A stretch of DNA of 64,000 nucleotides from an uncultured Verrucomicrobiae bacterium (GCA_963719495.1 CAVRCI010000002.1:608001-672000); one strand, 5' to 3'; counted from the first letter of the stretch, positions 1 to 64,000 are shown. Notes: generated from the sequence alone by a model not told the origin. Made by a program: numbers and translations.

Positions 1-531
1 TTTTACGGATTGCCCGATGTCGGTGAGCCCCCCTTGCCGACGTCGCTTCAGATCGTAGAAGACGCCGCGCAAGCCTTGGGGATTGTAGGTCGATGCCCCG
101 AAGAATCCGCCCGCGCCCCCGCCGCTTCCGCCGCCCGTGCCGCCGGCTCCCGAGACCATGCCGCTCACGTCGGCGGCGGCAATGGACGAGGGGTCGAACT
201 CCACCACCTCCGCGACGTCCGCCATTGGCACGTCCGGAAGCGCGAAGTCCATCTCGCGCAGGCTGGCCAGTTTCTGGTCGAGCACCGGTTTCTTGGCGGC
301 GGAATCGAATTCGGCCGCCGCCAGCTTCGGGTCGACGATCTCGGGTGGGATGGCGACGATCTGCTTGGAGACGAACGTTGCCTCGGGCGGCGTGAAGTGC
401 GCGATGACGACCCAGAGGCCGGCGAAGACGCCGAAAGCCAGGTGCACCACCAAGGCGACTAAGAGGGCTTGGATCAGGAGGCGCTTCTTGCGCCCGCCGG
501 GATCCTGAGTGGAATCGATGGCTACAGGCAT
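1..531 (-). CDS. Membrane-anchored hypothetical protein, partial (runs off the window edge)
   Basis: Open frame from ATG 531 to the edge. N-terminal basic stretch plus TM segment (RKKRLLIQALLVALVVHLAFGVFAGLWVV), Gly-rich linker, then GLRGVFYDLK. Not in the ORF track because there is no stop in the window. Confidence 0.7.
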   Translation of the reverse strand, partial: MPVAIDSTQDPGGRKKRLLIQALLVALVVHLAFGVFAGLWVVIAHFTPPEATFVSKQIVAIPPEIVDPKLAAAEFDSAAKKPVLDQKLASLREMDFALPDVPMADVAEVVEFDPSSIAAADVSGMVSGAGGTGGGSGGGAGGFFGASTYNPQGLRGVFYDLKRRRQGGLTDIGQSVK

Positions 532-808
532 CGTTCGAGAAAATGCGAGCTTGAAACTCGGTGGCGCGATCTCCGAGCGAACACGGATGAGGGAGAAAAA
601 TGGGGGGAAGTCATGGACGACGACCGAGGCGAATCCGCGGGCCGGTTGCTATATCTGATGCAGGTTAATATCGAGCTTCGAGTCGCCAGCGTCAAGTCCG
701 CCGCTATCGTTCGTGTGCCGAAAAACACGCGTTGGGGCAGTCTGCGGGGAGAGGCGGAGCGGAATTGGATTTTGACAGGTGAGCGAAGATTCGCGACTGA
801 TCTAAGAG

Positions 809-2143
809 ATGTTATTGGAAGAGGCGGTGGATGCGCGGGAGGAAGCCGAGGTCGGCGGGAAGGCGCGCGACGGCGGGGCGACCTCCGGCTTGGAGACCGC
901 CGAGCTGCAGCAGGCCATCGACGAGGCGGGCGCGGCTGGCGGGGGGACGGTCCGGATTCCGCCGGGTGTACACTGCACCAGCACGCTTCGCTTGCGCAGT
1001 GGCGTCACGCTTTGCATCGAGGCTGGGGCGGTCTTGACCGGGCACGATGACCCGACGACGTATGAATATTTCGGGCAGCACGCGGCCGCGCCGGATCTCC
1101 CGGCGGTTTGGAATCGCTCGCTGATTCTGTGCGATGGCGTCGAGGACGTCACGATCACCGGCGGAGGGGTCATCGACGGGGCGGACGTGTTCGATCCGAA
1201 CGGGGAGGAACGGATGCGGGGGCCGCACACGATCATGCTGCGCGACTGTCGGCGGATTCGGATTCATGGCGTGCGCGTCCGGCGGTCGGCGAATTACGCG
1301 ATCATGTTTTATGACTCCAACGAGGTCGACATCGATGGGGTGACCATCGAAGGCGGTTGGGACGGCGTGCATTTCCGGGGGCAGCCGGGGCGTCCGTGCC
1401 GCGACGTGACGATCAGCAACTGCCGCTTCTACACCGGCGACGACGCGATCGCGGGCTGCTACTGGGCGAACGTCGTGATCACGGGATGCGTTCTCAATTC
1501 GTCCTGCAACGCGATTCGATTGATCGGTCCCGCGACGGGGTTGATCATCCACGATTGTCTCATCTACGGCCCCGGAAGGCATCCGCACCGAACCTTCGAC
1601 AATCACCACGCCCTGGGTGGCATTCTGCTGCAACCCGGTGCGTGGATGGCGACGTCGGGTGAACTGGATGACGTCGTGATCTCGGACGTGACGATGCACC
1701 GGGTGCAGACGGCGTTTCAATTTGTGCTCAAGCCGGGGAATCGAGGCGGGACGATTACGATGAGTCGGGTGGACGCGCACGGTGTCTACTACGCGGCGAG
1801 TTCCGTCGAGAGCTGGGCCGACGCGGCGTTCGAGCGGGTGACGCTGCGGGACATCACCATCGATTGCGAGGAGACGTGCGACGACGGGGAGGCGGATTCG
1901 GAGGTGACGATGCCCCACGTCGGGCTGCGTCCGCTGCCGGCTTGGGGCCTGTATGCGCGCGGCGTGCGGAATCTGTCCTTTGAAAATGTCCGGCTGACCA
2001 TTTCCAAGCGCGCGGTGCAGCCCGCCATCCGCTGCGTCGACGTGGAGCGCCTGACCCTGGATCAATTGCGTCTTCCGTTGGACGTCGACCCGACAGCGGC
2101 GGTCTCCCTGCAGCGGGTCGGCGAATTCGTTCAGCGCGGCTGA
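809..2143 (+). CDS. GH28-like / pectin-lyase-fold glycoside hydrolase
   Basis: LQQAIDEAGAAGGGTVRIPPG, LRLRSGVTL, ITGGGVIDG, WDGVH and TGDDAIA motifs of right-handed beta-helix GH28-type enzymes. Confidence 0.8.
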   Translation: MLLEEAVDAREEAEVGGKARDGGATSGLETAELQQAIDEAGAAGGGTVRIPPGVHCTSTLRLRSGVTLCIEAGAVLTGHDDPTTYEYFGQHAAAPDLPAVWNRSLILCDGVEDVTITGGGVIDGADVFDPNGEERMRGPHTIMLRDCRRIRIHGVRVRRSANYAIMFYDSNEVDIDGVTIEGGWDGVHFRGQPGRPCRDVTISNCRFYTGDDAIAGCYWANVVITGCVLNSSCNAIRLIGPATGLIIHDCLIYGPGRHPHRTFDNHHALGGILLQPGAWMATSGELDDVVISDVTMHRVQTAFQFVLKPGNRGGTITMSRVDAHGVYYAASSVESWADAAFERVTLRDITIDCEETCDDGEADSEVTMPHVGLRPLPAWGLYARGVRNLSFENVRLTISKRAVQPAIRCVDVERLTLDQLRLPLDVDPTAAVSLQRVGEFVQRG

Positions 2144-2165
2144 CCTTTTTCCTTTTCCGACTCTC

Positions 2166-4145
2166 ATGATTCCGACCGACCCATCCCGCCAGTTTCGTTT
2201 TCAATTTCAGCGCGAGACGGTGCTCGTCGAGCCTTGGGGCTCCGACAGTTTGCGCATCCGGATCACGATCAATCCGGAATTCGCCGACGAGGACTGGGCG
2301 CTCTTGCCGCCGGGCGAGGCGGACGGATTCGAGGCCGGCGCGGAAAGCGCGACCCACGGCGATCTGCGTTTTGGAATGACGCCGAGCAAGAAAGGCTTTC
2401 ACGGCTTCCTGGTGAAGCGCGTCTCCGACGGGGAGGTCCTCCTCGAGGCGGAACCGGTCGCGCGGTTGAAATCCGTCGGTGGAGATTACTGCCGGGCGGA
2501 GTTGCGCCTGCGGGCATTTGACGGCGAAAAACTTTACGGACTCGGGCAACACCCGAACGGTCGCCTCGACCAGAAGGGCTGCGTGATCGATCTCCACCAG
2601 AAGAACACCGAGGTCGCGATTCCGTGGGTGACCAGCAGCCGCGGCTACGGGATGCTGTGGAACCTTCCGGGCACGGGCCGGGTCGAGTTGGCCGAGAATC
2701 TCACTCGCTGGGTCGCGGACTCGGCGAAGCAGATCGACTTGTGGGTCACGACCGCCGCGACGCCAGCGGGGTTGCTGGCGAGTTACGCCGAAGCCACGGG
2801 TCACGCGCCGCGCTTTCCCGATTTTGCCTCGGGATTTTGGCAGTGCAAATTGCGTTACCAGACGCAGGACGAGCTCCTTGCCGTGGCCCGGGAATACGTC
2901 GATCGAGGGCTGCCGATTTCGGTGATCGTGGTCGATTACTTCCATTGGGAAAAGATGGGGGAATGGGGATTCGATCCCGCGTGCTGGCCCGATCCCGCCG
3001 CGATGGTGAGCGAACTGCGTGATCTCGGGATCGAGTTGATGGTATCGGTCTGGCCAACCGTCAACGCGGCGTGCAGTGATTTCGAACGGATGGAAAACGA
3101 GAACCTGCTCGTGCAAACCGAGCGGGGTGTGTCGGCGGTGACCCATTTTCTCGACACGTATCAGGACGACCGCGTCTACCTGCATCATCTCGACCCGACG
3201 AATCCGGACGCTCGAACTTTTCACTACGAAAAAATCCGCGACAACTACCGGAAACACGGCATCCGCGTCTTCTGGCTCGACGCCTGCGAACCCGAGCTCG
3301 ACCCGTTTCACTTCGACAATATCCGCTACCACGCCGGGCCGGGCGAGGCGGTGAGCAGTCTGTTTCCGCGGGGACATCAGCAGGCCTATTTCGACGGACT
3401 GACCGAAGACGGCGAAGAGAGCATCATCACGCTGGGCCGCTCGGCTTGGGCGGGGAGTCAGCGCTTTGGCGCGGCGCTGTGGTCCGGCGACATCGACTCG
3501 ACGTTCGAGTCTCTAACCAAACAAATTCGCGCCGGCTTGAATGTCGCGATGAGCGGATTGCCGTGGTGGTGCACGGATATCGGCGGTTTCACGGGTGGGG
3601 ATATCCGGACTCCGTATTTTCAGGAATTGATCGTGCGGTGGTTTCAATACGGCGTCTTCTGCCCGATCTTCCGCTTGCACGGCGTGCGTCAGCCGGAAAC
3701 CTTCAAGAGCGGCGGGCCGAACGAGGTCTGGGAATTCGGCGACCGCGCCCTCGGCATCATCACGCGGCTGATGAACCTCCGCGAATCCCTGCGCCCCTAC
3801 GTTCACGAGCAGATGGAGGTCGCCAGCGCGAGCGGGCTACCGCCGATGCGCCCGATTTTTGTGGACTACCCCGACGACGAGCGAGCCTGGACGGTCGAGG
3901 ACGCCTTCCTCTTCGGTCCCGACATCCTCGTCGCGCCGATCACTGCCGAAGGCGCGACCGAGCGCGACGTTTATCTACCGGTCGGCGGCGAATGGATCGA
4001 GGTGGCGACGGGCGAATCTTGCGCGGGCGGATCGACGCGCCGCGCCGAGGCCCCGCTCGACGTGCTGCCGCTCTACGTGCGAGCGGCGAGCTGGGAAGCC
4101 CCCGTCGGGCGGGCGCTTGCCGCTTACGCGGCCAGCCAGACGTGA
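2166..4145 (+). CDS. GH31 glycoside hydrolase (alpha-xylosidase/alpha-glucosidase-like)
   Basis: YGLGQH, GFWQCKLRY, WLDACEPE (nucleophile), WSGDI (acid/base), WCTDIGGF, RWFQYGVFCPIFRLHG. Confidence 0.92.
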   Translation: MIPTDPSRQFRFQFQRETVLVEPWGSDSLRIRITINPEFADEDWALLPPGEADGFEAGAESATHGDLRFGMTPSKKGFHGFLVKRVSDGEVLLEAEPVARLKSVGGDYCRAELRLRAFDGEKLYGLGQHPNGRLDQKGCVIDLHQKNTEVAIPWVTSSRGYGMLWNLPGTGRVELAENLTRWVADSAKQIDLWVTTAATPAGLLASYAEATGHAPRFPDFASGFWQCKLRYQTQDELLAVAREYVDRGLPISVIVVDYFHWEKMGEWGFDPACWPDPAAMVSELRDLGIELMVSVWPTVNAACSDFERMENENLLVQTERGVSAVTHFLDTYQDDRVYLHHLDPTNPDARTFHYEKIRDNYRKHGIRVFWLDACEPELDPFHFDNIRYHAGPGEAVSSLFPRGHQQAYFDGLTEDGEESIITLGRSAWAGSQRFGAALWSGDIDSTFESLTKQIRAGLNVAMSGLPWWCTDIGGFTGGDIRTPYFQELIVRWFQYGVFCPIFRLHGVRQPETFKSGGPNEVWEFGDRALGIITRLMNLRESLRPYVHEQMEVASASGLPPMRPIFVDYPDDERAWTVEDAFLFGPDILVAPITAEGATERDVYLPVGGEWIEVATGESCAGGSTRRAEAPLDVLPLYVRAASWEAPVGRALAAYAASQT

Positions 4146-6790
4146 GGCTGGCGGTCGCCGCGCTCGTGGGCTGGGCGGGCGCATTCAGCGCGGTCGGCCA
4201 ACCTGCCTATCGCGCCGAGCAATTCGTGGAATCTCTCGGTCTGGCGGCGGCCCCCTTCGACCGGTATCTGGACAGCGGCGCCTTCGCCGGAGCCGGGACG
4301 AAGTTTAAACCGGAGACCTTCTTCGATCTCGGGATCCGCTACTACCGGATGGGGCTGCGCAACGACCTGGTCGCCGAAGACCAGCCGGAACGTGTCGCCG
4401 AATGGTGGACCCGCACCGGCGCGAGGCCGTTGCTCCTCGTCGATCCGCGCAAGTCCGGCACCATCGGGATCGACGGCGGGGCGGACGGAGATTTTTCAGA
4501 CCTCGTCGCGGATCTCCGGCGCTATCCGCCCGGTAGCCTCGCGGGCGTGGAAGGTCCGAACGAGGTGAACAACAAATTCCCGCCGCAGGACCTTAATCTC
4601 GACTATCGCGGTCTCACCGACGAAGCGGCGGGAGCGCTCTACCAGCGCGACCTGTGGGCCGCCCTCCGAGCCGATCCCGCCACGCGCGACCTCCCGATCA
4701 TCGCCTTCACCGCCATTTTCACCGACTACCGGTTGGCCCACCCGTGCGACGCCTTCGACTTTGCGAACGTGCACTCGTATCAAGGCGCTGATGTGCCGTC
4801 GTCGTCGCTGCTGATGAACGTCACGCGCTTCAATCGAATTCTCCCCGTCGGCGCGACGATCCGACCGTTTCAGCCCACCGAGGCTGGCTACAACGTCGAG
4901 GAGGACGTCAGCAATGGACAGGGCTACGCCGGCTCTCGACGCGCGCAGGCGCTCAATATCCCGATGCTCTTCGCGGAGTATTTCCGCCACGGCATCCCGC
5001 GCACCTACCTCTTCGCGCTGCACAATGCCGACGGCTACGGACTCCTCGAATCGGATCAGACGACGAAACGCCCCAGCTGGTATGCCGTCCAATCGCTCGT
5101 TCGTCTGCTCGCCGATGCCCAGTGGGATTCCGCTGCCCACGCTTGGAAGGGCGGGCGTGACTTCTACCTGCGGGCTCTGCGTTTCGAGATCGAAGGTGCG
5201 CCCGAGACCGTGCATTCCCTCACGCTTCAGAAGGAGGACGGCGACTGGTATCTTCTGCTTTGGAACGAACTGCCGAACCTCCGCGTCGGACGCGACGCCG
5301 AGAATCCGCCCGCTCCGGCGACGCTCCGCTTCGCCGCCGGCACGCCCGTCGAGTGCCTCGGGCTTTTTGCGCAAGGGGCGATTACCGACGACGCGACGAG
5401 CGGCGCATTCCAGCAGGTCACCCCCGTGCCTTCGATGGACGGTTCCGCCCTCCGCGTCGCGGTTCCGTCACGTGTGCTCGTTCTCCGACTTCGCCCGACC
5501 GTTTCCGTCCTCACAAAGCGCCCGCCGGTCGCGCCCAGCCGCGTCGACGGGTCGGCGACCGAGAATACGGTGACCGTGCGCGCGGAGTTCCCGGCGGAGC
5601 CTGACGTCGCCGAGGTTCTCTTTTTTCGGAACGATCATTTCGTCGCCTCGTTGCCGCCAGCGCGTCAGGTCGAGTTCATCGACGACTCGGCCTGGATTCA
5701 ACCCGGCCTCGGCTACCGCTACGCGATCCGCACGGTCGCCGCGGACGGACGCCTTTCGCCCCCTGTGGAGCGGATCATCATCACCCCCGATCAGCGACCC
5801 GACCTGGTGGTCGGGCGGTTTGGTCCGATCGGCACGCCAGGCTCTCCGATTCGCGTTGGCGACCAAGTCGAGTTTGATGGTGAAGTTCGCAACGTGGGCG
5901 ACGGCGCGACGCCTCATCCGAGTGAGCTGGGAGCGGGGCTGTACAATGGCTCGATCGGGATCACGTTTCGTGTCGATGACCAAGTCGTCAGCTGGGGAGG
6001 GAAGTCGGGTCCGTTCGAGGCGGGCGAGTCCCGCGTCTTCGTGGGAACCGGCGGCCCGGCGGCCGCGCCCCGCTGGACCGCGTCCGCCGGCACGCACGTC
6101 CTGCGTGCGGAGGTCGACGACGTCAACCGCATCGCGAGCGAGCGAATCAAGTCGAACAACGTGACGTCCCGTTCGATCACGGTCGGCGACTATCCCGGTC
6201 GCCTCGAGATCGAGTCCCGCCCGTCTTTGTCCGCAGTCGATCTGTCGAGCGAGGGCTCGTTGGACTGGGTGCATTTCGGCGGTTGGCGCGACAAGGGAAA
6301 AACGTCGCGGCGCGGATCGGTCGATCCGCTCATCGGTCCAGTCGAACCGGTCGGTGAAGGGTTTGTCTCGGTGACCGGGGGGTCGCCCGTGCCGCTCGAC
6401 TGGCGCGGCGGCGATGGGCTCGATCGGGCGGTCGGGAATCACGCTGGGTTGTGGGGCAACAACGTCGGGGTCGGCTTCGCGTTCGAAGTCGCGGCCGCGA
6501 GCGAGGACCGAGTGCTTCGGATCTACGTCTCCGGGATCAACGGAGCGCGCGGGATCTTTCGAGCCTCGCTATCGGACGATTCCTCACCCGATATCGTCGA
6601 CGTGACGTGGGACGGGAATCGCGGAACCGATTGGGCGCCCGTTCCCGGTGATTTTTCCGCTGTTTACACCGTCCGGTTTCACGCGGCGTCTCCCGGGGCC
6701 AAGTTGCGCGTCAGTTGGGGACTTGAGTCCGAGCCGAACCGCTTCGTCGGCCAGATTCGCATGCAGGCAGCCACTCTCTCGACTCCGTAA
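4142..6790 (+). CDS. Secreted multidomain clan GH-A-like hydrolase with Fn3-like, CARDB/Ig-like and C-terminal beta-sandwich domains
   Basis: Start reassigned to GTG 4142 (GTGA overlap with the GH31 stop). Signal-peptide-like N-terminus, EGPNE and PTEAGY motifs, RPDLVV...VRNVGDGAT...VDDVNRIASE...NN CARDB pattern. Paralog of 39641-42172. Confidence 0.75.
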   Translation: MRLAVAALVGWAGAFSAVGQPAYRAEQFVESLGLAAAPFDRYLDSGAFAGAGTKFKPETFFDLGIRYYRMGLRNDLVAEDQPERVAEWWTRTGARPLLLVDPRKSGTIGIDGGADGDFSDLVADLRRYPPGSLAGVEGPNEVNNKFPPQDLNLDYRGLTDEAAGALYQRDLWAALRADPATRDLPIIAFTAIFTDYRLAHPCDAFDFANVHSYQGADVPSSSLLMNVTRFNRILPVGATIRPFQPTEAGYNVEEDVSNGQGYAGSRRAQALNIPMLFAEYFRHGIPRTYLFALHNADGYGLLESDQTTKRPSWYAVQSLVRLLADAQWDSAAHAWKGGRDFYLRALRFEIEGAPETVHSLTLQKEDGDWYLLLWNELPNLRVGRDAENPPAPATLRFAAGTPVECLGLFAQGAITDDATSGAFQQVTPVPSMDGSALRVAVPSRVLVLRLRPTVSVLTKRPPVAPSRVDGSATENTVTVRAEFPAEPDVAEVLFFRNDHFVASLPPARQVEFIDDSAWIQPGLGYRYAIRTVAADGRLSPPVERIIITPDQRPDLVVGRFGPIGTPGSPIRVGDQVEFDGEVRNVGDGATPHPSELGAGLYNGSIGITFRVDDQVVSWGGKSGPFEAGESRVFVGTGGPAAAPRWTASAGTHVLRAEVDDVNRIASERIKSNNVTSRSITVGDYPGRLEIESRPSLSAVDLSSEGSLDWVHFGGWRDKGKTSRRGSVDPLIGPVEPVGEGFVSVTGGSPVPLDWRGGDGLDRAVGNHAGLWGNNVGVGFAFEVAAASEDRVLRIYVSGINGARGIFRASLSDDSSPDIVDVTWDGNRGTDWAPVPGDFSAVYTVRFHAASPGAKLRVSWGLESEPNRFVGQIRMQAATLSTP

Positions 6791-6826
6791 TCACTCCGGC
6801 GGAAGCGAGCCGGTCCGCGGGTCGGT

Positions 6827-7981
6827 TCACTGAATTTTGACCCCTTCGAGGGGGGCAAGGAGTCTCCACGCGGGCCGGGTGATTGGAGACGCTAGTGTCG
6901 GGACAGCCTTCAGCTGATCGGGGAGCATCGTCTTCATCCGATGCGATAACCATCCGCAGAAGTGATCCGCTAGCGGCTTGATCTGTTCGAGCGGCCACCG
7001 TTCGTCTCCGCGGGTGAAAGGACCGAGGTAGGTGTGAGCGCGGATCAGCCGCGACGTTTCCTCACTGTCCGGATCAATGAGATCGGGATCCACTGCGAAC
7101 GCCACCGACGCCGCCGCGACGAGCGCGGCCAGATTGAAAATACTGTAACCGAGCGACAGAGTCCGGCTTTCCTCGTGTGGCTGGCGGCCATCGACGGAGA
7201 TGTGGGCAAGAATCCGCGCCCGGGTCCATGATTCCCACTGCTCGACGACGAGATCGTCCCGCCCGGTGAACCGCGCAAATGCCATCACCTGAGCGTCGAA
7301 CCACGAGCCATGATTATTGTGCTCCCGCTCTTCCGCGAGTCCATGCGCGCTGGTCCGAAACCAATTGAGGTACTCCGAGAACCAGTCGCGAAGACCGCTC
7401 TGATCGTCCGTCGACCATTCGCCGGACTCGGCCAGCAGCGGCACCAGATCGAGAAGAAATGCGCAGTCTTCGGTCTCGATCAATCCGATCCCCCTCCCGT
7501 TGCAGCGACCGGGTATGTGTTGGGCATATTCCAAGTGCGGGTTCATGCGCGTTGCGGGGTCGATAAACCACGTCCTCAGCCAATGCGCCGCAGTCTGGAA
7601 CGAGGCGGTATCTCCGGTCAGCCAACCGTGCACGATGAGGGTCGAGCAGCCGGAGGTGAGGAGGCCGAAGCGGGGTCGGTCGAACTTCTCGACATCCGGA
7701 TTTACCTGCCCGTCGCGCCGTATGTAGGGAAGTCCGTCTGAACTGTCGGGATCGGGCCACCAATATTTTCCAAGGCTGTTGTAATCGTTCGTCTTGCCGC
7801 TGGGCGCGACGAAAGCCGCAGGTTTTGCAGTCACCGTGGGCGCCTTGATTTTCCGAAAGGCAGCGGCGCGATTTCCGATCTCCTTTCGCCTTTCAAGTTG
7901 ATCCTGCGAGCGCAGATCGTGCCATTCGTTCGGATTCGAAAAAATCGTCGGACACGGGCAGGGGGGAGTCGAGGTCATCAT
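6827..7981 (-). CDS. Alginate lyase family protein (alpha/alpha toroid, PL5/PL17-like domain)
   Basis: DYNSLGKYWWPDP, GLPYIRRDGQVNP, TRMNPHLEYAQ, NNHGSW motifs. Confidence 0.88.
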   Translation of the reverse strand: MMTSTPPCPCPTIFSNPNEWHDLRSQDQLERRKEIGNRAAAFRKIKAPTVTAKPAAFVAPSGKTNDYNSLGKYWWPDPDSSDGLPYIRRDGQVNPDVEKFDRPRFGLLTSGCSTLIVHGWLTGDTASFQTAAHWLRTWFIDPATRMNPHLEYAQHIPGRCNGRGIGLIETEDCAFLLDLVPLLAESGEWSTDDQSGLRDWFSEYLNWFRTSAHGLAEEREHNNHGSWFDAQVMAFARFTGRDDLVVEQWESWTRARILAHISVDGRQPHEESRTLSLGYSIFNLAALVAAASVAFAVDPDLIDPDSEETSRLIRAHTYLGPFTRGDERWPLEQIKPLADHFCGWLSHRMKTMLPDQLKAVPTLASPITRPAWRLLAPLEGVKIQ

Positions 7982-8225
7982 CCTTTCATAGGGTGATGCA
8001 ACTGATATTTCAACTCCCGTCGGCGCGATCGAATCGTTCGATTTTTATGAGAGCGCCGAAAGGCCGAGACGGATGGATCTAAGTTTCCGGTGGAGAATCG
8101 CGTTTCGTCGGGGAATTTTGACTGAGGCTCCTATCCAGCGGCAACGGATGGGGCATGACGGGAAAGTCACTCGGGAGAAAGACCTGAGTCATTTTGTCGA
8201 AAGAGTGTATCGGTTTCTGTGCATT

Positions 8226-8610
8226 TTGGCTCTGACTGCGAAAAGTTCACAACGTCGAGCCGAGATTTTTGGACAAATGAACGAGATCCGTATGATGGAG
8301 GCGGGTAAGGTGTGCGAGATGCGGCGGGAGCCCAGTTCTGGAGCGCCTCGCATTTACCACAATCACCAGTATTGAAAGGATGGGCGCAACCACTCGTGCT
8401 ACGTGGAGGCTGGGCAGGCAGCGGGCCTGACGCAAGCCATCGAGGGGCGTCGGCAGTTCGAGGCGTTGGCCAGCGAGTTTGTGGAGGTCACCGTGGCCGA
8501 GACCCGACAGGCGCAATCCGAGTGAAAAAAAGCTCTCCGTCGAAATCCAACAGGCACAACGAAGCGAAGCGGAAGACTTCCTAGCAGAAGTGCGGTGTCG
8601 GCTTGGAGTT
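8226..8610 (+). pseudogene. Degraded IS remnant (DUF6788-like ORF typical of ISKra4-type elements)
   Basis: RAEIFGQMNEIRMMEAGK...YHNHQY*KDGRNHSCYV...AIEGRRQFEALASEFVEVTV with in-frame TGA at 8373, then an A7 run at 8525-8531 and a short stub in another frame. Family recognised from memory. Confidence 0.5.
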
Positions 8611-8779
8611 CATCGAGACAGGTCGGCGGAGTGCGGTTCACCGGGATGCGGCGGCGATGCTCACGGCCGGGCTCAATGACTACTTCAGGGCGAGTCGTGC
8701 GCGCTTTGCTCTCTCTGGGCGAAGTCTTCCCACCCGCCGTAAGCATGGTTGAGAACGCCCATGATGCCCATGACCGGGG

Positions 8780-9098
8780 AGCCGCACCCCGCTCAGCCAC
8801 GGAAAAATGTATTGGAACTCGTGGCGATCGATCCCGGCGGCGCCCTGACCGTCCTCGATTTGAATCAGCACGAGCCGCGGGTCCTCGTTCTCGACCGCAA
8901 CGCGCAGAACGAAGAAGAGCGTCGACTTCGGATGGAACGGGTAGGGCGTTCCCACGAATTGCGGTCGGTTGTTTAAAAAATCTGCCAATTCGCGAATCCG
9001 GCGTCCTGCCGGATTTCGGATCCGCCCGTCCCAATCCCGCCCAGGGCCATTCCGGATCGTGGGAGCTGGGATCGGTGCGTGGTGAGGGAATGCGGCAT
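8780..9098 (-). pseudogene. N-terminal fragment of a GH116-like glycosidase
   Basis: RSGMALGGIGTGGSEIRQDAGFANWQIF continues as NNRPQFVG after a 2-nt frameshift in the T/A run near 8975; truncated shortly after. Confidence 0.6.
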
Positions 9099-9172
9099 AC
9101 GAACGGACGGTGGGCGGAGCGAGTCTCCTTTCCGAGCCGTCCGGCGGGACAATGCCAACCGGAACTAGGCCG

Positions 9173-10492
9173 TTACGGGCGGTTGCCGGGGGCCAGTCGA
9201 CTCGGCTTCACGAGCACGGTGTTCAGGTCGACCAGCGACGAGAAGTCGGCGAGGAAGACGCGGCGGGTGTTGTCGAGGACGCCGTTGAACGCGACCCAGC
9301 GGTCGCCGGGCAGCCACGCCGGATGCGGATCGACTCGCAAGGCGGGGTGGTTCTCGGGGACCACCACCGAGGGAATGCGCGCCGCCGTTCGTTCTTCACC
9401 CGTGATCGTGTCGATCCAACGCAAGGGCATGCTGCCGTCGCCATAGGCCATCCGGTCGTAAACGTAGGTGTCGGTGAGGATGTGGCGTCCGTCGGGGTGG
9501 ACGGTTGGGTGGCCCGAGCCGATCACATCGGCGAGGATCGGGGCGAGTCCACTGCCGTCGTGGCCGACGCGCACGAAACGATAGCCGTCGCCGAATCCGC
9601 CGAGGTTCATCGACAGCGTGCGTCCGTCGGGACACCAGTTGATGTGGTGGCCGCCGTGTTCCCAGGCGGGCGCGGGGACGGCGTTGCGGAGTTCGGTGCC
9701 GTCGGGCCGGCAGGTGAAGACGTCGAAGCGAAGACCGCCGTCGTGCTCGTGGAGGACGTTGAAGCGATACGGGCCGTCGCTCGGAAACCGGCGGACGGTG
9801 AAGATCAGCCGGTCGCTTTGGCGGTTCCATTTGGTGTGGAATCCGTAGATTTCCCAGGTGTCCGGACCGGATTCGGCGAGTTCGGGCATCTTCGCGGCGG
9901 CGGCAGCGAGCGAGACGATCAGCCGCCGCTCGCCGGTTTCGAGATCGATGAGGAACAAGCCGTCGTCTTCGCGGGGACCGACGTTGCGCGGGATCTGGTC
10001 GTCGGGAATGACGACGCCGTAGCCGACCTGCGTGCGGCGCATGGCGGCGGTCGATGCCGCGGCGGCGAAGTGTCCATCGGGCGAAACTTGATAGACACCA
10101 CCGGGGATGCGTTCGCTCGTGCCGCGATGCGGGTCGAGCTTCACCAAACGCGGCTCCCAAGTGTCGGGATCGACGTCGTTGAAGACCAGGGTGTGCTCGT
10201 CGGCGCCCCAGTTGAGATTGCAGCCCATTTGTGGTTCCCAGCCGCGGGTTTCCGCGACCACCCGCTCGGTGCCACGCAGGAGATCGACGAGGATCACCTC
10301 GCCCACGTCGCCGGGGCGGTTGATCCGATCCTCGAACGGAAGGCGAAAAAGTGCGGCGAAACGCCCGCACGGACTCACCGGGGAGGTGTCGAAAAAACGG
10401 TGAATCGTCCGCCCTTCGCCCGGGGTGATGCAGTGGATGGGGACGAGTGGTTCGTGCTCGCGGTAGGCGGGAAAGTTGGGAGACAGTTTCAT
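9173..10492 (-). CDS. Beta-propeller protein (oligogalacturonate-lyase/TolB-like)
   Basis: Start reassigned to ATG 10492. HRFFDTSPVSP, repeated SPDG/CPDG/HPDG blade motifs, RVDPHPAW. Confidence 0.75.
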   Translation of the reverse strand: MKLSPNFPAYREHEPLVPIHCITPGEGRTIHRFFDTSPVSPCGRFAALFRLPFEDRINRPGDVGEVILVDLLRGTERVVAETRGWEPQMGCNLNWGADEHTLVFNDVDPDTWEPRLVKLDPHRGTSERIPGGVYQVSPDGHFAAAASTAAMRRTQVGYGVVIPDDQIPRNVGPREDDGLFLIDLETGERRLIVSLAAAAAKMPELAESGPDTWEIYGFHTKWNRQSDRLIFTVRRFPSDGPYRFNVLHEHDGGLRFDVFTCRPDGTELRNAVPAPAWEHGGHHINWCPDGRTLSMNLGGFGDGYRFVRVGHDGSGLAPILADVIGSGHPTVHPDGRHILTDTYVYDRMAYGDGSMPLRWIDTITGEERTAARIPSVVVPENHPALRVDPHPAWLPGDRWVAFNGVLDNTRRVFLADFSSLVDLNTVLVKPSRLAPGNRP

Positions 10493-10671
10493 CGTGATTT
10501 GTTGCTGGCGGCGTTGACCACCATCCCCCAGCTGGCGAATCGCTCGGCGTCGCTGTCGCGCAGCTCGAGCGCCAGCGGCATCAGCGGGGGATCGAAGTAG
10601 TGGGCGTCCTCCATCAGGGTTACGGCATTCTTTGGCTCGTAGAGCCGACCCGTGCGGTCGAACTCGCTCAT
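10489..10671 (-). pseudogene. Probable 3' remnant of a lost upstream gene
   Basis: 60-codon frame whose stop overlaps the next ATG (ATGA coupling); no recognisable family. Confidence 0.35.
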
Positions 10672-10688
10672 TCTTGAATAGGGAACGG

Positions 10689-10889
10689 CTATCGAGCAAG
10701 GCTCCTTCTACGTCCGGCTCTCTTGCCGTTGAATCGTTGCATGGACTCCTCGAGTTTGGCAGCGGTCAGCGAGGGGAGCCTGGTGACGAGTCGGCGTATA
10801 ACCATTGAGACGGATTCGAGCTCAGATTGCTTCTCCTTCTCGAGTAGCTCGGAGGCGTCGAGTTCGAGAGTAATTGTCTTTGTGGCCAT
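10689..10889 (-). CDS. vapB: VapB-family antitoxin (no toxin partner seen)
   Basis: MATKTITLELDA.ELL..EK....ESVSMVIRRL matches the VapB antitoxin N-terminal pattern. Confidence 0.7.
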   Translation of the reverse strand: MATKTITLELDASELLEKEKQSELESVSMVIRRLVTRLPSLTAAKLEESMQRFNGKRAGRRRSLAR

Positions 10890-10997
10890 ACGTGGAGGAC
10901 ACGAGGCCGTGCGATTTTTCTCACGCAGCGGCGCCGTCAAGACGCAGCGCTGAGATGAATTCGGAAATTCTTTGCTGTTGCCTCGCTCGCTCCCGGT

Positions 10998-11060
10998 TGC
11001 TTTCGCCGTTCCCCCGGCTCCGCCCGTCGGGCTGCCTGTCGGCAGGCGCTGGCGCTCGTC
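10998..11060. repeat. Short palindromic REP/MITE-like element
   Basis: Core GCTCCGCCCGTCGGGCTGCCTG (11017-11038) is the reverse complement, with 2 mismatches, of CAGGCAGCCCGAAGGGTGGAGC in the 46278-46334 insert. Confidence 0.55.
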
Positions 11061-11196
11061 TCCCGTCGGCGGGAGTGTCTCTCGCCCTTCGGGTTCCGCA
11101 AGGCCGGAGGCTGCCCCGAGCCTTCCCGGGCTCCTGTGCCCTACGCGAGGCCCGGTATCCGAATCTGTCCACAGGTGGAAGTCGTTGTTTTCTAAC

Positions 11197-11380
11197 TTAT
11201 CTGCGTTCGCGAATGCGATCGTCGAGGTTCGGGTTAGGACGGAAGATCATTGCGCGTCCGCGTTTCCCTTTCTCCAAAAGGACGTTTTCGCGAGGGTGAG
11301 GAGGTCTTTGCGAGCGGTGCCCTGGATGTTTTGGTGTGCCTCGATGGTGTCGAGTTGGGATTTCTCAGACTGTGGGTGAT
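11197..11380 (-). pseudogene. C-terminal winged-helix remnant of a Fic-family-like protein
   Basis: TIEAHQNIQGTARKDLLTLA, then after a frameshift LLEKGKRGRAMIFRPNPNLDDRIRERR*. Pattern recalled for Fic C-termini. Confidence 0.4.
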
Positions 11381-11421
11381 CAGTGCCTATTGGCGATAAT
11401 CGAGATCGGCCCATCCTCGGA

Positions 11422-11720
11422 TCAGCGCGTCGCGGTGTCGAGAAACCACGTTCGAAGCCAGCGAACGGCTGTCTGCAACGACGGTGCGTCATTTGTCAGC
11501 CATCCGTGAACAATCAATGGCGAGCATCCTGAGATCAGGAGACCGAAGTGGGGGCGACCAGAACTCTCAACAGCTGGATTCACCCGTCCGTCGCGCCGGA
11601 CGTTAGGAAGTCCGCCGGATCGGTCGGAATCAGGCCACCAGTATTTCCCCAGCCTGTTGTAATCGTGGGGGTCGCCGCTGGGAGCGACAACTTTCGAAGG
11701 ATTCGCGGTCACGGTGGGGG
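11422..11720 (-). pseudogene. Decayed partial duplicate of the alginate lyase gene
   Basis: APTVTA...APSGDPHDYNRLGKYWWPD...RRDGRVNP...WLRTWFLDTATR* is collinear with the N-terminal third of 6827-7981; truncated at both ends. Confidence 0.85.
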
Positions 11721-12015
11721 CGGGACGGTGAGCAATCCCTTGGCTCGTAGGGTCAAAGGTTCAAGATCGTCCGCAGAGATCGAGTCGCGCAGCTTGGTCC
11801 ACTCCTCGTCACGAGATCACACGATGGGGAAACTTCGACTCGACCCAAAAGACATTCCTGCTTTGATCAAGAGATTCAACTGATGCATCAAGCCGCATTC
11901 TAGGGTTCGATTTCGAGCTTCCAACGGGCGTTTGATCGGGAAGGCTGCCGGCAGCTCGGCCGAGATCTTCGCTTCTCAAGTTGACCTTAGGGCGGTGGCA
12001 CGACGTTTCGAATCG

Positions 12016-13564
12016 ATGGAAAAATACATTGGCACAAAGTGGTTCGAGTCCCCGCTCGGACCCGCGGAAGACCCTTGGACGCTTTCCACCTTGATTCCGG
12101 ACCATCCCCATCACCGGGATGCTTGCATCGGGAATGGCCTGATCGGAACGCGCATCAACGCAGAGGGGACAGCGGACGGCTACCGGCCGGGATCTTCCAG
12201 TTTCATGAGCGGCTTGTGGGGAGCCGCGACAGAGAATCCCGACCGTCCCCAGGGACTCATCGAGTTGCCCCACTGGGCGACATTGCGGATCGAGGGCGGA
12301 GATCGGGAGTTGCGGCGGTCGCTCGGAGAGATCTTTGATCGGCGTCAGAATCTGAATCTGCGCACGGCTACGGTGACCACCTCTTGGGTTTCCCACGAAG
12401 TGGACGGGAGCTCAATCAATCGAAAGATCGAGGTTTGGATGGCGAGGGCCGACCCCCACATCGCCGTTATTGACGCCAGAGTGCGAACCGACGGTCACTC
12501 ATTTCCGGCAACCGTGTCGATCGAAGAGGTCTTGGACAGCATGCACATCCCGGATACGTCGGAGGCTTCGACCAACGTTCTGGGCGAAGATCTGGTGATG
12601 ACTTTGATCAGCAGAAAATTCGGTCATCACTTGGTGGTTCGTTCGCGCTTGCTGATCTCTGGTGGGGACGGGTTGCGAATATTCTCCACGGTCACGTGCG
12701 ATCCGCGACGGGCCATCCGCCGGCTCCAACTGAGCGGCATCCGGCCTGGCGAAGAGATCCGGGTCGAGAAGGTCGTTGCAATCGTGAGCAGTAAGCAGCA
12801 CGCGGACCCCGAGAAAGAGGCGGGTCGTCAGCTGGATGCCGCGTGTGCTGACCTTTCAGGGATTCGCAAACGTCACGTTGAGGGGTGGGCACATTTGTGG
12901 ACCGGACGGATCGAATCGTCTCATCCGCGGCTACAGCAACTCGCAAATTCCTGCCTCTACCATCTCTACTCAACGGTTCGAGAAGAAACGGGGGATTCGC
13001 ACGGTCCTTGCGGATTATTTGGAAACGGTTGGGATGGTCACGTTTTTTGGGACACCGACCTGTGGACGCAACCCGTCCTGGCGTTGTTCAATCCGAGCCT
13101 AGCTCGATCTTGCGCAGCGTATCGGCATCGCACGCTCGGGGGTGCGCGGGAGAATGCAGTCCGCGAAGGAGAAGCTGGGGCGCGCTATGGCTGGATGACG
13201 GGAGAGACCGGGGCGGAATGCTGTTCCCAGCGAGTCTTCCAAGAAGAGCGGCACATCGTGAGCTGCGTCGCGCTGGGTCAGTGGTTGTACGCCGTCGGCG
13301 CTGGTGACGAGGATTGGCTAGCGGGTGAGGGTCTGGAGGTCCTCACAGGATGTGCGGAATACTGGGTTTCGCGTGCGGTGAAGGACGCAGATGGCAGATA
13401 CCACATTTTGAAGGTTTGCGGTCCCGATGAACATGCTGGGTGTGTCGACGACAACGCCGTGACGAATTGGGGTGCCGCGTGGACGCTCCGGAAGGCAGCG
13501 GAGTTGACGTGCCAACAAGGGAATACTCCTCCACCGGTCTGGCAGGAAATCGCCGACGGATTAG
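12016..13564 (+). pseudogene. GH65 glycoside hydrolase/phosphorylase, 5' part (interrupted by IS1634)
   Basis: IGNGLIG, GHVFWDTDLW, GPDEH...DDNAVTN motifs; frame broken at TTAG 13561-13564. Confidence 0.85.
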
Positions 13565-15593
13565 CCCTACTTCGCGGACTGGAGGGGTCGAATGGTTGCG
13601 AAGCCGCTATTTTACAGGAGCGAGGTCAAAAGGTCGGCACTACAGGCTGAGGTGATTCGAGGAGAGTTGATCTTCGGTGGCGGTTGCTCCGGCAGGGTGA
13701 GATTGAGTTGTTGCAGCAGGAGCTGGAGGTCTTTTTCGGGCTGAGTGTAGCGGGTGAGAACGATTTCACGCCCGTCGGTGGTGGGGAGAGCAACGTCGAG
13801 CATTTGCACGGCGGCGAACTTCTCGAAGACACTCCTGGGAGTCAGTCCGCTGGCCAGAGGTTTGAGGCGGGCCTTGAGGGTGACCTGTAGGCAGTAGGCT
13901 AGGAACGAGATGAAGATGTGGGACTCGATGCGGTGTTCGAGTTGGTGGTGGATGGGCCGGATGGCCAAGTCGCCTTTGAGTTCTTTGAAGGCCTGTTCGA
14001 TCTCGGTGAGCTGGAGGTAGTATTCCCAGAGTTTGGCTGGATCGCTCCCGCTCAGGTTGGTTCGCAGTAGGTAGCGTCCTTCGCGGCGGCGGGCCACGCG
14101 CAGTTTTTTGCGATCAAGGCGGTGGGTGAAGGTCACGGTTTGCTTTTCGGCTTCGCCGTGGATAGCGACTTCAACCTGGACGTGGCGGGCGTCGCGTCCG
14201 GCTTGCTTTTTCGCCGCGCCGAGAGCTTGGTGGAAGTCGTCTCGTCCGAGCGGGGTTTTGCGTGAGTTCAGATCGGCGAGAGTTTTGAGGTATTTGCGAA
14301 GACGGCGGCGACGCATCGAACGCTCTTTGGCGACGCGTGCTTCGCTCTGCGCAAAGACGTAGGTTTCCCCGCCCTTGGGCAGCAACTTGACCTGCACATT
14401 CTCACGCACATTTTTCCACGGGCAATCGAGCAGATCCTTTTCCAAGGCCGTGAGACGGCCTTTGGGCGTGCCCACGAGGTAGGAGACTGGTGGATCGCTT
14501 TTGCGCATTTCCTCGAGGACTTCTTCGGTCGGGATGCCCCGATCCATGATCCAGATGCGGTCGGCTTTGCCGTATTGGTCTTGGATCTTTTCTAGGAAGG
14601 TTCGCAGGGTCGTCTTGTCCGCTGTGTTGCCGGCGAGCACTTCGTAGGCGATGGGAAAGCCGTCCGGGGTTACGATCAAAGCGATGACCACCTGCACGCA
14701 ATCGCTTCGCTTGTCGCGCGAGTAACCAAACTTGCGCTTGTCGTCTTCGGGGAACGGCGGATTGCTCTCGAAGTAGGTGCTCGTGAGATCGTAAAGCAGG
14801 ACTTCGAATTTGGCGTCGAAGAGAGTTTTCCAGCGCTCGGTGAGATGGTCGAAGAAAGCGGTTTTGTGGGGCAGTAACTTGTCGTGACACTCGTAGAGCC
14901 GATGGATTTCGGCCAACCCGAAGTCGCCGCCCAGCAGATCGCCCATCGCGCTTTGGTCGAACCAATGGCGGTGCAAACGCCATTCGCTACCGGGGCTCAA
15001 GAGGCGGTAAACGGCGATCGTTTTTAAGATGTCGGCCCACCGGGCTCCCTGCCGACCTCTGGGCAGGCGATCTTCCCAAAACTCGTCCAAGCCAAGCTGT
15101 TCCCAGAGCTGGCAAGCCAGCCAACACGCGCCCCATTGACGCGGTCTGCGGAGCTGCATCTCCGATAGCCGGATGCCGACAGCGGGAATCTCACGGTGGC
15201 CGACATCCGACGGAAGGTGTTCCTCCGGGAAGAGCGAGACCTGCTGCGGTGCCTCGTCGCCTTCGCTCGCAAAAAGATCGATTGTCTTTTGCCACGATGC
15301 CTCCTGACGCCCGTTGAGTTCCCCCAAATACAGAACGTGTCGCTGCAGAACTCGGCCACCGGACACTCTCCGGTTCTCGACAATGCTCCAGTAAAGGTGC
15401 TCTTTCCCGTCCTTGCGGCGCTTCTTACAACGGAGAAACATGTCCCCATGAAAACAGTTCCCTCAAAAAACGCGCAAGGGGGTAGGTCGGCACTACAAGC
15501 ACTTTCGGAGACCACCCCCTTGTGTTTATGCGGGTTCGACGACCTCAAGCTGCCGAAAATAGCTGTTTTTGGCCTCGAGTCCGCGAAGTAGGG
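13565..15593 (-). mobile_element. IS1634-family insertion sequence, intact, 2029 bp
   Basis: Perfect 16-bp terminal inverted repeats CCCTACTTCGCGGACT; flanking duplication TTAG at 13561-13564 and 15594-15597. Confidence 0.93.
13612..15441 (-). CDS. IS1634-family DDE transposase
   Basis: MFLR...KDGKEHLYWSIVENRR, YDLTSTYFE, GYSRDKRSD, MDRGI, IEQAFKELK. Confidence 0.93.
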   Translation of the reverse strand: MFLRCKKRRKDGKEHLYWSIVENRRVSGGRVLQRHVLYLGELNGRQEASWQKTIDLFASEGDEAPQQVSLFPEEHLPSDVGHREIPAVGIRLSEMQLRRPRQWGACWLACQLWEQLGLDEFWEDRLPRGRQGARWADILKTIAVYRLLSPGSEWRLHRHWFDQSAMGDLLGGDFGLAEIHRLYECHDKLLPHKTAFFDHLTERWKTLFDAKFEVLLYDLTSTYFESNPPFPEDDKRKFGYSRDKRSDCVQVVIALIVTPDGFPIAYEVLAGNTADKTTLRTFLEKIQDQYGKADRIWIMDRGIPTEEVLEEMRKSDPPVSYLVGTPKGRLTALEKDLLDCPWKNVRENVQVKLLPKGGETYVFAQSEARVAKERSMRRRRLRKYLKTLADLNSRKTPLGRDDFHQALGAAKKQAGRDARHVQVEVAIHGEAEKQTVTFTHRLDRKKLRVARRREGRYLLRTNLSGSDPAKLWEYYLQLTEIEQAFKELKGDLAIRPIHHQLEHRIESHIFISFLAYCLQVTLKARLKPLASGLTPRSVFEKFAAVQMLDVALPTTDGREIVLTRYTQPEKDLQLLLQQLNLTLPEQPPPKINSPRITSACSADLLTSLL

Positions 15594-15597
15594 TTAG

Positions 15598-16193
15598 TGA
15601 TGCTCGAACATCCTGAGCTCAAAATTCCGTTGCAGATGCGACAGTGGCGGGAGGACCAGACGATCAAGCAAGCGGACGCTACCCTCTTGGTTCACCCGTG
15701 GCACCTTCCTCTCGACGAGGACAAGATTGAGAAGATGGTCGACTACTACCGGGCGCATTATCCCGACCAACCCATCATGATGGGGGCTGCTATCGATGGG
15801 ATTTTGGATGGCCGATTAGGTCGAAGTGCAGAGGTTACGCGAACGTTTGCAGAGCTCCTTCCGTATTTCCGACCTCCGTTTCTTGTCACAACGGAGGCGC
15901 CGTCAAACGAGCGACTCGTCTTCCTGACCGGAATGGGCGGGTTTCTCCAGTTTATCGCGATGGGGATGGCGGGATTGATCACGGACGAATGGAGCGGGCT
16001 GCGGAGCGGATGGGCTTGTTTGCCGGACGGGCTGGACGACTTGACACTCCACGGCGTCCACCATCGGGGTGGTGTTCATGAAGTGACCGTGTCGCGCGAC
16101 TCCGCGGGTTGCGCCCGGGTCAAGATTGCGACCGACGCCGAGATTGCTACAGACGCGCAGCGGGGTGCGGCCATTGCGCTCCCGGATCGGTAG
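15598..16193 (+). pseudogene. GH65 glycoside hydrolase, 3' part
   Basis: IKQADATL and FLTGMGGFLQ GH65 motifs; rejoins the 5' part in frame (…DGL-VMLEHPE…) when the IS and one TTAG are removed. Confidence 0.85.
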
Positions 16194-16347
16194 GAGCCGC
16201 AGCGCTGGGCTTGGTGGAACGAGCAACATATCGAGGCAGAATGAAAATTCTTGTTGCAATCGACCGACCGGCATGACACTTATATCAGAAGCTTGTCCCG
16301 GGTTACCGACCGCGGGGCGTCTCACAAAACCCCAAAACGCACTCCCA

Positions 16348-17217
16348 ATGAAAACCAAATCCCTTCGAAACACTTTTCTTCTAACAGCCGCCTCTGGCTT
16401 GATCGTCGGTCTCTCGACCGTCGCTCCGAGTAGCGCCGCAGTCATTTTCTCTGAAAATTTTGACGGCGTGACGGTTGGTTCAGCAATCGTTCCAGGAAAC
16501 ACCAATTACACGCTCGGTGCGACGGGGGCAGGCACCACTCAGACTTCCACGTTGGATTCCGCTAACCTGTTTGGGCTGGGGACATCGAACCGTTACAATC
16601 TCACGAACGATGGTTCGACGAGTTTTTCCACCTTCATTGGGGTGAGTGCCCTGAACGGCTCTGGGCTCGGTTCAATTGCGACTTACTCTTGGGACTTTAA
16701 CGATAGCACTGGGAGAGAGGGCTACACCTTTCGCATTTCGACTGGTAATAGTCCCCAATCCGCGCACACCACCCAAGTGAATTTTAACTCATCTGGTGCG
16801 GGGTCTATTCTCGACGTCACCAGCGCTTTTACTCTTGGAAGCACCTATCGGGTGGATTTGGTTGCGAACGTGGGTGCATCGACCGTCAATTTTTCCGACG
16901 GGAATGGTATCGCCCGTTCGGTTGGAGCCAGCAGATTTTCGGTCTTCCTGACAACGCTGGATCGAACGACGCAAACGGTCATCAAAGACAACGCAACCTT
17001 TAACGGCGGCGCAGGCGCGGCAGATGGCCTCTTCAGATCGGTGGCCTTTCAGACCTTCAACGGGAACACTCCCATCGTCGCGTGGGACAACGTCACCGTC
17101 CGAGACGAAGCGTTTGTCACTACGGCTGTTCCCGAGCCATCCACTTACGCGTTGTTCTGCGTTGCCGGTGTTGCCGCTATTGCGATGGTTCGCCGTCGTC
17201 GCCAGATGCAGGCCTGA
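16348..17217 (+). CDS. PEP-CTERM exosortase-target protein
   Basis: Signal peptide; Thr/Ser/Gly/Asn-rich body; VPEPSTYALF + TM helix + RRRR tail. Confidence 0.92.
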   Translation: MKTKSLRNTFLLTAASGLIVGLSTVAPSSAAVIFSENFDGVTVGSAIVPGNTNYTLGATGAGTTQTSTLDSANLFGLGTSNRYNLTNDGSTSFSTFIGVSALNGSGLGSIATYSWDFNDSTGREGYTFRISTGNSPQSAHTTQVNFNSSGAGSILDVTSAFTLGSTYRVDLVANVGASTVNFSDGNGIARSVGASRFSVFLTTLDRTTQTVIKDNATFNGGAGAADGLFRSVAFQTFNGNTPIVAWDNVTVRDEAFVTTAVPEPSTYALFCVAGVAAIAMVRRRRQMQA

Positions 17218-17260
17218 TTGCTGGTCGACCGTTGTCGGGCTGAATCCCGAAGAAAGCTTG

Positions 17261-17292
17261 GTGCCGGGGATGTTTTCATCCCCGGCACTTTT
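17261..17292 (+). terminator. Rho-independent terminator
   Basis: 12-bp perfect stem GTGCCGGGGATG/CATCCCCGGCAC, 4-nt loop, followed by TTTT. Confidence 0.8.
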
Positions 17293-17409
17293 CATTTTGG
17301 AGTTGCCTGCCACAGGTTCCGAACTGGAACGATCTGTCGAGGTCCGCTTGCGTGACATTCATTGTTCGGCGGATTGACGAACGTGGTGAAAGATATTACT
17401 GATACAATC

Positions 17410-19113
17410 ATGACTCCCGCCCATTCATTTCCCCTCTCTCGTCACTTGGTTGTCCTCTGCGTCAGTCTCGCTGGACTGGTCCCGTTCACCGCTCGATCCG
17501 TGGAGATCGAAATGCTGCCGTCGGACGGAGCTGAGATCGTCGGATCGAATTACGAAGCCCGGATCGCGAGTGATGGGTGCATGACGAAGCTGGAGGTGGG
17601 CGGGAGGCCATTTCTCAAGTCGGGTGTCGCTGGGTTTACCAAGGGAGTCTACCTCATCTCGAAAGGCAACGTGCTGCGGCTGAGTCAAATCGAGCTGGAA
17701 GGTGATTCGAGCGTTTTGGCGAGCGGCGGAGATACCTCGATTCATTACGCGTTCTCGGACGAAGGGATCGTTTTCACCGCGAAGAACGACCGTGAGAATA
17801 TGATCAGCTTTTTTCTGATTCTCGATAAGGGTGTCACGGATCTGACCACCGTCGATGGCGGTAATTACCCGCTGCCGATCGGAAACAATCTGAATAACGT
17901 GACGCTACACAGCGAAGGGAGTTCGATGACGGTGAGCGGCTCGGGCAAGTATTGGCCCTTCGAAGGGCATCAGGCCGTGCAGTTCGACATTCGGTCGGGT
18001 GAGAGTTTCGAGGTGGAAGTTGGATTTTCAAGTGATGGAAGCGGGGAATCTGCGGTGACAGTTTTAGAAACGCCTCCGGTCGCGACGGCACCCGTCCCGG
18101 CTCCCGAGACCTCGCCAGCGAGGACCGGCGGAGATTCCGCCCTGACGATCACATCGCCGGTCGAGTATCAGGTTTTTCAGCGGACATCGGAGACGTCCGG
18201 TCCGCTGCGGATTGCGGTGACGGCGAAAGACCCGGCCCAATCCATCGAATACTGTCTGACGGGCGAGTCGACCTCGGGGAAGCTTCCGGAAGATTGGATC
18301 GCGTTGGAGAAAAAGGCCGGGGCCGCGCAGTCGGAAGCGACCGTCGAGACGCCGGCGGGCGGCTGGTATCGGCTCGAGGTCCGGACAGTGGCGGGTGGGG
18401 GTGAGGAGCAAACCGCGGCCGTCGAGCGATTTGGAATCGGAGATATCTTCATCGGAGCCGGCCAGTCGAACTCGACGAGTTGCGGAGAGGTTCCCACGGA
18501 AACCCAGACGGGACTCGTTGCGAACTTTACCGGCAAGGAATGGCGGCTGGCGAACGATCCTCAGCTCGGGACGGCGGATCAGGGAAAGAAGGGGTGCAAG
18601 GGTGGAAGTTTTTACCCGGCATTTGGCGATACTTTGGCGTCGGATTTGGGCGTTCCGATCGGCGTTGCGCCGACGGGTTGCACGGGCACCAGCGTCAAGT
18701 ATTGGCAACCGGGGGGCGACCTCTTCAAGCGCCTTGTCCAGCGGATGGATGAGTTGGGAGAGCAGGGGTTTCGAGCGGTTTTGTGGCATCAGGGCGAAAC
18801 GGACGTCGAAATGGACGGCGACACCTACTTCAAACTGCTGAAAAAGGTCATCACGACCTCGCGCGAGAAGGCGGGGTGGGACGCGCCGTGGATCGTTGCC
18901 CAAGCAACCTATCCCGATAAGCCGGACGATCATCCCATTCGCGAGGCGCAGGCGCGGATATGGTCGGAAGGCATCGCCCACGAGGGGCCGGACACCGATC
19001 AGCTCGGCCGGAAGTATCGCGACAGCACGGCGGTGCATTTCAATCCCGAAGGACTCGACGCCCACGGCAAGCTTTGGGCGACGAAAGTGCGTGAGGCGCA
19101 GCTGACGTTTTAG
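17410..19113 (+). CDS. Secreted SGNH sialate-O-acetylesterase-like (SASA/DUF303) carbohydrate esterase
   Basis: GAGQSNS, WHQGETD, DSTAVHF motifs; signal peptide; extra N-terminal domain and Pro-rich linker. Confidence 0.85.
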   Translation: MTPAHSFPLSRHLVVLCVSLAGLVPFTARSVEIEMLPSDGAEIVGSNYEARIASDGCMTKLEVGGRPFLKSGVAGFTKGVYLISKGNVLRLSQIELEGDSSVLASGGDTSIHYAFSDEGIVFTAKNDRENMISFFLILDKGVTDLTTVDGGNYPLPIGNNLNNVTLHSEGSSMTVSGSGKYWPFEGHQAVQFDIRSGESFEVEVGFSSDGSGESAVTVLETPPVATAPVPAPETSPARTGGDSALTITSPVEYQVFQRTSETSGPLRIAVTAKDPAQSIEYCLTGESTSGKLPEDWIALEKKAGAAQSEATVETPAGGWYRLEVRTVAGGGEEQTAAVERFGIGDIFIGAGQSNSTSCGEVPTETQTGLVANFTGKEWRLANDPQLGTADQGKKGCKGGSFYPAFGDTLASDLGVPIGVAPTGCTGTSVKYWQPGGDLFKRLVQRMDELGEQGFRAVLWHQGETDVEMDGDTYFKLLKKVITTSREKAGWDAPWIVAQATYPDKPDDHPIREAQARIWSEGIAHEGPDTDQLGRKYRDSTAVHFNPEGLDAHGKLWATKVREAQLTF

Positions 19114-19201
19114 TCAGGGATTCGCGACGCTTCTCGGATCTTTTCTCTGAGAGGCAAGGGGGGACGAGGCGGAGGTTGTCTTCGAAGGACGGTTTTAGGG
19201 A

Positions 19202-19231
19202 TTGACATCTTTCGGATCTGAAAGGTATCTC
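19202..19231 (+). promoter_or_regulatory. Putative sigma70-type promoter
   Basis: TTGACA at 19202, then GTATCTC 17-18 bp downstream, upstream of ATG 19286. Confidence 0.45.
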
Positions 19232-19285
19232 TTATATCAGCGAGTGCGGCAGTCCGCTGTGCTCCAAACCTCCCCCCCAAAACAA

Positions 19286-21685
19286 ATGAAAATTGATCCT
19301 GCCCTGTTTCCGTGTGCCCGGAAGCTGTTGTTCTCACTCGTCGTCTTGGCTTTGCTGCCGTCCAGTCCCGGTCTGGCTGCGACGGTCACTGCCAAAAAAG
19401 GAGACACTTTCGTCGACTCAATCGGCATCAACATCAAGCTGGACCGTGGCCGATACGGGAATTTCTCCAGTGTCGTGAAGCCTGCCTTGGCGGATCTCGG
19501 GATTCGCCATTATCTTGACGGGAAACTCCAGTCGGTTGATCGTCCGAAATTCCAGGAACTTTGGGACGACCTGGGAATGCGTATGCTTTACGGCGCTGTC
19601 CCGTATGAAGGGACGTTGGACAACGATCCTCAGTCGATCCGCAACCGCGTCCGCACCCACTCGTTGGATTACATCTGGGGCGTCCAGGGCGTGAACGAAC
19701 CGGACATCTTTCTGGTGACGGAATTTGGCTGGTCGAACCAGGTTTATACCGACCGAAACAACGTGACCCGGACGAACACGACGTCCGAATACTTTGCGTC
19801 ACGCGCCTACCAGAACGATCTCTATCATTGGATGAACGCCGATCCGCTGACGGCAAACATCCCGGTCGGCAGCCCGGCGATGGCGTATAGCAGCAATGTT
19901 TCCAAGGTGACGCCAGTCGATGCTGATTTTGGATCGTTCCATCACTACACCAAACGAGATCGGCCGGATCTGGATCTGGCAGCGATCCTTGACCGGACGG
20001 GCTGGTATGGGGGGGCCGCGAAGATCTGCTCGGAATTTGGATGGCTGACCAGCGGGACGGGCAACGAGTTTCAGGCCGCGAAGGTGAGCGAGAAGGTTCA
20101 GGCCGAAAACATCGTCTCGGCGTTTCTCGTTTACCACCAGCGCGGCGTTCTTCGCTCCTACTTGCATGAGCTGATCGACGCGAATTGGGGGATCGTCGGA
20201 TCCGGGTCCGGCACGCCGAAGAAAAAGGCCTACTACGCTCTCCGTGACGTGATCGCCCTCTTTGCGGACGCGAGCTGGAATAGCTCGACCAAGCAATGGA
20301 GCACGCCGACGTTCACTCCGCAGCCGCTCGACATCACCTATTCGGGATTGAGCGGTCTCGCCAAAGTCCAGCTCTACCAGAAGAGCGATGGCTCCTACAT
20401 CCTGGCGTTTGCGCGGATGGCGGACCGGGTCGATGACAACGGGAACGACATCCTCGATCCCGACACGTTTGATCTCTCGATTGCCGAAGGAATTTCGAAC
20501 GCGTCCTGGCGGACGCTCGATCCGGCGACGGGGCAACTGGTTTCGTCGCCCGTGAGTGCGGTCGGCGGCACCGACGTGACTGGCCTAGTCCTGCCCGCGG
20601 GCAACGGGTTTCTGGTCTTCCGATCTGGAGCGGACGCGGGCCTTGGCGCAGCAGCCGATACGTATCTGCGACGAAATGACACTACGCCGAACGGAGGCGA
20701 GACCGAGATCGTCGTCAAAAGTAAAGTCGGTGTCGATGCCTACGAGAGGTTCGGGTTGGTGCGATTTGACACGAGCGGTGTTGCCTTGCCGGTAGGTTCG
20801 GTCGCGTTCGAGGTGGACGCAATCAGTGTGGTCGGGAACTTCACGTTTCGGGTTTTGGGGGTGAAGGAGAGTGCGGGCGACGAGAATTTCAACGAAGGAT
20901 CACTTCACTGGTCGAACTCGGTTCTGAGCGACAGCAGCGACGATGGCTACGAGAACACAAAGGTGGAGCCGATCGGAGATTTCACGCTGACTTCGAGCGA
21001 CACGGCGGTATCCGTGACATCGCAGGCGATGTTGGATTTCATCAACGCAGACACGAATGGAAGGGTCACGTTCCTGATCGCCCGTCTGACGTCAAACAAC
21101 GCGACGTCAACGTTCGCGTCGAAGGAAAATGGATCGGCTTCGGGACCCCGCTTGGTGCTCGGCGGAAGCTCGGCGGTTGAGATTCCGGCTGTGGCTGATG
21201 CCTACGTGAGGAGCGGGTCGAACGCGGGGAACAACTACGGGACTTCCTCCGAACTGGCGGTGAAAGACGACGGGGGCAACGCGAACAACACCCGGCGGGC
21301 CTTTCTCAAGTTCAGTCTGAACGGCTTCAGTAGTCCTGTCGCGAGTGCGACCCTGAGCCTGCGGGTGACGGGAGCACAGCAAAGCAACGATCCGGCGGCG
21401 GTCGAGGTGTTCAAGGTTTTCGCCGACGGTTGGGGAGAGAATTCGATTCGTTACAACAACCAACCCGCAGAGAACGGCTTGATTGCGACGTATTCCGGCA
21501 TCGACCGGAATTCCGTGGGGCTCGAGGTCGCGTATGACGTGACTGCCTACGTGAATTCGCAGATTGCCAACGACGGTACGGCCAGTTTTCAGCTCAGGCA
21601 GCCCAACAATCAGTCGATGTTCATCGCATTCGGAAGCCGCGAGGCTGCAGCGGCGGACCGACCGTTACTGATCATCCAAGAGTAG
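19286..21685 (+). CDS. Secreted clan GH-A-like hydrolase with two C-terminal DNRLRE/CBM96-like modules
   Basis: FVDSIGINI, QGVNEPD, CSEFGW, YLHELID catalytic domain; ADTYLR...FASKE...PRL and ADAYVR...FGSRE...PLL modules. Confidence 0.75.
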   Translation: MKIDPALFPCARKLLFSLVVLALLPSSPGLAATVTAKKGDTFVDSIGINIKLDRGRYGNFSSVVKPALADLGIRHYLDGKLQSVDRPKFQELWDDLGMRMLYGAVPYEGTLDNDPQSIRNRVRTHSLDYIWGVQGVNEPDIFLVTEFGWSNQVYTDRNNVTRTNTTSEYFASRAYQNDLYHWMNADPLTANIPVGSPAMAYSSNVSKVTPVDADFGSFHHYTKRDRPDLDLAAILDRTGWYGGAAKICSEFGWLTSGTGNEFQAAKVSEKVQAENIVSAFLVYHQRGVLRSYLHELIDANWGIVGSGSGTPKKKAYYALRDVIALFADASWNSSTKQWSTPTFTPQPLDITYSGLSGLAKVQLYQKSDGSYILAFARMADRVDDNGNDILDPDTFDLSIAEGISNASWRTLDPATGQLVSSPVSAVGGTDVTGLVLPAGNGFLVFRSGADAGLGAAADTYLRRNDTTPNGGETEIVVKSKVGVDAYERFGLVRFDTSGVALPVGSVAFEVDAISVVGNFTFRVLGVKESAGDENFNEGSLHWSNSVLSDSSDDGYENTKVEPIGDFTLTSSDTAVSVTSQAMLDFINADTNGRVTFLIARLTSNNATSTFASKENGSASGPRLVLGGSSAVEIPAVADAYVRSGSNAGNNYGTSSELAVKDDGGNANNTRRAFLKFSLNGFSSPVASATLSLRVTGAQQSNDPAAVEVFKVFADGWGENSIRYNNQPAENGLIATYSGIDRNSVGLEVAYDVTAYVNSQIANDGTASFQLRQPNNQSMFIAFGSREAAAADRPLLIIQE

Positions 21686-21730
21686 GCGTTTCGGCTTCGA
21701 ACGGGGCGACTACGCCGCTCTGGCCGGAAG

Positions 21731-22387
21731 TCAGTTCTCGATGAGCTCGACGTTTTCGACGGCGATCTGATTGTCCCCGTCGAGCTCGTTGCCGGTGTTG
21801 ACGAAGTCGATGGCCAATTGCTGGAGCGGCCAGTCGACTTGCTTGTTTTCGTCGCCCCACCAGACGTTCCAAAAACCCCGTCCGAGGTTGATCGTCACTT
21901 CGCCGGGGGTCTCCGGAACGGGCTTTTGCTCGGTGAAGTAAAGCTCGCCGCCGGCGTCCACCATGAACGCGCGGACCTTGATGCCCGGTTGGCGGCAAAA
22001 TGTGCGGATCCGGAGGGCGACCGATTCCCAGTCGGTCGGCACGACCGGGTCGACAAAACTCTTGTTTGCCGTGAACCGGATCGAGCCGGGCGTGGCTCCA
22101 CCCGAGCCGCCGACCGTCGACGGATAGTCGACGAGGATCGTTGATCGCCCGTCGATAAATTCTTCCGAGACGGTGACCTCGACGTCTTTGAGCGGCTTGC
22201 CGTCGAGGTTGGTGGCTTGAATCGTCCAACCGGATGACCCGGCGGTCTCGACGGGGTATTCCGCCAAGATGTCTTCGGCAGAAGCGGGGGTGGTCGTGAC
22301 GGCGGCCAGGCCGACGACGATGGTGAGGCAGAAGTGCGGAAGGCGTCGCAAATGACGGAGGCGAATGGGGGCGGGAGGAGTTTTCAT
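21731..22387 (-). CDS. Secreted hypothetical protein (possible carbohydrate-binding beta-sandwich)
   Basis: Signal peptide ending in ASA; beta-rich; follows the sulfatase in the operon. Confidence 0.6.
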   Translation of the reverse strand: MKTPPAPIRLRHLRRLPHFCLTIVVGLAAVTTTPASAEDILAEYPVETAGSSGWTIQATNLDGKPLKDVEVTVSEEFIDGRSTILVDYPSTVGGSGGATPGSIRFTANKSFVDPVVPTDWESVALRIRTFCRQPGIKVRAFMVDAGGELYFTEQKPVPETPGEVTINLGRGFWNVWWGDENKQVDWPLQQLAIDFVNTGNELDGDNQIAVENVELIEN

Positions 22388-22399
22388 TGGAGCGTGAGT

Positions 22400-23803
22400 T
22401 TAGATCGATGGGGCGGCAAATTCGAGTTCGCTTGGCTCTTTGTACCCAGGAATCTGCTGGCGGGCGGCGGCGGGCATGCCGCCGAGCATGGCTTCGACGA
22501 AGGGATCCGCGGTGTCGATCATCCAGCGCAGGAGTTGGCCGCCGAGGCGGGTGATTGCTGGCAGCGATCCGGGATCGGCCACGCGGTTGTTGAGTTCGCC
22601 GGGATCGTTCTCCAAGTCGAAGAATTGGGTGGGCTCTGCGCCGAGGCGGCCGAGGTCCTGCACAACGAGTTTGTAGCGCTCGGTAACGATGCAGCGACGG
22701 CTCCCTTGGAAACCCTGACCGTAGAACCAATCGAACCACGGATGGTGAATTTCCGCAAAAACGGACTGGTGTGGTGCGGCCTGATTGTCGCAGAGGCACG
22801 GTCGCAGGGACGTGCCGAGCATCGTGGAAGGGATCGGGACACCCGCGAGGTCTAGTAGGGTCGGCGCGAGGTCGACGGAACTCACAAGCCCTTCGACGCG
22901 TCGACCGGCTTCGATCCGTCCCGGCCAACGGCAAAGGAGCGGGACGTTGAGCGATTCCTCGTAGAATTGATTCTTACTCTGGAGCCCGTGGGAGAGGAGT
23001 TGGTCGCCGTGATCGGAACTGACGATCACCAATGTCTTCTCCGCGAGACCGAGGTCATCGAGCGCGTCGAGGAGTTGACCGAACGCGAGATCGATCCCGC
23101 GGACTTGGGCGTGATACTGGGCGAGAATCTCGCGAGCCTCGTCACGAAGGGCGGGGGGAGTGTTCTCGGGGACTTCGACGACCTCGCGGGCCTCGGCGAA
23201 GAGGTGTTCGAGCTCCGAAGGGAGGATGTCGTAGGGCTCGTGCGGCGGGTCGTAGGAAATGGCGAGCATTTGCGGTGCCCGGTCGCCGGAGGCCTTGAGA
23301 ACCTCGATGGCGCGCGCCGTCTGCGCGAAGGGTGCCCAGCTTTCATCAGCGGGGACGCGGGCTCCCTGATCATCGAAATCGTAGGGCTCGAGGCGCGGCG
23401 GGCCGCATTGGAAGGACCCGAAGGCGTGATCGAATCCCAGCCGTTGCGGACCGGGGGGAACGAAGCCGCGGGTGCCCGCGTTGTGCCACTTGCCGAAATA
23501 CGAGCATTCGTAACCGGCTCGGGTGAGGGCGTGCGCATAGGTCTCGGAGTCGGTGCGGAGCTGGATGTCGTTCGAGAGATACGGTAGGCCATCGTCTCCA
23601 CGAAGGCTGTGCGCGGGCCGACCGGTCAGCAGCGTGCCACGGGATGGCGTGCACATCGGGTAGTTGACGTAGCAACGGCGAAATGAAGTTCCTTCACGGT
23701 GGATGCGGTCGAAGTTTGGGGTCGGGACGGGCCCGCCCTCGCACGCGAGCGCCGACCGTCGGAGCTGATCCGGGAAAACAAATAGGATGTGAGGTTTCTT
23801 CAT
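22400..23803 (-). CDS. Formylglycine-dependent sulfatase (Cys-type)
   Basis: KPHILFVFPDQLR, CTPSRGTLLTG, GKWH, SSDHGD. Confidence 0.93.
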   Translation of the reverse strand: MKKPHILFVFPDQLRRSALACEGGPVPTPNFDRIHREGTSFRRCYVNYPMCTPSRGTLLTGRPAHSLRGDDGLPYLSNDIQLRTDSETYAHALTRAGYECSYFGKWHNAGTRGFVPPGPQRLGFDHAFGSFQCGPPRLEPYDFDDQGARVPADESWAPFAQTARAIEVLKASGDRAPQMLAISYDPPHEPYDILPSELEHLFAEAREVVEVPENTPPALRDEAREILAQYHAQVRGIDLAFGQLLDALDDLGLAEKTLVIVSSDHGDQLLSHGLQSKNQFYEESLNVPLLCRWPGRIEAGRRVEGLVSSVDLAPTLLDLAGVPIPSTMLGTSLRPCLCDNQAAPHQSVFAEIHHPWFDWFYGQGFQGSRRCIVTERYKLVVQDLGRLGAEPTQFFDLENDPGELNNRVADPGSLPAITRLGGQLLRWMIDTADPFVEAMLGGMPAAARQQIPGYKEPSELEFAAPSI

Positions 23804-25620
23804 TTTGTTGGAATCGGGCTGCTTCTGGTTGCCCGCGCTTCGCCGTCGTGAATGGCGTGGAGCCGGCTAAACGGGCCGTCAGCGGCGATGAGCTCGTCGT
23901 GGGTGCCGGTCTCCACAAGCTGACCATCGGCGATAACGCAGACCAGATCGGCATCGCGAATGGTCGACAGGCGGTGGGCGACGATGATGGTCGTGCGATC
24001 CCGGACGAGCTCCCGGAAGGCGGCCTGGACGAGCTGTTCGGACTCCAGATCGAGTGCGGCCGTCGGCTCGTCGAGAACGATCACCCGGGGATTTCGAACC
24101 AAGGCCCGGGCGATGGCGATGCGTTGCTTCTGACCGCCGGACAGTCGGGTGCCGCCCTCGCCAATGAGAGTCTCCCACTGGTCGGGGAGACGTTCGACAA
24201 ATTCTTCGACGTGTGCGAGGCGGACGACGCGGTCGAAATGCTCGTCGGTGACTTCAGGCGAGCCGAAGAGGATATTTTCGCGGATGGTGCCGTTGAAAAG
24301 GATAATCTGCTGTGGGACAAGCGAGAGGTGCCGACGCCAGGCTCGCATGTCGAGACGTTCCATGTCCACGGCATCGAGAAAGATCTGTCCCGCCTGCGGT
24401 CGGAGGAAGCCGATGGCGAGATTGACGAGAGTGGACTTCCCGCTGCCGGACGAACCGACGAGGGCAACGGTGCTCCCGGCGCGGAGGTGTAAGCTGAAAT
24501 CGCGAATCGCGAGGTGATCGTTCCCCGGATACTTGAAGCAGACCGACTTGAATTGGATCTCGCCCCGAACGCGGGCTGGGTGAGCTTTGCCCGCGTTGTG
24601 CTCGAGATCGGGGGATTTGAGGACGTCACCCAGCGAGCGGACGGATTCGCTCCCACGGGTGAACGTCGGGTAGAGATTGAGAAACGTATTGACCGAACTC
24701 ACGAGTAGGGCGAAGAGCGCAGAGTAGAGCACCAATCCGCCAACGGTCATCAGACCGCGACTGACTAGCCAATATCCGGCGGCCAAGACGCTAAGGTTGA
24801 AGAATTGGAAGACAACCCAGTTCGTGGACTGAAAGAGCGCATTGACGCGGTCGAGGAGTTGCCCGCGGCGGTCCACCTCTGTCACGCTCGCAGCCAGGTG
24901 GTCGTAAGCGATCTCCTCCACGCTGTGAGCGCGGGCGAGCGGCAGCATTTCGACCATTTCGCCAACCTGAACGTTCATCGCCTCGAGGTGGCGGCGATAT
25001 TCGAAGTTCCGACTTCGCATGGCACTTCTGAACGTTCGAGAAACACCGACCGTGATCGGAACGACAACGGCGAAGAACAGTAGCATTCTGGGTTCGTGAA
25101 TGCCGGTGTAGACGACGGCAAAGAGCACGTTCATCGTCGCGAGAGTTCCGGCGTTGAGCAGGTCCATCGTCATGAGCTGGATCTGCTCGACGTCGCGCAG
25201 GAGCTTGGACTGGAGGCGACTGCCGTCCGTGCCTTGATGGAAAGAAATGGAAAGCTGTTGCAGGCGACGCGTCACGGCTAGACGCAAGCTCCGCTCGGCT
25301 CCCCGCGCCGTGCGGCTGATCAGACTGATGAACGCGGTGTGCAACGGAATGTTACCCGCAATGGCGAGCGCGGTGATCGCGCCGAAAATGAGGAGATGCG
25401 TGTCGTCGCGGGACTCCGGGTGGGCCAGGGCATTGATGGCGCGCTCGGTGAGGATTGGGAAAAGCCAGACCGGACATTGCTTAACGACGAAGAGTGCCGC
25501 GATCCCGGCGTAGAATCCTGGACCACGCCCGATGAGCCGCGCGATCGTGCCCGGCAGGGTCCGCGCCGCGTAGGCAGCGTCGATCGATTCGGCGGTGCGG
25601 GATTCGGATCGAATGGTCAA
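23800..25620 (-). CDS. ABC exporter, fused permease/ATP-binding protein
   Basis: TM domain; GSSGSGKST, LSGGQKQRIAIARA, LDEPT, AHRLST. Confidence 0.93.
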   Translation of the reverse strand: MTIRSESRTAESIDAAYAARTLPGTIARLIGRGPGFYAGIAALFVVKQCPVWLFPILTERAINALAHPESRDDTHLLIFGAITALAIAGNIPLHTAFISLISRTARGAERSLRLAVTRRLQQLSISFHQGTDGSRLQSKLLRDVEQIQLMTMDLLNAGTLATMNVLFAVVYTGIHEPRMLLFFAVVVPITVGVSRTFRSAMRSRNFEYRRHLEAMNVQVGEMVEMLPLARAHSVEEIAYDHLAASVTEVDRRGQLLDRVNALFQSTNWVVFQFFNLSVLAAGYWLVSRGLMTVGGLVLYSALFALLVSSVNTFLNLYPTFTRGSESVRSLGDVLKSPDLEHNAGKAHPARVRGEIQFKSVCFKYPGNDHLAIRDFSLHLRAGSTVALVGSSGSGKSTLVNLAIGFLRPQAGQIFLDAVDMERLDMRAWRRHLSLVPQQIILFNGTIRENILFGSPEVTDEHFDRVVRLAHVEEFVERLPDQWETLIGEGGTRLSGGQKQRIAIARALVRNPRVIVLDEPTAALDLESEQLVQAAFRELVRDRTTIIVAHRLSTIRDADLVCVIADGQLVETGTHDELIAADGPFSRLHAIHDGEARATRSSPIPTK

Positions 25621-25669
25621 AGTCGCTCGAGAATATGCGGCTCACTCGTATCAGATACAGCACTTTTCC

Positions 25670-27283
25670 ATGATCCCGAATACTCCCGCCTGGCTGGCAT
25701 CATCCATCTTCTACGAACTCTACCCGCAATCATTTCTCGATACGAACGGGGATGGCATCGGCGATCTGGAAGGGGTCGTCCGCAAGCTCGACTACATCCG
25801 ATCCATCGGCTGCAACGCGATCTGGCTGAACCCGTGCTTCGAATCGCCGTTCGGCGACGCGGGTTACGACGTGGCCGATTTTTACAAAGTCGCCGCCCGC
25901 TACGGGACGAACGATGATCTGGTGCGGCTCTTTGCGGAGGCGAAGACACGGGGGATTCGAGTGTGTCTGGACCTCGTTGCCGGCCACACGTCGAATCAGC
26001 ACCCGTGGTTTCAGGAATCCTGCAAGGTCGAGCCGAACAAATACACGAACTGGTACATTTGGACGCGCAGCATCTGGGAGCAGGGGAGGTCGATCATCAA
26101 CGGCTACTGCGACCGGGACGCGAATTATCTAACGAATTTTTTCTGGTTTCAGCCGGCGCTCAACTACGGCTACGCCAATCCCGATCCCGAGAAGCCGTGG
26201 CAATTGCCGGTCGACCACCCCGACGTGCAGGCGGTGCGGGCGGAGTTGTTCAAGATCATGCGGTTCTGGTTGGACCTCGGGGCCGATGGCTTCCGGGTCG
26301 ACATGGCGGCTTCGTTGGTGAAGAACGACGGCGACTTAAAAGAGACGATGGCGCTGTGGGCGGAAGTGCGGGAGATGTTTGATCGCGATTACCCGGATCG
26401 GGCGCTCATGTCGGAATGGTCGGAACCGCTCAAGGCGATCAAGGCGGGGTTTCACATCGACTTCATGTTGGCCTTCGGTCAACCGCCGGCTTACACCGCG
26501 CTGCTGCGGAAGGAGGCGGGGCGCGATCTGAGTCCGCTCTCCGAGAAGGGCCGCAGCTTCTTCGACCGGGCGGGGAAGGGGGACGTCCGCGAATTTTTCG
26601 ACACGTATCTCGAGCATTACCTCGGGACGAAGGATCGGGGTTACATTACGATCCCATCGGGCAATCACGACGTGCCGCGGCTGGCGATGGGGCGCACGCG
26701 GGAGGAAATCGAAGCGGTTTTTGCGTTCGTGATGACGATGCCGGGGATTCCGTTTATTTACTACGGGGACGAGATCGGGCTGCGACACGCGGAGGGTCTG
26801 GTGTCGAAAGAGGGCGGCTATACCCGCACCGGGGCGCGGACGCCGATGCAATGGAATGGCGACGAAAAAGCGGGATTCTCGGTAGCTTCGGCGTCGGACT
26901 TTTACCTCCCTCTCGATCCGACGAAGGACCGTCCAAACGTCGCTGAACAAGAGGAGGACCCCGGCTCTTTGCTCAACGGCGTCCGGAAGTTGGCTGGTCT
27001 GCGCAGCGAGCACCCAGCGCTTCAGGGCGACGGGGAGCTCGAGTTGCTGCTCGCGGACGCGGGTGCTTATCCCCTGGTCTATCGGCGCTCGGACGAGGCT
27101 GGAGCGTTCGTCGTTGCGATCAATCCGGCGGGTTATTCGGTCACCGCCGAGTTCGGATTGGGCTGCGAGGTCTCGCGGCTGGAATTCCTGCTTGGTTGTG
27201 ACGTCGATGTTCATCTGACGAGCGAAGCGTGCCGGATGGAGATGCCGCCAATCACTTACTCGATTCATCGCATCCTGGAGTGA
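25670..27283 (+). CDS. GH13 alpha-amylase-family glycosidase
   Basis: DTNGDGIGDL, DLVAGHTS, DGFRVDMA, SEW, NHD motifs. Confidence 0.92.
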   Translation: MIPNTPAWLASSIFYELYPQSFLDTNGDGIGDLEGVVRKLDYIRSIGCNAIWLNPCFESPFGDAGYDVADFYKVAARYGTNDDLVRLFAEAKTRGIRVCLDLVAGHTSNQHPWFQESCKVEPNKYTNWYIWTRSIWEQGRSIINGYCDRDANYLTNFFWFQPALNYGYANPDPEKPWQLPVDHPDVQAVRAELFKIMRFWLDLGADGFRVDMAASLVKNDGDLKETMALWAEVREMFDRDYPDRALMSEWSEPLKAIKAGFHIDFMLAFGQPPAYTALLRKEAGRDLSPLSEKGRSFFDRAGKGDVREFFDTYLEHYLGTKDRGYITIPSGNHDVPRLAMGRTREEIEAVFAFVMTMPGIPFIYYGDEIGLRHAEGLVSKEGGYTRTGARTPMQWNGDEKAGFSVASASDFYLPLDPTKDRPNVAEQEEDPGSLLNGVRKLAGLRSEHPALQGDGELELLLADAGAYPLVYRRSDEAGAFVVAINPAGYSVTAEFGLGCEVSRLEFLLGCDVDVHLTSEACRMEMPPITYSIHRILE

Positions 27284-27300
27284 GGGGAGGAGTCGCCGCT

Positions 27301-29832
27301 TTGACAAAAAAGATCACATTGGGCGGAGATTGGTCGCTGCGGGACGCCACGGGAGGAGACGCAATTGCGGCTCGGGTCCCGGGCTGCGTTCACGTGGATT
27401 TGCTGGCGGCGGGGCGGATTCCAGATCCGTGGGTTCGGGACAACGAGAAGCTGATCGATTGGATTTGGCGGCGGGACTGGGTTTTCGAACGGAGCTTCGT
27501 TCTGGAGGCGTCGTTTCTCGCGGAGCCTCGCGTCCGCCTGCGCTGCGAGGGACTCGATACGTTGGCGACGATCGAGGTGAACGGGGTGGCTGTCCTCGCG
27601 GCGGACAACATGCACCGGAGGTGGGAGGTCGAAGTGAGGGCGCGGCTTCGGTCGGGCGAGAACCAGATTCGCGTGACCTTTTCTTCGCCGGAAACGCTGA
27701 TGCGGGAGAAGGACGCCGAGCGGCGGCTTTCCGCTTGGAACATTTACTCGGAAGCGTTTCGCGGGCGAAATTACGTTCGCAAAATGGCGTGCGCTTTCGG
27801 GTGGGACTGGGGGTTGGTGGCTCCGACGGCGGGGATCTGGCGGGGGATCGGGTTGGAGGCATTCGGGGGGAGAATCGAGGATTTGCGAGTCTCGCAGGAG
27901 CACGGGGATGGCCGCGTTGCGCTTCGGGTATTTGGTGAGATCGCCGGTGGCGGGAATCGGGTGGGTATCACGGTGAGCAAGGACGGCGCGGTCGTCGCGG
28001 CGGCAACGCACGAGGCTGCGGGAGGGCTTTTCGACGGCGAGTTGACGATCTCGGATCCGCGACTTTGGTGGCCGAATGGGCTGGGTGACCAGCCGCTTTA
28101 CGAGGTGCGGGTCGAGCTGCGGAAGGACGATCGGGTGCTGCACGCCACGAGTCGGCGGGTGGGGCTGCGGACACTGGAGTTGGTGCGGGAGCGGGATGAA
28201 TTCGGGGAGAGCTTCCGGTTCCGGGTCAACGGGATGGATTTCTTCGCCAAGGGGGCGAACTGGATTCCATGCGACGTCTTTCCGTCGCGGGTGAGTGACG
28301 GAACTTACGGGCGGCTGCTGGATAGCGCGGCGGCGGCGCATTTTAACATGATCCGCGTCTGGGGTGGGGGGATCTACGAGGACGATCGGTTTTACGATCG
28401 GTGCGACGAGCTGGGTCTCCTGGTGTGGCAGGATTTCATGTTCGCGTGCGGGGCTTACCCGACGTCCGACGAGGCGTTCTGCGACAACATTCGGGCCGAG
28501 GCCGTGGACAACGTTCGGCGGCTGCGTCACCACCCGTGCCTGGCGCTGTGGTGCGGGAACAACGAGATGGAGCAGGCCTTCGTCGCGTGGGACGCGAGCG
28601 CAGCAGAGTCGGAAAAGATGTCGCTGGCGGATTACACGAAGGTGTTCGACGGGATGTTGGCGGACGTCGTGCGGGAGCATGACGGGGCGACGAGCTATTG
28701 GCCCGGGAGTCCGCACACGCCGGGGGAAAACCGCGCGGATCACAACGACGAGACGATCGGGGACGCGCACACTTGGTCGGTTTGGTTCGGCGGGGAGTCC
28801 TTCGAGGCGCAGCGGAAGTGGAACCACCGGTTTATCTCGGAGTTTGGATTTCAGAGCTTCCCGGAGCCGCGGACGGTCGAGGAATTCACCGATCCGGCGG
28901 ACCGCCAGTTAAACTCGTGGATCATGGATTTCCACCAACGGTCCGCGCCGGGAAACAACACGATTTTCCGCTACCTGCTGGATTGGTTCCTGCCGCCGAA
29001 GTCGTTCGAGGATTCGCTGTGGATGACGCAGATCGTGCAGGCGATGTGCGTTCAATATGCCGTCGAGCACGCGCGGCGGATTCAGGGTCGAATGGACGGT
29101 TTGCTTTTTTGGCAACTGAACGACCTCTGGCCGGGGGCAACCTGGTCGTCGATCGACGTGGCGGGTCGCTGGAAGGCGTTGCAGTTCTTTGCGAAGCGCT
29201 TTTTCGAACCGGTGCACGTGAGCCTGTTGGAATCGATGGAGGCGTCGACGATGGCGATCCACGTGTCGAATCACCGCCCGACGAGTTTCTCGGGGAGCGT
29301 CTCGTGGGAGCTAACGACGGGCGCGGGCGAAGTGCTCGCATCGGGTGCGCTGTCGGCCTGCGTGCCGAGTCAGTCGAACGTCGAGGTCGGCGTGCTGGAC
29401 TTCGCCCGTTTCCGGGACGGGTCCGCCGAGCTACCGCTTTCCTTGGACGGGGGCGGGTCGAGACCTCGCGAGGCGGATCGAAATTTATTGCTGTGGGCGT
29501 GGCTCGACGAAGCGGACGGGCGCGAGGTCTCGAACAATTGCGCGTATTTTGCGAAGCCGAAGTATCTGGATTTGCGGGTGCCCACAGTTTCGGTCGACGT
29601 GAGGTCGATCGGCGAGGACCGCTTCGAGTTGACTTTGCGGTCGGATTTCCCGGCTCCGTGGACGCAGCTCGAGCTGACCACCTCGAGTGGGGACTTCGAC
29701 GACAACTTCTTTCATCTCCACCCGCGGCGGGACGTGAAGCTGGTGCTCCGGGTGAAGGAGCCAACGAACGCTGAGCGCGTATCCGCTGATCTTCGGATCA
29801 AACCCCTCATGATGCGTTCCTTGCCGGACTAG
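27301..29832 (+). CDS. GH2 beta-mannosidase-like glycosidase
   Basis: FGWDWG, KGANWIP, IRVWGGG, WCGNNE, SEFGFQS, WQLNDLWP; start (TTG 27301) uncertain. Confidence 0.92.
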   Translation: MTKKITLGGDWSLRDATGGDAIAARVPGCVHVDLLAAGRIPDPWVRDNEKLIDWIWRRDWVFERSFVLEASFLAEPRVRLRCEGLDTLATIEVNGVAVLAADNMHRRWEVEVRARLRSGENQIRVTFSSPETLMREKDAERRLSAWNIYSEAFRGRNYVRKMACAFGWDWGLVAPTAGIWRGIGLEAFGGRIEDLRVSQEHGDGRVALRVFGEIAGGGNRVGITVSKDGAVVAAATHEAAGGLFDGELTISDPRLWWPNGLGDQPLYEVRVELRKDDRVLHATSRRVGLRTLELVRERDEFGESFRFRVNGMDFFAKGANWIPCDVFPSRVSDGTYGRLLDSAAAAHFNMIRVWGGGIYEDDRFYDRCDELGLLVWQDFMFACGAYPTSDEAFCDNIRAEAVDNVRRLRHHPCLALWCGNNEMEQAFVAWDASAAESEKMSLADYTKVFDGMLADVVREHDGATSYWPGSPHTPGENRADHNDETIGDAHTWSVWFGGESFEAQRKWNHRFISEFGFQSFPEPRTVEEFTDPADRQLNSWIMDFHQRSAPGNNTIFRYLLDWFLPPKSFEDSLWMTQIVQAMCVQYAVEHARRIQGRMDGLLFWQLNDLWPGATWSSIDVAGRWKALQFFAKRFFEPVHVSLLESMEASTMAIHVSNHRPTSFSGSVSWELTTGAGEVLASGALSACVPSQSNVEVGVLDFARFRDGSAELPLSLDGGGSRPREADRNLLLWAWLDEADGREVSNNCAYFAKPKYLDLRVPTVSVDVRSIGEDRFELTLRSDFPAPWTQLELTTSSGDFDDNFFHLHPRRDVKLVLRVKEPTNAERVSADLRIKPLMMRSLPD

Positions 29833-29850
29833 AAAATATCTGGATTCTCA

Positions 29851-29874
29851 CGCGAAGGCGCGAAGGCGCGAAAG
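29851..29874. repeat. 3x 8-bp tandem repeat (CGCGAAGG), REP-like
   Basis: cgcgaagg-cgcgaagg-cgcgaaag just after the GH2 stop. Confidence 0.7.
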
Positions 29875-29934
29875 GGTCTCGAAGTCGACGTGGATGGGGG
29901 CGGGGCGCTCGCGGTGGCCTTCGGCCCATTCGAA
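29874..29934 (-). pseudogene. 61-bp remnant of a GH1 gene 3' region
   Basis: 53/61 nt identical (counted by hand) to 34244-34304; encodes FEWAEGHRERPAPIHVDFET versus FEWAEGYRERFGLVHVDFET. Confidence 0.8.
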
Positions 29935-29987
29935 CTTAGCAAGCGTGGCGGGTGGAACGGTTCGTCGGGCGATTAGGGCATTTTAAT

Positions 29988-30089
29988 AGCGACGAACGGC
30001 CTCCGCATAAGCCGACGAAAACGGGGGGAGGACGTCCCGTCCTCGCGTTTGGATCGAGAGGGCGGGACGCCCTCTCCCCCTTGGGTGAT
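29988..30089. repeat. ~100-bp REP-like direct repeat, copy 1
   Basis: Aligns with 31340-31442; shared core GAGGACGTC.CGTCCTCGCGTTTGGATCGAG with two hairpins. Confidence 0.8.
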
Positions 30090-30215
30090 CAAGTATTCGT
30101 CGGGCTCTGGGAGTGGATTGCGATCATGCTGACGGGGTTCTCGGTTTTCCGAAGCCGGTTGATCGTGGTGTGAAATGGGGGACGCTTGATCACGAATTAC
30201 TCCGAATGACGCTCC

Positions 30216-30228
30216 CGTTACGTGTATC
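30216..30228. promoter_or_regulatory. Putative LacI-family operator
   Basis: CGTTACGTGTATC, identical to 36640-36652 next to the intact lacI-type gene. Confidence 0.55.
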
Positions 30229-30319
30229 GGTCCTTGCCCCGTGCGCATTCGGGAGTCTTCCAACAAGTTTGGTTCGAACTCAACTCATTCGAAGTCACGA
30301 AGTTAATCCCCACCCTCCT

Positions 30320-31198
30320 ATGAAAATAAGCAAATCCCTCCTCCGTTTCCTCCTCATCCCAGCGCTCCCGTTAGCTATGGTCTCCGCTGAAGCGGCGACG
30401 CAAGGATACTGGCGTTTCGAAGACTCACCTGGCTTCTTGCTCGATTCCTCGGTTAATGGACTGACGCTTTCAACAGCCGGGACGGCTCCAGTGCAGACGG
30501 CCATCCCGCTCACTGGGAACGGAAGCGCCTTTCCAACGGTTATTCCGCAAACTGGATCAGCTAACGCGAAATTTGCGGACAACGGCGGAGCCAACGGGCA
30601 CTTCTTTGTTGCCGACCCATTTACCGTCACTAATTTCACGCTTGAAGCCGTGTTGAACCGCGAAGTCCAATCGACCTCGACGCAGTACATTCTCTCACAG
30701 TGGACCGGATTGGGGAATCAGCGGAGTTACGCTTTTGGCGTGTCGGGATCGAATGGCGTTGGGGGCGGTCCGGCTAATGAACTCTTCCTGCTCCTAAGTC
30801 AGGCGGGTTCCACGACCAGTGTTTTCGGTTCTGGACTGATTCTTGGGCTGAATACTGACTACTACGCGGGTGTGAGTTTTGACCTTGGCAATACTGCCTC
30901 CGGCATCAAATTTTACTCACAAAATCTGACTTCAGGCGGAGCTTTGCAGACGGCGTCTGTTGGCCACTCGCTGACGGCTCTCAACGACTCGACCACTCTC
31001 CTGCGGATTGGAGGTTTTGATGCGAATGACACCAATCGTTTCAACGGTCTGCTAGACGAGGTGCGAATTTCCGATTCCGTACTGGGAACATCCGATCTGC
31101 TCGTGACGGCTGTCCCGGAGCCTAACACGACCTTCGCCGTTCTCCTCGGTGGGGTCGTCATGCTGCTGGTCTACCGCCGCCGGAGCCGCCAGGCCTGA
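30320..31198 (+). CDS. PEP-CTERM protein with LamG/ConA-like domain
   Basis: Signal peptide, YWRFE, NFTLEA, LRIGG...FNGLLDEVRISDSVL, VPEP + TM + RRR. Confidence 0.9.
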   Translation: MKISKSLLRFLLIPALPLAMVSAEAATQGYWRFEDSPGFLLDSSVNGLTLSTAGTAPVQTAIPLTGNGSAFPTVIPQTGSANAKFADNGGANGHFFVADPFTVTNFTLEAVLNREVQSTSTQYILSQWTGLGNQRSYAFGVSGSNGVGGGPANELFLLLSQAGSTTSVFGSGLILGLNTDYYAGVSFDLGNTASGIKFYSQNLTSGGALQTASVGHSLTALNDSTTLLRIGGFDANDTNRFNGLLDEVRISDSVLGTSDLLVTAVPEPNTTFAVLLGGVVMLLVYRRRSRQA

Positions 31199-31339
31199 TC
31201 TGAGAGCTTAGAGATACCTTTTTAGGGGTGAGCGGCTCGTCGATTTTCCGGCGGGCCGCTTTTCCTTTGGGGGGACTGGCTTCGAACGTTCGAAGTTGCG
31301 GGCTGCGACGGGTTTCTCCGAATGCTGAAGCGTTGGCAA

Positions 31340-31442
31340 AGCGACGGGCGGCCTCCACGGGAGCCGATGGAAACGGAGTGAGGACGTCTCGTCCTCGCGT
31401 TTGGATCGAGGGGGCAGGAGGCCCACTCCCCGCTTGGCTGAT
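31340..31442. repeat. ~100-bp REP-like direct repeat, copy 2
   Basis: Aligns with 29988-30089. Confidence 0.8.
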
Positions 31443-31469
31443 ATCGTCGGCCATTAATTTGAAACTTCC

Positions 31470-31913
31470 CTAAAGAATCACGTAGATGCCGTCGGGATCG
31501 TCTTCGACGGAGAACGACTCGAGATCTTCGGAGGCGGGCGGTTCGAAGTCGGTCGACGCGAGGGGGAGGGACTTCAGCTTCGACCGCTCGTCGACGAGGT
31601 GTTGCCCGGTCAGGAGATCGAATTCCCAGCCGTGCCACGGGCAGCGGAGGACGCGCTTCTCCTCGGAGTAATCGTATTCGTAGACGGCGGATGGCAGGGT
31701 CGTGCTGGAGACTGGGCCGCGACAGACGGGGGCTCCGGCGTGCGGGCAGACGTAGCGGTAGGCGCGGAACCCATTTCCGCCGCGGAAGATCCCGAGTTCG
31801 ATGGCGCGGTTGCCGAGTTGGACGGTGACGACTTTTCCCGCGTCGAGCGGGATTTCGGACCGGCTGGCGACGCGGTTGCGGTTTTTTCCTTTCGACTTCG
31901 CGTCGGCGCTCAT
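31470..31913 (-). CDS. Rieske [2Fe-2S] ferredoxin, copy A
   Basis: CPHAG...[12 protein letters not shown] overlaps the upstream stop codon. Confidence 0.9.
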
Positions 31914-33016
31914 CGCGCCCAATCCGGTGCCGTGGGGAGACCGTAAAGCTCGGCGGCGGTCTGGCCCATGACCCGGGATTTCAATTCCGGCGACATCCGG
32001 GGGAGGGCCATTTTCGGATTGTCGAAATCCCAGTGCGGGTCATCGCTAGAGAACATGAGCGTGCGTTTCGCGTCGATCATTTCGAAGATTTGGAGGATGT
32101 GCTCGCTGTTCTCCGGTTCCTCGATGGGTTGGGTCGTTAGCCGGAGGTGATCCTTGATGTATTCGGAAGGGAGTCGTTTCAGCCAGGGCGTCGTCGAGCG
32201 CAGGGCTTTATAATTTTTATCCATCCGCCACATCAGGTGGGGCAGCCAGGCGACACCGCCTTCGATGGCGACGAACTTGAGTCCCGGAAACTTTTCGAAA
32301 ACCCCTTCGCAGATGAGGCTGTTCACGTGGGCCATGTAATTGATCGGCAGGATGTTGTGCCATTCCATGTACCGGGTTGGGTAGCCCGCGGGCGTCGGCG
32401 GTCCCGCGATACCCAGGCCCTCCGTGCCGGGATGCACGGCGACCGGGAGACCGTTGCGTTCGGCGGCTTCGTAGATTGGATGATAAGCGCGCTGGCCGAA
32501 GAGCTGATTCGATCCGCTGCACATGATGGTCTGGACCATCGCGGGGTGACTCCCCATACGGTCGATCTCCCTGGCCGCTGCGGCTGGATCGGGGTGGTTG
32601 ATGAGGATCGATCCGCGGAATCGGGGGCTGAAGTTCAGCCATTTCTCCACCAGAAGATCATTGTAGGCGGACGCAATGGCGCTGCCGTGGTCGGGGTCCG
32701 GGGAGAGGGAGATTCCCAAAACGCTGGAACCGGTCAGCACGGTATAGTCGATGCCGTAGCGGTCGAGGTGGTCGTCGATGACGTGCTGGGGATCGCTGCC
32801 GGGTGTGCCGCCACCGGGTGATTGCGCGTCGGATCGCATCACCCCGATGGGCGAGCGGTAGAGTCCCGGTGCGGCGACGGCGGACGTGCGTTTCACGTAT
32901 TCCGCCCAATAGGTCGAAAGGTGCGGCAGGAACTCTTCGGTCGCAAACGCGTTGTGCACGTCGGCGTCGATGAGCGAGGCGCGATCGGCGGGCGCGGTGA
33001 GTGGCGGTTCGGTCAT
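31910..33016 (-). CDS. Amidohydrolase_2-fold metalloenzyme, copy A
   Basis: [23 protein letters not shown] (Tyr of SSDYPHWD replaced by Asp). Confidence 0.88.
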
Positions 33017-33069
33017 AGGGCTGGGTGCTCACTTGACAGCAGCGGTCCGGAGTTTTCACGCTAAGGCCT

Positions 33070-33087
33070 GGCGTTACGCCTAACGCC
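33070..33087. promoter_or_regulatory. Putative LacI operator (inverted repeat)
   Basis: GGCGTTA-cgcc-TAACGCC immediately before the ATG; TTGACA at 33033. Confidence 0.55.
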
Positions 33088-34126
33088 ATGGCGCCGCAGC
33101 AAGCAGACGAAAGTTTTCCGTCCGATCCCCCGCGTCTGGAGCACGTTGCAAGGCGGGCGGGGGTGTCGAAGATGACCGCATCCCGGGCGCTGCGAAACGC
33201 GTCGGAAGTGAGTGCCTCCAACCCGGCAAAAGGTGCTCACCGCCGCCGAGGAGATCGGATACCGCCCGAATCCGTTCGTGCAGACTTTCATGGCGGGAGT
33301 GAGGCGGCGGCGCGTGTCGCACGACGCCAATCTCGCGTGGGTGACTGATGGCTACAAGACGCATGCCGCCGGGCAAATGATCTGGAAGGGCGCACTGGAT
33401 CGGGCCAATGAGATGGGGTTTGGACTGGACGAGGTGCGGCTGGAACCCGGTGAGTCGAACGCGAGGGATCTGGCACGGGTGCTCGCCGCCCGAGGGGTCG
33501 TCGGAGCCGTGATCGCTCCGTTGAAAGACGCCGGGACGATTGATTTTCCCTGGGAAAAATTCCCCGTCGCGTCCATCGGTCGTTCGTTGGTTGAGCCGCC
33601 GACGCACTACGTGATGGCGCACCTGTATCACATCATGGCGCGGGCGTTGGCGGAGTTGGACCGGCGGGGGTATCGGCGGCTGGGGTTTCTGAATACGCGG
33701 GCGATGGACCTGCGCTTCGATCATGCCCCGCTGTTGAGCTTTCAGATGACTCGCTCGGAGAGTGGGGACGCGATTCCCAAGCGACCGGCCGTGTTCTGCG
33801 ATGGCTGGAAAACGGCGGACTACCGGAAATGGCTGCGGGAAACCCGACCCGATGCCGTGGTGGCGGTGCTTCCGTCGATCTACAAAAAGCTTCTTGAAGC
33901 ACGGGCCGAGATTCCGAACCGCATCGGGTTTGTCACGCTCTCGTGGACGGAGGCGCGTCCCGAATGCGCGGGAATCCTGCACCCTTGGCAGGCGATCGGT
34001 GCCGGAGCGGTCGATCTCGTCGTGGCGCAACTCCATCGCAACGAGCGCGGGATTCCCGAGCGGCCCAAGGCGATCCTGTTCGAAGGCGACTGGAAGGAAG
34101 GGGGAACCCAGCCCTTCCGGAGTTGA
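33088..34126 (+). pseudogene. LacI-family regulator, copy A, frameshifted
   Basis: HTH (LEHVARRAGVSKMTASRALRN) is in one frame and the remainder in another; one extra base near 33218-33220 relative to copy B. Confidence 0.82.
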
Positions 34127-34145
34127 TCCCGGTCTTCTTACGAAC

Positions 34146-35555
34146 TCATTTTTTTCGACGCCTCGGAGTTGCCCGAGTCGATGGTGCCGCCCGCTGGATG
34201 AAGTCGCGATACCAGAAGGCGGAGTCCTTGGGGGTGCGGGTTTGGGTCTCGAAGTCGACGTGGACGAGGCCGAATCGTTCGCGGTAGCCTTCGGCCCATT
34301 CGAAATTATCGAGCAGCGACCAGACGAAATAGCCGCTTACGTCGACGCCGTCACTGACGGCGCGTTCGAGGGCGGCGAGGTGGCGCGAGAGGTAATCGAT
34401 CCGCTGGGGATCGTGGCATTGGCCGTCTTCGGAGATCCAGTCGAGCCCGGAGAGTCCGTTTTCGGTGATGATGATCGGGAGTTGGTAGCGTTCGTGGAGG
34501 AAGCGCGGGCCCCAGTAGAGGCTCGCGGGCACGATGTCCCATTTGAAGGCCGTCACGGGAGCGCCGACTGGAGGGGCGACCTTGGCGCGATGGCCGTCGG
34601 GCGTGGCGCGGATGACGTCCGCGTTGTAGATGTTCGCCCCGTAGAAATCGATGGGCTCGCCGATGATTCGCATTTCTTCGTCGGAGTGCGGCGGCACGGC
34701 TTCGCCGAAGGCGCGGAGACCGGCCTCGGGGTAGTGACCGAATACGACCGGATCGCCGAACCACGCGTTGTTCCAGACGTCGCCGGGATGCCCCGGGTCG
34801 CGGTCCTGCCAGTTGCCGTCGACTTCGAACATGGCCTCGCGCGCGGCTTCGACGTTGGCGGGGGAGTCCGACGCGGGCGCGGAGGTGATGCCCACGGGAG
34901 CCCAGCCGATCGTCGGGGGACGCTTCGCGTGCTCGCGGATGACGCGCACGGCTTTCCCGTGGGCGAGCAGCGCGTGGTGGGTGGCGAGGAGGACTTCGTG
35001 GCGACCGTGGCGATCGCCGGGTGCGTGGACACCGCGCTCGTGTCCGAGACCGAGGAAAGCTTGGGGTTCGTTGAGCGTGATCCAATGCGTCACGCGATCC
35101 GACAGCCGGTCGACGACGACGCGGGCGTATTCGGCGAACCAATCCGGGCTCCGCGGATTCAGCCAGCCGCCGCGGCAGTAGAGGCTGTGCGGGTAATCCC
35201 AGTGAAACAGTGTGGCCCACGGCTCGATGTCCGCGGCGAGGAGCTCGTCGACGAGGCGATCGTAGAAAGCCAGTCCGGCGTCGTTGGTCGCGCCCACGCC
35301 GTCGGGCAGGACGCGGGGCCACGAAATCGAGAACCGGTAGGCGGTGAGCCCGAGGTCGCGCATGAGCCCGACGTCGTCGGCGTAGCGTTGGACGTGGTCG
35401 CAGGCGGTGTCGCCGGTGTGACCCTCGCGAATCCGTCCGGGTTGGCGGCAGAACGCGTCCCAGACGCTCAGGCCTTTGCCGTCGGAGCGGGCTGCGCCCT
35501 CGATTTGGTAGGCGGCCGTCGCGGCGCCCCAGGCGAATGTTTTAGGGAAGGGCAT
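34146..35555 (-). CDS. GH1 beta-glucosidase
   Basis: FAWGAATAAYQIEG, TLNEP, ITENG, WSLLDNFEWAEGY; start reassigned to ATG 35555. Confidence 0.95.
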   Translation of the reverse strand: MPFPKTFAWGAATAAYQIEGAARSDGKGLSVWDAFCRQPGRIREGHTGDTACDHVQRYADDVGLMRDLGLTAYRFSISWPRVLPDGVGATNDAGLAFYDRLVDELLAADIEPWATLFHWDYPHSLYCRGGWLNPRSPDWFAEYARVVVDRLSDRVTHWITLNEPQAFLGLGHERGVHAPGDRHGRHEVLLATHHALLAHGKAVRVIREHAKRPPTIGWAPVGITSAPASDSPANVEAAREAMFEVDGNWQDRDPGHPGDVWNNAWFGDPVVFGHYPEAGLRAFGEAVPPHSDEEMRIIGEPIDFYGANIYNADVIRATPDGHRAKVAPPVGAPVTAFKWDIVPASLYWGPRFLHERYQLPIIITENGLSGLDWISEDGQCHDPQRIDYLSRHLAALERAVSDGVDVSGYFVWSLLDNFEWAEGYRERFGLVHVDFETQTRTPKDSAFWYRDFIQRAAPSTRATPRRRKK

Positions 35556-35602
35556 GGCGGGTAATGGTTTGATTTTGGGTTTCGGCGGGGTGGTGAAATC
35601 GT

Positions 35603-36634
35603 TCAAATCCGGCTCGGGAGCGTGCGACCTTCCTTCCAATCGCCTTCGAAGAGAATGGCTTTTGGGCGTGGTGGGATGCCGCGTTCGTTGCGGTGGAGTT
35701 GGGCGATGACGAGGTCCACGGCACCGGCTCCGATGGCTTCCCACGGGTGAAGGATACCCGTGCATTCGGGTTGAGTCTCCGTCCAGGACAAGGTGACGAA
35801 ACCGATCTTGTCGGGAATTTTGGCCTTTGCCTCCAGTAGCTTTTTGTAGATCGAGGGCAGTACGGCGACGACAGCGTCCGGTCGCGTTTCTTTCAACCAA
35901 TTCCGGTAGTCGGCTGTCTTCCACCCGTCGCAGAAGACGGCGGGCCGCTTCGGAGTCGCGGCTTCGCCATCGGCCATCGTCAGCTGGAAGCTCAACAGCG
36001 GCGCGTGGTCGAAGCGCAGGTCCATCTCCCGCGTGTTGAGAAACCCCGGGCGCCGATAGCCGCGCTCCCCCAACTCGGCCAGCGCGCGCGACATCATGTG
36101 GTAAAAATGCGCCATCACGTAGTGCGTCGTGGGTTCGGCCAGCGAGCGTCCGATGGTCGCCACGGGAAATCGCTCCCACGGAAAATTGATCGTGCCGAAC
36201 TCTTTCAAAGGCGCGATCACGGCGCCCACGATCCCCCGCGCGGCGAGGACGCGGGTGAGTTCGCGAGCGCTCGACTCACCGGAAGCCAAGCGCACTTCGT
36301 CAAAACCGAATCCCATCTCGTTCGCCCGCTCCGCCGCGCCCCGGCGAAGCCGCTGACGCGTCGGATGGCCGTGGTCCCCGCTCGTCACCCACGCGAGGTT
36401 GGCCTGATGCCCGACGCGCCGCCGCCGCACGCCCGCCATGAACGTCTGGACGAGCGGATTCGGCCGGTAGCCGAGCTCCTTCGCAGCCGCGAGAACCTTG
36501 TCGCGGGTGGCGGCATTGATCTCCGTTGCGTTCCGCAGGGCGCGCGACACGGTCATCTTCGAAACTCCCGCCAGCTTGGCGACTTGTTCCAAGCGTGGCG
36601 GATCTTTGCTGTCGTCAGTCGACCGGACACCCAT
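35603..36634 (-). CDS. LacI-family transcriptional regulator, copy B (intact)
   Basis: [21 protein letters not shown]...LGYRPNP; start probably ATG 36634. Confidence 0.9.
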
Positions 36635-36639
36635 TCGCT

Positions 36640-36652
36640 CGTTACGTGTATC
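36640..36652. promoter_or_regulatory. Putative LacI operator
   Basis: CGTTACGTGTATC pseudo-palindrome just upstream of the lacI-type start, same relative position as in copy A. Confidence 0.55.
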
Positions 36653-36753
36653 AACCGACTTCGCTTGAGTCAAGGCGACGGTCGAGTATGAGTGGAGAAG
36701 GACGATTTCGGGTGGGGATCCGCATCCCGCCGCGATTCGATCCGCACCTTTCC

Positions 36754-37839
36754 ATGGACACCGAACGACCCACCCTCATCGACGCCGACGTGCACAATGC
36801 CTCGGCGAGCGAAGAATACCTGCCCTACCTCTCCAAGTATTGGGCGGAGCACGTGAAGCGCTACTCCGCCGGGGCCGCGCCCGGGCTCTACCGCTCGCCG
36901 ATCGGCGTGATGCGGGCCGACGCGCAACCGCCCGACGGCGGCATGGCCGGCAGCGATCCGCAGCACGTGATCGACGATCATCTCGATGTCTACGGGATCG
37001 ATTATGCCGTGCTCACCGGCTCGGGGATTCTTGGGATTTCGCTGTGCCCGGATCCGGATTACGGAAACGCCATCGCCTCGGCTTACAACGATCTGCTCGT
37101 CGATAAATGGCTGAATTTCAGCCCCCGCTTCCGGGGTTCGCTTCTCATCAATCACTCCGATCCGGTCGCCGCGGCCAAAGAAATCGACCGCATGGGGAGC
37201 CATCCAGCCATCGTGCAGACCATCATGGCCAGCGGATCGAATCAGCTATTCGGTCAGCGGTTCTACCATCCGATTTACGAGGCCGCCGAGCGCAACGGAC
37301 TCCCCGTCGCGGTGCATCCCGGGACGGAGGGGAACGGCATCGCGGGACCGCCGACCCCGGCCGGGTATCCGACGCGTTACATGGAATGGCACAACATCCT
37401 GCCGACGAATTACATGGCGCACCTCAACAGCCTCGTCTGCGAAGGCGTCTTCGAGAAATTTCCGAAGCTTAAATTCGTCGCGATCGAGGGCGGCGTGGCG
37501 TGGTTGCCGCACCTGATGTGGCGGATGGACAAAAATTACAAAGCGCTCCGTTCGACCACCCCGTGGCTGAAGCGGCTGCCTTCAGAATACATCAAAGAGC
37601 ACGTTCGCCTCACGACTCAGCCAATCGAAGAACCCGAGAATTCCGAGCACATCCTGCAGATCTTCGAGATGATCGACGCGCACCGGACGCTCATGTTCTC
37701 CAGCGATTATCCGCATTGGGATTTTGACAATCCGAAAATGGCGCTGCCCCGGATGTCGAAGGAATTGAAGGCGCGGGTAATGAGCGAGACAGCCGCCGAA
37801 CTTTACGGCCTGGACACCGTGCCGCCGAAGGTGTCGTGA
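36754..37839 (+). CDS. Amidohydrolase_2-fold metalloenzyme, copy B
   Basis: [23 protein letters not shown]; start reassigned to ATG 36754. Confidence 0.9.
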
Positions 37840-38279
37840 GCGCGAATCCCCAGCCGTCGGGCAAAACCCGTCACCGGGTCGCGAATCGGGACGACATCCC
37901 AGCCGACGCCGGGAAGTTGGTCACCGTGCGGCGCGGCGAGCGGGAAATCGAACTCGGCGTCTTCCGAGTCGGCGATGCATTCCGTGCTTACCGCAACGTT
38001 TGTCCGCACGCCGGAGCGCCGGTGTGTCGCGGGCGAGTGAGCGGGACGACGCTGCCGTCGACCGTTTACGAATACGATTACTGCGAGGAAAAGCGCGTTC
38101 TGCGTTGTCCGTGGCACGGGTGGGAATTCGATCTCCTGACCGGACAACACCTCGTGGACGAAAAATCGAAGCTCAAATCGATCCCGGTGACGACGGGCGG
38201 GGAGCAGGCACCCGCCTCGGAAGATCTCGAATCCTATCCCGTTGAGGACGACGCGGATGGGATCTACGTGCTGCTTTAG
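37836..38279 (+). CDS. Rieske [2Fe-2S] ferredoxin, copy B
   Basis: NVCPHAG...[13 protein letters not shown] overlap with the upstream stop. Confidence 0.9.
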
Positions 38280-38326
38280 CGTTGGTCGATTCTCGTGCGC
38301 GCCGCTCGTCTTTACCTACTGGCGAT

Positions 38327-39630
38327 CACGGGTGTCCGGTTGAGGAGAAGCTGATCAATTGTTAATGGTGAGCTGAGAAAGCTTTATGAAGGGAGTATGG
38401 TGTGACGCATTTGAGTTTGAGATGCGAGGCTGACATGATTTGCGGCCATGAATTCAGGCCGATACATTCTTTCCCAAGTTCTTGATTTGGTTCACCGGCA
38501 GACGCTGGACCGTTGTGTGAGACGCTACAACGCCCAGTCGCGAGTTCGGCACTTTGGGTGCCGACAGCAGTTGATCTGCATGGCCTTTGCGCAGTTGACG
38601 TGGCGTGAAGGTCTGCGCGACATTGAAACCTGTCTCAACGCAACGCCTGAGGCGCTCTACCATCTTGGTTTTCGGGAGCCGGTAGCCAAGTCGACTCTGG
38701 CAGACGCCAATGAGTCCAGAGATTGGAGGCTGTGGGAGGATCTTGCCAAGGGCCTCATCGCGAAAGCTAGAGCACTCTACGCCGAGGAAGAGCTTGGGTG
38801 CGAACTCGACAGCACCGTCTACGCACTGGATTCCAGCACCATCGACCTCTCGTTGACGCTCTTTCCGTGGGCGGATTTCCGCAAGACCAAGGCTGGGATC
38901 AAGCTGCATACCCAAATCGATCTGCGTGGACCGATTCCCACCTGCATTCATATTACAAGTGCCCGCGGTCATGACGTTCTCTGGCTCGATGAATTGATTT
39001 TCGAGGCCGGTGCCTTCTACGTCATGGACCGAGGATACATGGACTTCGGCCGTCTCAATCGCATCGTCTCGGCAGGAGCCTTCTTCGTCACTCGAGCCAA
39101 GGACAATCTGCGCTTCGCACGTCAACGCTCCCTTCCTGTGGACCAAAGCACCGGGCTGCGAAGCGATCAGATCGGAAAGCCCAAACTTGCCGCCGCCCGA
39201 GCGGCTTACCCTGGTCTGTTGCGCAAAATCCGGTATTTCGACTCGGAGACTGGCCGCGATCTGGTCTTCCTGACCAACCACCTCGACGTCCCGGCACTCA
39301 CCATTGCCCAGCTCTACCGGATGCGCTGGCGCATCGAACTCTTCTTCCGCTGGATCAAGGGACATCTGCGCATCAAGCACTACTTCGGCACGAGTCCCAA
39401 CGCTGTCAAAACTCAAATCTGGATTGCCGTGTCGGTCTATCTGATGGTCGCCATCCTTCACAAGCAGCTCAAACTCCCCGGAACGCTTCACAGAACTTTG
39501 CAGCTTTTAAGTGTCCATCCATTCGAGAAAACTCCTCTCCATGAACTACTTGCAGAATCGAACTTCAACTCTTTCGCTCCATTGGACTCTAACCAATTGA
39601 GCTTGTGGGACTTATAACCGGACACTCGTG
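38327..39630 (+). mobile_element. IS4-family insertion sequence, intact, 1304 bp
   Basis: TIRs CACG(G/A)GTGTCCGGTT (14/15); 9-bp target duplication ACTGGCGAT at 38318-38326 and 39631-39639. Confidence 0.93.
38448..39617 (+). CDS. IS4-family DDE transposase (DUF4372-type N-terminus)
   Basis: LDSSTIDL, MDRGY, YRMRWRIELFFRWIK (YREK signature). Confidence 0.93.
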   Translation: MNSGRYILSQVLDLVHRQTLDRCVRRYNAQSRVRHFGCRQQLICMAFAQLTWREGLRDIETCLNATPEALYHLGFREPVAKSTLADANESRDWRLWEDLAKGLIAKARALYAEEELGCELDSTVYALDSSTIDLSLTLFPWADFRKTKAGIKLHTQIDLRGPIPTCIHITSARGHDVLWLDELIFEAGAFYVMDRGYMDFGRLNRIVSAGAFFVTRAKDNLRFARQRSLPVDQSTGLRSDQIGKPKLAAARAAYPGLLRKIRYFDSETGRDLVFLTNHLDVPALTIAQLYRMRWRIELFFRWIKGHLRIKHYFGTSPNAVKTQIWIAVSVYLMVAILHKQLKLPGTLHRTLQLLSVHPFEKTPLHELLAESNFNSFAPLDSNQLSLWDL

Positions 39631-39640
39631 ACTGGCGATA

Positions 39641-42172
39641 TTGGTCGCGCCCGGCATCGCGTGGACGTCCCAACCGGCTTACTGGGCGGACGATTTCATC
39701 GATTTCGTCGGAATCAACGGCTCGCCGATCCGAACGAAGGTCCTCACGGACGGACCTTTCGCGGGAGCGGGTCGGACGTTTGACCCGCGGATCTTCTACG
39801 ACCTCGGGATCCATCACTATCGGTCGATCCTCAAATACGACCTCACGCTTTCGGACCAGCCCGCGCAGGTGGCGGCGGCCCACCGGCGGAGCGGCGCTCA
39901 GGCGATGATGCTGATCGATCCGCACAAGACGGAGCCGGGCGAGATCGTCGCCCTGCTCAAAAAATATCCGCCGGGATCGATCTCCGCCGTCGAGGGGCCG
40001 AACGAAGTGAACAACAAATTTCCCCCGCAGGATCTCAACCTCGAGTTCGACGGTCGCACCGACGAAGCGGCGGGCGCGGCCTACGTGGACGCCGTGCGGC
40101 GGGCGATGGACGCGGACCCCGCGACGCATGACCTCCCGATCGTCGCGTTCACCGCCATCTTCACCGACTATGGCCTGGCGAGGCCGCACACTGGGTTCGA
40201 TTACGGCGCCATGCATCCGTATCAAGGCTACGACGTGCCGAGTTCCAGCCTGCTGATGAACGAAACGCGCTTCAATAACCTCTACCCCGATGGCGAGACC
40301 ATTCGCCCGTTCGTTCCGACGGAATGTGGCTACAACGTCGAAGCCGACGTGGCCAACGGCACGCTGAAGACGGGCTCGTTGCGGGCGCAAGCCCTGAACA
40401 TCCCGATGCTGCTCGCCGAGTATTTTCGCCATGGGATCAAGCGCGCTTACCGCTTCGCGATTCAGAACACCGACGGCTACGGGTTGCTCGAGGATGATCT
40501 CGAGACCAAGCGCCCCGCGTATTTCGCGCTGAAAAATCTGCTCTCCGAAGTCGCCGACGCGCGGTGGGATTCGAACAAGTTGGCGTGGGAGGGCGGCGGA
40601 AAAGTCGAACCCCGAGTGCTGCTCTTCTCGCTCGAAGGGGCGCCGCCGACGGTCCACACGCTCACTTTGCAGAAAGCCGACGGGACGTGGCTGCTCCTCG
40701 TTTGGAACGAAGTGCGCAACTTCGACTCCGATCAGAAGAAAGACATTTTTCCAGAGCCCGTGCCGGTTTCGCTCCGTCTGCGCACGCCGGTCGAAAGCGG
40801 CACGCGGGTGCTCACTCAGAACGACAAAGGTGCCTGCGATTCGGCCAAGGTCGACGGCGTCGACGGGGTTCTTGGGCTCAAAGTGCCGTCCTCCGTGATG
40901 ATCCTGAAGTTACGACCGAGCGCGGCGGAGCTCGCGGACAAGCTCGCGCCCGCGCCCCCCGGGAGCCTCAGCGGAAGAACGACCGAGAACTGGGTCGAAT
41001 TGAACTGGAACCCGACCGCCGCTCCAGATCTCGGTGGCTATTTCATCTACCGTAATGGGGGACTGATCGGCGAGACCGACGGCACGAGCTTCGTTGATGA
41101 TTCGAGCTGGGTGCGGCCCGGGTTGGGTTATCGCTACGCCGTCCGGGCCTTCGATTCGTCCGGGAACGTCCCGGCGCTCACCGAGTCGACCGTGCGCACG
41201 CCCGACAAACGACCGGATCTCGTCATCACGGACGTCGAAATTCCGGCACCAGAGCCCGGTGGAAAGACGAGGTTCCGTGCCACGGTGCAAAACGTCGGCG
41301 AAGGGGCGACCCCGCGCGACGTTCCGGTTGCGGTCACGTTTTTCGTCGACGGCGAGATCGTCTCGTGGGGCGGCACGGCGGGTGCCTCGCTCGAGGCGGG
41401 CGCAGCGGCAACCTTGGAGGGCGACGGCGGCCCGTCGCCGGATTGGCAAGCGACGTCCGGCGCGCATCTTCTCAGCGTCAAGGTCGACGACGTGAATCGC
41501 GTCTCCGGCGAGTCGAACGAATCGAACAACGTCGCCGACCGGTCGTTCACGGTCGGGACGACGGGCGAGGGGAAACTCGTCGGAGCCAGCGACGCCGCGC
41601 CCTTCGCGATCGATCTCACGCGGGAAGGCACGCTCGATTGGGTCGCGTGGGGTGGAACCGACGCGAGGGTAATCGTCCGAAAAGCGGGTGAGCGAGCGAT
41701 GATCTCGGACGTGACCGAGATGGGCGAAGGATATCTCGACGCGACGTCTGGTGGCGGCACGCGCCTGACTTGGAGCGATGGTCACCCGCAGCGCGGCGAA
41801 GTCGGGACGAATTCGAGCCTGTGGCTGAATGGCGTCGGGCACGGCTACGAATTCTCCGTGCCCGCCGATCAGACCGAGCGAATCCTCCGCGTCGTTGTGG
41901 GCGGGATCGAGGGTGCCCGCGGGAAATTCGTCGCCCACCTCAGCGACGGGAGCGCGCCGGACTACGTCTCGACGACCTGGGACGGCAACGCCGCCTTCGA
42001 ATGGGCACCCGTTCCCGGCAGTATCAACGCCGTTTACACGCTTCGCTTCCGAGCGGCGGCTCCCGACTCGAAGCTCGTCATTCGTTGGATCCTCGACGGT
42101 GAACCCAATCGATTCCTCGGGCAGGCTCGCTTGCAGGCGGCGGCTTTGCGCCTGGCCGACGATCCGCACTGA
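39641..42172 (+). CDS. Clan GH-A-like hydrolase + Fn3 + CARDB (paralog of 4142-6790), signal peptide disrupted by IS4
   Basis: EGPNEVNNKFPPQDLNL, PTECGYN; original start GTG 38295 lies on the other side of the IS. Confidence 0.8.
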   Translation: MVAPGIAWTSQPAYWADDFIDFVGINGSPIRTKVLTDGPFAGAGRTFDPRIFYDLGIHHYRSILKYDLTLSDQPAQVAAAHRRSGAQAMMLIDPHKTEPGEIVALLKKYPPGSISAVEGPNEVNNKFPPQDLNLEFDGRTDEAAGAAYVDAVRRAMDADPATHDLPIVAFTAIFTDYGLARPHTGFDYGAMHPYQGYDVPSSSLLMNETRFNNLYPDGETIRPFVPTECGYNVEADVANGTLKTGSLRAQALNIPMLLAEYFRHGIKRAYRFAIQNTDGYGLLEDDLETKRPAYFALKNLLSEVADARWDSNKLAWEGGGKVEPRVLLFSLEGAPPTVHTLTLQKADGTWLLLVWNEVRNFDSDQKKDIFPEPVPVSLRLRTPVESGTRVLTQNDKGACDSAKVDGVDGVLGLKVPSSVMILKLRPSAAELADKLAPAPPGSLSGRTTENWVELNWNPTAAPDLGGYFIYRNGGLIGETDGTSFVDDSSWVRPGLGYRYAVRAFDSSGNVPALTESTVRTPDKRPDLVITDVEIPAPEPGGKTRFRATVQNVGEGATPRDVPVAVTFFVDGEIVSWGGTAGASLEAGAAATLEGDGGPSPDWQATSGAHLLSVKVDDVNRVSGESNESNNVADRSFTVGTTGEGKLVGASDAAPFAIDLTREGTLDWVAWGGTDARVIVRKAGERAMISDVTEMGEGYLDATSGGGTRLTWSDGHPQRGEVGTNSSLWLNGVGHGYEFSVPADQTERILRVVVGGIEGARGKFVAHLSDGSAPDYVSTTWDGNAAFEWAPVPGSINAVYTLRFRAAAPDSKLVIRWILDGEPNRFLGQARLQAAALRLADDPH

Positions 42173-42179
42173 TCGGGAC

Positions 42180-42968
42180 TCAACGCAGTCGGCTCGGCGC
42201 GATCCCGCGAAAACGCCGGAACTGACGGCTGAAAAAATACACGTCCCGATACCCCAATCGGCTGGCGATCCGCTGAATGCTGAAGTCCGTCTCGCGCAGA
42301 TAATATTCCGCCCGGCCAAGCCGCTCCTCGACGAGAAATCGATTCGGAGTGAGCCGCGACATCGCGCGGAATCTCCGGGAGAACTGCGACTCCGACAGCC
42401 CGGCGAGCTTCGCCATCTCGGCCACCGAATAGGCCGCAGCCGGATTCCGGCGAATGCGCTCGATGATCTGAACGATCGCGAGACCGGTCGGATCCTCGCC
42501 GGGCCGGGTCCGCTCGAACGCCAGACTCCGGAGCAGCAGATCTAGTCCCGATCCCACGACGTCGCGGGACTCAGCGGGGCCGTGATAGAACGTTTCCGAA
42601 AGATAGCGACAGAGATGGGAAGCCCAGATGAAGTTGCGCAGACGGACCGGTTGCCCCGCGTGCGCCCAGCGATCCAAACCCTCCGCGGCTCGTCCGGTCG
42701 CGTGAAGGTGCGCGGAAAAATTTGTGAGGCGCAGCCCACCCGTCGACCGCCCGATCGTCGGAAGGCTCGCGGGAAAAAGGATCATCGACCCAGCGGAAAA
42801 GGAATGTCGCGTCCCCGCGTGCTCGAACGTCCCTTCTCCCTCGAGTGCGAGCCACAAGTTGTGGTGATCCGTCGCGTCTCGCTTCCACGACCACCCCGCC
42901 GCGTGTTCGAGGATCGCAACTTGCGGGATTTCCACCGGCAGGCCGAGGATCGGAAGATTCACGCGCAT
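42180..42968 (-). CDS. AraC-family transcriptional regulator
   Basis: N-terminal cupin; SVAEMAKLAGLSESQFSRRF...IASRLGYRDVYFFSRQF. Confidence 0.9.
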   Translation of the reverse strand: MRVNLPILGLPVEIPQVAILEHAAGWSWKRDATDHHNLWLALEGEGTFEHAGTRHSFSAGSMILFPASLPTIGRSTGGLRLTNFSAHLHATGRAAEGLDRWAHAGQPVRLRNFIWASHLCRYLSETFYHGPAESRDVVGSGLDLLLRSLAFERTRPGEDPTGLAIVQIIERIRRNPAAAYSVAEMAKLAGLSESQFSRRFRAMSRLTPNRFLVEERLGRAEYYLRETDFSIQRIASRLGYRDVYFFSRQFRRFRGIAPSRLR

Positions 42969-43039
42969 GCCGGAATAGTGCAAAAACTGGAAGGCAAAGT
43001 CCATTGTCGAGCGGGTCGCTCGCAGTCTACCTTTGGCGC

Positions 43040-44209
43040 ATGAGTGAGTCTTCCCCGGTGCGTATCGGCATCATCGGTCTTGGCAACATGGGCACTTCGC
43101 ACGCGAAGACCATCCTTGCCGGCAGCGTCCCCGACCTTGAACTCGCGGCTGTCGCCGACCTCGATCCGGCTCGGCTCGAGAAATACCCCGACCTCGAGCG
43201 CTTCGAAGACGCGATGGCTTTGATGAGCAGCGGGAAAGTCGACGCCGTGCTGATCGCCACGCCGCACTACAGCCACACGCCACTCGGAGTCGCGGCGCTC
43301 CAGGCCGGGCTGCATGTCCTCGTCGAGAAACCGATCTCGGTGCACAAGCAAGAATGCGAAGAACTCATCGCCGCTTACCGACCGGAGTCTGGCCAAATTT
43401 TTGCCGCCATGTTCAATCAGCGCACCGACCCGCGCTACCGCAAGCTCCGGGAGCTGATCCACGACGGCACGCTGGGGACGATCCGGCGGATCAATTGGAT
43501 CATCACCGACTGGTTTCGCACCGAGAGTTACTACCAATCCGGCGGCTGGCGCGCGACGTGGGCGGGCGAGGGCGGGGGCGTCCTGCTCAACCAATGCCCG
43601 CACAACCTCGATCTTTGGCAGTGGCTCTTCGGGATGCCGGACCGCGTGATCGCCCGCTGCCAGATCGGACGTTTTCACGACATCGAAGTCGAGGATTCCG
43701 TCACCGCGATGTTGGAATACGAAAGCGGCGTTCAGGGTGTCTTTGTGACAACGACGGGAGAGGCCCCGGGAACGAACCGCCTCGAAGTGGTCGCCGAGAA
43801 CGGCAAAATCGTCATCAGCAACGACCAACCCGGGCTCGTCTTCACGCGCAACGAGCGTCCGAGCAGCGCGTTTTCCCGCGAGTCGACTTCGAGCTTCGCG
43901 AAACCCGACGTCTGGGACGTCTCGATCGGCGTCCACGGCAACGGCGAGCAACATCTCGGGATTCTAAAAAATTTCACTGCGGCCATCCGGGGCGAGGAGG
44001 CGTTGGTCGCTCCCGCGGAGGACGGGATTCATTCCGTCGAGTTGGCGAACGCGATGCTCCTCTCCAGTTTCCGCGACCAACCCATCTCGATTCCCGTCGA
44101 CGGAGCCGAATACGCGGCCGAGTTGAAAAAAAAAATCGAATCCTCGACGTTCCGGAAAGCGGAGCCGACGAAGACCAACTCGGTTGATGATTTCTCGAAG
44201 AGCTTTTAG
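43040..44209 (+). CDS. Gfo/Idh/MocA oxidoreductase
   Basis: GIIGLGNMG, ATPH, HVLVEKP, GGGVLLNQCPHNLD. Confidence 0.92.
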   Translation: MSESSPVRIGIIGLGNMGTSHAKTILAGSVPDLELAAVADLDPARLEKYPDLERFEDAMALMSSGKVDAVLIATPHYSHTPLGVAALQAGLHVLVEKPISVHKQECEELIAAYRPESGQIFAAMFNQRTDPRYRKLRELIHDGTLGTIRRINWIITDWFRTESYYQSGGWRATWAGEGGGVLLNQCPHNLDLWQWLFGMPDRVIARCQIGRFHDIEVEDSVTAMLEYESGVQGVFVTTTGEAPGTNRLEVVAENGKIVISNDQPGLVFTRNERPSSAFSRESTSSFAKPDVWDVSIGVHGNGEQHLGILKNFTAAIRGEEALVAPAEDGIHSVELANAMLLSSFRDQPISIPVDGAEYAAELKKKIESSTFRKAEPTKTNSVDDFSKSF

Positions 44210-44245
44210 GCGGACCGCAATCCGCAAACCCAAACGATTTTTATT

Positions 44246-45340
44246 ATGAGCAGAGACGGAATGAATTACCTGCCGGAGATCAAATCGGCCCCCGTGGTGA
44301 AACCCGGCGAGTTCGTGTTCGCGGCGTCGCACTTCGACCACGGCCACATCTACGCGCAGGTCCGCAGCCTCGTCAACGCGGGTGGCGTCTGCCGCGCGAT
44401 CTTCGAGCCTCGCGCCGAGAAGCTCGAAGGGCTAAAGGATCTCATCGAGAGCGGCACGAAGGTCGTGCAATCCTTCGAGGAACTTCTCGACGATCCGGAA
44501 ATTCAGGTCGTCACGTCCGCCGCAATCCCGAACGAACGGGCCGACATCGGTCTCCGCGTCCTCGACGCGGGGAAAGACTATCTCACGGACAAAGCGCCCT
44601 TTACCACACTCGGACAACTGGAAGCCGTTCGGGCGAAAGTCGCCGCCGTGAACAATCGCTACATGGTGTGTTACTCGGAGCGCCTTTGCAGCGAATCCGC
44701 GTGGCAGGCCGGCGAACTGATCCGCCAAGGAGCGATCGGTCGCGTCCTTCAAGTCCTCAACCTCGCACCGCACAACCTCGCGGCGTCGACTCGACCGGAA
44801 TGGTTTTTCGAGAAGGAGCGATACGGCGGAATCCTCACCGACATCGGGTCTCACCAATTCGAGCAATTCCTCACCTACAGCGGGGCCAGCGACGGAACGA
44901 TCAATTTCGCGCGAGTCGAAAATTTCGGCAATCCGGAGCATCCCGGTCTGGAAGATTTCGGCGAAGCCTCGCTCACTCTCGATACCGGAGCCTCGGCCTA
45001 TTGCCGGATCGATTGGTTCAACCCGAAAGCCTCGCGCACGTGGGGTGACGGTCGGACTTTCGTCCTCGGAGACAAAGGTTACTTGGAACTGCGCAAATAC
45101 ATCGACGTCGCGCGGGATGGCGGTGGCGACCAAATTTTCCTCGTCAACGACGATACGGAATCCGAGATCGAGTGCCGGGGTAAAGTCGGGTTTCCGTTCT
45201 TTGGAAAGTTCATCCTCGACGTCCTCAACCGCACCGAGCACGCGATGACCCAAACCCACGCGCTCAAAGCCGCCGAACTCTCACTCCAAGCGCAGGTGAT
45301 GGCTGACGGGGGCAATGCGCTTACCCGCCAGAGCGCGTGA
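44246..45340 (+). CDS. Gfo/Idh/MocA oxidoreductase
   Basis: DHGHI, GKDYLTDK, YGGILTDIGSHQ. Confidence 0.88.
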   Translation: MSRDGMNYLPEIKSAPVVKPGEFVFAASHFDHGHIYAQVRSLVNAGGVCRAIFEPRAEKLEGLKDLIESGTKVVQSFEELLDDPEIQVVTSAAIPNERADIGLRVLDAGKDYLTDKAPFTTLGQLEAVRAKVAAVNNRYMVCYSERLCSESAWQAGELIRQGAIGRVLQVLNLAPHNLAASTRPEWFFEKERYGGILTDIGSHQFEQFLTYSGASDGTINFARVENFGNPEHPGLEDFGEASLTLDTGASAYCRIDWFNPKASRTWGDGRTFVLGDKGYLELRKYIDVARDGGGDQIFLVNDDTESEIECRGKVGFPFFGKFILDVLNRTEHAMTQTHALKAAELSLQAQVMADGGNALTRQSA

Positions 45341-45342
45341 GC

Positions 45343-46770
45343 CTATAATGGAAAATCGCTGAGGAGAGCGTAAAGCGCGTAGCGTTAGCGGGATGCAGAT
45401 CGCTGATGCGCAGGAGTCGACTCACCCAGAGGGTGAGTCGAAATAGCAGATGGAAGGGGAGGCTGGCCGGAGGATACGCCGGAAGGGAGGTATTAGGCGG
45501 AAGGGGACGAGACGACGCCGGTGACGCAAGAGGGATACTTGATTTTCTTTTTCCAGTTTTTGGAGGCGGGCGGAAGGTGGTAGGAGTTTCTGTCGGCGTG
45601 CCAGTAGAGGCATGCAGGCATCGATGTCACGGTCAAGCCGCTCTTCGACCGACAGGAAGGAGCGCGCATCGGTTACAACCCGCAGAAGCCCGGTCGTCCC
45701 CGTCACTCCTATCACAGTTACTTCGTGGCCAATTTGAGGATGAGCCTGGGAGTGGAAGTCCTTCCGCGCAACGAACACGCCGGGGCGCGGGTGCCGCCTG
45801 GCTGGTCGGAGACATTGGAAGAACTTCCCCGCCACCGCTGGCCGACGTTGGCCCGCGGCGATTGCGGCTGCGGCAACGAAGCGGTGATGCTTGAGTGTGA
45901 CGAACGGGGCCTGCCCTACCTCTTCAAGCTGCGGCACACGGCTAAAGTCAAAACGTTGGTCCAGACCATCATGAGGGCTGGAGCGGCGTGGGAAGGTTGC
46001 GGCGATGGCTGGCAGGCCCTGGAGAGTTCGATCCGTTTGAGTGGTTGGACGTGCGCTCGCCGAGTCGTGCGCGTCCGTGAAAGTCCAGCTCGGGCACCGA
46101 TTCGCGAACCCGACAGGCCCCGGCGCGGTAAGAATCGCCCCAAGCTCAAGGCGAAGGCTGGGACTCCCAAGCAACCCCTTGGAGCGGTAAGTTCGCCATT
46201 CTGAATACTTCACTAGACCCCCTAGCCCACCCCGGCCGCGTCATGGCCGAGCATTACCGCCAACGCGCCGACGCCGAACCGAAGCGCAGATAGACCGCCG
46301 CAGGCAGCCCGAAGGGTGGAGCGCGGCGACATCAGAACGCCGTCGACGAGCTTAAAAAACCGTGGAGCTAGAGGGGTTTCACCTCGCATCGTCTGGCATC
46401 CTGCCGCCTGATGGCCAACCGCATCGCCCCCTTTTGCCGCTGGTGGTGCCTCTCCCTACGCTTCTACGACGATGAGCATCACCGTGAAGCCATCCACTCC
46501 CGACCCATTCTCAAGGCCGGAGTCGCCCGCCAGATCAAGAGCGCCGGTCAGCGCACCGTGCGCGAGAGTATCCTGCACGAAATAGGACATCTCATCGCCC
46601 ACGCCCTCACCCAGATCAGCAACGAGATCGCCTTCATCAGTTCCATCACGGAGCGATGAACCGTGTCCCAACGCTGGCCCCTGCTCCTGACCCGCCTTTT
46701 GTGCCGCTGGCTCGGTGGGAAATAGCTCTCCGAACTGCCTCCCGACACGGCCCTGCTCCTTAGCGGGTGA
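45343..46770 (+). pseudogene. Degraded IS1380-family transposase
   Basis: Fragments THPEGE, PVTQEGYLIFFFQFL, GYNPQKPGRP, RGDCGCGNE, RADAEN..DELK with stops, frameshifts and a large internal deletion. Confidence 0.8.
46278..46334. repeat. 57-bp palindromic miniature insert inside the IS1380 remnant
   Basis: Removing it restores GCC GAG AAC (RADAEN motif); hairpin core CCCGAAGGG. Confidence 0.65.
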
Positions 46771-46962
46771 GAAATCATCCCGGACTTCACCCCCTGATCC
46801 CCGAATCCCGCGAGTCCTCCTTCTTGGCGCTGCTCCTACTCGCCCATTTTCTTCTTTTGGGTGAAAAAGTCGTTAGGCGTTGGATTCGCCGAGTTGCTTG
46901 ATTAGAGCACGGTAGGCAACAATTTTGAGATGTGTATTCGTTGAAAGCGGCTGCTACCCGCC

Positions 46963-48294
46963 CTACGCGAAGACGAAGGAATCGGGTTTGATGGTGTCCC
47001 GAGCAATCCGGCTCAGATAGGCCTCTAGCCAGCGGTTGTGTTTGCCGGAGGCGCTAGCTTGGCGGGCAAGAGCGGTCAGCTTGGCCTTCGGAAGGGCGGT
47101 GAGATTGAGCTCCTTGCGGATGAGTGTGATGCGCTCTGCGAACTCTTCGACGGTGAGCGGTTCCAGGATGAGGAGGTCGGCGTTAAACCGGAAAAGTAGC
47201 TCATCGGGGATCGCGGTTTGGGAATCGAGATCGATGGACCAATCGGTTTCGGCGGAGGAATCGGCCTTGAAACCCATCGAGCGGGATTTGCAGGAGTAAA
47301 GGTTTTGCCAGGTGCCAGCGCCGACGATGAAAAAATTGTCCCGAAACTTCGCCGCGAGTTCGTCAGTCCATTCGGAGAACGGTTCCGTGCGCCCGTCGAG
47401 AACGGCGAAGACTTCCTGACGCAGATGTAGACTCCAATCGGACGAGCCGTTGAGCTTGTCGACTTCGTCGATGAATAGGAGACCGCGGTCATTCGCTTTG
47501 ACGAATGCGGCCAAAGCTTGGGGAGTCGACGGCGCTTGGCGGGCGCTCTCGAGAATCCATGAGCCGCAGTCCGTTCCCATGAAGGCAAGGTTCTGATCGG
47601 CGGAAAACCGGTTCACGAGAGCCGTCTTGCCGGAGCCGGACGGTCCGACGATGAGCGGAATGGGCCGCGTGTCGTAACCCGCCGCGCGGATACGCTTGCG
47701 CTTCATCGCGTAAAACCCCTGGAGCTTGGCTAGCAGCAGCCGTTGCGACTGACTGAGCTGGAAAGATTGACTGGCCGCGGATGGTTTTGGCTGGGTGCGC
47801 TTGAAAAGTCCGACGGCGACGTGTTCGCTGAACGAAATGCGACTCCAACCGACGAGATCAAACGGAGGAAGTGAGCGGGCATCCGGGGAGCGTGTCCAGA
47901 CGAGTGTCATGGGTGTATGCAGATCGAGCTTTAGCAGCGCAGCGATGAGATCGGCGCGAATCGGCAGGTTGTTTGCGAGCCCTGCCTCAAGAGTGTCGGC
48001 GATCAGAAGAACGGTCGCGCGTTCAACTTCGAGCGACACGGGCTTCGTAGCAAAGATGGCATTCAAGTAGCTGAAAACGTGACCGGTGAGTCCGAATCTG
48101 TCGTGGGATTCATTTCCGAGCTGATACAGCGGTCCGCGGTTGTCGCTCGCTCCGATTTTCCAATTGATAACGCGCTCACGGAGGTAGGCGACGTAACAGC
48201 GGAGTTGGACGGTGAGGGCCTTGGCCTCGGCTTCACTGGTGCCGAGATTGTAGGCGATGAGGTCCTTGGTGAGTTCAGTTGTGGTGTTGTTCAT
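46963..48294 (-). CDS. AAA+ ATPase (ClpX/HslU-like motifs) with unknown N-terminal domain
   Basis: LIVGPSGSGKT, LLFIDEVDKL, RQEVFAVLDG, IPDELLFRF. Confidence 0.8.
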   Translation of the reverse strand: MNNTTTELTKDLIAYNLGTSEAEAKALTVQLRCYVAYLRERVINWKIGASDNRGPLYQLGNESHDRFGLTGHVFSYLNAIFATKPVSLEVERATVLLIADTLEAGLANNLPIRADLIAALLKLDLHTPMTLVWTRSPDARSLPPFDLVGWSRISFSEHVAVGLFKRTQPKPSAASQSFQLSQSQRLLLAKLQGFYAMKRKRIRAAGYDTRPIPLIVGPSGSGKTALVNRFSADQNLAFMGTDCGSWILESARQAPSTPQALAAFVKANDRGLLFIDEVDKLNGSSDWSLHLRQEVFAVLDGRTEPFSEWTDELAAKFRDNFFIVGAGTWQNLYSCKSRSMGFKADSSAETDWSIDLDSQTAIPDELLFRFNADLLILEPLTVEEFAERITLIRKELNLTALPKAKLTALARQASASGKHNRWLEAYLSRIARDTIKPDSFVFA

Positions 48295-48342
48295 ACTCCG
48301 CCGAGATACGGAGGTACGTTTTCCACGTTGGGCTTGGGTCGG

Positions 48343-49128
48343 CTACTCGGCGCAGCCGTAACGGCTCGCCCAGAACCGCGCGGTCGCGAGGATCTCGTCG
48401 CCGAAGTCGTCCGGCCACTTCGCGTCGACGTAGAGGTCGATTTGGCGACTCCAGTAGAGACGGGGACCAGCGGGTGTTTCGAAGAGTGACGTCTGGGGCC
48501 AGCGCAATCGGGCGAGGTAGCGGTTAGTTGAAAGCTTGCGCCCATCGCGGCGGGCGGCGACCAGCCGCGTCAGACGGTCGCTGGCCTCGCGACGGCTCAG
48601 ATCGGGATGCACGATCCGGGGCCGGAATAGTCGCTCGTTGAACGGACGAAGGTCATCGATCAGCCCCAGGAATTGCAGCCGCGCTTGATCAGGCTGGCTG
48701 TGCCGGGAAAGAATGTGGGCAACCTCCGCTGCCAGTCCAATTGTCGCCTCGACGCACAGAGTATCGTCGGGATGCGAGAGCAGGTAGTCCGCGATGCGGC
48801 TGTCCTCGAGAGTGCGCAATGCTAATTCTTGGCGGTAGTCGTCGAGCTGACGCTCCCATCTTGGATCCGGTGAAGCTGCGTAGAACGCCCGGTTGCCGAT
48901 AAGTCCGATCTGGTGCACGCGCGGCACACTCAGCACGCTGTTACGAGCGGCAGCGAGGAGCTGTTGGCCGAGACGCTTGAGCAAATCGGGTCGAAGCTCC
49001 GGGCGGCGAGCGAAATAGATCTGCAGGTCCTGACTACAGACCGGTCGCGCGAGTTCCTCCGAAAGGACGCGCACGGATTCGATGAGCCGTGCCTTCTGCG
49101 AACGGAGATGAACCTGCAAAATACTCAC
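48343..49128 (-). CDS. Hypothetical protein, possibly DNA-binding, coupled to the TnsC-like gene
   Basis: GTGA start/stop overlap; 261 aa; no CxxC zinc-finger pairs; helix-helix-wing-like N-terminus (inferred). Confidence 0.65.
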   Translation of the reverse strand: MSILQVHLRSQKARLIESVRVLSEELARPVCSQDLQIYFARRPELRPDLLKRLGQQLLAAARNSVLSVPRVHQIGLIGNRAFYAASPDPRWERQLDDYRQELALRTLEDSRIADYLLSHPDDTLCVEATIGLAAEVAHILSRHSQPDQARLQFLGLIDDLRPFNERLFRPRIVHPDLSRREASDRLTRLVAARRDGRKLSTNRYLARLRWPQTSLFETPAGPRLYWSRQIDLYVDAKWPDDFGDEILATARFWASRYGCAE

Positions 49129-49913
49129 TCGGTGATCAGGTCGCGGAGAACGGTGCTCACCCGTTCCTCATCGACTTCGGCGGTGCCGTGCCGAAGAACG
49201 TAGAGCCGGGCAAAGTAGTTTAGTCGTCTAAGGCTGCCACCGGTCCCGGCGTGGATCAGGGACGCGGTTCTGCGCGCGGTTTTGTCGCCGGAGTTGATGC
49301 GGATGGCGAGTTCGTCGAAGACTGGACTCCACTGACGAAGGGTCGCCAAGCTGAGCGCTGCGGAAAGCGGTTTCCCGTGACAGCAACGCAGTGTGCGGGA
49401 CATCCCCGGAGCGTAATGAGCCAACCAAGTTGCCAATTCAGTGTTGCCGCAGAGAATGGCGCTGAGCCCGTAGTCATCCGAGTGGGCCGCGTCCACCATG
49501 GCGATGAAACCTTTCAGGCCGTCCAAGGGCCAGTGATCGGCTTCGTCGACGAGGAGGAGTTTGATTTCACGGGCTCGAATCTCGCGCAGGGCGAGCTTGA
49601 TGAGCACCTGCAGCGTCAATCCGCTTGGAATCGTGGAACTTCGAATCCCGATGGCGTGCAGAAAATCCCGCACGCATCGCGTGTGGCCCTCCGTTTGATA
49701 CGCGCGAAAGTAGAAGCAATTTGATCCGGGACGACTGAGCTTCCGCTCGACTGATCGGAGCGCGACCGTCTTGCCGATTCCGCTGGGGCCGGTGACCGCT
49801 CCCAGACAGCCGAGCTGGAGGCAATCACTGGCGAGAATTTCGACTTCCTCAAGCAGGGGAATCGTTACGATCCGCTCAAGGGTTGGTTCGGGAGTAGTCG
49901 GAGAGTCTTTCAT
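49125..49913 (-). CDS. TnsC/MuB/TniB-like AAA+ transposition ATPase
   Basis: Walker A GPSGIGKT, Walker B LLLVDEAD, TGGSLRRL sensor; directly downstream of the transposase. Confidence 0.85.
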   Translation of the reverse strand: MKDSPTTPEPTLERIVTIPLLEEVEILASDCLQLGCLGAVTGPSGIGKTVALRSVERKLSRPGSNCFYFRAYQTEGHTRCVRDFLHAIGIRSSTIPSGLTLQVLIKLALREIRAREIKLLLVDEADHWPLDGLKGFIAMVDAAHSDDYGLSAILCGNTELATWLAHYAPGMSRTLRCCHGKPLSAALSLATLRQWSPVFDELAIRINSGDKTARRTASLIHAGTGGSLRRLNYFARLYVLRHGTAEVDEERVSTVLRDLITE

Positions 49914-49971
49914 TTGGTTTAGATACGCGGAGCTTTTGTCGGGGATGGCGGGTCGAGGTAGGAGTGATTAA

Positions 49972-51492
49972 TTACGCCTCGTCCTCGGACTCATCTGGGA
50001 GTTCCGGGATGGTGAGGTCTTCTTCGCCGTTCCATTCTTTTTCCCAGTCTTCGCCGTTGCTCATCGGGATCACTTTGTCGTCCTTGCGGCCCGTCAGCTT
50101 CGACGGGTGTTCAGGCAAGATTCGGCGGGCTTCGCGGATGAGGGCTTTGCGCAACCGAGCCAATTCCTTGGCGCGAACCAGGCGCGCGCTTCCGAGTTGT
50201 TCGGCGAGTTTGGAATTCCCTTCGATCTGGTGAAGTCGCGCGATCAAACGTCCATCGTGGAAGCAATCTGCCTCAGTATCGCCACCTTCCGGGCGCAAAC
50301 GAAGGGTGACGCGCTGACGGACGAGTCCGGCCAACTCGGGCGCGGTCAGGTGTCGACCCGGTCCGATCTCGATTCCATCGCGATTGACGGTTTTCTCAAC
50401 CCGCACCTTGCAGGCTTCGACGACATCGTTGGCGAGAAAACTCAATCCGTGCGCGTCGCAGAGTCCGTCGAGCCACGCCTCGTAAGGACTTTTGCCGAGG
50501 GAGCGATGTTCGCGGAGATGGTAGTCGGCGAGAAACTTCTCGGTGAGGCGAGGGAGGATCGGCCAGGGTAGGGGATTCGCTTTGGCCGCCTGGAGTCCTC
50601 GGTGTTGGTGGGCATATCCGTCGAGATGCCGGAGGAGCTGGTCGCCGAGAGTCCGGAAAAAGCGTTCGATTTTGCCATTACTGGAGGGACAATCGTTCTC
50701 GATCCGCTTCGCTTGGACACCGAGGCGGAGCAGAGCGTCGAGGAAGTCGGCGCTTTTGAAAATGCTGCCATTGTCGGTTTGCACCGTGTTGGGAACGCCG
50801 AGAAACGGGAATCGGTCGTCCTCCGTTGGAAGGATCGCAGTTCTTAACGCGAGAAGTAGGTCGGATGTCGTCGGAGAAGTGCGGACAAGGTGCAGCCGCA
50901 TCACGATGCGCGTGGCGCAGTCGATAATCCCGATGGCCCACGGCTGGAAGAGTTCGCCCGAGACTGGATCGAGGATCCAGACACCGATCTGCGTCGCGTC
51001 GATTTGCCAGCAAGCGTTCGGAGCGGTGTGCTCCTTGCGCTGAACGAGGCCCCATTTTTCGAACAGATGTTTGCTTCCGTGGATCATCATCTCCCGAGCG
51101 TCGGGCGGCAGCTTGGTCACGGCCCGAAGCAGCATCCCGTAGGACGGAAATGACCAACCCTCGCTTTTGGCAATCGGTTCGAGAGCTCGCCAAGCGGCGG
51201 TTAGCGTCGTTCGGCGATGGGTGGCGGTGAACGCCAGAACCCAGGTGAGGCACAGCGAGTCGACCTCGCTTCGACGACCGTTCGACTGGCGGTGATCGAT
51301 CAGCCCATTGAGTCCGCTTTTGGACCTTCGGAGAATCGAGCGCAGCGTCGATTCGGGAATCCCGGCCCGTGCGGCAAATGCTCGGATCGAGAGCTCAGAT
51401 TTCTTGAAACGTTCGATCAGCTGTTTCGCTTCGAAGACCCGGAGTAGTTGTCGTTCGTCAAGAATACCGCCTGGATGATTGGTCGTTTGCAT
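49972..51492 (-). CDS. Mu/TnsB/TniA-like DDE transposase
   Basis: N-terminal HTH; WQIDAT, QTDNGSIF, NGKIERFFRTL triad; YH...HRSLGKSP; KTVNRDGI Mu C-terminal domain; acidic tail. Confidence 0.92.
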   Translation of the reverse strand: MQTTNHPGGILDERQLLRVFEAKQLIERFKKSELSIRAFAARAGIPESTLRSILRRSKSGLNGLIDHRQSNGRRSEVDSLCLTWVLAFTATHRRTTLTAAWRALEPIAKSEGWSFPSYGMLLRAVTKLPPDAREMMIHGSKHLFEKWGLVQRKEHTAPNACWQIDATQIGVWILDPVSGELFQPWAIGIIDCATRIVMRLHLVRTSPTTSDLLLALRTAILPTEDDRFPFLGVPNTVQTDNGSIFKSADFLDALLRLGVQAKRIENDCPSSNGKIERFFRTLGDQLLRHLDGYAHQHRGLQAAKANPLPWPILPRLTEKFLADYHLREHRSLGKSPYEAWLDGLCDAHGLSFLANDVVEACKVRVEKTVNRDGIEIGPGRHLTAPELAGLVRQRVTLRLRPEGGDTEADCFHDGRLIARLHQIEGNSKLAEQLGSARLVRAKELARLRKALIREARRILPEHPSKLTGRKDDKVIPMSNGEDWEKEWNGEEDLTIPELPDESEDEA

Positions 51493-51642
51493 GGGGGCGA
51501 GATACGGAGTGCCTCGGCCAGAGATCTGGACCCGCTCGAGCGATGAAAATTGCCGACTGCTACCGGCGAATTTTTTAAAACGCGCCGAGTAGCCGAACGC
51601 GGGGGGATGCGCGTGGGCTCGTTTGCGAATGACTCTGGCAAC

Positions 51643-54600
51643 TCACCTGGGCCGATAGCGCGAACGAGCAACGGCCGATCTGATCTTGGCAACTTGGCGA
51701 GGGTCGGGCGGCGACTCGAACCGAATCACGACGCGAAGGCGCTTCTGGGAGGCCGCTCGGTGGATCTGGACGATCGCTTCAACAATATCTTTTTCCGGGA
51801 GCGGCGACGGGATGAGGACGTGGTGAGCAACCGGATCTAGAAAGATCGGGTCGGAAGCCAAATCTTCGCTTGAGGTGCTGAGGTGAACATCGTCAGGTCG
51901 GCCAAGGCGATCAATGGGTGCGTTTTCAATTCGTGTGACCTCGCTTTGTAGCGAAGCGGTGGCAGCCAATTCGCCGCTATAGAGCTTGTGGAGACGGCGA
52001 AGCCGATCAAGCCCGGGTTTTTCTCCATTTCTCAAGCACGACTGTTCCAGAGATCGAATCTCGGGATCACCTTCGATTGTCGTGGGTGTGGAGGAGTATC
52101 GATACAGAAACGCGCCGACGTATCGACACATCAACGTGTGGCCCCAAGCGTGGCCGAATGATCGAATCATCGTGGCAAGTCCGTGGATCGGGTTCGGATG
52201 ACTTTCAGCGATTTGGTTCAACTGCCCGATTGCGCGCCAACGGCGAAGACTGTGCGGTTTTGCGAGAGGAAGTAATCGCCGGAGCTGGCGGCGAATCTGC
52301 TGGGTTTGAGACGTGGCTTTCGATGCAAATTGCGAACCCCGCCGGGCCATTGCAAAGAATGGAGCGCCGATCAGCTCAGGAAACTCGGATGTGCTGACGA
52401 AAATGATTCGTTTCGCGGCCTTTGTTTTCCCGCGGCGAACATACATCGTCATAAACGCAGGGTTGCGATTGTCGATGAGCGCGATCAGCGTTTCCGAGAC
52501 CCGCAGTCCGCCGACGATTATCGCCAGCAAGCGCGAACCAACAAAATCGGCCAGTCGGCGGCGTTCCTCCAACGAAACGCCAGCAGGTCGAACATCGATG
52601 TTGCCACGGAAAATCTCGGAGATTGCGTGAAAAACCGTCTCGTCCGTTGGACAATATTCGGGTGCCGACGGCTCCAGCAAACCAGCTGGGCGGCATCGGC
52701 TCATCAATCTTTCCGCCAGCGCTTGGGCCGGACCGGACCTGTGCATGATGGAGAGGGTGAGGTCGTAAAACCGAGAGTATCCTGGCGTGATGCGCTTTTC
52801 GACAACCCAATTGAAGATTTGATCTTCCACCTGTGCAGTCGTCCGATTGGCAGCATCGAAGACGAATGGATATCTCTTTAGTTGGAATGCCCGATCGCTA
52901 ATTGGTTTTATGGAGCGGCGCTTCTGGAACGGGAATTGGTCGTAGTCGGATCCATCCAAATACTGAAGCTGCGAGACACCGATCGCGGCGCGCAGGTCCA
53001 TTTGGTTGAGACCGTCCGGGATCAACTCGGCGAGCGCGGCGGCGACCGGACCTGGCTGCCGCCACCGGCACAATGCGACGGATAGGCGTTGGGTGAGTGT
53101 CAGTGCAAATTCGGGAAAAATCCGTATGCGACGCTGTTCGGTGCGGAGGCGGGTGGCGACTATGCGGCAGATCCCGCGGTGGATGGAGTCCGTTGTTCCC
53201 GTGAGGAGTGAAAAATTGAGAAGGGCCGATCGACCCGCCATTTGTGGATGCGTTCTTTGAACTCGATCCCGTCGATCGAAGATGAGCCGAAGCGACTGAG
53301 ATTTTCTGGGGAACTTGATTGGATAGAACTCCAAGCCGCCAAGATCATTTCCGAACAGCGGCACGAGGAAGAACCAGTCTTCCGAGATCGGGTCCTGAAT
53401 GACGTTTCTCAGGGTCAGGTAGTGGGACGCTTCAACAAGCTGCCGGATCGGCGTGCCCAGCTCGAGGGCAAGCGCAACCAGAAGCCCCGCTCCTGTTTTC
53501 GGTAGAGGCGGCCCGAAGTGGACAGCATGGATCAAGTCCGAACCGATGGAGGATTCTAGTGCGGTGAGAGGCTGAAAGGTGCGACTGCGTGCGTCGAACG
53601 TCAGTTCGCGGTGAGGTGGGGCGCCATTTGTGTGAGACTTGGCCGACTCTGAAAAATTTGGTTTCCGGGCAATCCCGTCGAGCGATCGCCGGAGAGCATC
53701 AACTGCGTCTCCCAATCCGGAATCCTTTTCGAACTGCTCGAAAACCGCCGTGCAGCGATCAAACAGATCTAAATTCGAGAGGGGGAGGAAAGTCGATTCC
53801 CAGCTGGCAGCCGTGTCGTGTCCGCTGAGGGCACCGGTCGCGAAGGGGTCACGATTCTGGCGGGTGATCGCGTTGTAGAAGGCCGTTCGTCCCTCTTGGT
53901 GGGTCGACGTTTTCGTTTTTTGGTCGCGTTTGAGCGACGTTTCCGCCGGAAGAAACGGCTCATCCCCAAAGAAATCTCGCCCGATGCGAACGAGTTCGCG
54001 GGTGGCGTTCGTTAATGGAAGGTAGCGCACTCCGATCGCTCGGTCATTCGCCCACTTGTCCACAATTTGAAGACAGGAGGCGGGGAACGATCTGGCGCAG
54101 TGAGCCGGATTTTCGATCTGGTTTCGGTTTCGAAATCCAATGCCGCCGAGGATGGCGACGAGCGCGGCTCTACATTCGGCCACCGTTCCTGCGGCCCGGG
54201 TCTGATCGATGATTGCATCGAAGAGCTCACGGGATGAGCGACATACCGTGCCATGCGTGTGTTCCGAGAATTGTTTGCTGGAGATCTCGTCTGTTGCCGG
54301 AATTCCGGCCCACTGCTCCAGTTTCCGCACAGTCTTCAGCCAGAGCGTGCGAAGTTCGGAAGATGTCCGGGAAATGTAGGCGCATTCCGTTCCCGATCCG
54401 TAGACCGGATAACCGCGGATCAAACTCAATTCAGCGGCACTGACGCCACACTCGAGAAGTGCCGCAGCGTCGAACGATCGGTGGATGGCGACCGACCGGG
54501 ATGGGATTGGCCCGCACTGAACCGCAATTTCCTTTCGCAGGTAGTCCCGATGGTCCGAGTGCACTCCGGCTGGCAGCTGCTGCGCAATGGATTTTCCCTT

Positions 54601-55509
54601 CTGGACCAAGCCAGCCTTCGCGAGGTCGTTGACGAGGCAGGGGAGCAGCGGTAGCTCGAGAAGGGAAAGCTGAAAGCCCGTGTTGCCGTAGTAGGTGCCC
54701 CCGATTTCTTTGACAAATACCCTGCGTTCCAAGTCGATCCACCCCGGGGCACTTTGGGAAGGCGGCCCTCCGATCTCGCAGTCGAGGAGGTCTCGGTAAT
54801 CGATCGCGTAGTAGATCGACAATTTGGCGAGCGCTGCAAATGCCGGCATCAAGCGGTGGGGGTTTTTCCGGGACAATTTGACGTGAAGGTGACCACTCAG
54901 CGACGCGCAGCAGACCGGTCGAAACTGATCGACGACCGACCAGCGAATGATTCGCCCGTGGGCTGAGCGGGCTGGCTTCGCGTCCTCGAATTTCTCCCAC
55001 GGATCCAGATCTTCCCGCCGCTCCCCGCGGGTTCGCTCGGTAAGAGGGCTGCCTTCCGCGAAAAGCGCAATCATCCGAGACACGGCCGTTACAGTCTTCT
55101 CAGATAATCGGACGTCGCGGCGGTCGAGTAGTCCCGTTGGGCTTGGCAGCTGGAGAGTAAATTCGGCAGCTTGGAGGTGCGTTTCCACCGTTCCGCCCAT
55201 CCGGGTGATTCGCTCTTGGAGCACCAGATGCCTCCGAGCAACCCGAGCGATCATCCCGACTTCGGTCTTCGAGCTTGCCGCATTGAAGTAATCGGGGAGT
55301 TGGTTCACGCAGGTTTGAGCGGCCTGTCTTATCCGGTCGTCCGCCGCGATAGCTCGCAACCAGCCTGGCGTTCCAAGTAGCGAGATGAATCTTTGGAATT
55401 CAAGAGCGCAACACTCGTTGCCAAATCCCGCCTCGGGATGGGCGACTTGCACCCCACGAACTCGAAGCGCGGCGACAGTCGAGGCCAGGGTGTGGCTATT
55501 CATGGCCAT
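51643..55509 (-). CDS. Very large tyrosine-recombinase-superfamily protein (~1290 aa)
   Basis: C-terminal GLRVSE, RGKTKAAKR, HSLRR, FGH...RY catalytic set; upstream degenerate YR-like blocks; start probably ATG 55509 or 55503. Confidence 0.75.
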   Translation of the reverse strand: MAMNSHTLASTVAALRVRGVQVAHPEAGFGNECCALEFQRFISLLGTPGWLRAIAADDRIRQAAQTCVNQLPDYFNAASSKTEVGMIARVARRHLVLQERITRMGGTVETHLQAAEFTLQLPSPTGLLDRRDVRLSEKTVTAVSRMIALFAEGSPLTERTRGERREDLDPWEKFEDAKPARSAHGRIIRWSVVDQFRPVCCASLSGHLHVKLSRKNPHRLMPAFAALAKLSIYYAIDYRDLLDCEIGGPPSQSAPGWIDLERRVFVKEIGGTYYGNTGFQLSLLELPLLPCLVNDLAKAGLVQKGKSIAQQLPAGVHSDHRDYLRKEIAVQCGPIPSRSVAIHRSFDAAALLECGVSAAELSLIRGYPVYGSGTECAYISRTSSELRTLWLKTVRKLEQWAGIPATDEISSKQFSEHTHGTVCRSSRELFDAIIDQTRAAGTVAECRAALVAILGGIGFRNRNQIENPAHCARSFPASCLQIVDKWANDRAIGVRYLPLTNATRELVRIGRDFFGDEPFLPAETSLKRDQKTKTSTHQEGRTAFYNAITRQNRDPFATGALSGHDTAASWESTFLPLSNLDLFDRCTAVFEQFEKDSGLGDAVDALRRSLDGIARKPNFSESAKSHTNGAPPHRELTFDARSRTFQPLTALESSIGSDLIHAVHFGPPLPKTGAGLLVALALELGTPIRQLVEASHYLTLRNVIQDPISEDWFFLVPLFGNDLGGLEFYPIKFPRKSQSLRLIFDRRDRVQRTHPQMAGRSALLNFSLLTGTTDSIHRGICRIVATRLRTEQRRIRIFPEFALTLTQRLSVALCRWRQPGPVAAALAELIPDGLNQMDLRAAIGVSQLQYLDGSDYDQFPFQKRRSIKPISDRAFQLKRYPFVFDAANRTTAQVEDQIFNWVVEKRITPGYSRFYDLTLSIMHRSGPAQALAERLMSRCRPAGLLEPSAPEYCPTDETVFHAISEIFRGNIDVRPAGVSLEERRRLADFVGSRLLAIIVGGLRVSETLIALIDNRNPAFMTMYVRRGKTKAAKRIIFVSTSEFPELIGAPFFAMARRGSQFASKATSQTQQIRRQLRRLLPLAKPHSLRRWRAIGQLNQIAESHPNPIHGLATMIRSFGHAWGHTLMCRYVGAFLYRYSSTPTTIEGDPEIRSLEQSCLRNGEKPGLDRLRRLHKLYSGELAATASLQSEVTRIENAPIDRLGRPDDVHLSTSSEDLASDPIFLDPVAHHVLIPSPLPEKDIVEAIVQIHRAASQKRLRVVIRFESPPDPRQVAKIRSAVARSRYRPR

Positions 55510-56338
55510 CGGAATCCAACGGAGTCGGTTCGATGACTGCGGCGACGATGGGATCCGATCGCAATCGATCAAAGCCGAAGTCTACAAGATGCTGCAGCCA
55601 CCTAAGAACCCGCGCGAACTCAGTGTCGGCGACGGAGAAGCCGTGGATCAGAGTTTTCTCGAGCAGCCCCGGCTGAACTTCGGTGACCTCGAGGAAGCGG
55701 GAGATGACGGGGTTCAGCAGTTCCGGTGGTGTGGTTACACAATGCTCAGGCAGGATCGCTCGCCGTCGTCGTTGCCGCTGTCGGCTGAGAGAAGCCTTTG
55801 GAGCATCCAAGCGTTTCAGGGCGAGGATTACCTCGAAACATCGTTGCAGGTGCTCCAAGGCGGTCGATCGCGGAATCGGCAGAGCCAGCCAGTTTGTGGG
55901 AACTTCCGAGAGCAATGGTTCGCCCCCCGTGCAGGCCGACAGGCCGAGCTGCTCGGCGGATGGCTTTGCATAGTCGCAAGCATTTCTGCTTTTGGTGGGA
56001 TCTGATACGACGGTCGATCTATTCTTACGCTCCGACCGGCGACCGCCCGCTGTCTGCGAACTGGCTTCGACTTCCGAGCCTGCTGCGAGATTGCGCCGCA
56101 ACTTCGGGTCGGTCTTCCGTTCTCTCTTAAACGACCCTAGGACCGAGAAATTGCAACTGGGCGAGGGAAAATCTGCGGCGATCCCCGGAAGCTCCAAAGC
56201 GTCGGACTCCATCAGGGAACGAGCCTGCTGCGCGGCAAGCTTTGCCGCTTTCTCTGCCTGAAGTTTGCGATCGAGCAACGGTGTAATCGCGCTTCTGGTA
56301 AACCCATTTTTGGCGTGGCCTCCGGTAAGTCGTATCAT
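55496..56338 (-). CDS. Hypothetical protein
   Basis: 280-aa ORF whose stop overlaps the likely start of the recombinase gene (ATGAATAG); no recognisable motifs. Confidence 0.45.
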   Translation of the reverse strand: MIRLTGGHAKNGFTRSAITPLLDRKLQAEKAAKLAAQQARSLMESDALELPGIAADFPSPSCNFSVLGSFKRERKTDPKLRRNLAAGSEVEASSQTAGGRRSERKNRSTVVSDPTKSRNACDYAKPSAEQLGLSACTGGEPLLSEVPTNWLALPIPRSTALEHLQRCFEVILALKRLDAPKASLSRQRQRRRRAILPEHCVTTPPELLNPVISRFLEVTEVQPGLLEKTLIHGFSVADTEFARVLRWLQHLVDFGFDRLRSDPIVAAVIEPTPLDSDGHE

Positions 56339-56353
56339 TCACACGAGAGTATG

Positions 56354-56520
56354 ACCGTTTACTTCTGCCGCTACGGACGGCAGGCGCTTTTTCGGAGTAA
56401 TTGACCACCTCTGCCCAAAAGTGACGTCAGAGTAAGAAGGCTGGCTCGGGCCACGTTGGAGTGGAACCGATCGCACACCGTCGACGAAACCGTGACCGTA
56501 AACATTCCGTTACCGTCAAC
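56354..56520. repeat. Cluster of ACCGTnnAC direct repeats
   Basis: Copies at 56354, 56477, 56495 and 56512; the last three are spaced 18 and 17 bp apart. Confidence 0.5.
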
Positions 56521-56898
56521 CCGGCGCGGCCCGTGGCCGCCCATGCGCGAAGATTAACAGAGTAAAGTCCGCTGGGATCACCGCCATTCGTGCGCGGGTT
56601 TCAATGTGTAGCTACACCAAGACGCTTCTTGGTCGCCAATGCCATTTTTAGATTCAACGATTCTCTTTTGCTATTCGCCCGCTTCCCTCGCTCGCTGAGT
56701 CAACGTTTGGGGCAACCGGCCGTTAACGGTCTCGGCCTTGCCGACGACCCGGTGGGCCCGGCTCCAATTTTTTATTCTGGAGCGGATGAAGCCTTCGAGT
56801 CTGCAAACTTTGGGAACCAATAGGGTCGGCACCGAGGATGTTAATATTGTGGTGGCGGCTGAACTACGCTGTCGGGGGAGCGGGGTAACTCTCGCGAG

Positions 56899-59022
56899 TC
56901 AGTCGTGGCGATCGAGCCAGAGAATCATTGTCACGCCACGGGGGTAGTATTTGCTGCCGAGTGGATGTCCGTCGTGGCTGCGGACTTGATCCACGAAGGC
57001 CCAATCCGCGCAGCCCGTCTGCTGCCACTTCGCGTGCGCCCGGTCCCAGCCGGGCGCGTCGGGTGACGTGATGCCGAGGATGGTGTCGTGGACGAACTGC
57101 GAAAGCGCGATTTTGCTCATCCAGGTATTTTGGCTCGTGGAGGAAATCTTCCAGCCGCCGGTGACCGCGTCGATGCAGGTGCCGGTGACGAGGACCGTGC
57201 GAATGTGGGTGGCCAACTTTTGCACCAAGGGGCCGAATCGCCCGTCCGGCGAGACGGCGTCGGCGTCGTCGAGGAACCACGGGAAGACGAGCCCCTCGAT
57301 GGCGGGGATAATTGCCGACTCCTCGTTCTCTCCGATCACCGCAGGGAGTCGGTCGCGCTGTTCGTCGAAAGCGCCCACGATGGTCGCCGCGGCCAGGGCG
57401 GCCTGGTGTTCCGTGGCTTCGGCGAGAGCGGTGCGGTCCAGACTCCGGAAGGCGTGGGAGAGCGCGACGCAGGCGGCCCACGTTTTCACGGCCAGATAGA
57501 CGTTTTGCCGGGCCTGGCCGAGGCTGGAGTCGAGGCTGTCGTAGGTGGTGATCTCTTGACCCAGCGTGCCGCACCGCGACGAGTCGAGGAGCATGATCCC
57601 GGTGCGTTTGCCCGGATCGGGATGGTCGCGGCTGAGTAGGCTATCGAAGGTTCGCGCGAGAATGGGAGCTTGCTCGCCGAGCCAATTGGGATCGGGGGAG
57701 CGAAGTCCGTAAAGGGTGGCGCAGAGGATGAAGTTCACGAGCTGCTCGTGGGTCATGTGACTGAAACATCCGGGCTTGTCGGCCAGCTCGTAGCTGGACC
57801 AGCCGGGGGGCGTGAATTGATTGGCGATACCCATGTCGTGAGTGAACGAGATGCCGCCGGGCGACGGCTCACGGTCCGCCAGGACGTTCTGCGTGGTGTC
57901 CTCGTAGGAATAGGTTTCGACGAATTGATCGAGCACGTTTCGAACAGCCCAGGGGAAGTAGCGGAGTTCGAAAAACAGGTGGTCGACCGTGAGGTCGAAG
58001 GTATTCATCATCCGATACTCGCCTTCGTTGACGACGTAGAGCGGCTGGCCGGTGACGGTGTGCCGAAGCAGCTGGGTGCTGCCGAAGTAGCTGTGAGTGG
58101 CGTGGGCGAGGAGAAATTGGCGGTCCGCGTTGAGGTCGCTGGCGGCGAGTTCCGCCTCGCGTTCGGTGCAGACTCGGCGGAGGTCCGGTGCGCGGGTGAG
58201 GGCGGTGCGCAGGACGTCTTCGAGGTCGGCGTAGTGCTGGGTGTAGAGGTAATCAGTCGGAATTCCACTGGTGACTGTGCCGTCAAGGTAGAAGCCGAGC
58301 GCGACCGTGAAGGTACGAGTGGTCCGGGGCGGCACCCGGAACAAGAGTCCGCCCTGGCCGACGAGGCGGTGGATTTCCCCTTCGCCCGTGGCGACGGTCC
58401 TGGCGGTGTTCCAGGTGAGAATTTCCTCGGCGTCGGGCGTGGTGGCCTCGACGGCCAGACCGTAGCGGGGGCCGGAGGCAACGCCGAGTAGCTCGCCTCC
58501 GGTGGTGTCGGAGAGGAGGCGGAGGGGGCTTTCACCCTTGGTACCGATGCCGAAGTAGGTCCAGGCCGGGTGATCGGAATCGCGGTTGTCGAGCGTGATT
58601 TCCGAGAGAATGGCGGGGAGAATCGCGAGACGGAACTCTCCCGCCGGGGCGGTGGCGGGGTCGGCGACCGGCCCGAAAGGAGTGAGGAGGCGGAACGTCA
58701 GGTCGCTCGCCGACCACGCGTCGGTCGTCCAGCCAAGTGAGCGATCGATCTCGTCTTTCGAGAATACGCGCCAATGCTCGAAGGAGCCGTGGTCGCTGGC
58801 GGCGTCCTCGAGGGCGAAGTCGGCTTTCGACGCCGTGTAGCCGGAAAAGAACGGCAGCGCGCGCGGAGTTTCACCCTCCCGCGAGTAGGCGACGTAAACT
58901 TCCTGATCGGCGGGGCGACCGAGTTCGAGGCCGAATCCGCCACCGACGCCGTGGCGTCCGAGGGTGAAGCTGGAGTGGGCACCGAAGGGGCTGTGGTGGG
59001 CGTGAAAGTCGTTGGAGATCAT
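56899..59022 (-). CDS. GH52 beta-xylosidase
   Basis: HHSPFGAHSSFTLG, VNEGEYRMMNTFDLTVD, SFTHDMG, EITTYDSLDSSLGQAR, SKYYPRG; start reassigned to ATG 59022. Confidence 0.93.
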   Translation of the reverse strand: MISNDFHAHHSPFGAHSSFTLGRHGVGGGFGLELGRPADQEVYVAYSREGETPRALPFFSGYTASKADFALEDAASDHGSFEHWRVFSKDEIDRSLGWTTDAWSASDLTFRLLTPFGPVADPATAPAGEFRLAILPAILSEITLDNRDSDHPAWTYFGIGTKGESPLRLLSDTTGGELLGVASGPRYGLAVEATTPDAEEILTWNTARTVATGEGEIHRLVGQGGLLFRVPPRTTRTFTVALGFYLDGTVTSGIPTDYLYTQHYADLEDVLRTALTRAPDLRRVCTEREAELAASDLNADRQFLLAHATHSYFGSTQLLRHTVTGQPLYVVNEGEYRMMNTFDLTVDHLFFELRYFPWAVRNVLDQFVETYSYEDTTQNVLADREPSPGGISFTHDMGIANQFTPPGWSSYELADKPGCFSHMTHEQLVNFILCATLYGLRSPDPNWLGEQAPILARTFDSLLSRDHPDPGKRTGIMLLDSSRCGTLGQEITTYDSLDSSLGQARQNVYLAVKTWAACVALSHAFRSLDRTALAEATEHQAALAAATIVGAFDEQRDRLPAVIGENEESAIIPAIEGLVFPWFLDDADAVSPDGRFGPLVQKLATHIRTVLVTGTCIDAVTGGWKISSTSQNTWMSKIALSQFVHDTILGITSPDAPGWDRAHAKWQQTGCADWAFVDQVRSHDGHPLGSKYYPRGVTMILWLDRHD

Positions 59023-59134
59023 GGGCGAGGATGGCTTTTTGGTTGGATGGATTGGCTGAGAGCGGGGTGGGGTTCGTTGGCGATCAAGAGAAAATGGAAT
59101 TGGAGAGTTGGGAGCGTCGAGACGGGAGCGAATT

Positions 59135-59971
59135 TCAGCCTTTGACGGCACCGGAGCTGAGGCCGCGGACGAAGAGTTTGACCGTGAACATGAACAGCAC
59201 GAGCAGCGGAATGCTCGCGATGAAGAAGGCGGCCATGATCTTGCCCCATTGCTTGACGTATTCGCCGTCGAGGTAGATCAACCCGACGCCCAGAGTGAAG
59301 AGGTCCTCGTCCCGCAGCAGGATGAGCGGCATGAGGAAGTCGTTCCACGCGGCGAGGAACGACAGGATCGCGAGCGTGCCAATGATGGGACCGCTCATCG
59401 GGATGACGACGTTGAGCATCTGCTGAAAGTGGGACGCGCCGTCCATTTCCGCCGCTTCGAAGAGGTCATTCGGGATGTCTTCGATGAAGTTGCGCAGAAC
59501 GTAGATGTTGAAGACCTGCACCCCGGAGATGCCGAGGATGACGAGCGCCCAGAGCGAGTTGAGGAGGTTGAGATCTTTGAGCAGCGAGAAGAGCGGGACG
59601 ATGTTGGCGACGCTTGGCATGAGCATCAGCACGAGAAACGCGGCCCAGATCACGCTGGCGAACGGCATCTTGTAGCGGGCGAAAAAGTACGCGGCCATGA
59701 TCGCCATGAAGAGGCCGACGGCCGTGCCGGTCACGGCGACGAAGGTCGTGTTCGCGACGTAGGGCAGGATGAGTTCGAGGCCGAACGCCCAATTTTCCCA
59801 GTGCCACTCCGAGATTGGCGACGGCAGCCAGGGGTTCCGGAGGAACTCGGCGTTATCCTTGAAGCTGACCTGCAGCATCATGTAGAGCGGGAAAAGCTCG
59901 ACGGCGACGATGCCCCAAATGAGGAGGTGCTTGGGGAGTTCGCCGCTCCGCCGCTGGGTCTGGTCGCTCAT
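59135..59971 (-). CDS. Carbohydrate ABC transporter permease (MalG-like)
   Basis: EAAEMDGAS loop, WNDFLMPLI, GAVKG end. Confidence 0.92.
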   Translation of the reverse strand: MSDQTQRRSGELPKHLLIWGIVAVELFPLYMMLQVSFKDNAEFLRNPWLPSPISEWHWENWAFGLELILPYVANTTFVAVTGTAVGLFMAIMAAYFFARYKMPFASVIWAAFLVLMLMPSVANIVPLFSLLKDLNLLNSLWALVILGISGVQVFNIYVLRNFIEDIPNDLFEAAEMDGASHFQQMLNVVIPMSGPIIGTLAILSFLAAWNDFLMPLILLRDEDLFTLGVGLIYLDGEYVKQWGKIMAAFFIASIPLLVLFMFTVKLFVRGLSSGAVKG

Positions 59972-60918
59972 TTGGAAACGCGAACGTATTTGTTGTTGAT
60001 GACCGTGAGGCCGAGGATGAAGAAAAACAGGATGATCCCGATCGCGCAGGCGTAGCCGAGTTCGCCGGCGACGAAGGCTCGGTTGAACATCCACAGGCCC
60101 GGCACCATGCCGGCGCCGCCCGCTCCGCCGCCCTCGCCGAGCAGGAGAAGTTGCAACCCGAAGCCCTGCAGGGTCGCGATGATGAGCAGCACGAGGCTCA
60201 AGCGGACCTGCGTCATGATGAGGGGAAACTCGATGTGCCAGAATTTTTGAAATGGCCCCACGCCATCGAGGTCCGCCGCCTCGTAAACCTCCGTCCCGAT
60301 GCTTTGCAAGCCGGCCAGATAGATCAGCACGCCCACGGTGCCGATCCACGGGAACCCCCAGATGATGAGCGACGGGATGATGAGATCCGGCTGGCTGAGC
60401 CACGCGATGGGGACGTCGCTCTGAAAGAGCTGCCAGTGGAAGACATGACTATCGAAGAAGACCAGCAGTGACTTGAGGCCGGTGGCGTCGAGGACTTTGT
60501 TGAGAACGCCGAGATTCGGATCGAAGAAAAATTTCCAGATAAACAGGACGACGAGTCCCGGCACGATCATTGGGATGACGAGCGTCACGCGATACCAATA
60601 CTGCCATTTGTCGCTCTTCACGCGGTGAACGAGCACGGCCATCACGATCGATGGGATGAGTTTCACGACGTTCGCGACAATGAGAATGGCGATCGTCACG
60701 AACGAACCCCAGAGCACCGTGTCGCCGAACGCGCGGGTGAAATTCTCCAGCCCGATGAACTGCTTGAAGTCGCCGCCGCGCCAGTCGAAGAAGCTGTGGT
60801 AGACGGCGCTGATCGCCGGAAAGTACGAGAACGTGCAGACGAGCAGCACGGACGGAACGACGAAGAGAAACAGCCGCCACTCCTTGAGGGCCTTGGCGCG
60901 GGAGATCGGGAGAGCCAT
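59968..60918 (-). CDS. Carbohydrate ABC transporter permease (MalF-like)
   Basis: FIGLENF, YLAGLQSI..EVYEAADLDG. Confidence 0.92.
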   Translation of the reverse strand: MALPISRAKALKEWRLFLFVVPSVLLVCTFSYFPAISAVYHSFFDWRGGDFKQFIGLENFTRAFGDTVLWGSFVTIAILIVANVVKLIPSIVMAVLVHRVKSDKWQYWYRVTLVIPMIVPGLVVLFIWKFFFDPNLGVLNKVLDATGLKSLLVFFDSHVFHWQLFQSDVPIAWLSQPDLIIPSLIIWGFPWIGTVGVLIYLAGLQSIGTEVYEAADLDGVGPFQKFWHIEFPLIMTQVRLSLVLLIIATLQGFGLQLLLLGEGGGAGGAGMVPGLWMFNRAFVAGELGYACAIGIILFFFILGLTVINNKYVRVSK

Positions 60919-60925
60919 GCGGAAG

Positions 60926-62566
60926 CTATTCGGGAGTGGGGTGACCGAGGCGGTTCAGCTCGGAGCGGAGGTAGGCGTTGGTCGCCTCCTGGTTGTTCTG
61001 CGACTCCAGCAACTCGCTCAAGCGGTCGGCGGCCCCCGCTTCGCCGCGTCCGGCCAGCTGTCGGTAGGCCGAGATGGGCACGTCTTTGCTGGCAGTCACG
61101 CGCTCGCTGGCAGTGTAACGCCGCTGGAGATCGGAGACGATCGCCGCGGGCATTTCGCGATCCAGCTCGGTCGCGAACGCCGCGACGGTCCCGGTGGGCG
61201 AGACGAGGCGGTGAAGATTCGTGTCGTAGACCCGCTTGGCGTCGGCACCGATCGCGAGGTTTGGGGTGAATCCGTTGATGTATCCGTCCGTCCGGGGTTC
61301 GAACGCCTTGATCTCGGGCGCGATCTCGAGCCCGACGACCGCCGGGAGCCAGCCGCTGATCCTCGAAAATTCGGCGTTGGACTTTTTCGACGTGAGGAAG
61401 CGGAGAAAATCCACGGCTGCTCCCGGGTTCGGCGAGCCGGCCGTCAATCCAAACGACAAGCTCGTGCTCAAGGCGGCCTCGGACGGGTCGCCAAACATGA
61501 AGGGCGCATAATGCGGGTCCTGGGCCGAGGGAATCGGGAGGGCGAATACCCCGATGGGGAATTCCACCTGCGCGCGCAGGCTCGTGCTGTCCCAACTCCC
61601 GGTTGCGATCATCAACGCGCGTGCCTGCGCGAAATAAAACAGCGCGTCGTCGCGCCCCAGCGACATGAAGCCCGGCTGCATGAATTGACCCGTCTCACGC
61701 ATCAGCTCGAGGCCGCTCCGCGTGCCGGGACTGGCGTAGGACCACCGACCGGCAAGCATTCCGAGGCCGATGCTGGCCGAGTCGGGAATCAACGCCCCCA
61801 ACTCGTCGAGCCGGACCGTCAGCCGCTGGGTCTGCGACTGAAAAAGCCCGTCGAGAATGGGTGTCGCGTTGTATTGCGATCCTGCGACGGGGATGACCCT
61901 CTGGCCGGACGCGTTGCGGTAGGCCACCGTCGTCTTGCAGAGTTCGATGAACTCACCGTAGGTCTTCGGCGCCACGTCCTCGCCGGTGATGGCAACCATC
62001 AAGTCCCGGTTGTAGAACATCCGAATCGTGAACATCGTGTTCGGGATGCCGTAGACGTCGAGCAGGTTCTCGGAGTAATTTGGGTCGCGGGTCAGTGCGT
62101 CGAGGAACGTGTCCCGCCAGGGTCGTCCGGCGAGATCAGTGCCTTCGTTGTAGGGATTCGGCTGCTCGGTGTAAGTCGTCAGAGGAACGAAAAACCGAGC
62201 CAGGACGTCGGTGTTCGACCGCACGTCCACGCCCATTGGAATGCCGAGCTGAATGAGGTCCGGTGCCGTCCCGCCGATGAGCTGGGTGCGCGACCAGTTC
62301 TTGGTGATCTTCTCCGGGATGGCCATCTGCTCGATCTCGACGCCGGGGTGGAGACGTTCGTATTCGCGGGCCAGCGCGTCGAAGGCGTCCCGCACCCCGC
62401 CCTCGAGCTGCCAGTGGGCGAAGCGGATTTTGATCTCCGCGGCGGTCTCGCCTGGCTCGGCGGCTTGCGACTCGCCGCGGTAGGTCAGGACGTGGACGAG
62501 CGAATACAGATACACGGCTCCGAGCAGCCCCACGCCGACGAAGTTAAGAATTTTTTCCCGATTCAC
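60926..62566 (-). CDS. ABC transporter solute-binding protein
   Basis: N-terminal membrane anchor, IRFAHWQLE, APDL, FYNRDL, GSWD. Confidence 0.88.
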   Translation of the reverse strand: MNREKILNFVGVGLLGAVYLYSLVHVLTYRGESQAAEPGETAAEIKIRFAHWQLEGGVRDAFDALAREYERLHPGVEIEQMAIPEKITKNWSRTQLIGGTAPDLIQLGIPMGVDVRSNTDVLARFFVPLTTYTEQPNPYNEGTDLAGRPWRDTFLDALTRDPNYSENLLDVYGIPNTMFTIRMFYNRDLMVAITGEDVAPKTYGEFIELCKTTVAYRNASGQRVIPVAGSQYNATPILDGLFQSQTQRLTVRLDELGALIPDSASIGLGMLAGRWSYASPGTRSGLELMRETGQFMQPGFMSLGRDDALFYFAQARALMIATGSWDSTSLRAQVEFPIGVFALPIPSAQDPHYAPFMFGDPSEAALSTSLSFGLTAGSPNPGAAVDFLRFLTSKKSNAEFSRISGWLPAVVGLEIAPEIKAFEPRTDGYINGFTPNLAIGADAKRVYDTNLHRLVSPTGTVAAFATELDREMPAAIVSDLQRRYTASERVTASKDVPISAYRQLAGRGEAGAADRLSELLESQNNQEATNAYLRSELNRLGHPTPE

Positions 62567-63402
62567 GGCACCCCCTCCCTGCGGAGCTGATCGAGAGTTT
62601 GCGCGATCATGAAGTGACGCGAATCGCGGGGGAAATCGCGCACGAACCGCGCGTAGTAATCCACCGCGACATCGGATCGTCCGGTCGCTTCGGCGAGCCG
62701 CCCGATCCTCACCCAGTGCCCGGCGCGCGTCTCGCGCCGGGCGATCCCGATCTCGTCCGCTGACAGCAGTTGGTTGAGGGTCAGTTCGTCGTCCCGCAGG
62801 TAGCGCGCCGACGCGTCGGCGAGCACGAGATGAAGGTCGCGCCGGGCGGGCCCGAATCCCATCGCGGGCGACAGCGAGGCAAACTCCTCGATTCTCGTCC
62901 GGCGGTCTTCGGGCGTCATCTCTTCGTACAATTCAATGATCGCCCGTTTGACGATGGCCTCGTCGGCCAGAGGATGTCCGGGATGTTTGGCGGCGAGGTC
63001 GGCGAAAAGCACGGCGCCGCGATCCCGGTCCGGCTCGAATCGGTGAATCTGCTCGATGCGTGCCCGGTGAAACAGCGCGGCAATCCCGAGATCGCCGGAG
63101 TCCGCGGCGGCGACTTCGTCGAAGAGCCGGGCCGCCTCGTCGATGTTCCCCTCCGTCTTCGGCTGCGTGCTGAGAAGAACGGTTGCGAGGCCGAATTTCG
63201 CCTCAAGCGCGTCCCCGTCATCCCGCGCGGCGGTCCGCTCGAACTCCGTGCGAGCCTCGGCGATGAGAAGTTTCGACGCGAGCCGCCAGGCGCCTTCGAG
63301 CGGCGATTCGTCGGCGGCCCGGAGGGGGAAGCCGCTCGACAGGCCGAGAGAAAACACAAAGACGCCGGTAATCCAGCGAAGCGGAGTTGCGCTCGGATAC
63401 AT
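62563..63402 (-). CDS. Secreted TPR-like helical repeat protein
   Basis: Signal peptide; repeated helical motifs (A..YY..FVRDFP); coupled to the solute-binding protein gene. Confidence 0.7.
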   Translation of the reverse strand: MYPSATPLRWITGVFVFSLGLSSGFPLRAADESPLEGAWRLASKLLIAEARTEFERTAARDDGDALEAKFGLATVLLSTQPKTEGNIDEAARLFDEVAAADSGDLGIAALFHRARIEQIHRFEPDRDRGAVLFADLAAKHPGHPLADEAIVKRAIIELYEEMTPEDRRTRIEEFASLSPAMGFGPARRDLHLVLADASARYLRDDELTLNQLLSADEIGIARRETRAGHWVRIGRLAEATGRSDVAVDYYARFVRDFPRDSRHFMIAQTLDQLRREGVP

Positions 63403-63425
63403 CGCGGAAGTTCAACTAACGAGCC

Positions 63426-63998
63426 TCAGCGGCTCCAGCGCTTTGCGTGGACGGTCGAGCACCCGGGGCAGGTGACGCGGGTGGGGTGCTCCCGGCCTTC
63501 GTGCGTGAATGGCTCGGACGCGGTGTGATCCGGGCCGGGACGAAGGACTCGGAAACCTTCGACGCCGGTGTCGTGCCAGCCACCGAAGTCGACGCCGAGC
63601 CAGGCGTGCAGTCGGCGGTTGGCGCGGGCGAGGAGCTGTCCGTTGTCGTCGGCGAGGGCGGTGTTGGGGCCGCAGAGGAGGCGGCGGTTTGGTTCGCCAT
63701 CCGCCCAGGCGATGATGTGCTCCTGCGTTTCAACTCCCAGCAGCGGAGACTCGGCGAGGACGAGCAGGTCGGCGGGCGGAAGCTCGCCGCGGAGATCTTC
63801 ATCGTGAAGGAAAGTCACCCGCCAGCCCTCGGTATCGAGCCAGCGGTGGACGCCGCGCATCGACTCTTCGATGCCTTTGAGGTCTTCGAAGAAGGAGGCG
63901 AATCGGTAGGCGTCGCGGCTGTGGTGAACGAGCGCCAGGGGGCGCTGGCCGTAGGCGGCGCGTTTGGCGGCGAGTGGCGACGGATCGGCGGCAAATCG
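63426..63998 (-). CDS. 3' part of a probable GH42-like protein (trimerisation-type domain), partial
   Basis: Frame open from the window edge; VTFLHDEDL...DLLVLAE...LLCGPNTALADDNG pattern. Confidence 0.5.
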   Translation of the reverse strand, partial: RFAADPSPLAAKRAAYGQRPLALVHHSRDAYRFASFFEDLKGIEESMRGVHRWLDTEGWRVTFLHDEDLRGELPPADLLVLAESPLLGVETQEHIIAWADGEPNRRLLCGPNTALADDNGQLLARANRRLHAWLGVDFGGWHDTGVEGFRVLRPGPDHTASEPFTHEGREHPTRVTCPGCSTVHAKRWSR

Positions 63999-64000
63999 AC

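Follow-up and report, generated by a model that had tools for sequence, protein, structure and literature searches.

The window, that is, the whole stretch of 64,000 nucleotides that was analyzed, carries on its minus strand, at 46963-56338, six co-oriented genes of a Verrucomicrobiota genome, in the order g280, tyrosine recombinase (YR), DDE transposase, ATPase, g261, and AAA+. These genes and the features around them are as follows.

45400..46690, plus strand: decayed IS1380 remnant with broken frames and a match to NF033539, beside the element and outside it
46891..46962, minus strand: short trailer past the AAA+ stop, with a small hairpin and GAATACA at 46933-46939 (minus strand)
46963..48294, minus strand: classic-clade AAA+ ATPase, 443 aa; AAA domain at 214-326, the N-terminal ~200 aa without an assigned domain
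48343..49128, minus strand: g261, 261 aa, at the position of TniQ; N-terminal winged helix, the rest helical
49125..49913, minus strand: TniB/TnsC/MuB-like AAA+ regulator, 262 aa; Walker A G42-K48, Walker B D123-E124
49972..51492, minus strand: TnsB/TniA/MuA-type DDE transposase, 506 aa; D165, D240, E276
51643..55503, minus strand: giant YR, 1,286 aa from ATG (the database form); a TTG start gives 51643-55572
55496..56338, minus strand: g280, 280 aa, low-complexity, basic, and disordered; poorly conserved, and in the same position before the YR every time
56339..56898, minus strand: leader rich in repeats, lying between g280 and the GH52 gene; a candidate for a res/att or end region

All six ORFs of the original prediction are present in the order that it gave, and so are the two junction overlaps that it reported, which measure 8 nt between g280 and YR (55496-55503) and 4 nt between ATPase and g261 (49125-49128). 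Pfam domains were found in three of the six proteins (DDE, ATPase, and AAA+), and the six genes are considered real because homologues are present in other genomes. The YR, the small disordered upstream protein, and the classic AAA+ are joined to a TnsB/TnsC-type core in one operon, which has a G+C content below that of its flanks and is present as one copy in its own genome (98.6% complete). The absence of TnsA, TniQ, and Cas that had been noticed from the sequence was borne out, none of the six proteins having a match to them in Pfam, NCBIfam, or PADLOC; the Pfam families of TnsA (PF08722) and TniQ match nothing anywhere in the own genome, as they equally match nothing in the control genomes. 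No repeats resembling a CRISPR array were found in 45300-57000, and PADLOC returned no significant defence match for the operon. The locus is flanked by a GFO oxidoreductase gene and the IS1380 remnant on one side and by a GH52 gene on the other, comM being absent from both. The remnant is real: positions 45611-46201 match NF033539 with E=3.3e-12 and a score of 45.8 bits, where the cut-off is 180, and the frames around them are broken. A relative of this remnant in a public run starts to diverge at 46690.

The 1,286-aa protein is a tyrosine recombinase, as first proposed, on the combined evidence of a family profile, conserved catalytic residues, and an AlphaFold model. As a single sequence it has no match in Pfam (E<=0.01, Phage_integrase PF00589 included), NCBIfam, or the PDB; its family profile matches XerA in the PDB (E=2.7e-4), and profile positions ~1000-1175 also match ordinary proteins of 200-450 aa. 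A unit with core-binding and catalytic parts occupies residues 865-1146 and contains R1001, K1026, H1084, R1087, H1118, and Y1128, all of them invariant in six sequences other than H1084, a position that is H or Y in the family. Among the non-gap sequences of a 52-sequence alignment (46-48 per column, 44-48 of them retaining the residue), conservation reaches 48/48 for R1001 and R1087, 45/48 for K1026, 44/47 for H1118, and 46/46 for Y1128. The AF2 model (pLDDT 86.9, pTM 0.86) has a XerH-like fold over residues 865-1146 (VIA Z 11.4-11.6), with lower scores against Cre, Tn1549 Int, and lambda Int (Z 7.7-8.6), and judging from sequence and model the C-terminal catalytic center looks active. Searched with Foldseek, the model has YRs as its top matches at E of about 0.1, unrelated large proteins further down, and no match that reaches E<=0.001; in the ESM Atlas, the 30 hits counted have a single family set in common, and the three listed are all clusters of giant tyrosine recombinases. 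A second YR-like module spans residues ~79-406, carries the invariant Y376, and resembles an archaeal Xer (79-399, VIA Z 11.2) and SSV1 Int (191-398, Z 9.0). In the middle region, R458, K483, R539, and H562 are conserved and the canonical position is without a tyrosine; this R-K-R-H set suggests a third YR-like module.

The DDE transposase contains the Pfam domains rve, HTH_Tnp_Mu_2, and Mu-transpos_C and matches TnsB_V-K of PADLOC (1.7e-18) and the transposases of PHROG 310 (5.8e-51), and its family profile retrieves from the PDB the TnsB proteins of ShCAST (7.3e-29) and Tn6677 (9.6e-16); the triad D165, D240, and E276 is invariant in 19 sequences. The 262-aa ATPase, which has no match to Pfam TniB, matches Pfam AAA_22 (6.7e-15) and PHROG 296, "DNA transposition protein" (2.2e-18), with both Walker motifs invariant in seven sequences. 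Directly after the ATPase gene comes g261, in the window as in L003, L004, L006, L007, L008, L026, and L030. None of seven members of the g261 family matches Pfam TniQ, even at E<=5. The AF2 model of g261 (pLDDT 84.4) has residues 3-90 similar to winged-helix domains (best Z 6.8), and the fold search returned generic winged-helix domains only, a search that a remote TniQ kinship could escape; g261 is probably a DNA-binding adaptor or target selector. The last gene encodes an AAA+ protein matching PF00004 (1.1e-8) and, weakly, spastin, Vps4, Rpt3, and ClpX in the PDB. It follows g261 in the window, L003, L004, L007, and L026, and its homologues also occur alone in defence-like neighborhoods with Thg1, SNase, PLD, metallophosphoesterase, and HD genes; the protein could be either a remodelling factor or cargo.

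At the other end of the operon, g280 has no match in Pfam, NCBIfam, PADLOC, or PHROG, and its positional homologues in L003, L004, L006, and L026 (247-325 aa) share 17-21% identity. The leader upstream of it contains two perfect, adjacent 14-nt direct repeats (56490-56503 and 56507-56520), an inverted copy of the same repeat with two mismatches (56722-56735), a palindrome of 12 nt (56606-56617), and TTACTCTGT (56557-56565, minus strand), a motif shared with L003 and L004; over the whole window 14-mers number 27, close to the 17.5 expected by chance. L026 likewise has such a leader, in which a direct repeat of 16 nt, without mismatch, and an inverted repeat of 15 nt are found. We take the leader of the window as a candidate res/att or end region. 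Past the AAA+ stop, GAATACA lies at +24 to +30 in both the window and L026, and two copies within one MAG (L107 and L108) are about 90% alike up to ~66 nt past the stop and unrelated beyond, which by analogy places the end of the element in the window probably within about 70 nt of that stop. The ends, 5-bp target-site duplication, and att core whose search had been proposed did not come to light. In the window, L026, and the MAG copies, neither terminal inverted-repeat arrays nor TGT/ACA termini nor a target duplication were found, the counts being those of shuffled sequences, and subterminal arrays of ~20-bp repeats inverted between the ends did not rise above the shuffled background, a comparison that degenerate sites could escape. 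The flanks of the candidate boundaries tried do not match as a target-site duplication would; no att core or att-like direct repeat was found, nor any empty site, circle, or cointegrate junction, the relatives being too distant for an empty-site comparison.

The YR gene adjoins the DDE gene in 8/8 loci (the window, L003, L004, L006, L007, L025, L026, and L027), counting those whose DDE is intact and at least 44% identical and whose upstream sequence extends for 2.7 kb or more; the loci were collected through the DDE, so that this count is ascertained from one side. All eight come from Verrucomicrobiota or from metagenome contigs. In L003, L004, and L026 the YR and DDE ORFs either overlap or lie directly end to end, and L007 has its YR gene in inverse orientation to the DDE gene. 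Pairwise identities of YR and DDE are correlated (Pearson 0.93, Spearman 0.81; 15 non-independent pairs from six elements), and YR identity between syntenic lineages is 17-36%, save for one close pair at 58%. Of the three genes raised earlier as possible conserved neighbors of the transposase, the YR adjoins the DDE in these 8/8 loci, g261 is present in all cores, and the AAA+ gene is absent from L008 and L030. L008 is a distant core (DDE 41% identical) with DDE, ATPase, and g261, no YR, and a serine resolvase gene ~1.3 kb downstream; the L030 core is likewise without a YR. Conversely, the YR family has members apart from TnsBC: one of 1,201 aa followed by glycosyltransferase genes (L097) and a distant one of 1,317 aa accompanied by an upstream gene for 372 aa and by a gene for a NERD nuclease (L098). 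Among the same 401 sampled genomes of the phylum, the YR and DDE profiles each match the own genome only, and three copies, divergent and in differing contexts, are present in a single MAG. L026 carries two cargo genes between DDE and ATPase, with ~60-nt direct repeats on both sides. The insertion contexts all differ (GFO oxidoreductase/GH52, Pyr_redox/rhodanese, ArsR/GH43, STAND NTPase, and TOTE primase-helicase), and no common target gene or tRNA was found across the loci compared.

The explanation that we favor, to which, taken as a whole, we give an even chance, is that the locus is a single-operon mobile element of ~10 kb (about 46.9-56.9 kb of the window) from a rare Verrucomicrobiota family; that a Tn7/Tn5053-type module without TnsA, made of the DDE, the ATPase, and a winged-helix protein in the place of TniQ, forms the core of this element; and that the element moves by replicative transposition, with the YR resolving the cointegrates. 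The observations on which it is built are the identities of the genes, the conservation of catalytic residues and of synteny, and a YR and a DDE that co-evolve. With TnsA absent, only the 3' ends would be cut and joined, which implies replicative transposition with a cointegrate as product. Resolution by the YR would follow, at an internal site of the element for which the repeat-rich leader upstream of g280 is the likeliest place; the YR would thus act as the "TnsR" that has been described from other Tn7-like elements lacking tnsA. The YR-less L008 with its serine resolvase is the alternative to be expected if the YR has a resolvase role. To our knowledge, resolvases are far smaller than this protein, whose 1,286 aa make up two or three YR-like modules; its size and modularity suggest a role beyond cointegrate resolution. 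Counting against the resolvase explanation are the failure to find ends, the size of the YR, the YR family members without TnsBC, the inversion in L007, and the single copy in the own genome, for which neither an empty site nor a circle or cointegrate junction was seen.

It is also possible, though unlikely, that the YR is no resolvase and acts as an integrase/excisionase, or actively selects targets in the manner of Tsy; the element would then have two routes of mobility, or a specific target site would be bound or recombined by the YR, which would recruit TnsC and TnsB to it. The giant YRs of L097 and L098, each with a small upstream gene and no TnsBC, fit an autonomous integrative module and imply that the YR may be an autonomous integrase, and YR-derived proteins can select targets, Tsy needing both of its active YRs, as described by Faure et al. 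(2023; PMC10293859). The lack of TniQ, a multi-module build like that of two-YR systems, and a YR-DDE co-evolution to be expected if cis sites are common to both are consistent with such a role; however, a context that differs at every locus, where the search for a shared target gene or tRNA, or for direct repeats resembling att, found none, argues against it, as does g261, which holds the TniQ position in all cores, the YR-less ones too. Resolution fits better than target selection because the catalytic residues of the YR are conserved, unlike those of the inactivated TnsF. A bolder reading, which we hold to be improbable, sees in the YR a fused hetero-multimeric recombinase working with TnsB on the same element ends, which would explain why the two co-evolve. 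It would have a canonical C-terminal catalytic center and a composite, Flp-like one in which the middle module's R458/K483/R539/H562 pocket receives Y376 from the first module, and it would provide second-strand processing or excision, the step of TnsA in Tn7. Such a YR may also capture cargo cassettes at the recombination-prone DDE/ATPase junction, the place of the two repeat-flanked genes of L026. If true, this would be a transposition pathway that needs a DDE transposase and a YR together.

That the operon is instead a domesticated or non-mobile system for DNA rearrangement or conflict, assembled from transposon parts (e.g., a YR-driven inversion or cassette switch), appears quite improbable. 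Such an origin would suit the failure to find transposon ends, the one copy in the window genome, the inverted YR gene in L007, the AAA+ homologues among defence-like genes, and the cargo of L026 between its ~60-nt repeats, but it sits poorly with a patchy distribution (1/401 phylum genomes), with three divergent copies in differing contexts of one MAG, with a G+C under that of the flanks, with intact DDE and Walker motifs, and with the lack of a significant defence match in PADLOC. The insertion of a TnsBC transposon by chance into an unrelated YR element, which the original prediction had set against its own proposal, has next to no probability. The modules do occur apart, as in L008, L030, L097, and L098; nevertheless, we reject chance nesting because the adjacency recurs across lineages whose YRs are 17-36% identical (one pair 58%), because between the YR and DDE ORFs, which overlap or adjoin, there is no space for the end of a transposon, and because the two diverge in a correlated manner (Pearson 0.93).

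Set beside known systems, the favored replicative element with a resolving YR has several relatives in part. The Tn5053/Tn402 family carries tniA, tniB, tniQ, tniR, and res, TniR being a small serine resolvase, and Tn5053 has terminal repeats and makes a 5-bp duplication. The locus shares with it the order DDE, ATPase, and third protein, the lack of TnsA, and a dedicated site-specific recombinase, which in the distantly related L008 core is a serine resolvase as in Tn5053; it differs in the giant YR upstream in the same operon, in a g261 that is not TniQ by Pfam (0/7), and in that neither terminal repeats nor a 5-bp duplication came to light here. Tn554 (TnpA/TnpB), strand-biased circularizing integrative elements (IntA/Tfp/IntB), and recombinase-in-trio elements have separate YR genes and no DDE; compared by description, they too bring several YR-fold units together, which are here apparently fused in one polypeptide. 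As in ShCAST, a type V-K CAST whose TnsB is the best solved-structure match, the TnsC-like ATPase is small and TnsA is lacking, whereas Cas12k, a CRISPR array, and TniQ are missing and a YR is present.

The claim that the architecture matches none recognized was too strong, since Benler et al. (2021; PMC8649781) describe Tn7-like transposons that have no tnsA and encode a tyrosine or serine resolvase, "tnsR", predict for them replicative transposition and cointegrate resolution, and give five Verrucomicrobia host species. As these elements are described there, the locus resembles them in its TnsB-type DDE, AAA+ regulator, lack of TnsA, and own tyrosine recombinase, and departs from them in a YR, invisible to Pfam, that is 1,286 aa long and made up of two or three YR-like modules, in having no recognizable TniQ/TnsD and an extra classic AAA+, and in that no subterminal repeat arrays were found. 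In the account of Faure et al. (2023; PMC10293859), TnsF of Tn6022 is a catalytically inactivated YR with N-terminal zinc fingers, and Tsy combines a YRec, an HTH protein, and a TnsF-like YR, inserts in comM without TnsBC, and requires two active YRs. On that account, a transposition-linked YR-fold protein with tandem YR-like domains is common to all; unlike TnsF, the YR of the locus keeps the full catalytic set, and unlike Tsy, the locus has TnsBC and no common target gene was seen. Identity with Tn7 sensu stricto, which moves by cut-and-paste, was discarded for want of a TnsA match in the six proteins, and identity with a CRISPR-associated transposon for want of a Cas match in them and of array-like repeats in 45300-57000; a TnsF-type selector is at odds with the fully conserved C-terminal catalytic set, and a Tsy element with the TnsB/TnsC homologues and with flanks that are not comM. 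The transposon type as such, TnsA-less Tn7-like with a tyrosine or serine resolvase, is therefore already known from Benler et al., and what is new here is the giant multi-module YR, the protein at the TniQ position, the extra AAA+ gene, and the block mosaicism.

The element in the window is an operon of six genes set in DNA that looks like the host's on either side. The features of the region are, from left to right:

45400-46690: decayed IS1380 copy, between the left flank and the operon, directly beside the trailer (46891-46962)
46963-48294, minus strand: ORF of the AAA+ protein, 443 aa
48343-49128, minus strand: ORF of g261, 261 aa
49125-49913, minus strand: ORF of the TniB/TnsC-like ATPase, 262 aa
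49972-51492, minus strand: ORF of the DDE transposase, 506 aa
51643-55572, minus strand: ORF of the giant tyrosine recombinase (YR) from a TTG start; the database form begins at an ATG at 55503 and has 1,286 aa
55496-56338, minus strand: ORF of g280

The six co-oriented ORFs and two overlapping junctions of the original prediction were thus found as described, all on the minus strand, with overlaps of 8 nt between g280 and YR and of 4 nt between ATPase and g261. The left flank carries two GFO/IDH/MocA oxidoreductase genes that end at 45340 and the right flank a GH52 glycosidase gene (56899-59151), and the G+C content of the operon is 0.55-0.62 versus 0.62-0.67 in the genes on either side, which lie beyond adjoining intergenic stretches of lower G+C. 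The neighbouring IS1380 copy had been called decayed, which is supported by its match to NF033539 (45611-46201, E=3.3e-12, well under the cut-off) and by its interrupted frames; a related copy in a public metagenome run departs from the window at 46690, the end of the IS, and blastn of the remnant against plasmids gave no match. A scan for promoters and terminators returned chance-level signals only. The stop of YR and the start of DDE are separated by 150 nt that include a GC-rich hairpin (51552-51567), a gap that is absent in three other loci, where these ORFs overlap. Elsewhere in the window, 31470-38279 is a large inverted duplication (arms 31564-33011 and 36738-38185, 79% complementary, with the further arm pairs 33388-34126/35603-36341 and 33124-33345/36384-36604), which looks like two diverged paralogous gene clusters in opposite orientation.

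The transposition core is readily identified. The DDE protein matches Pfam rve, HTH_Tnp_Mu_2 and Mu-transpos_C, PADLOC TnsB_V-K (1.7e-18) and PHROG 310 (5.8e-51), its triad D165, D240 and E276 is invariant in 19 sequences, and the profile of these 19 is closest, among solved structures, to the TnsB proteins of ShCAST (7.3e-29) and Tn6677 (9.6e-16). The ATPase matches Pfam AAA_22 (6.7e-15) and the MuB-type PHROG 296 (2.2e-18), with Walker A and Walker B motifs invariant in seven sequences. The 443-aa protein has a classic PF00004 domain in Pfam and weak matches to spastin, Vps4, Rpt3 and ClpX, and in PADLOC it gave AAA-type matches only, none of them significant; g280 matched no family in Pfam, NCBIfam, PADLOC or PHROG. 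As predicted, no TnsA, TniQ or Cas was found among the proteins of the operon, and Pfam TniQ and TnsA_N found no match in the element's own genome (98.6% complete), a silence shared equally by the control genomes.

The collection of DDE relatives, which comprised 12 loci from genome contigs and 64 from metagenome contigs, most of them distant rve proteins, indicates that YR and the TnsBC genes belong together. A giant YR gene lies directly upstream of DDE in all eight loci where DDE is intact and at least 44% identical and where at least 2.7 kb of sequence lies upstream (the window, L003, L004, L006, L007, L025, L026 and L027, of which the last three are apparently one element), and g261 follows ATPase in every core. 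Exceptions are either uninformative, with less than 200 nt of upstream sequence (L005 and L028), or decayed, with a 5'-truncated DDE (L029). The complete order g280, YR, DDE, ATPase, g261, AAA+ was observed in the window, L003, L004 and L026, and L006 stops after g261; the proposed check on whether AAA+ is a conserved neighbour found it after g261 in these four complete loci and in L007, and not in two distant cores, L008 and L030. In L003, L004 and L026 the YR and DDE ORFs abut or overlap, leaving no space for a transposon end between them. Across six elements the pairwise identities of YR track those of DDE (Pearson 0.93, Spearman 0.81), and in the same 401 sampled genomes of the phylum each of the two profiles matches the element's own genome only. 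Chance nesting of a TnsBC unit in an unrelated YR element was rejected in view of the adjacency in 8/8 loci, the abutting or overlapping ORFs and the correlated divergence. In L007 (6425-9913) the giant YR gene is inverted, diverging from DDE, with its start on the opposite strand at a distance of 55 nt from that of DDE; its product of 1,162 aa is without the C-terminal extension, and no g280-like gene was detectable.

The extent of the unit was approached through its relatives. Two copies from one metagenome-assembled genome (MAG) are about 90% alike through the 3' end of AAA+, a terminator-like hairpin and about 20 nt more, and are unrelated from about 66 nt after the AAA+ stop codon, while upstream the similarity of L003 and L004 is lost about 30 nt before a common TTACTCTGT motif, which also occurs in the window (56557-56565, minus strand). 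From these two limits, the unit probably comprises little more than the operon, preceded by a leader some hundred nt long and ending in a short trailer. The window and L026 share GAATACA at +24 to +30 after the AAA+ stop. The leaders are rich in repeats: in the window, two perfect 14-nt direct repeats lie side by side and are accompanied by an inverted copy and a 12-nt palindrome, and the L026 leader has a perfect 16-nt direct repeat with 320 nt between its copies, besides one direct and one inverted repeat of 15 nt. No terminal inverted repeats, repeat arrays common to both ends, TGT/ACA termini or target duplications rose above the shuffled background. Searches for an empty site through the GH52 flank found none, the nearest genomes being only 42-49% identical at the protein level, and those through the L004 flanks gave short matches of about 70% only; the proposed comparison for an empty site, ends and a 5-bp target duplication accordingly recovered none, with the relatives' flanks too distant and the end searches at the shuffled level. 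Among the sequencing runs listed, one DNA run contained 0.20 of the sampled words and no RNA run appeared, and the contigs of public runs were pieces of 200-380 nt identical to the window, with no joint across the element and no empty site or circle. A sequence of about 75 nt recurs at 81-92% identity in the MAG G433 (L004 ~3714-3788 and contigs C7, C30 and C119), one copy lying about 840 nt beyond the right flank of an element, and may be a small dispersed repeat.

Within the unit, ATPase and g261 also diverge together (Pearson 0.97, six elements), and this block and that of YR and DDE are mutually uncorrelated, which indicates that the elements are mosaic, with a breakpoint at the DDE/ATPase junction. 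The YR and DDE of L003 are closest to those of L004 (57.9% and 79.9% identity), and its ATPase and g261 to those of L007 (89.2% and 64.7%). The same junction holds additional DNA in several loci: about 1 kb in L004, an extra ORF in L007 and, in L026, a metallophosphoesterase gene and a kinase-like gene between direct repeats of about 60 nt that include the translation-start region of ATPase, a cargo that looks like a site-specific cassette insertion. The L026 repeats (11474-11640 and 13180-13345) hold a GGGATTT...AAAATCC inverted repeat, CCTCCAGTAAG and the ATPase start region. L003, L004 and L007 are three co-resident copies in G433; between L003 and L004, DNA identity is 94.5% for AAA+ and 64-72% elsewhere, and the contigs all break within this region or immediately after it. 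With the block mosaicism, the concept of modular target-selection units is extended to a lineage new for it.

Several consistent lines of evidence make the giant protein a tyrosine recombinase. With the single sequence, Pfam, NCBIfam and PDB gave no match, word-based homologue searches with the sequence or an alignment as query returned the protein itself only, and the family emerged from an exhaustive HMMER search of 1.84 billion protein representatives (169 matches at E<=1e-3, 78 at E<=1e-10 and 41 at E<=1e-30). Full-length proteins of 1,000-1,460 aa make up about 30 of these matches, and the weak tail consists of ordinary proteins of 200-450 aa that match profile positions ~1000-1175 only; in the ESM Atlas, the 30 matches counted all belong to a single family set, with giant 'Tyr recombinase' clusters as the three shown (score 0.96). 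An alignment of six homologues in related loci extends over the whole protein at 21-26% identity with R1001, K1026, R1087, H1118 and Y1128 invariant and H1084 present as H or Y, the profile matches XerA (5hxy, E=2.7e-4) such that the R, K and HxLR motifs coincide, and among 52 aligned sequences each C-terminal catalytic residue is retained in 44-48 of 46-48 non-gap sequences. The AlphaFold2 model of residues 1-1146 (pLDDT 86.9, pTM 0.86) has tyrosine recombinases as leading Foldseek matches, at E of only about 0.1 for the whole model and with unrelated large proteins scattered lower. By VIA-align, residues 865-1146 form a Cre/XerH-type core-binding and catalytic unit (XerH Z 11.6; Cre and Tn1549 Int Z ~8.5).

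The rest of the chain appears to contain further modules of this kind. Residues ~79-406 were matched as a second YR-like module (archaeal Xer, Z 11.2 at rmsd 8.4; SSV1 integrase catalytic domain, Z 9.0 at rmsd 3.6; Flp, Z 8.1), and outside the C-terminal site Y376 (38/38), R458 (43/44), K483 (42/44), R539 (49/49) and H562 (45/49) are strikingly conserved. In the middle region, the secondary-structure elements follow one another as in a YR catalytic domain and an R-K-R-H set is present, with F or S ten positions after H562, the expected tyrosine site by our own reading of the alignment and model; module 1 retains its tyrosine and has no R/K/H set. We infer that the modules have degenerated in a complementary manner, and possibly they form a composite active site. 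A family of ~1,200-1,450 aa with two or three YR-like modules per chain, two of which appear to have lost catalytic residues complementarily, makes the assembly of an active site within one polypeptide testable.

The protein g261 comes third, after the ATPase, as does TniQ in Tn5053 and the V-K CASTs. It matched no family in Pfam, NCBIfam, PADLOC or PHROG, Pfam TniQ matched none of seven family members, the best ESM Atlas score was 0.76 and Foldseek found no fold at E<=0.001. Its AlphaFold2 model (pLDDT 84.4) has an N-terminal winged helix followed by a helical remainder, and residues 3-90 resemble many winged-helix proteins at the level of a common fold only (best Z 6.8), and g261 is probably a DNA-binding adaptor.

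The modules also occur apart. L008 (41% identical) and L030 (33%) are distant DDE-ATPase-g261 cores with neither YR nor AAA+; in L008 (184-7631) a serine resolvase gene lies about 1.3 kb downstream of g261 and a second rve transposase gene upstream. Homologues of AAA+ stand alone in L109 (3650-5107), L111 (9904-11679) and L110 (~11373-12104), in a defence-island-like context with neighbours that include Thg1-like, AAA_33 kinase, SNase, PLD, metallophosphoesterase and HD genes. Giant-YR relatives without TnsBC were found in L097 (13935-17540; 1,201 aa, at a contig end, followed by glycosyltransferase genes) and in L098 (7250-13329), where a distant relative of 1,317 aa lies between a 372-aa gene and a NERD nuclease gene. 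The main rival reading, in which YR is an integrase or target selector, we consider rather unlikely. That the window contains a Tn5053/Tn7-like element which transposes replicatively and encodes a YR resolvase of its own has, in our judgement, about an even chance of being correct. Work to engineer Tn7-like cores for the insertion of DNA is in progress, and cointegrates from TnsA-less systems are a practical problem; a natural TnsA-less core with a dedicated recombinase of its own would be one way in which nature may handle them.

The original prediction had matched the locus with no architecture that it recognised, a claim that goes too far in the light of Benler et al. (2021, PMC8649781): that paper describes tnsA as uncommon within the clade of TnsB to which Tn5053 and the V-K CASTs belong, TnsA-less Tn7-like transposons with a tyrosine or serine resolvase, and such elements as probably transposing replicatively through a cointegrate, a logic that the window locus shares and that makes its kind already known. 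Among the literature covered, no paper joins a giant YR to TnsB, and the supplements of PMC8649781 may list such elements. In Faure et al. (2023, PMC10293859), TnsF is a zinc-finger YR that is inactivated and selects comM, and Tsy has two active YRs and no Tn7 genes; the window locus is unlike both. New by comparison are the giant recombinase with its several modules, the non-TniQ protein in third place, the AAA+ gene and the mosaic of two blocks.
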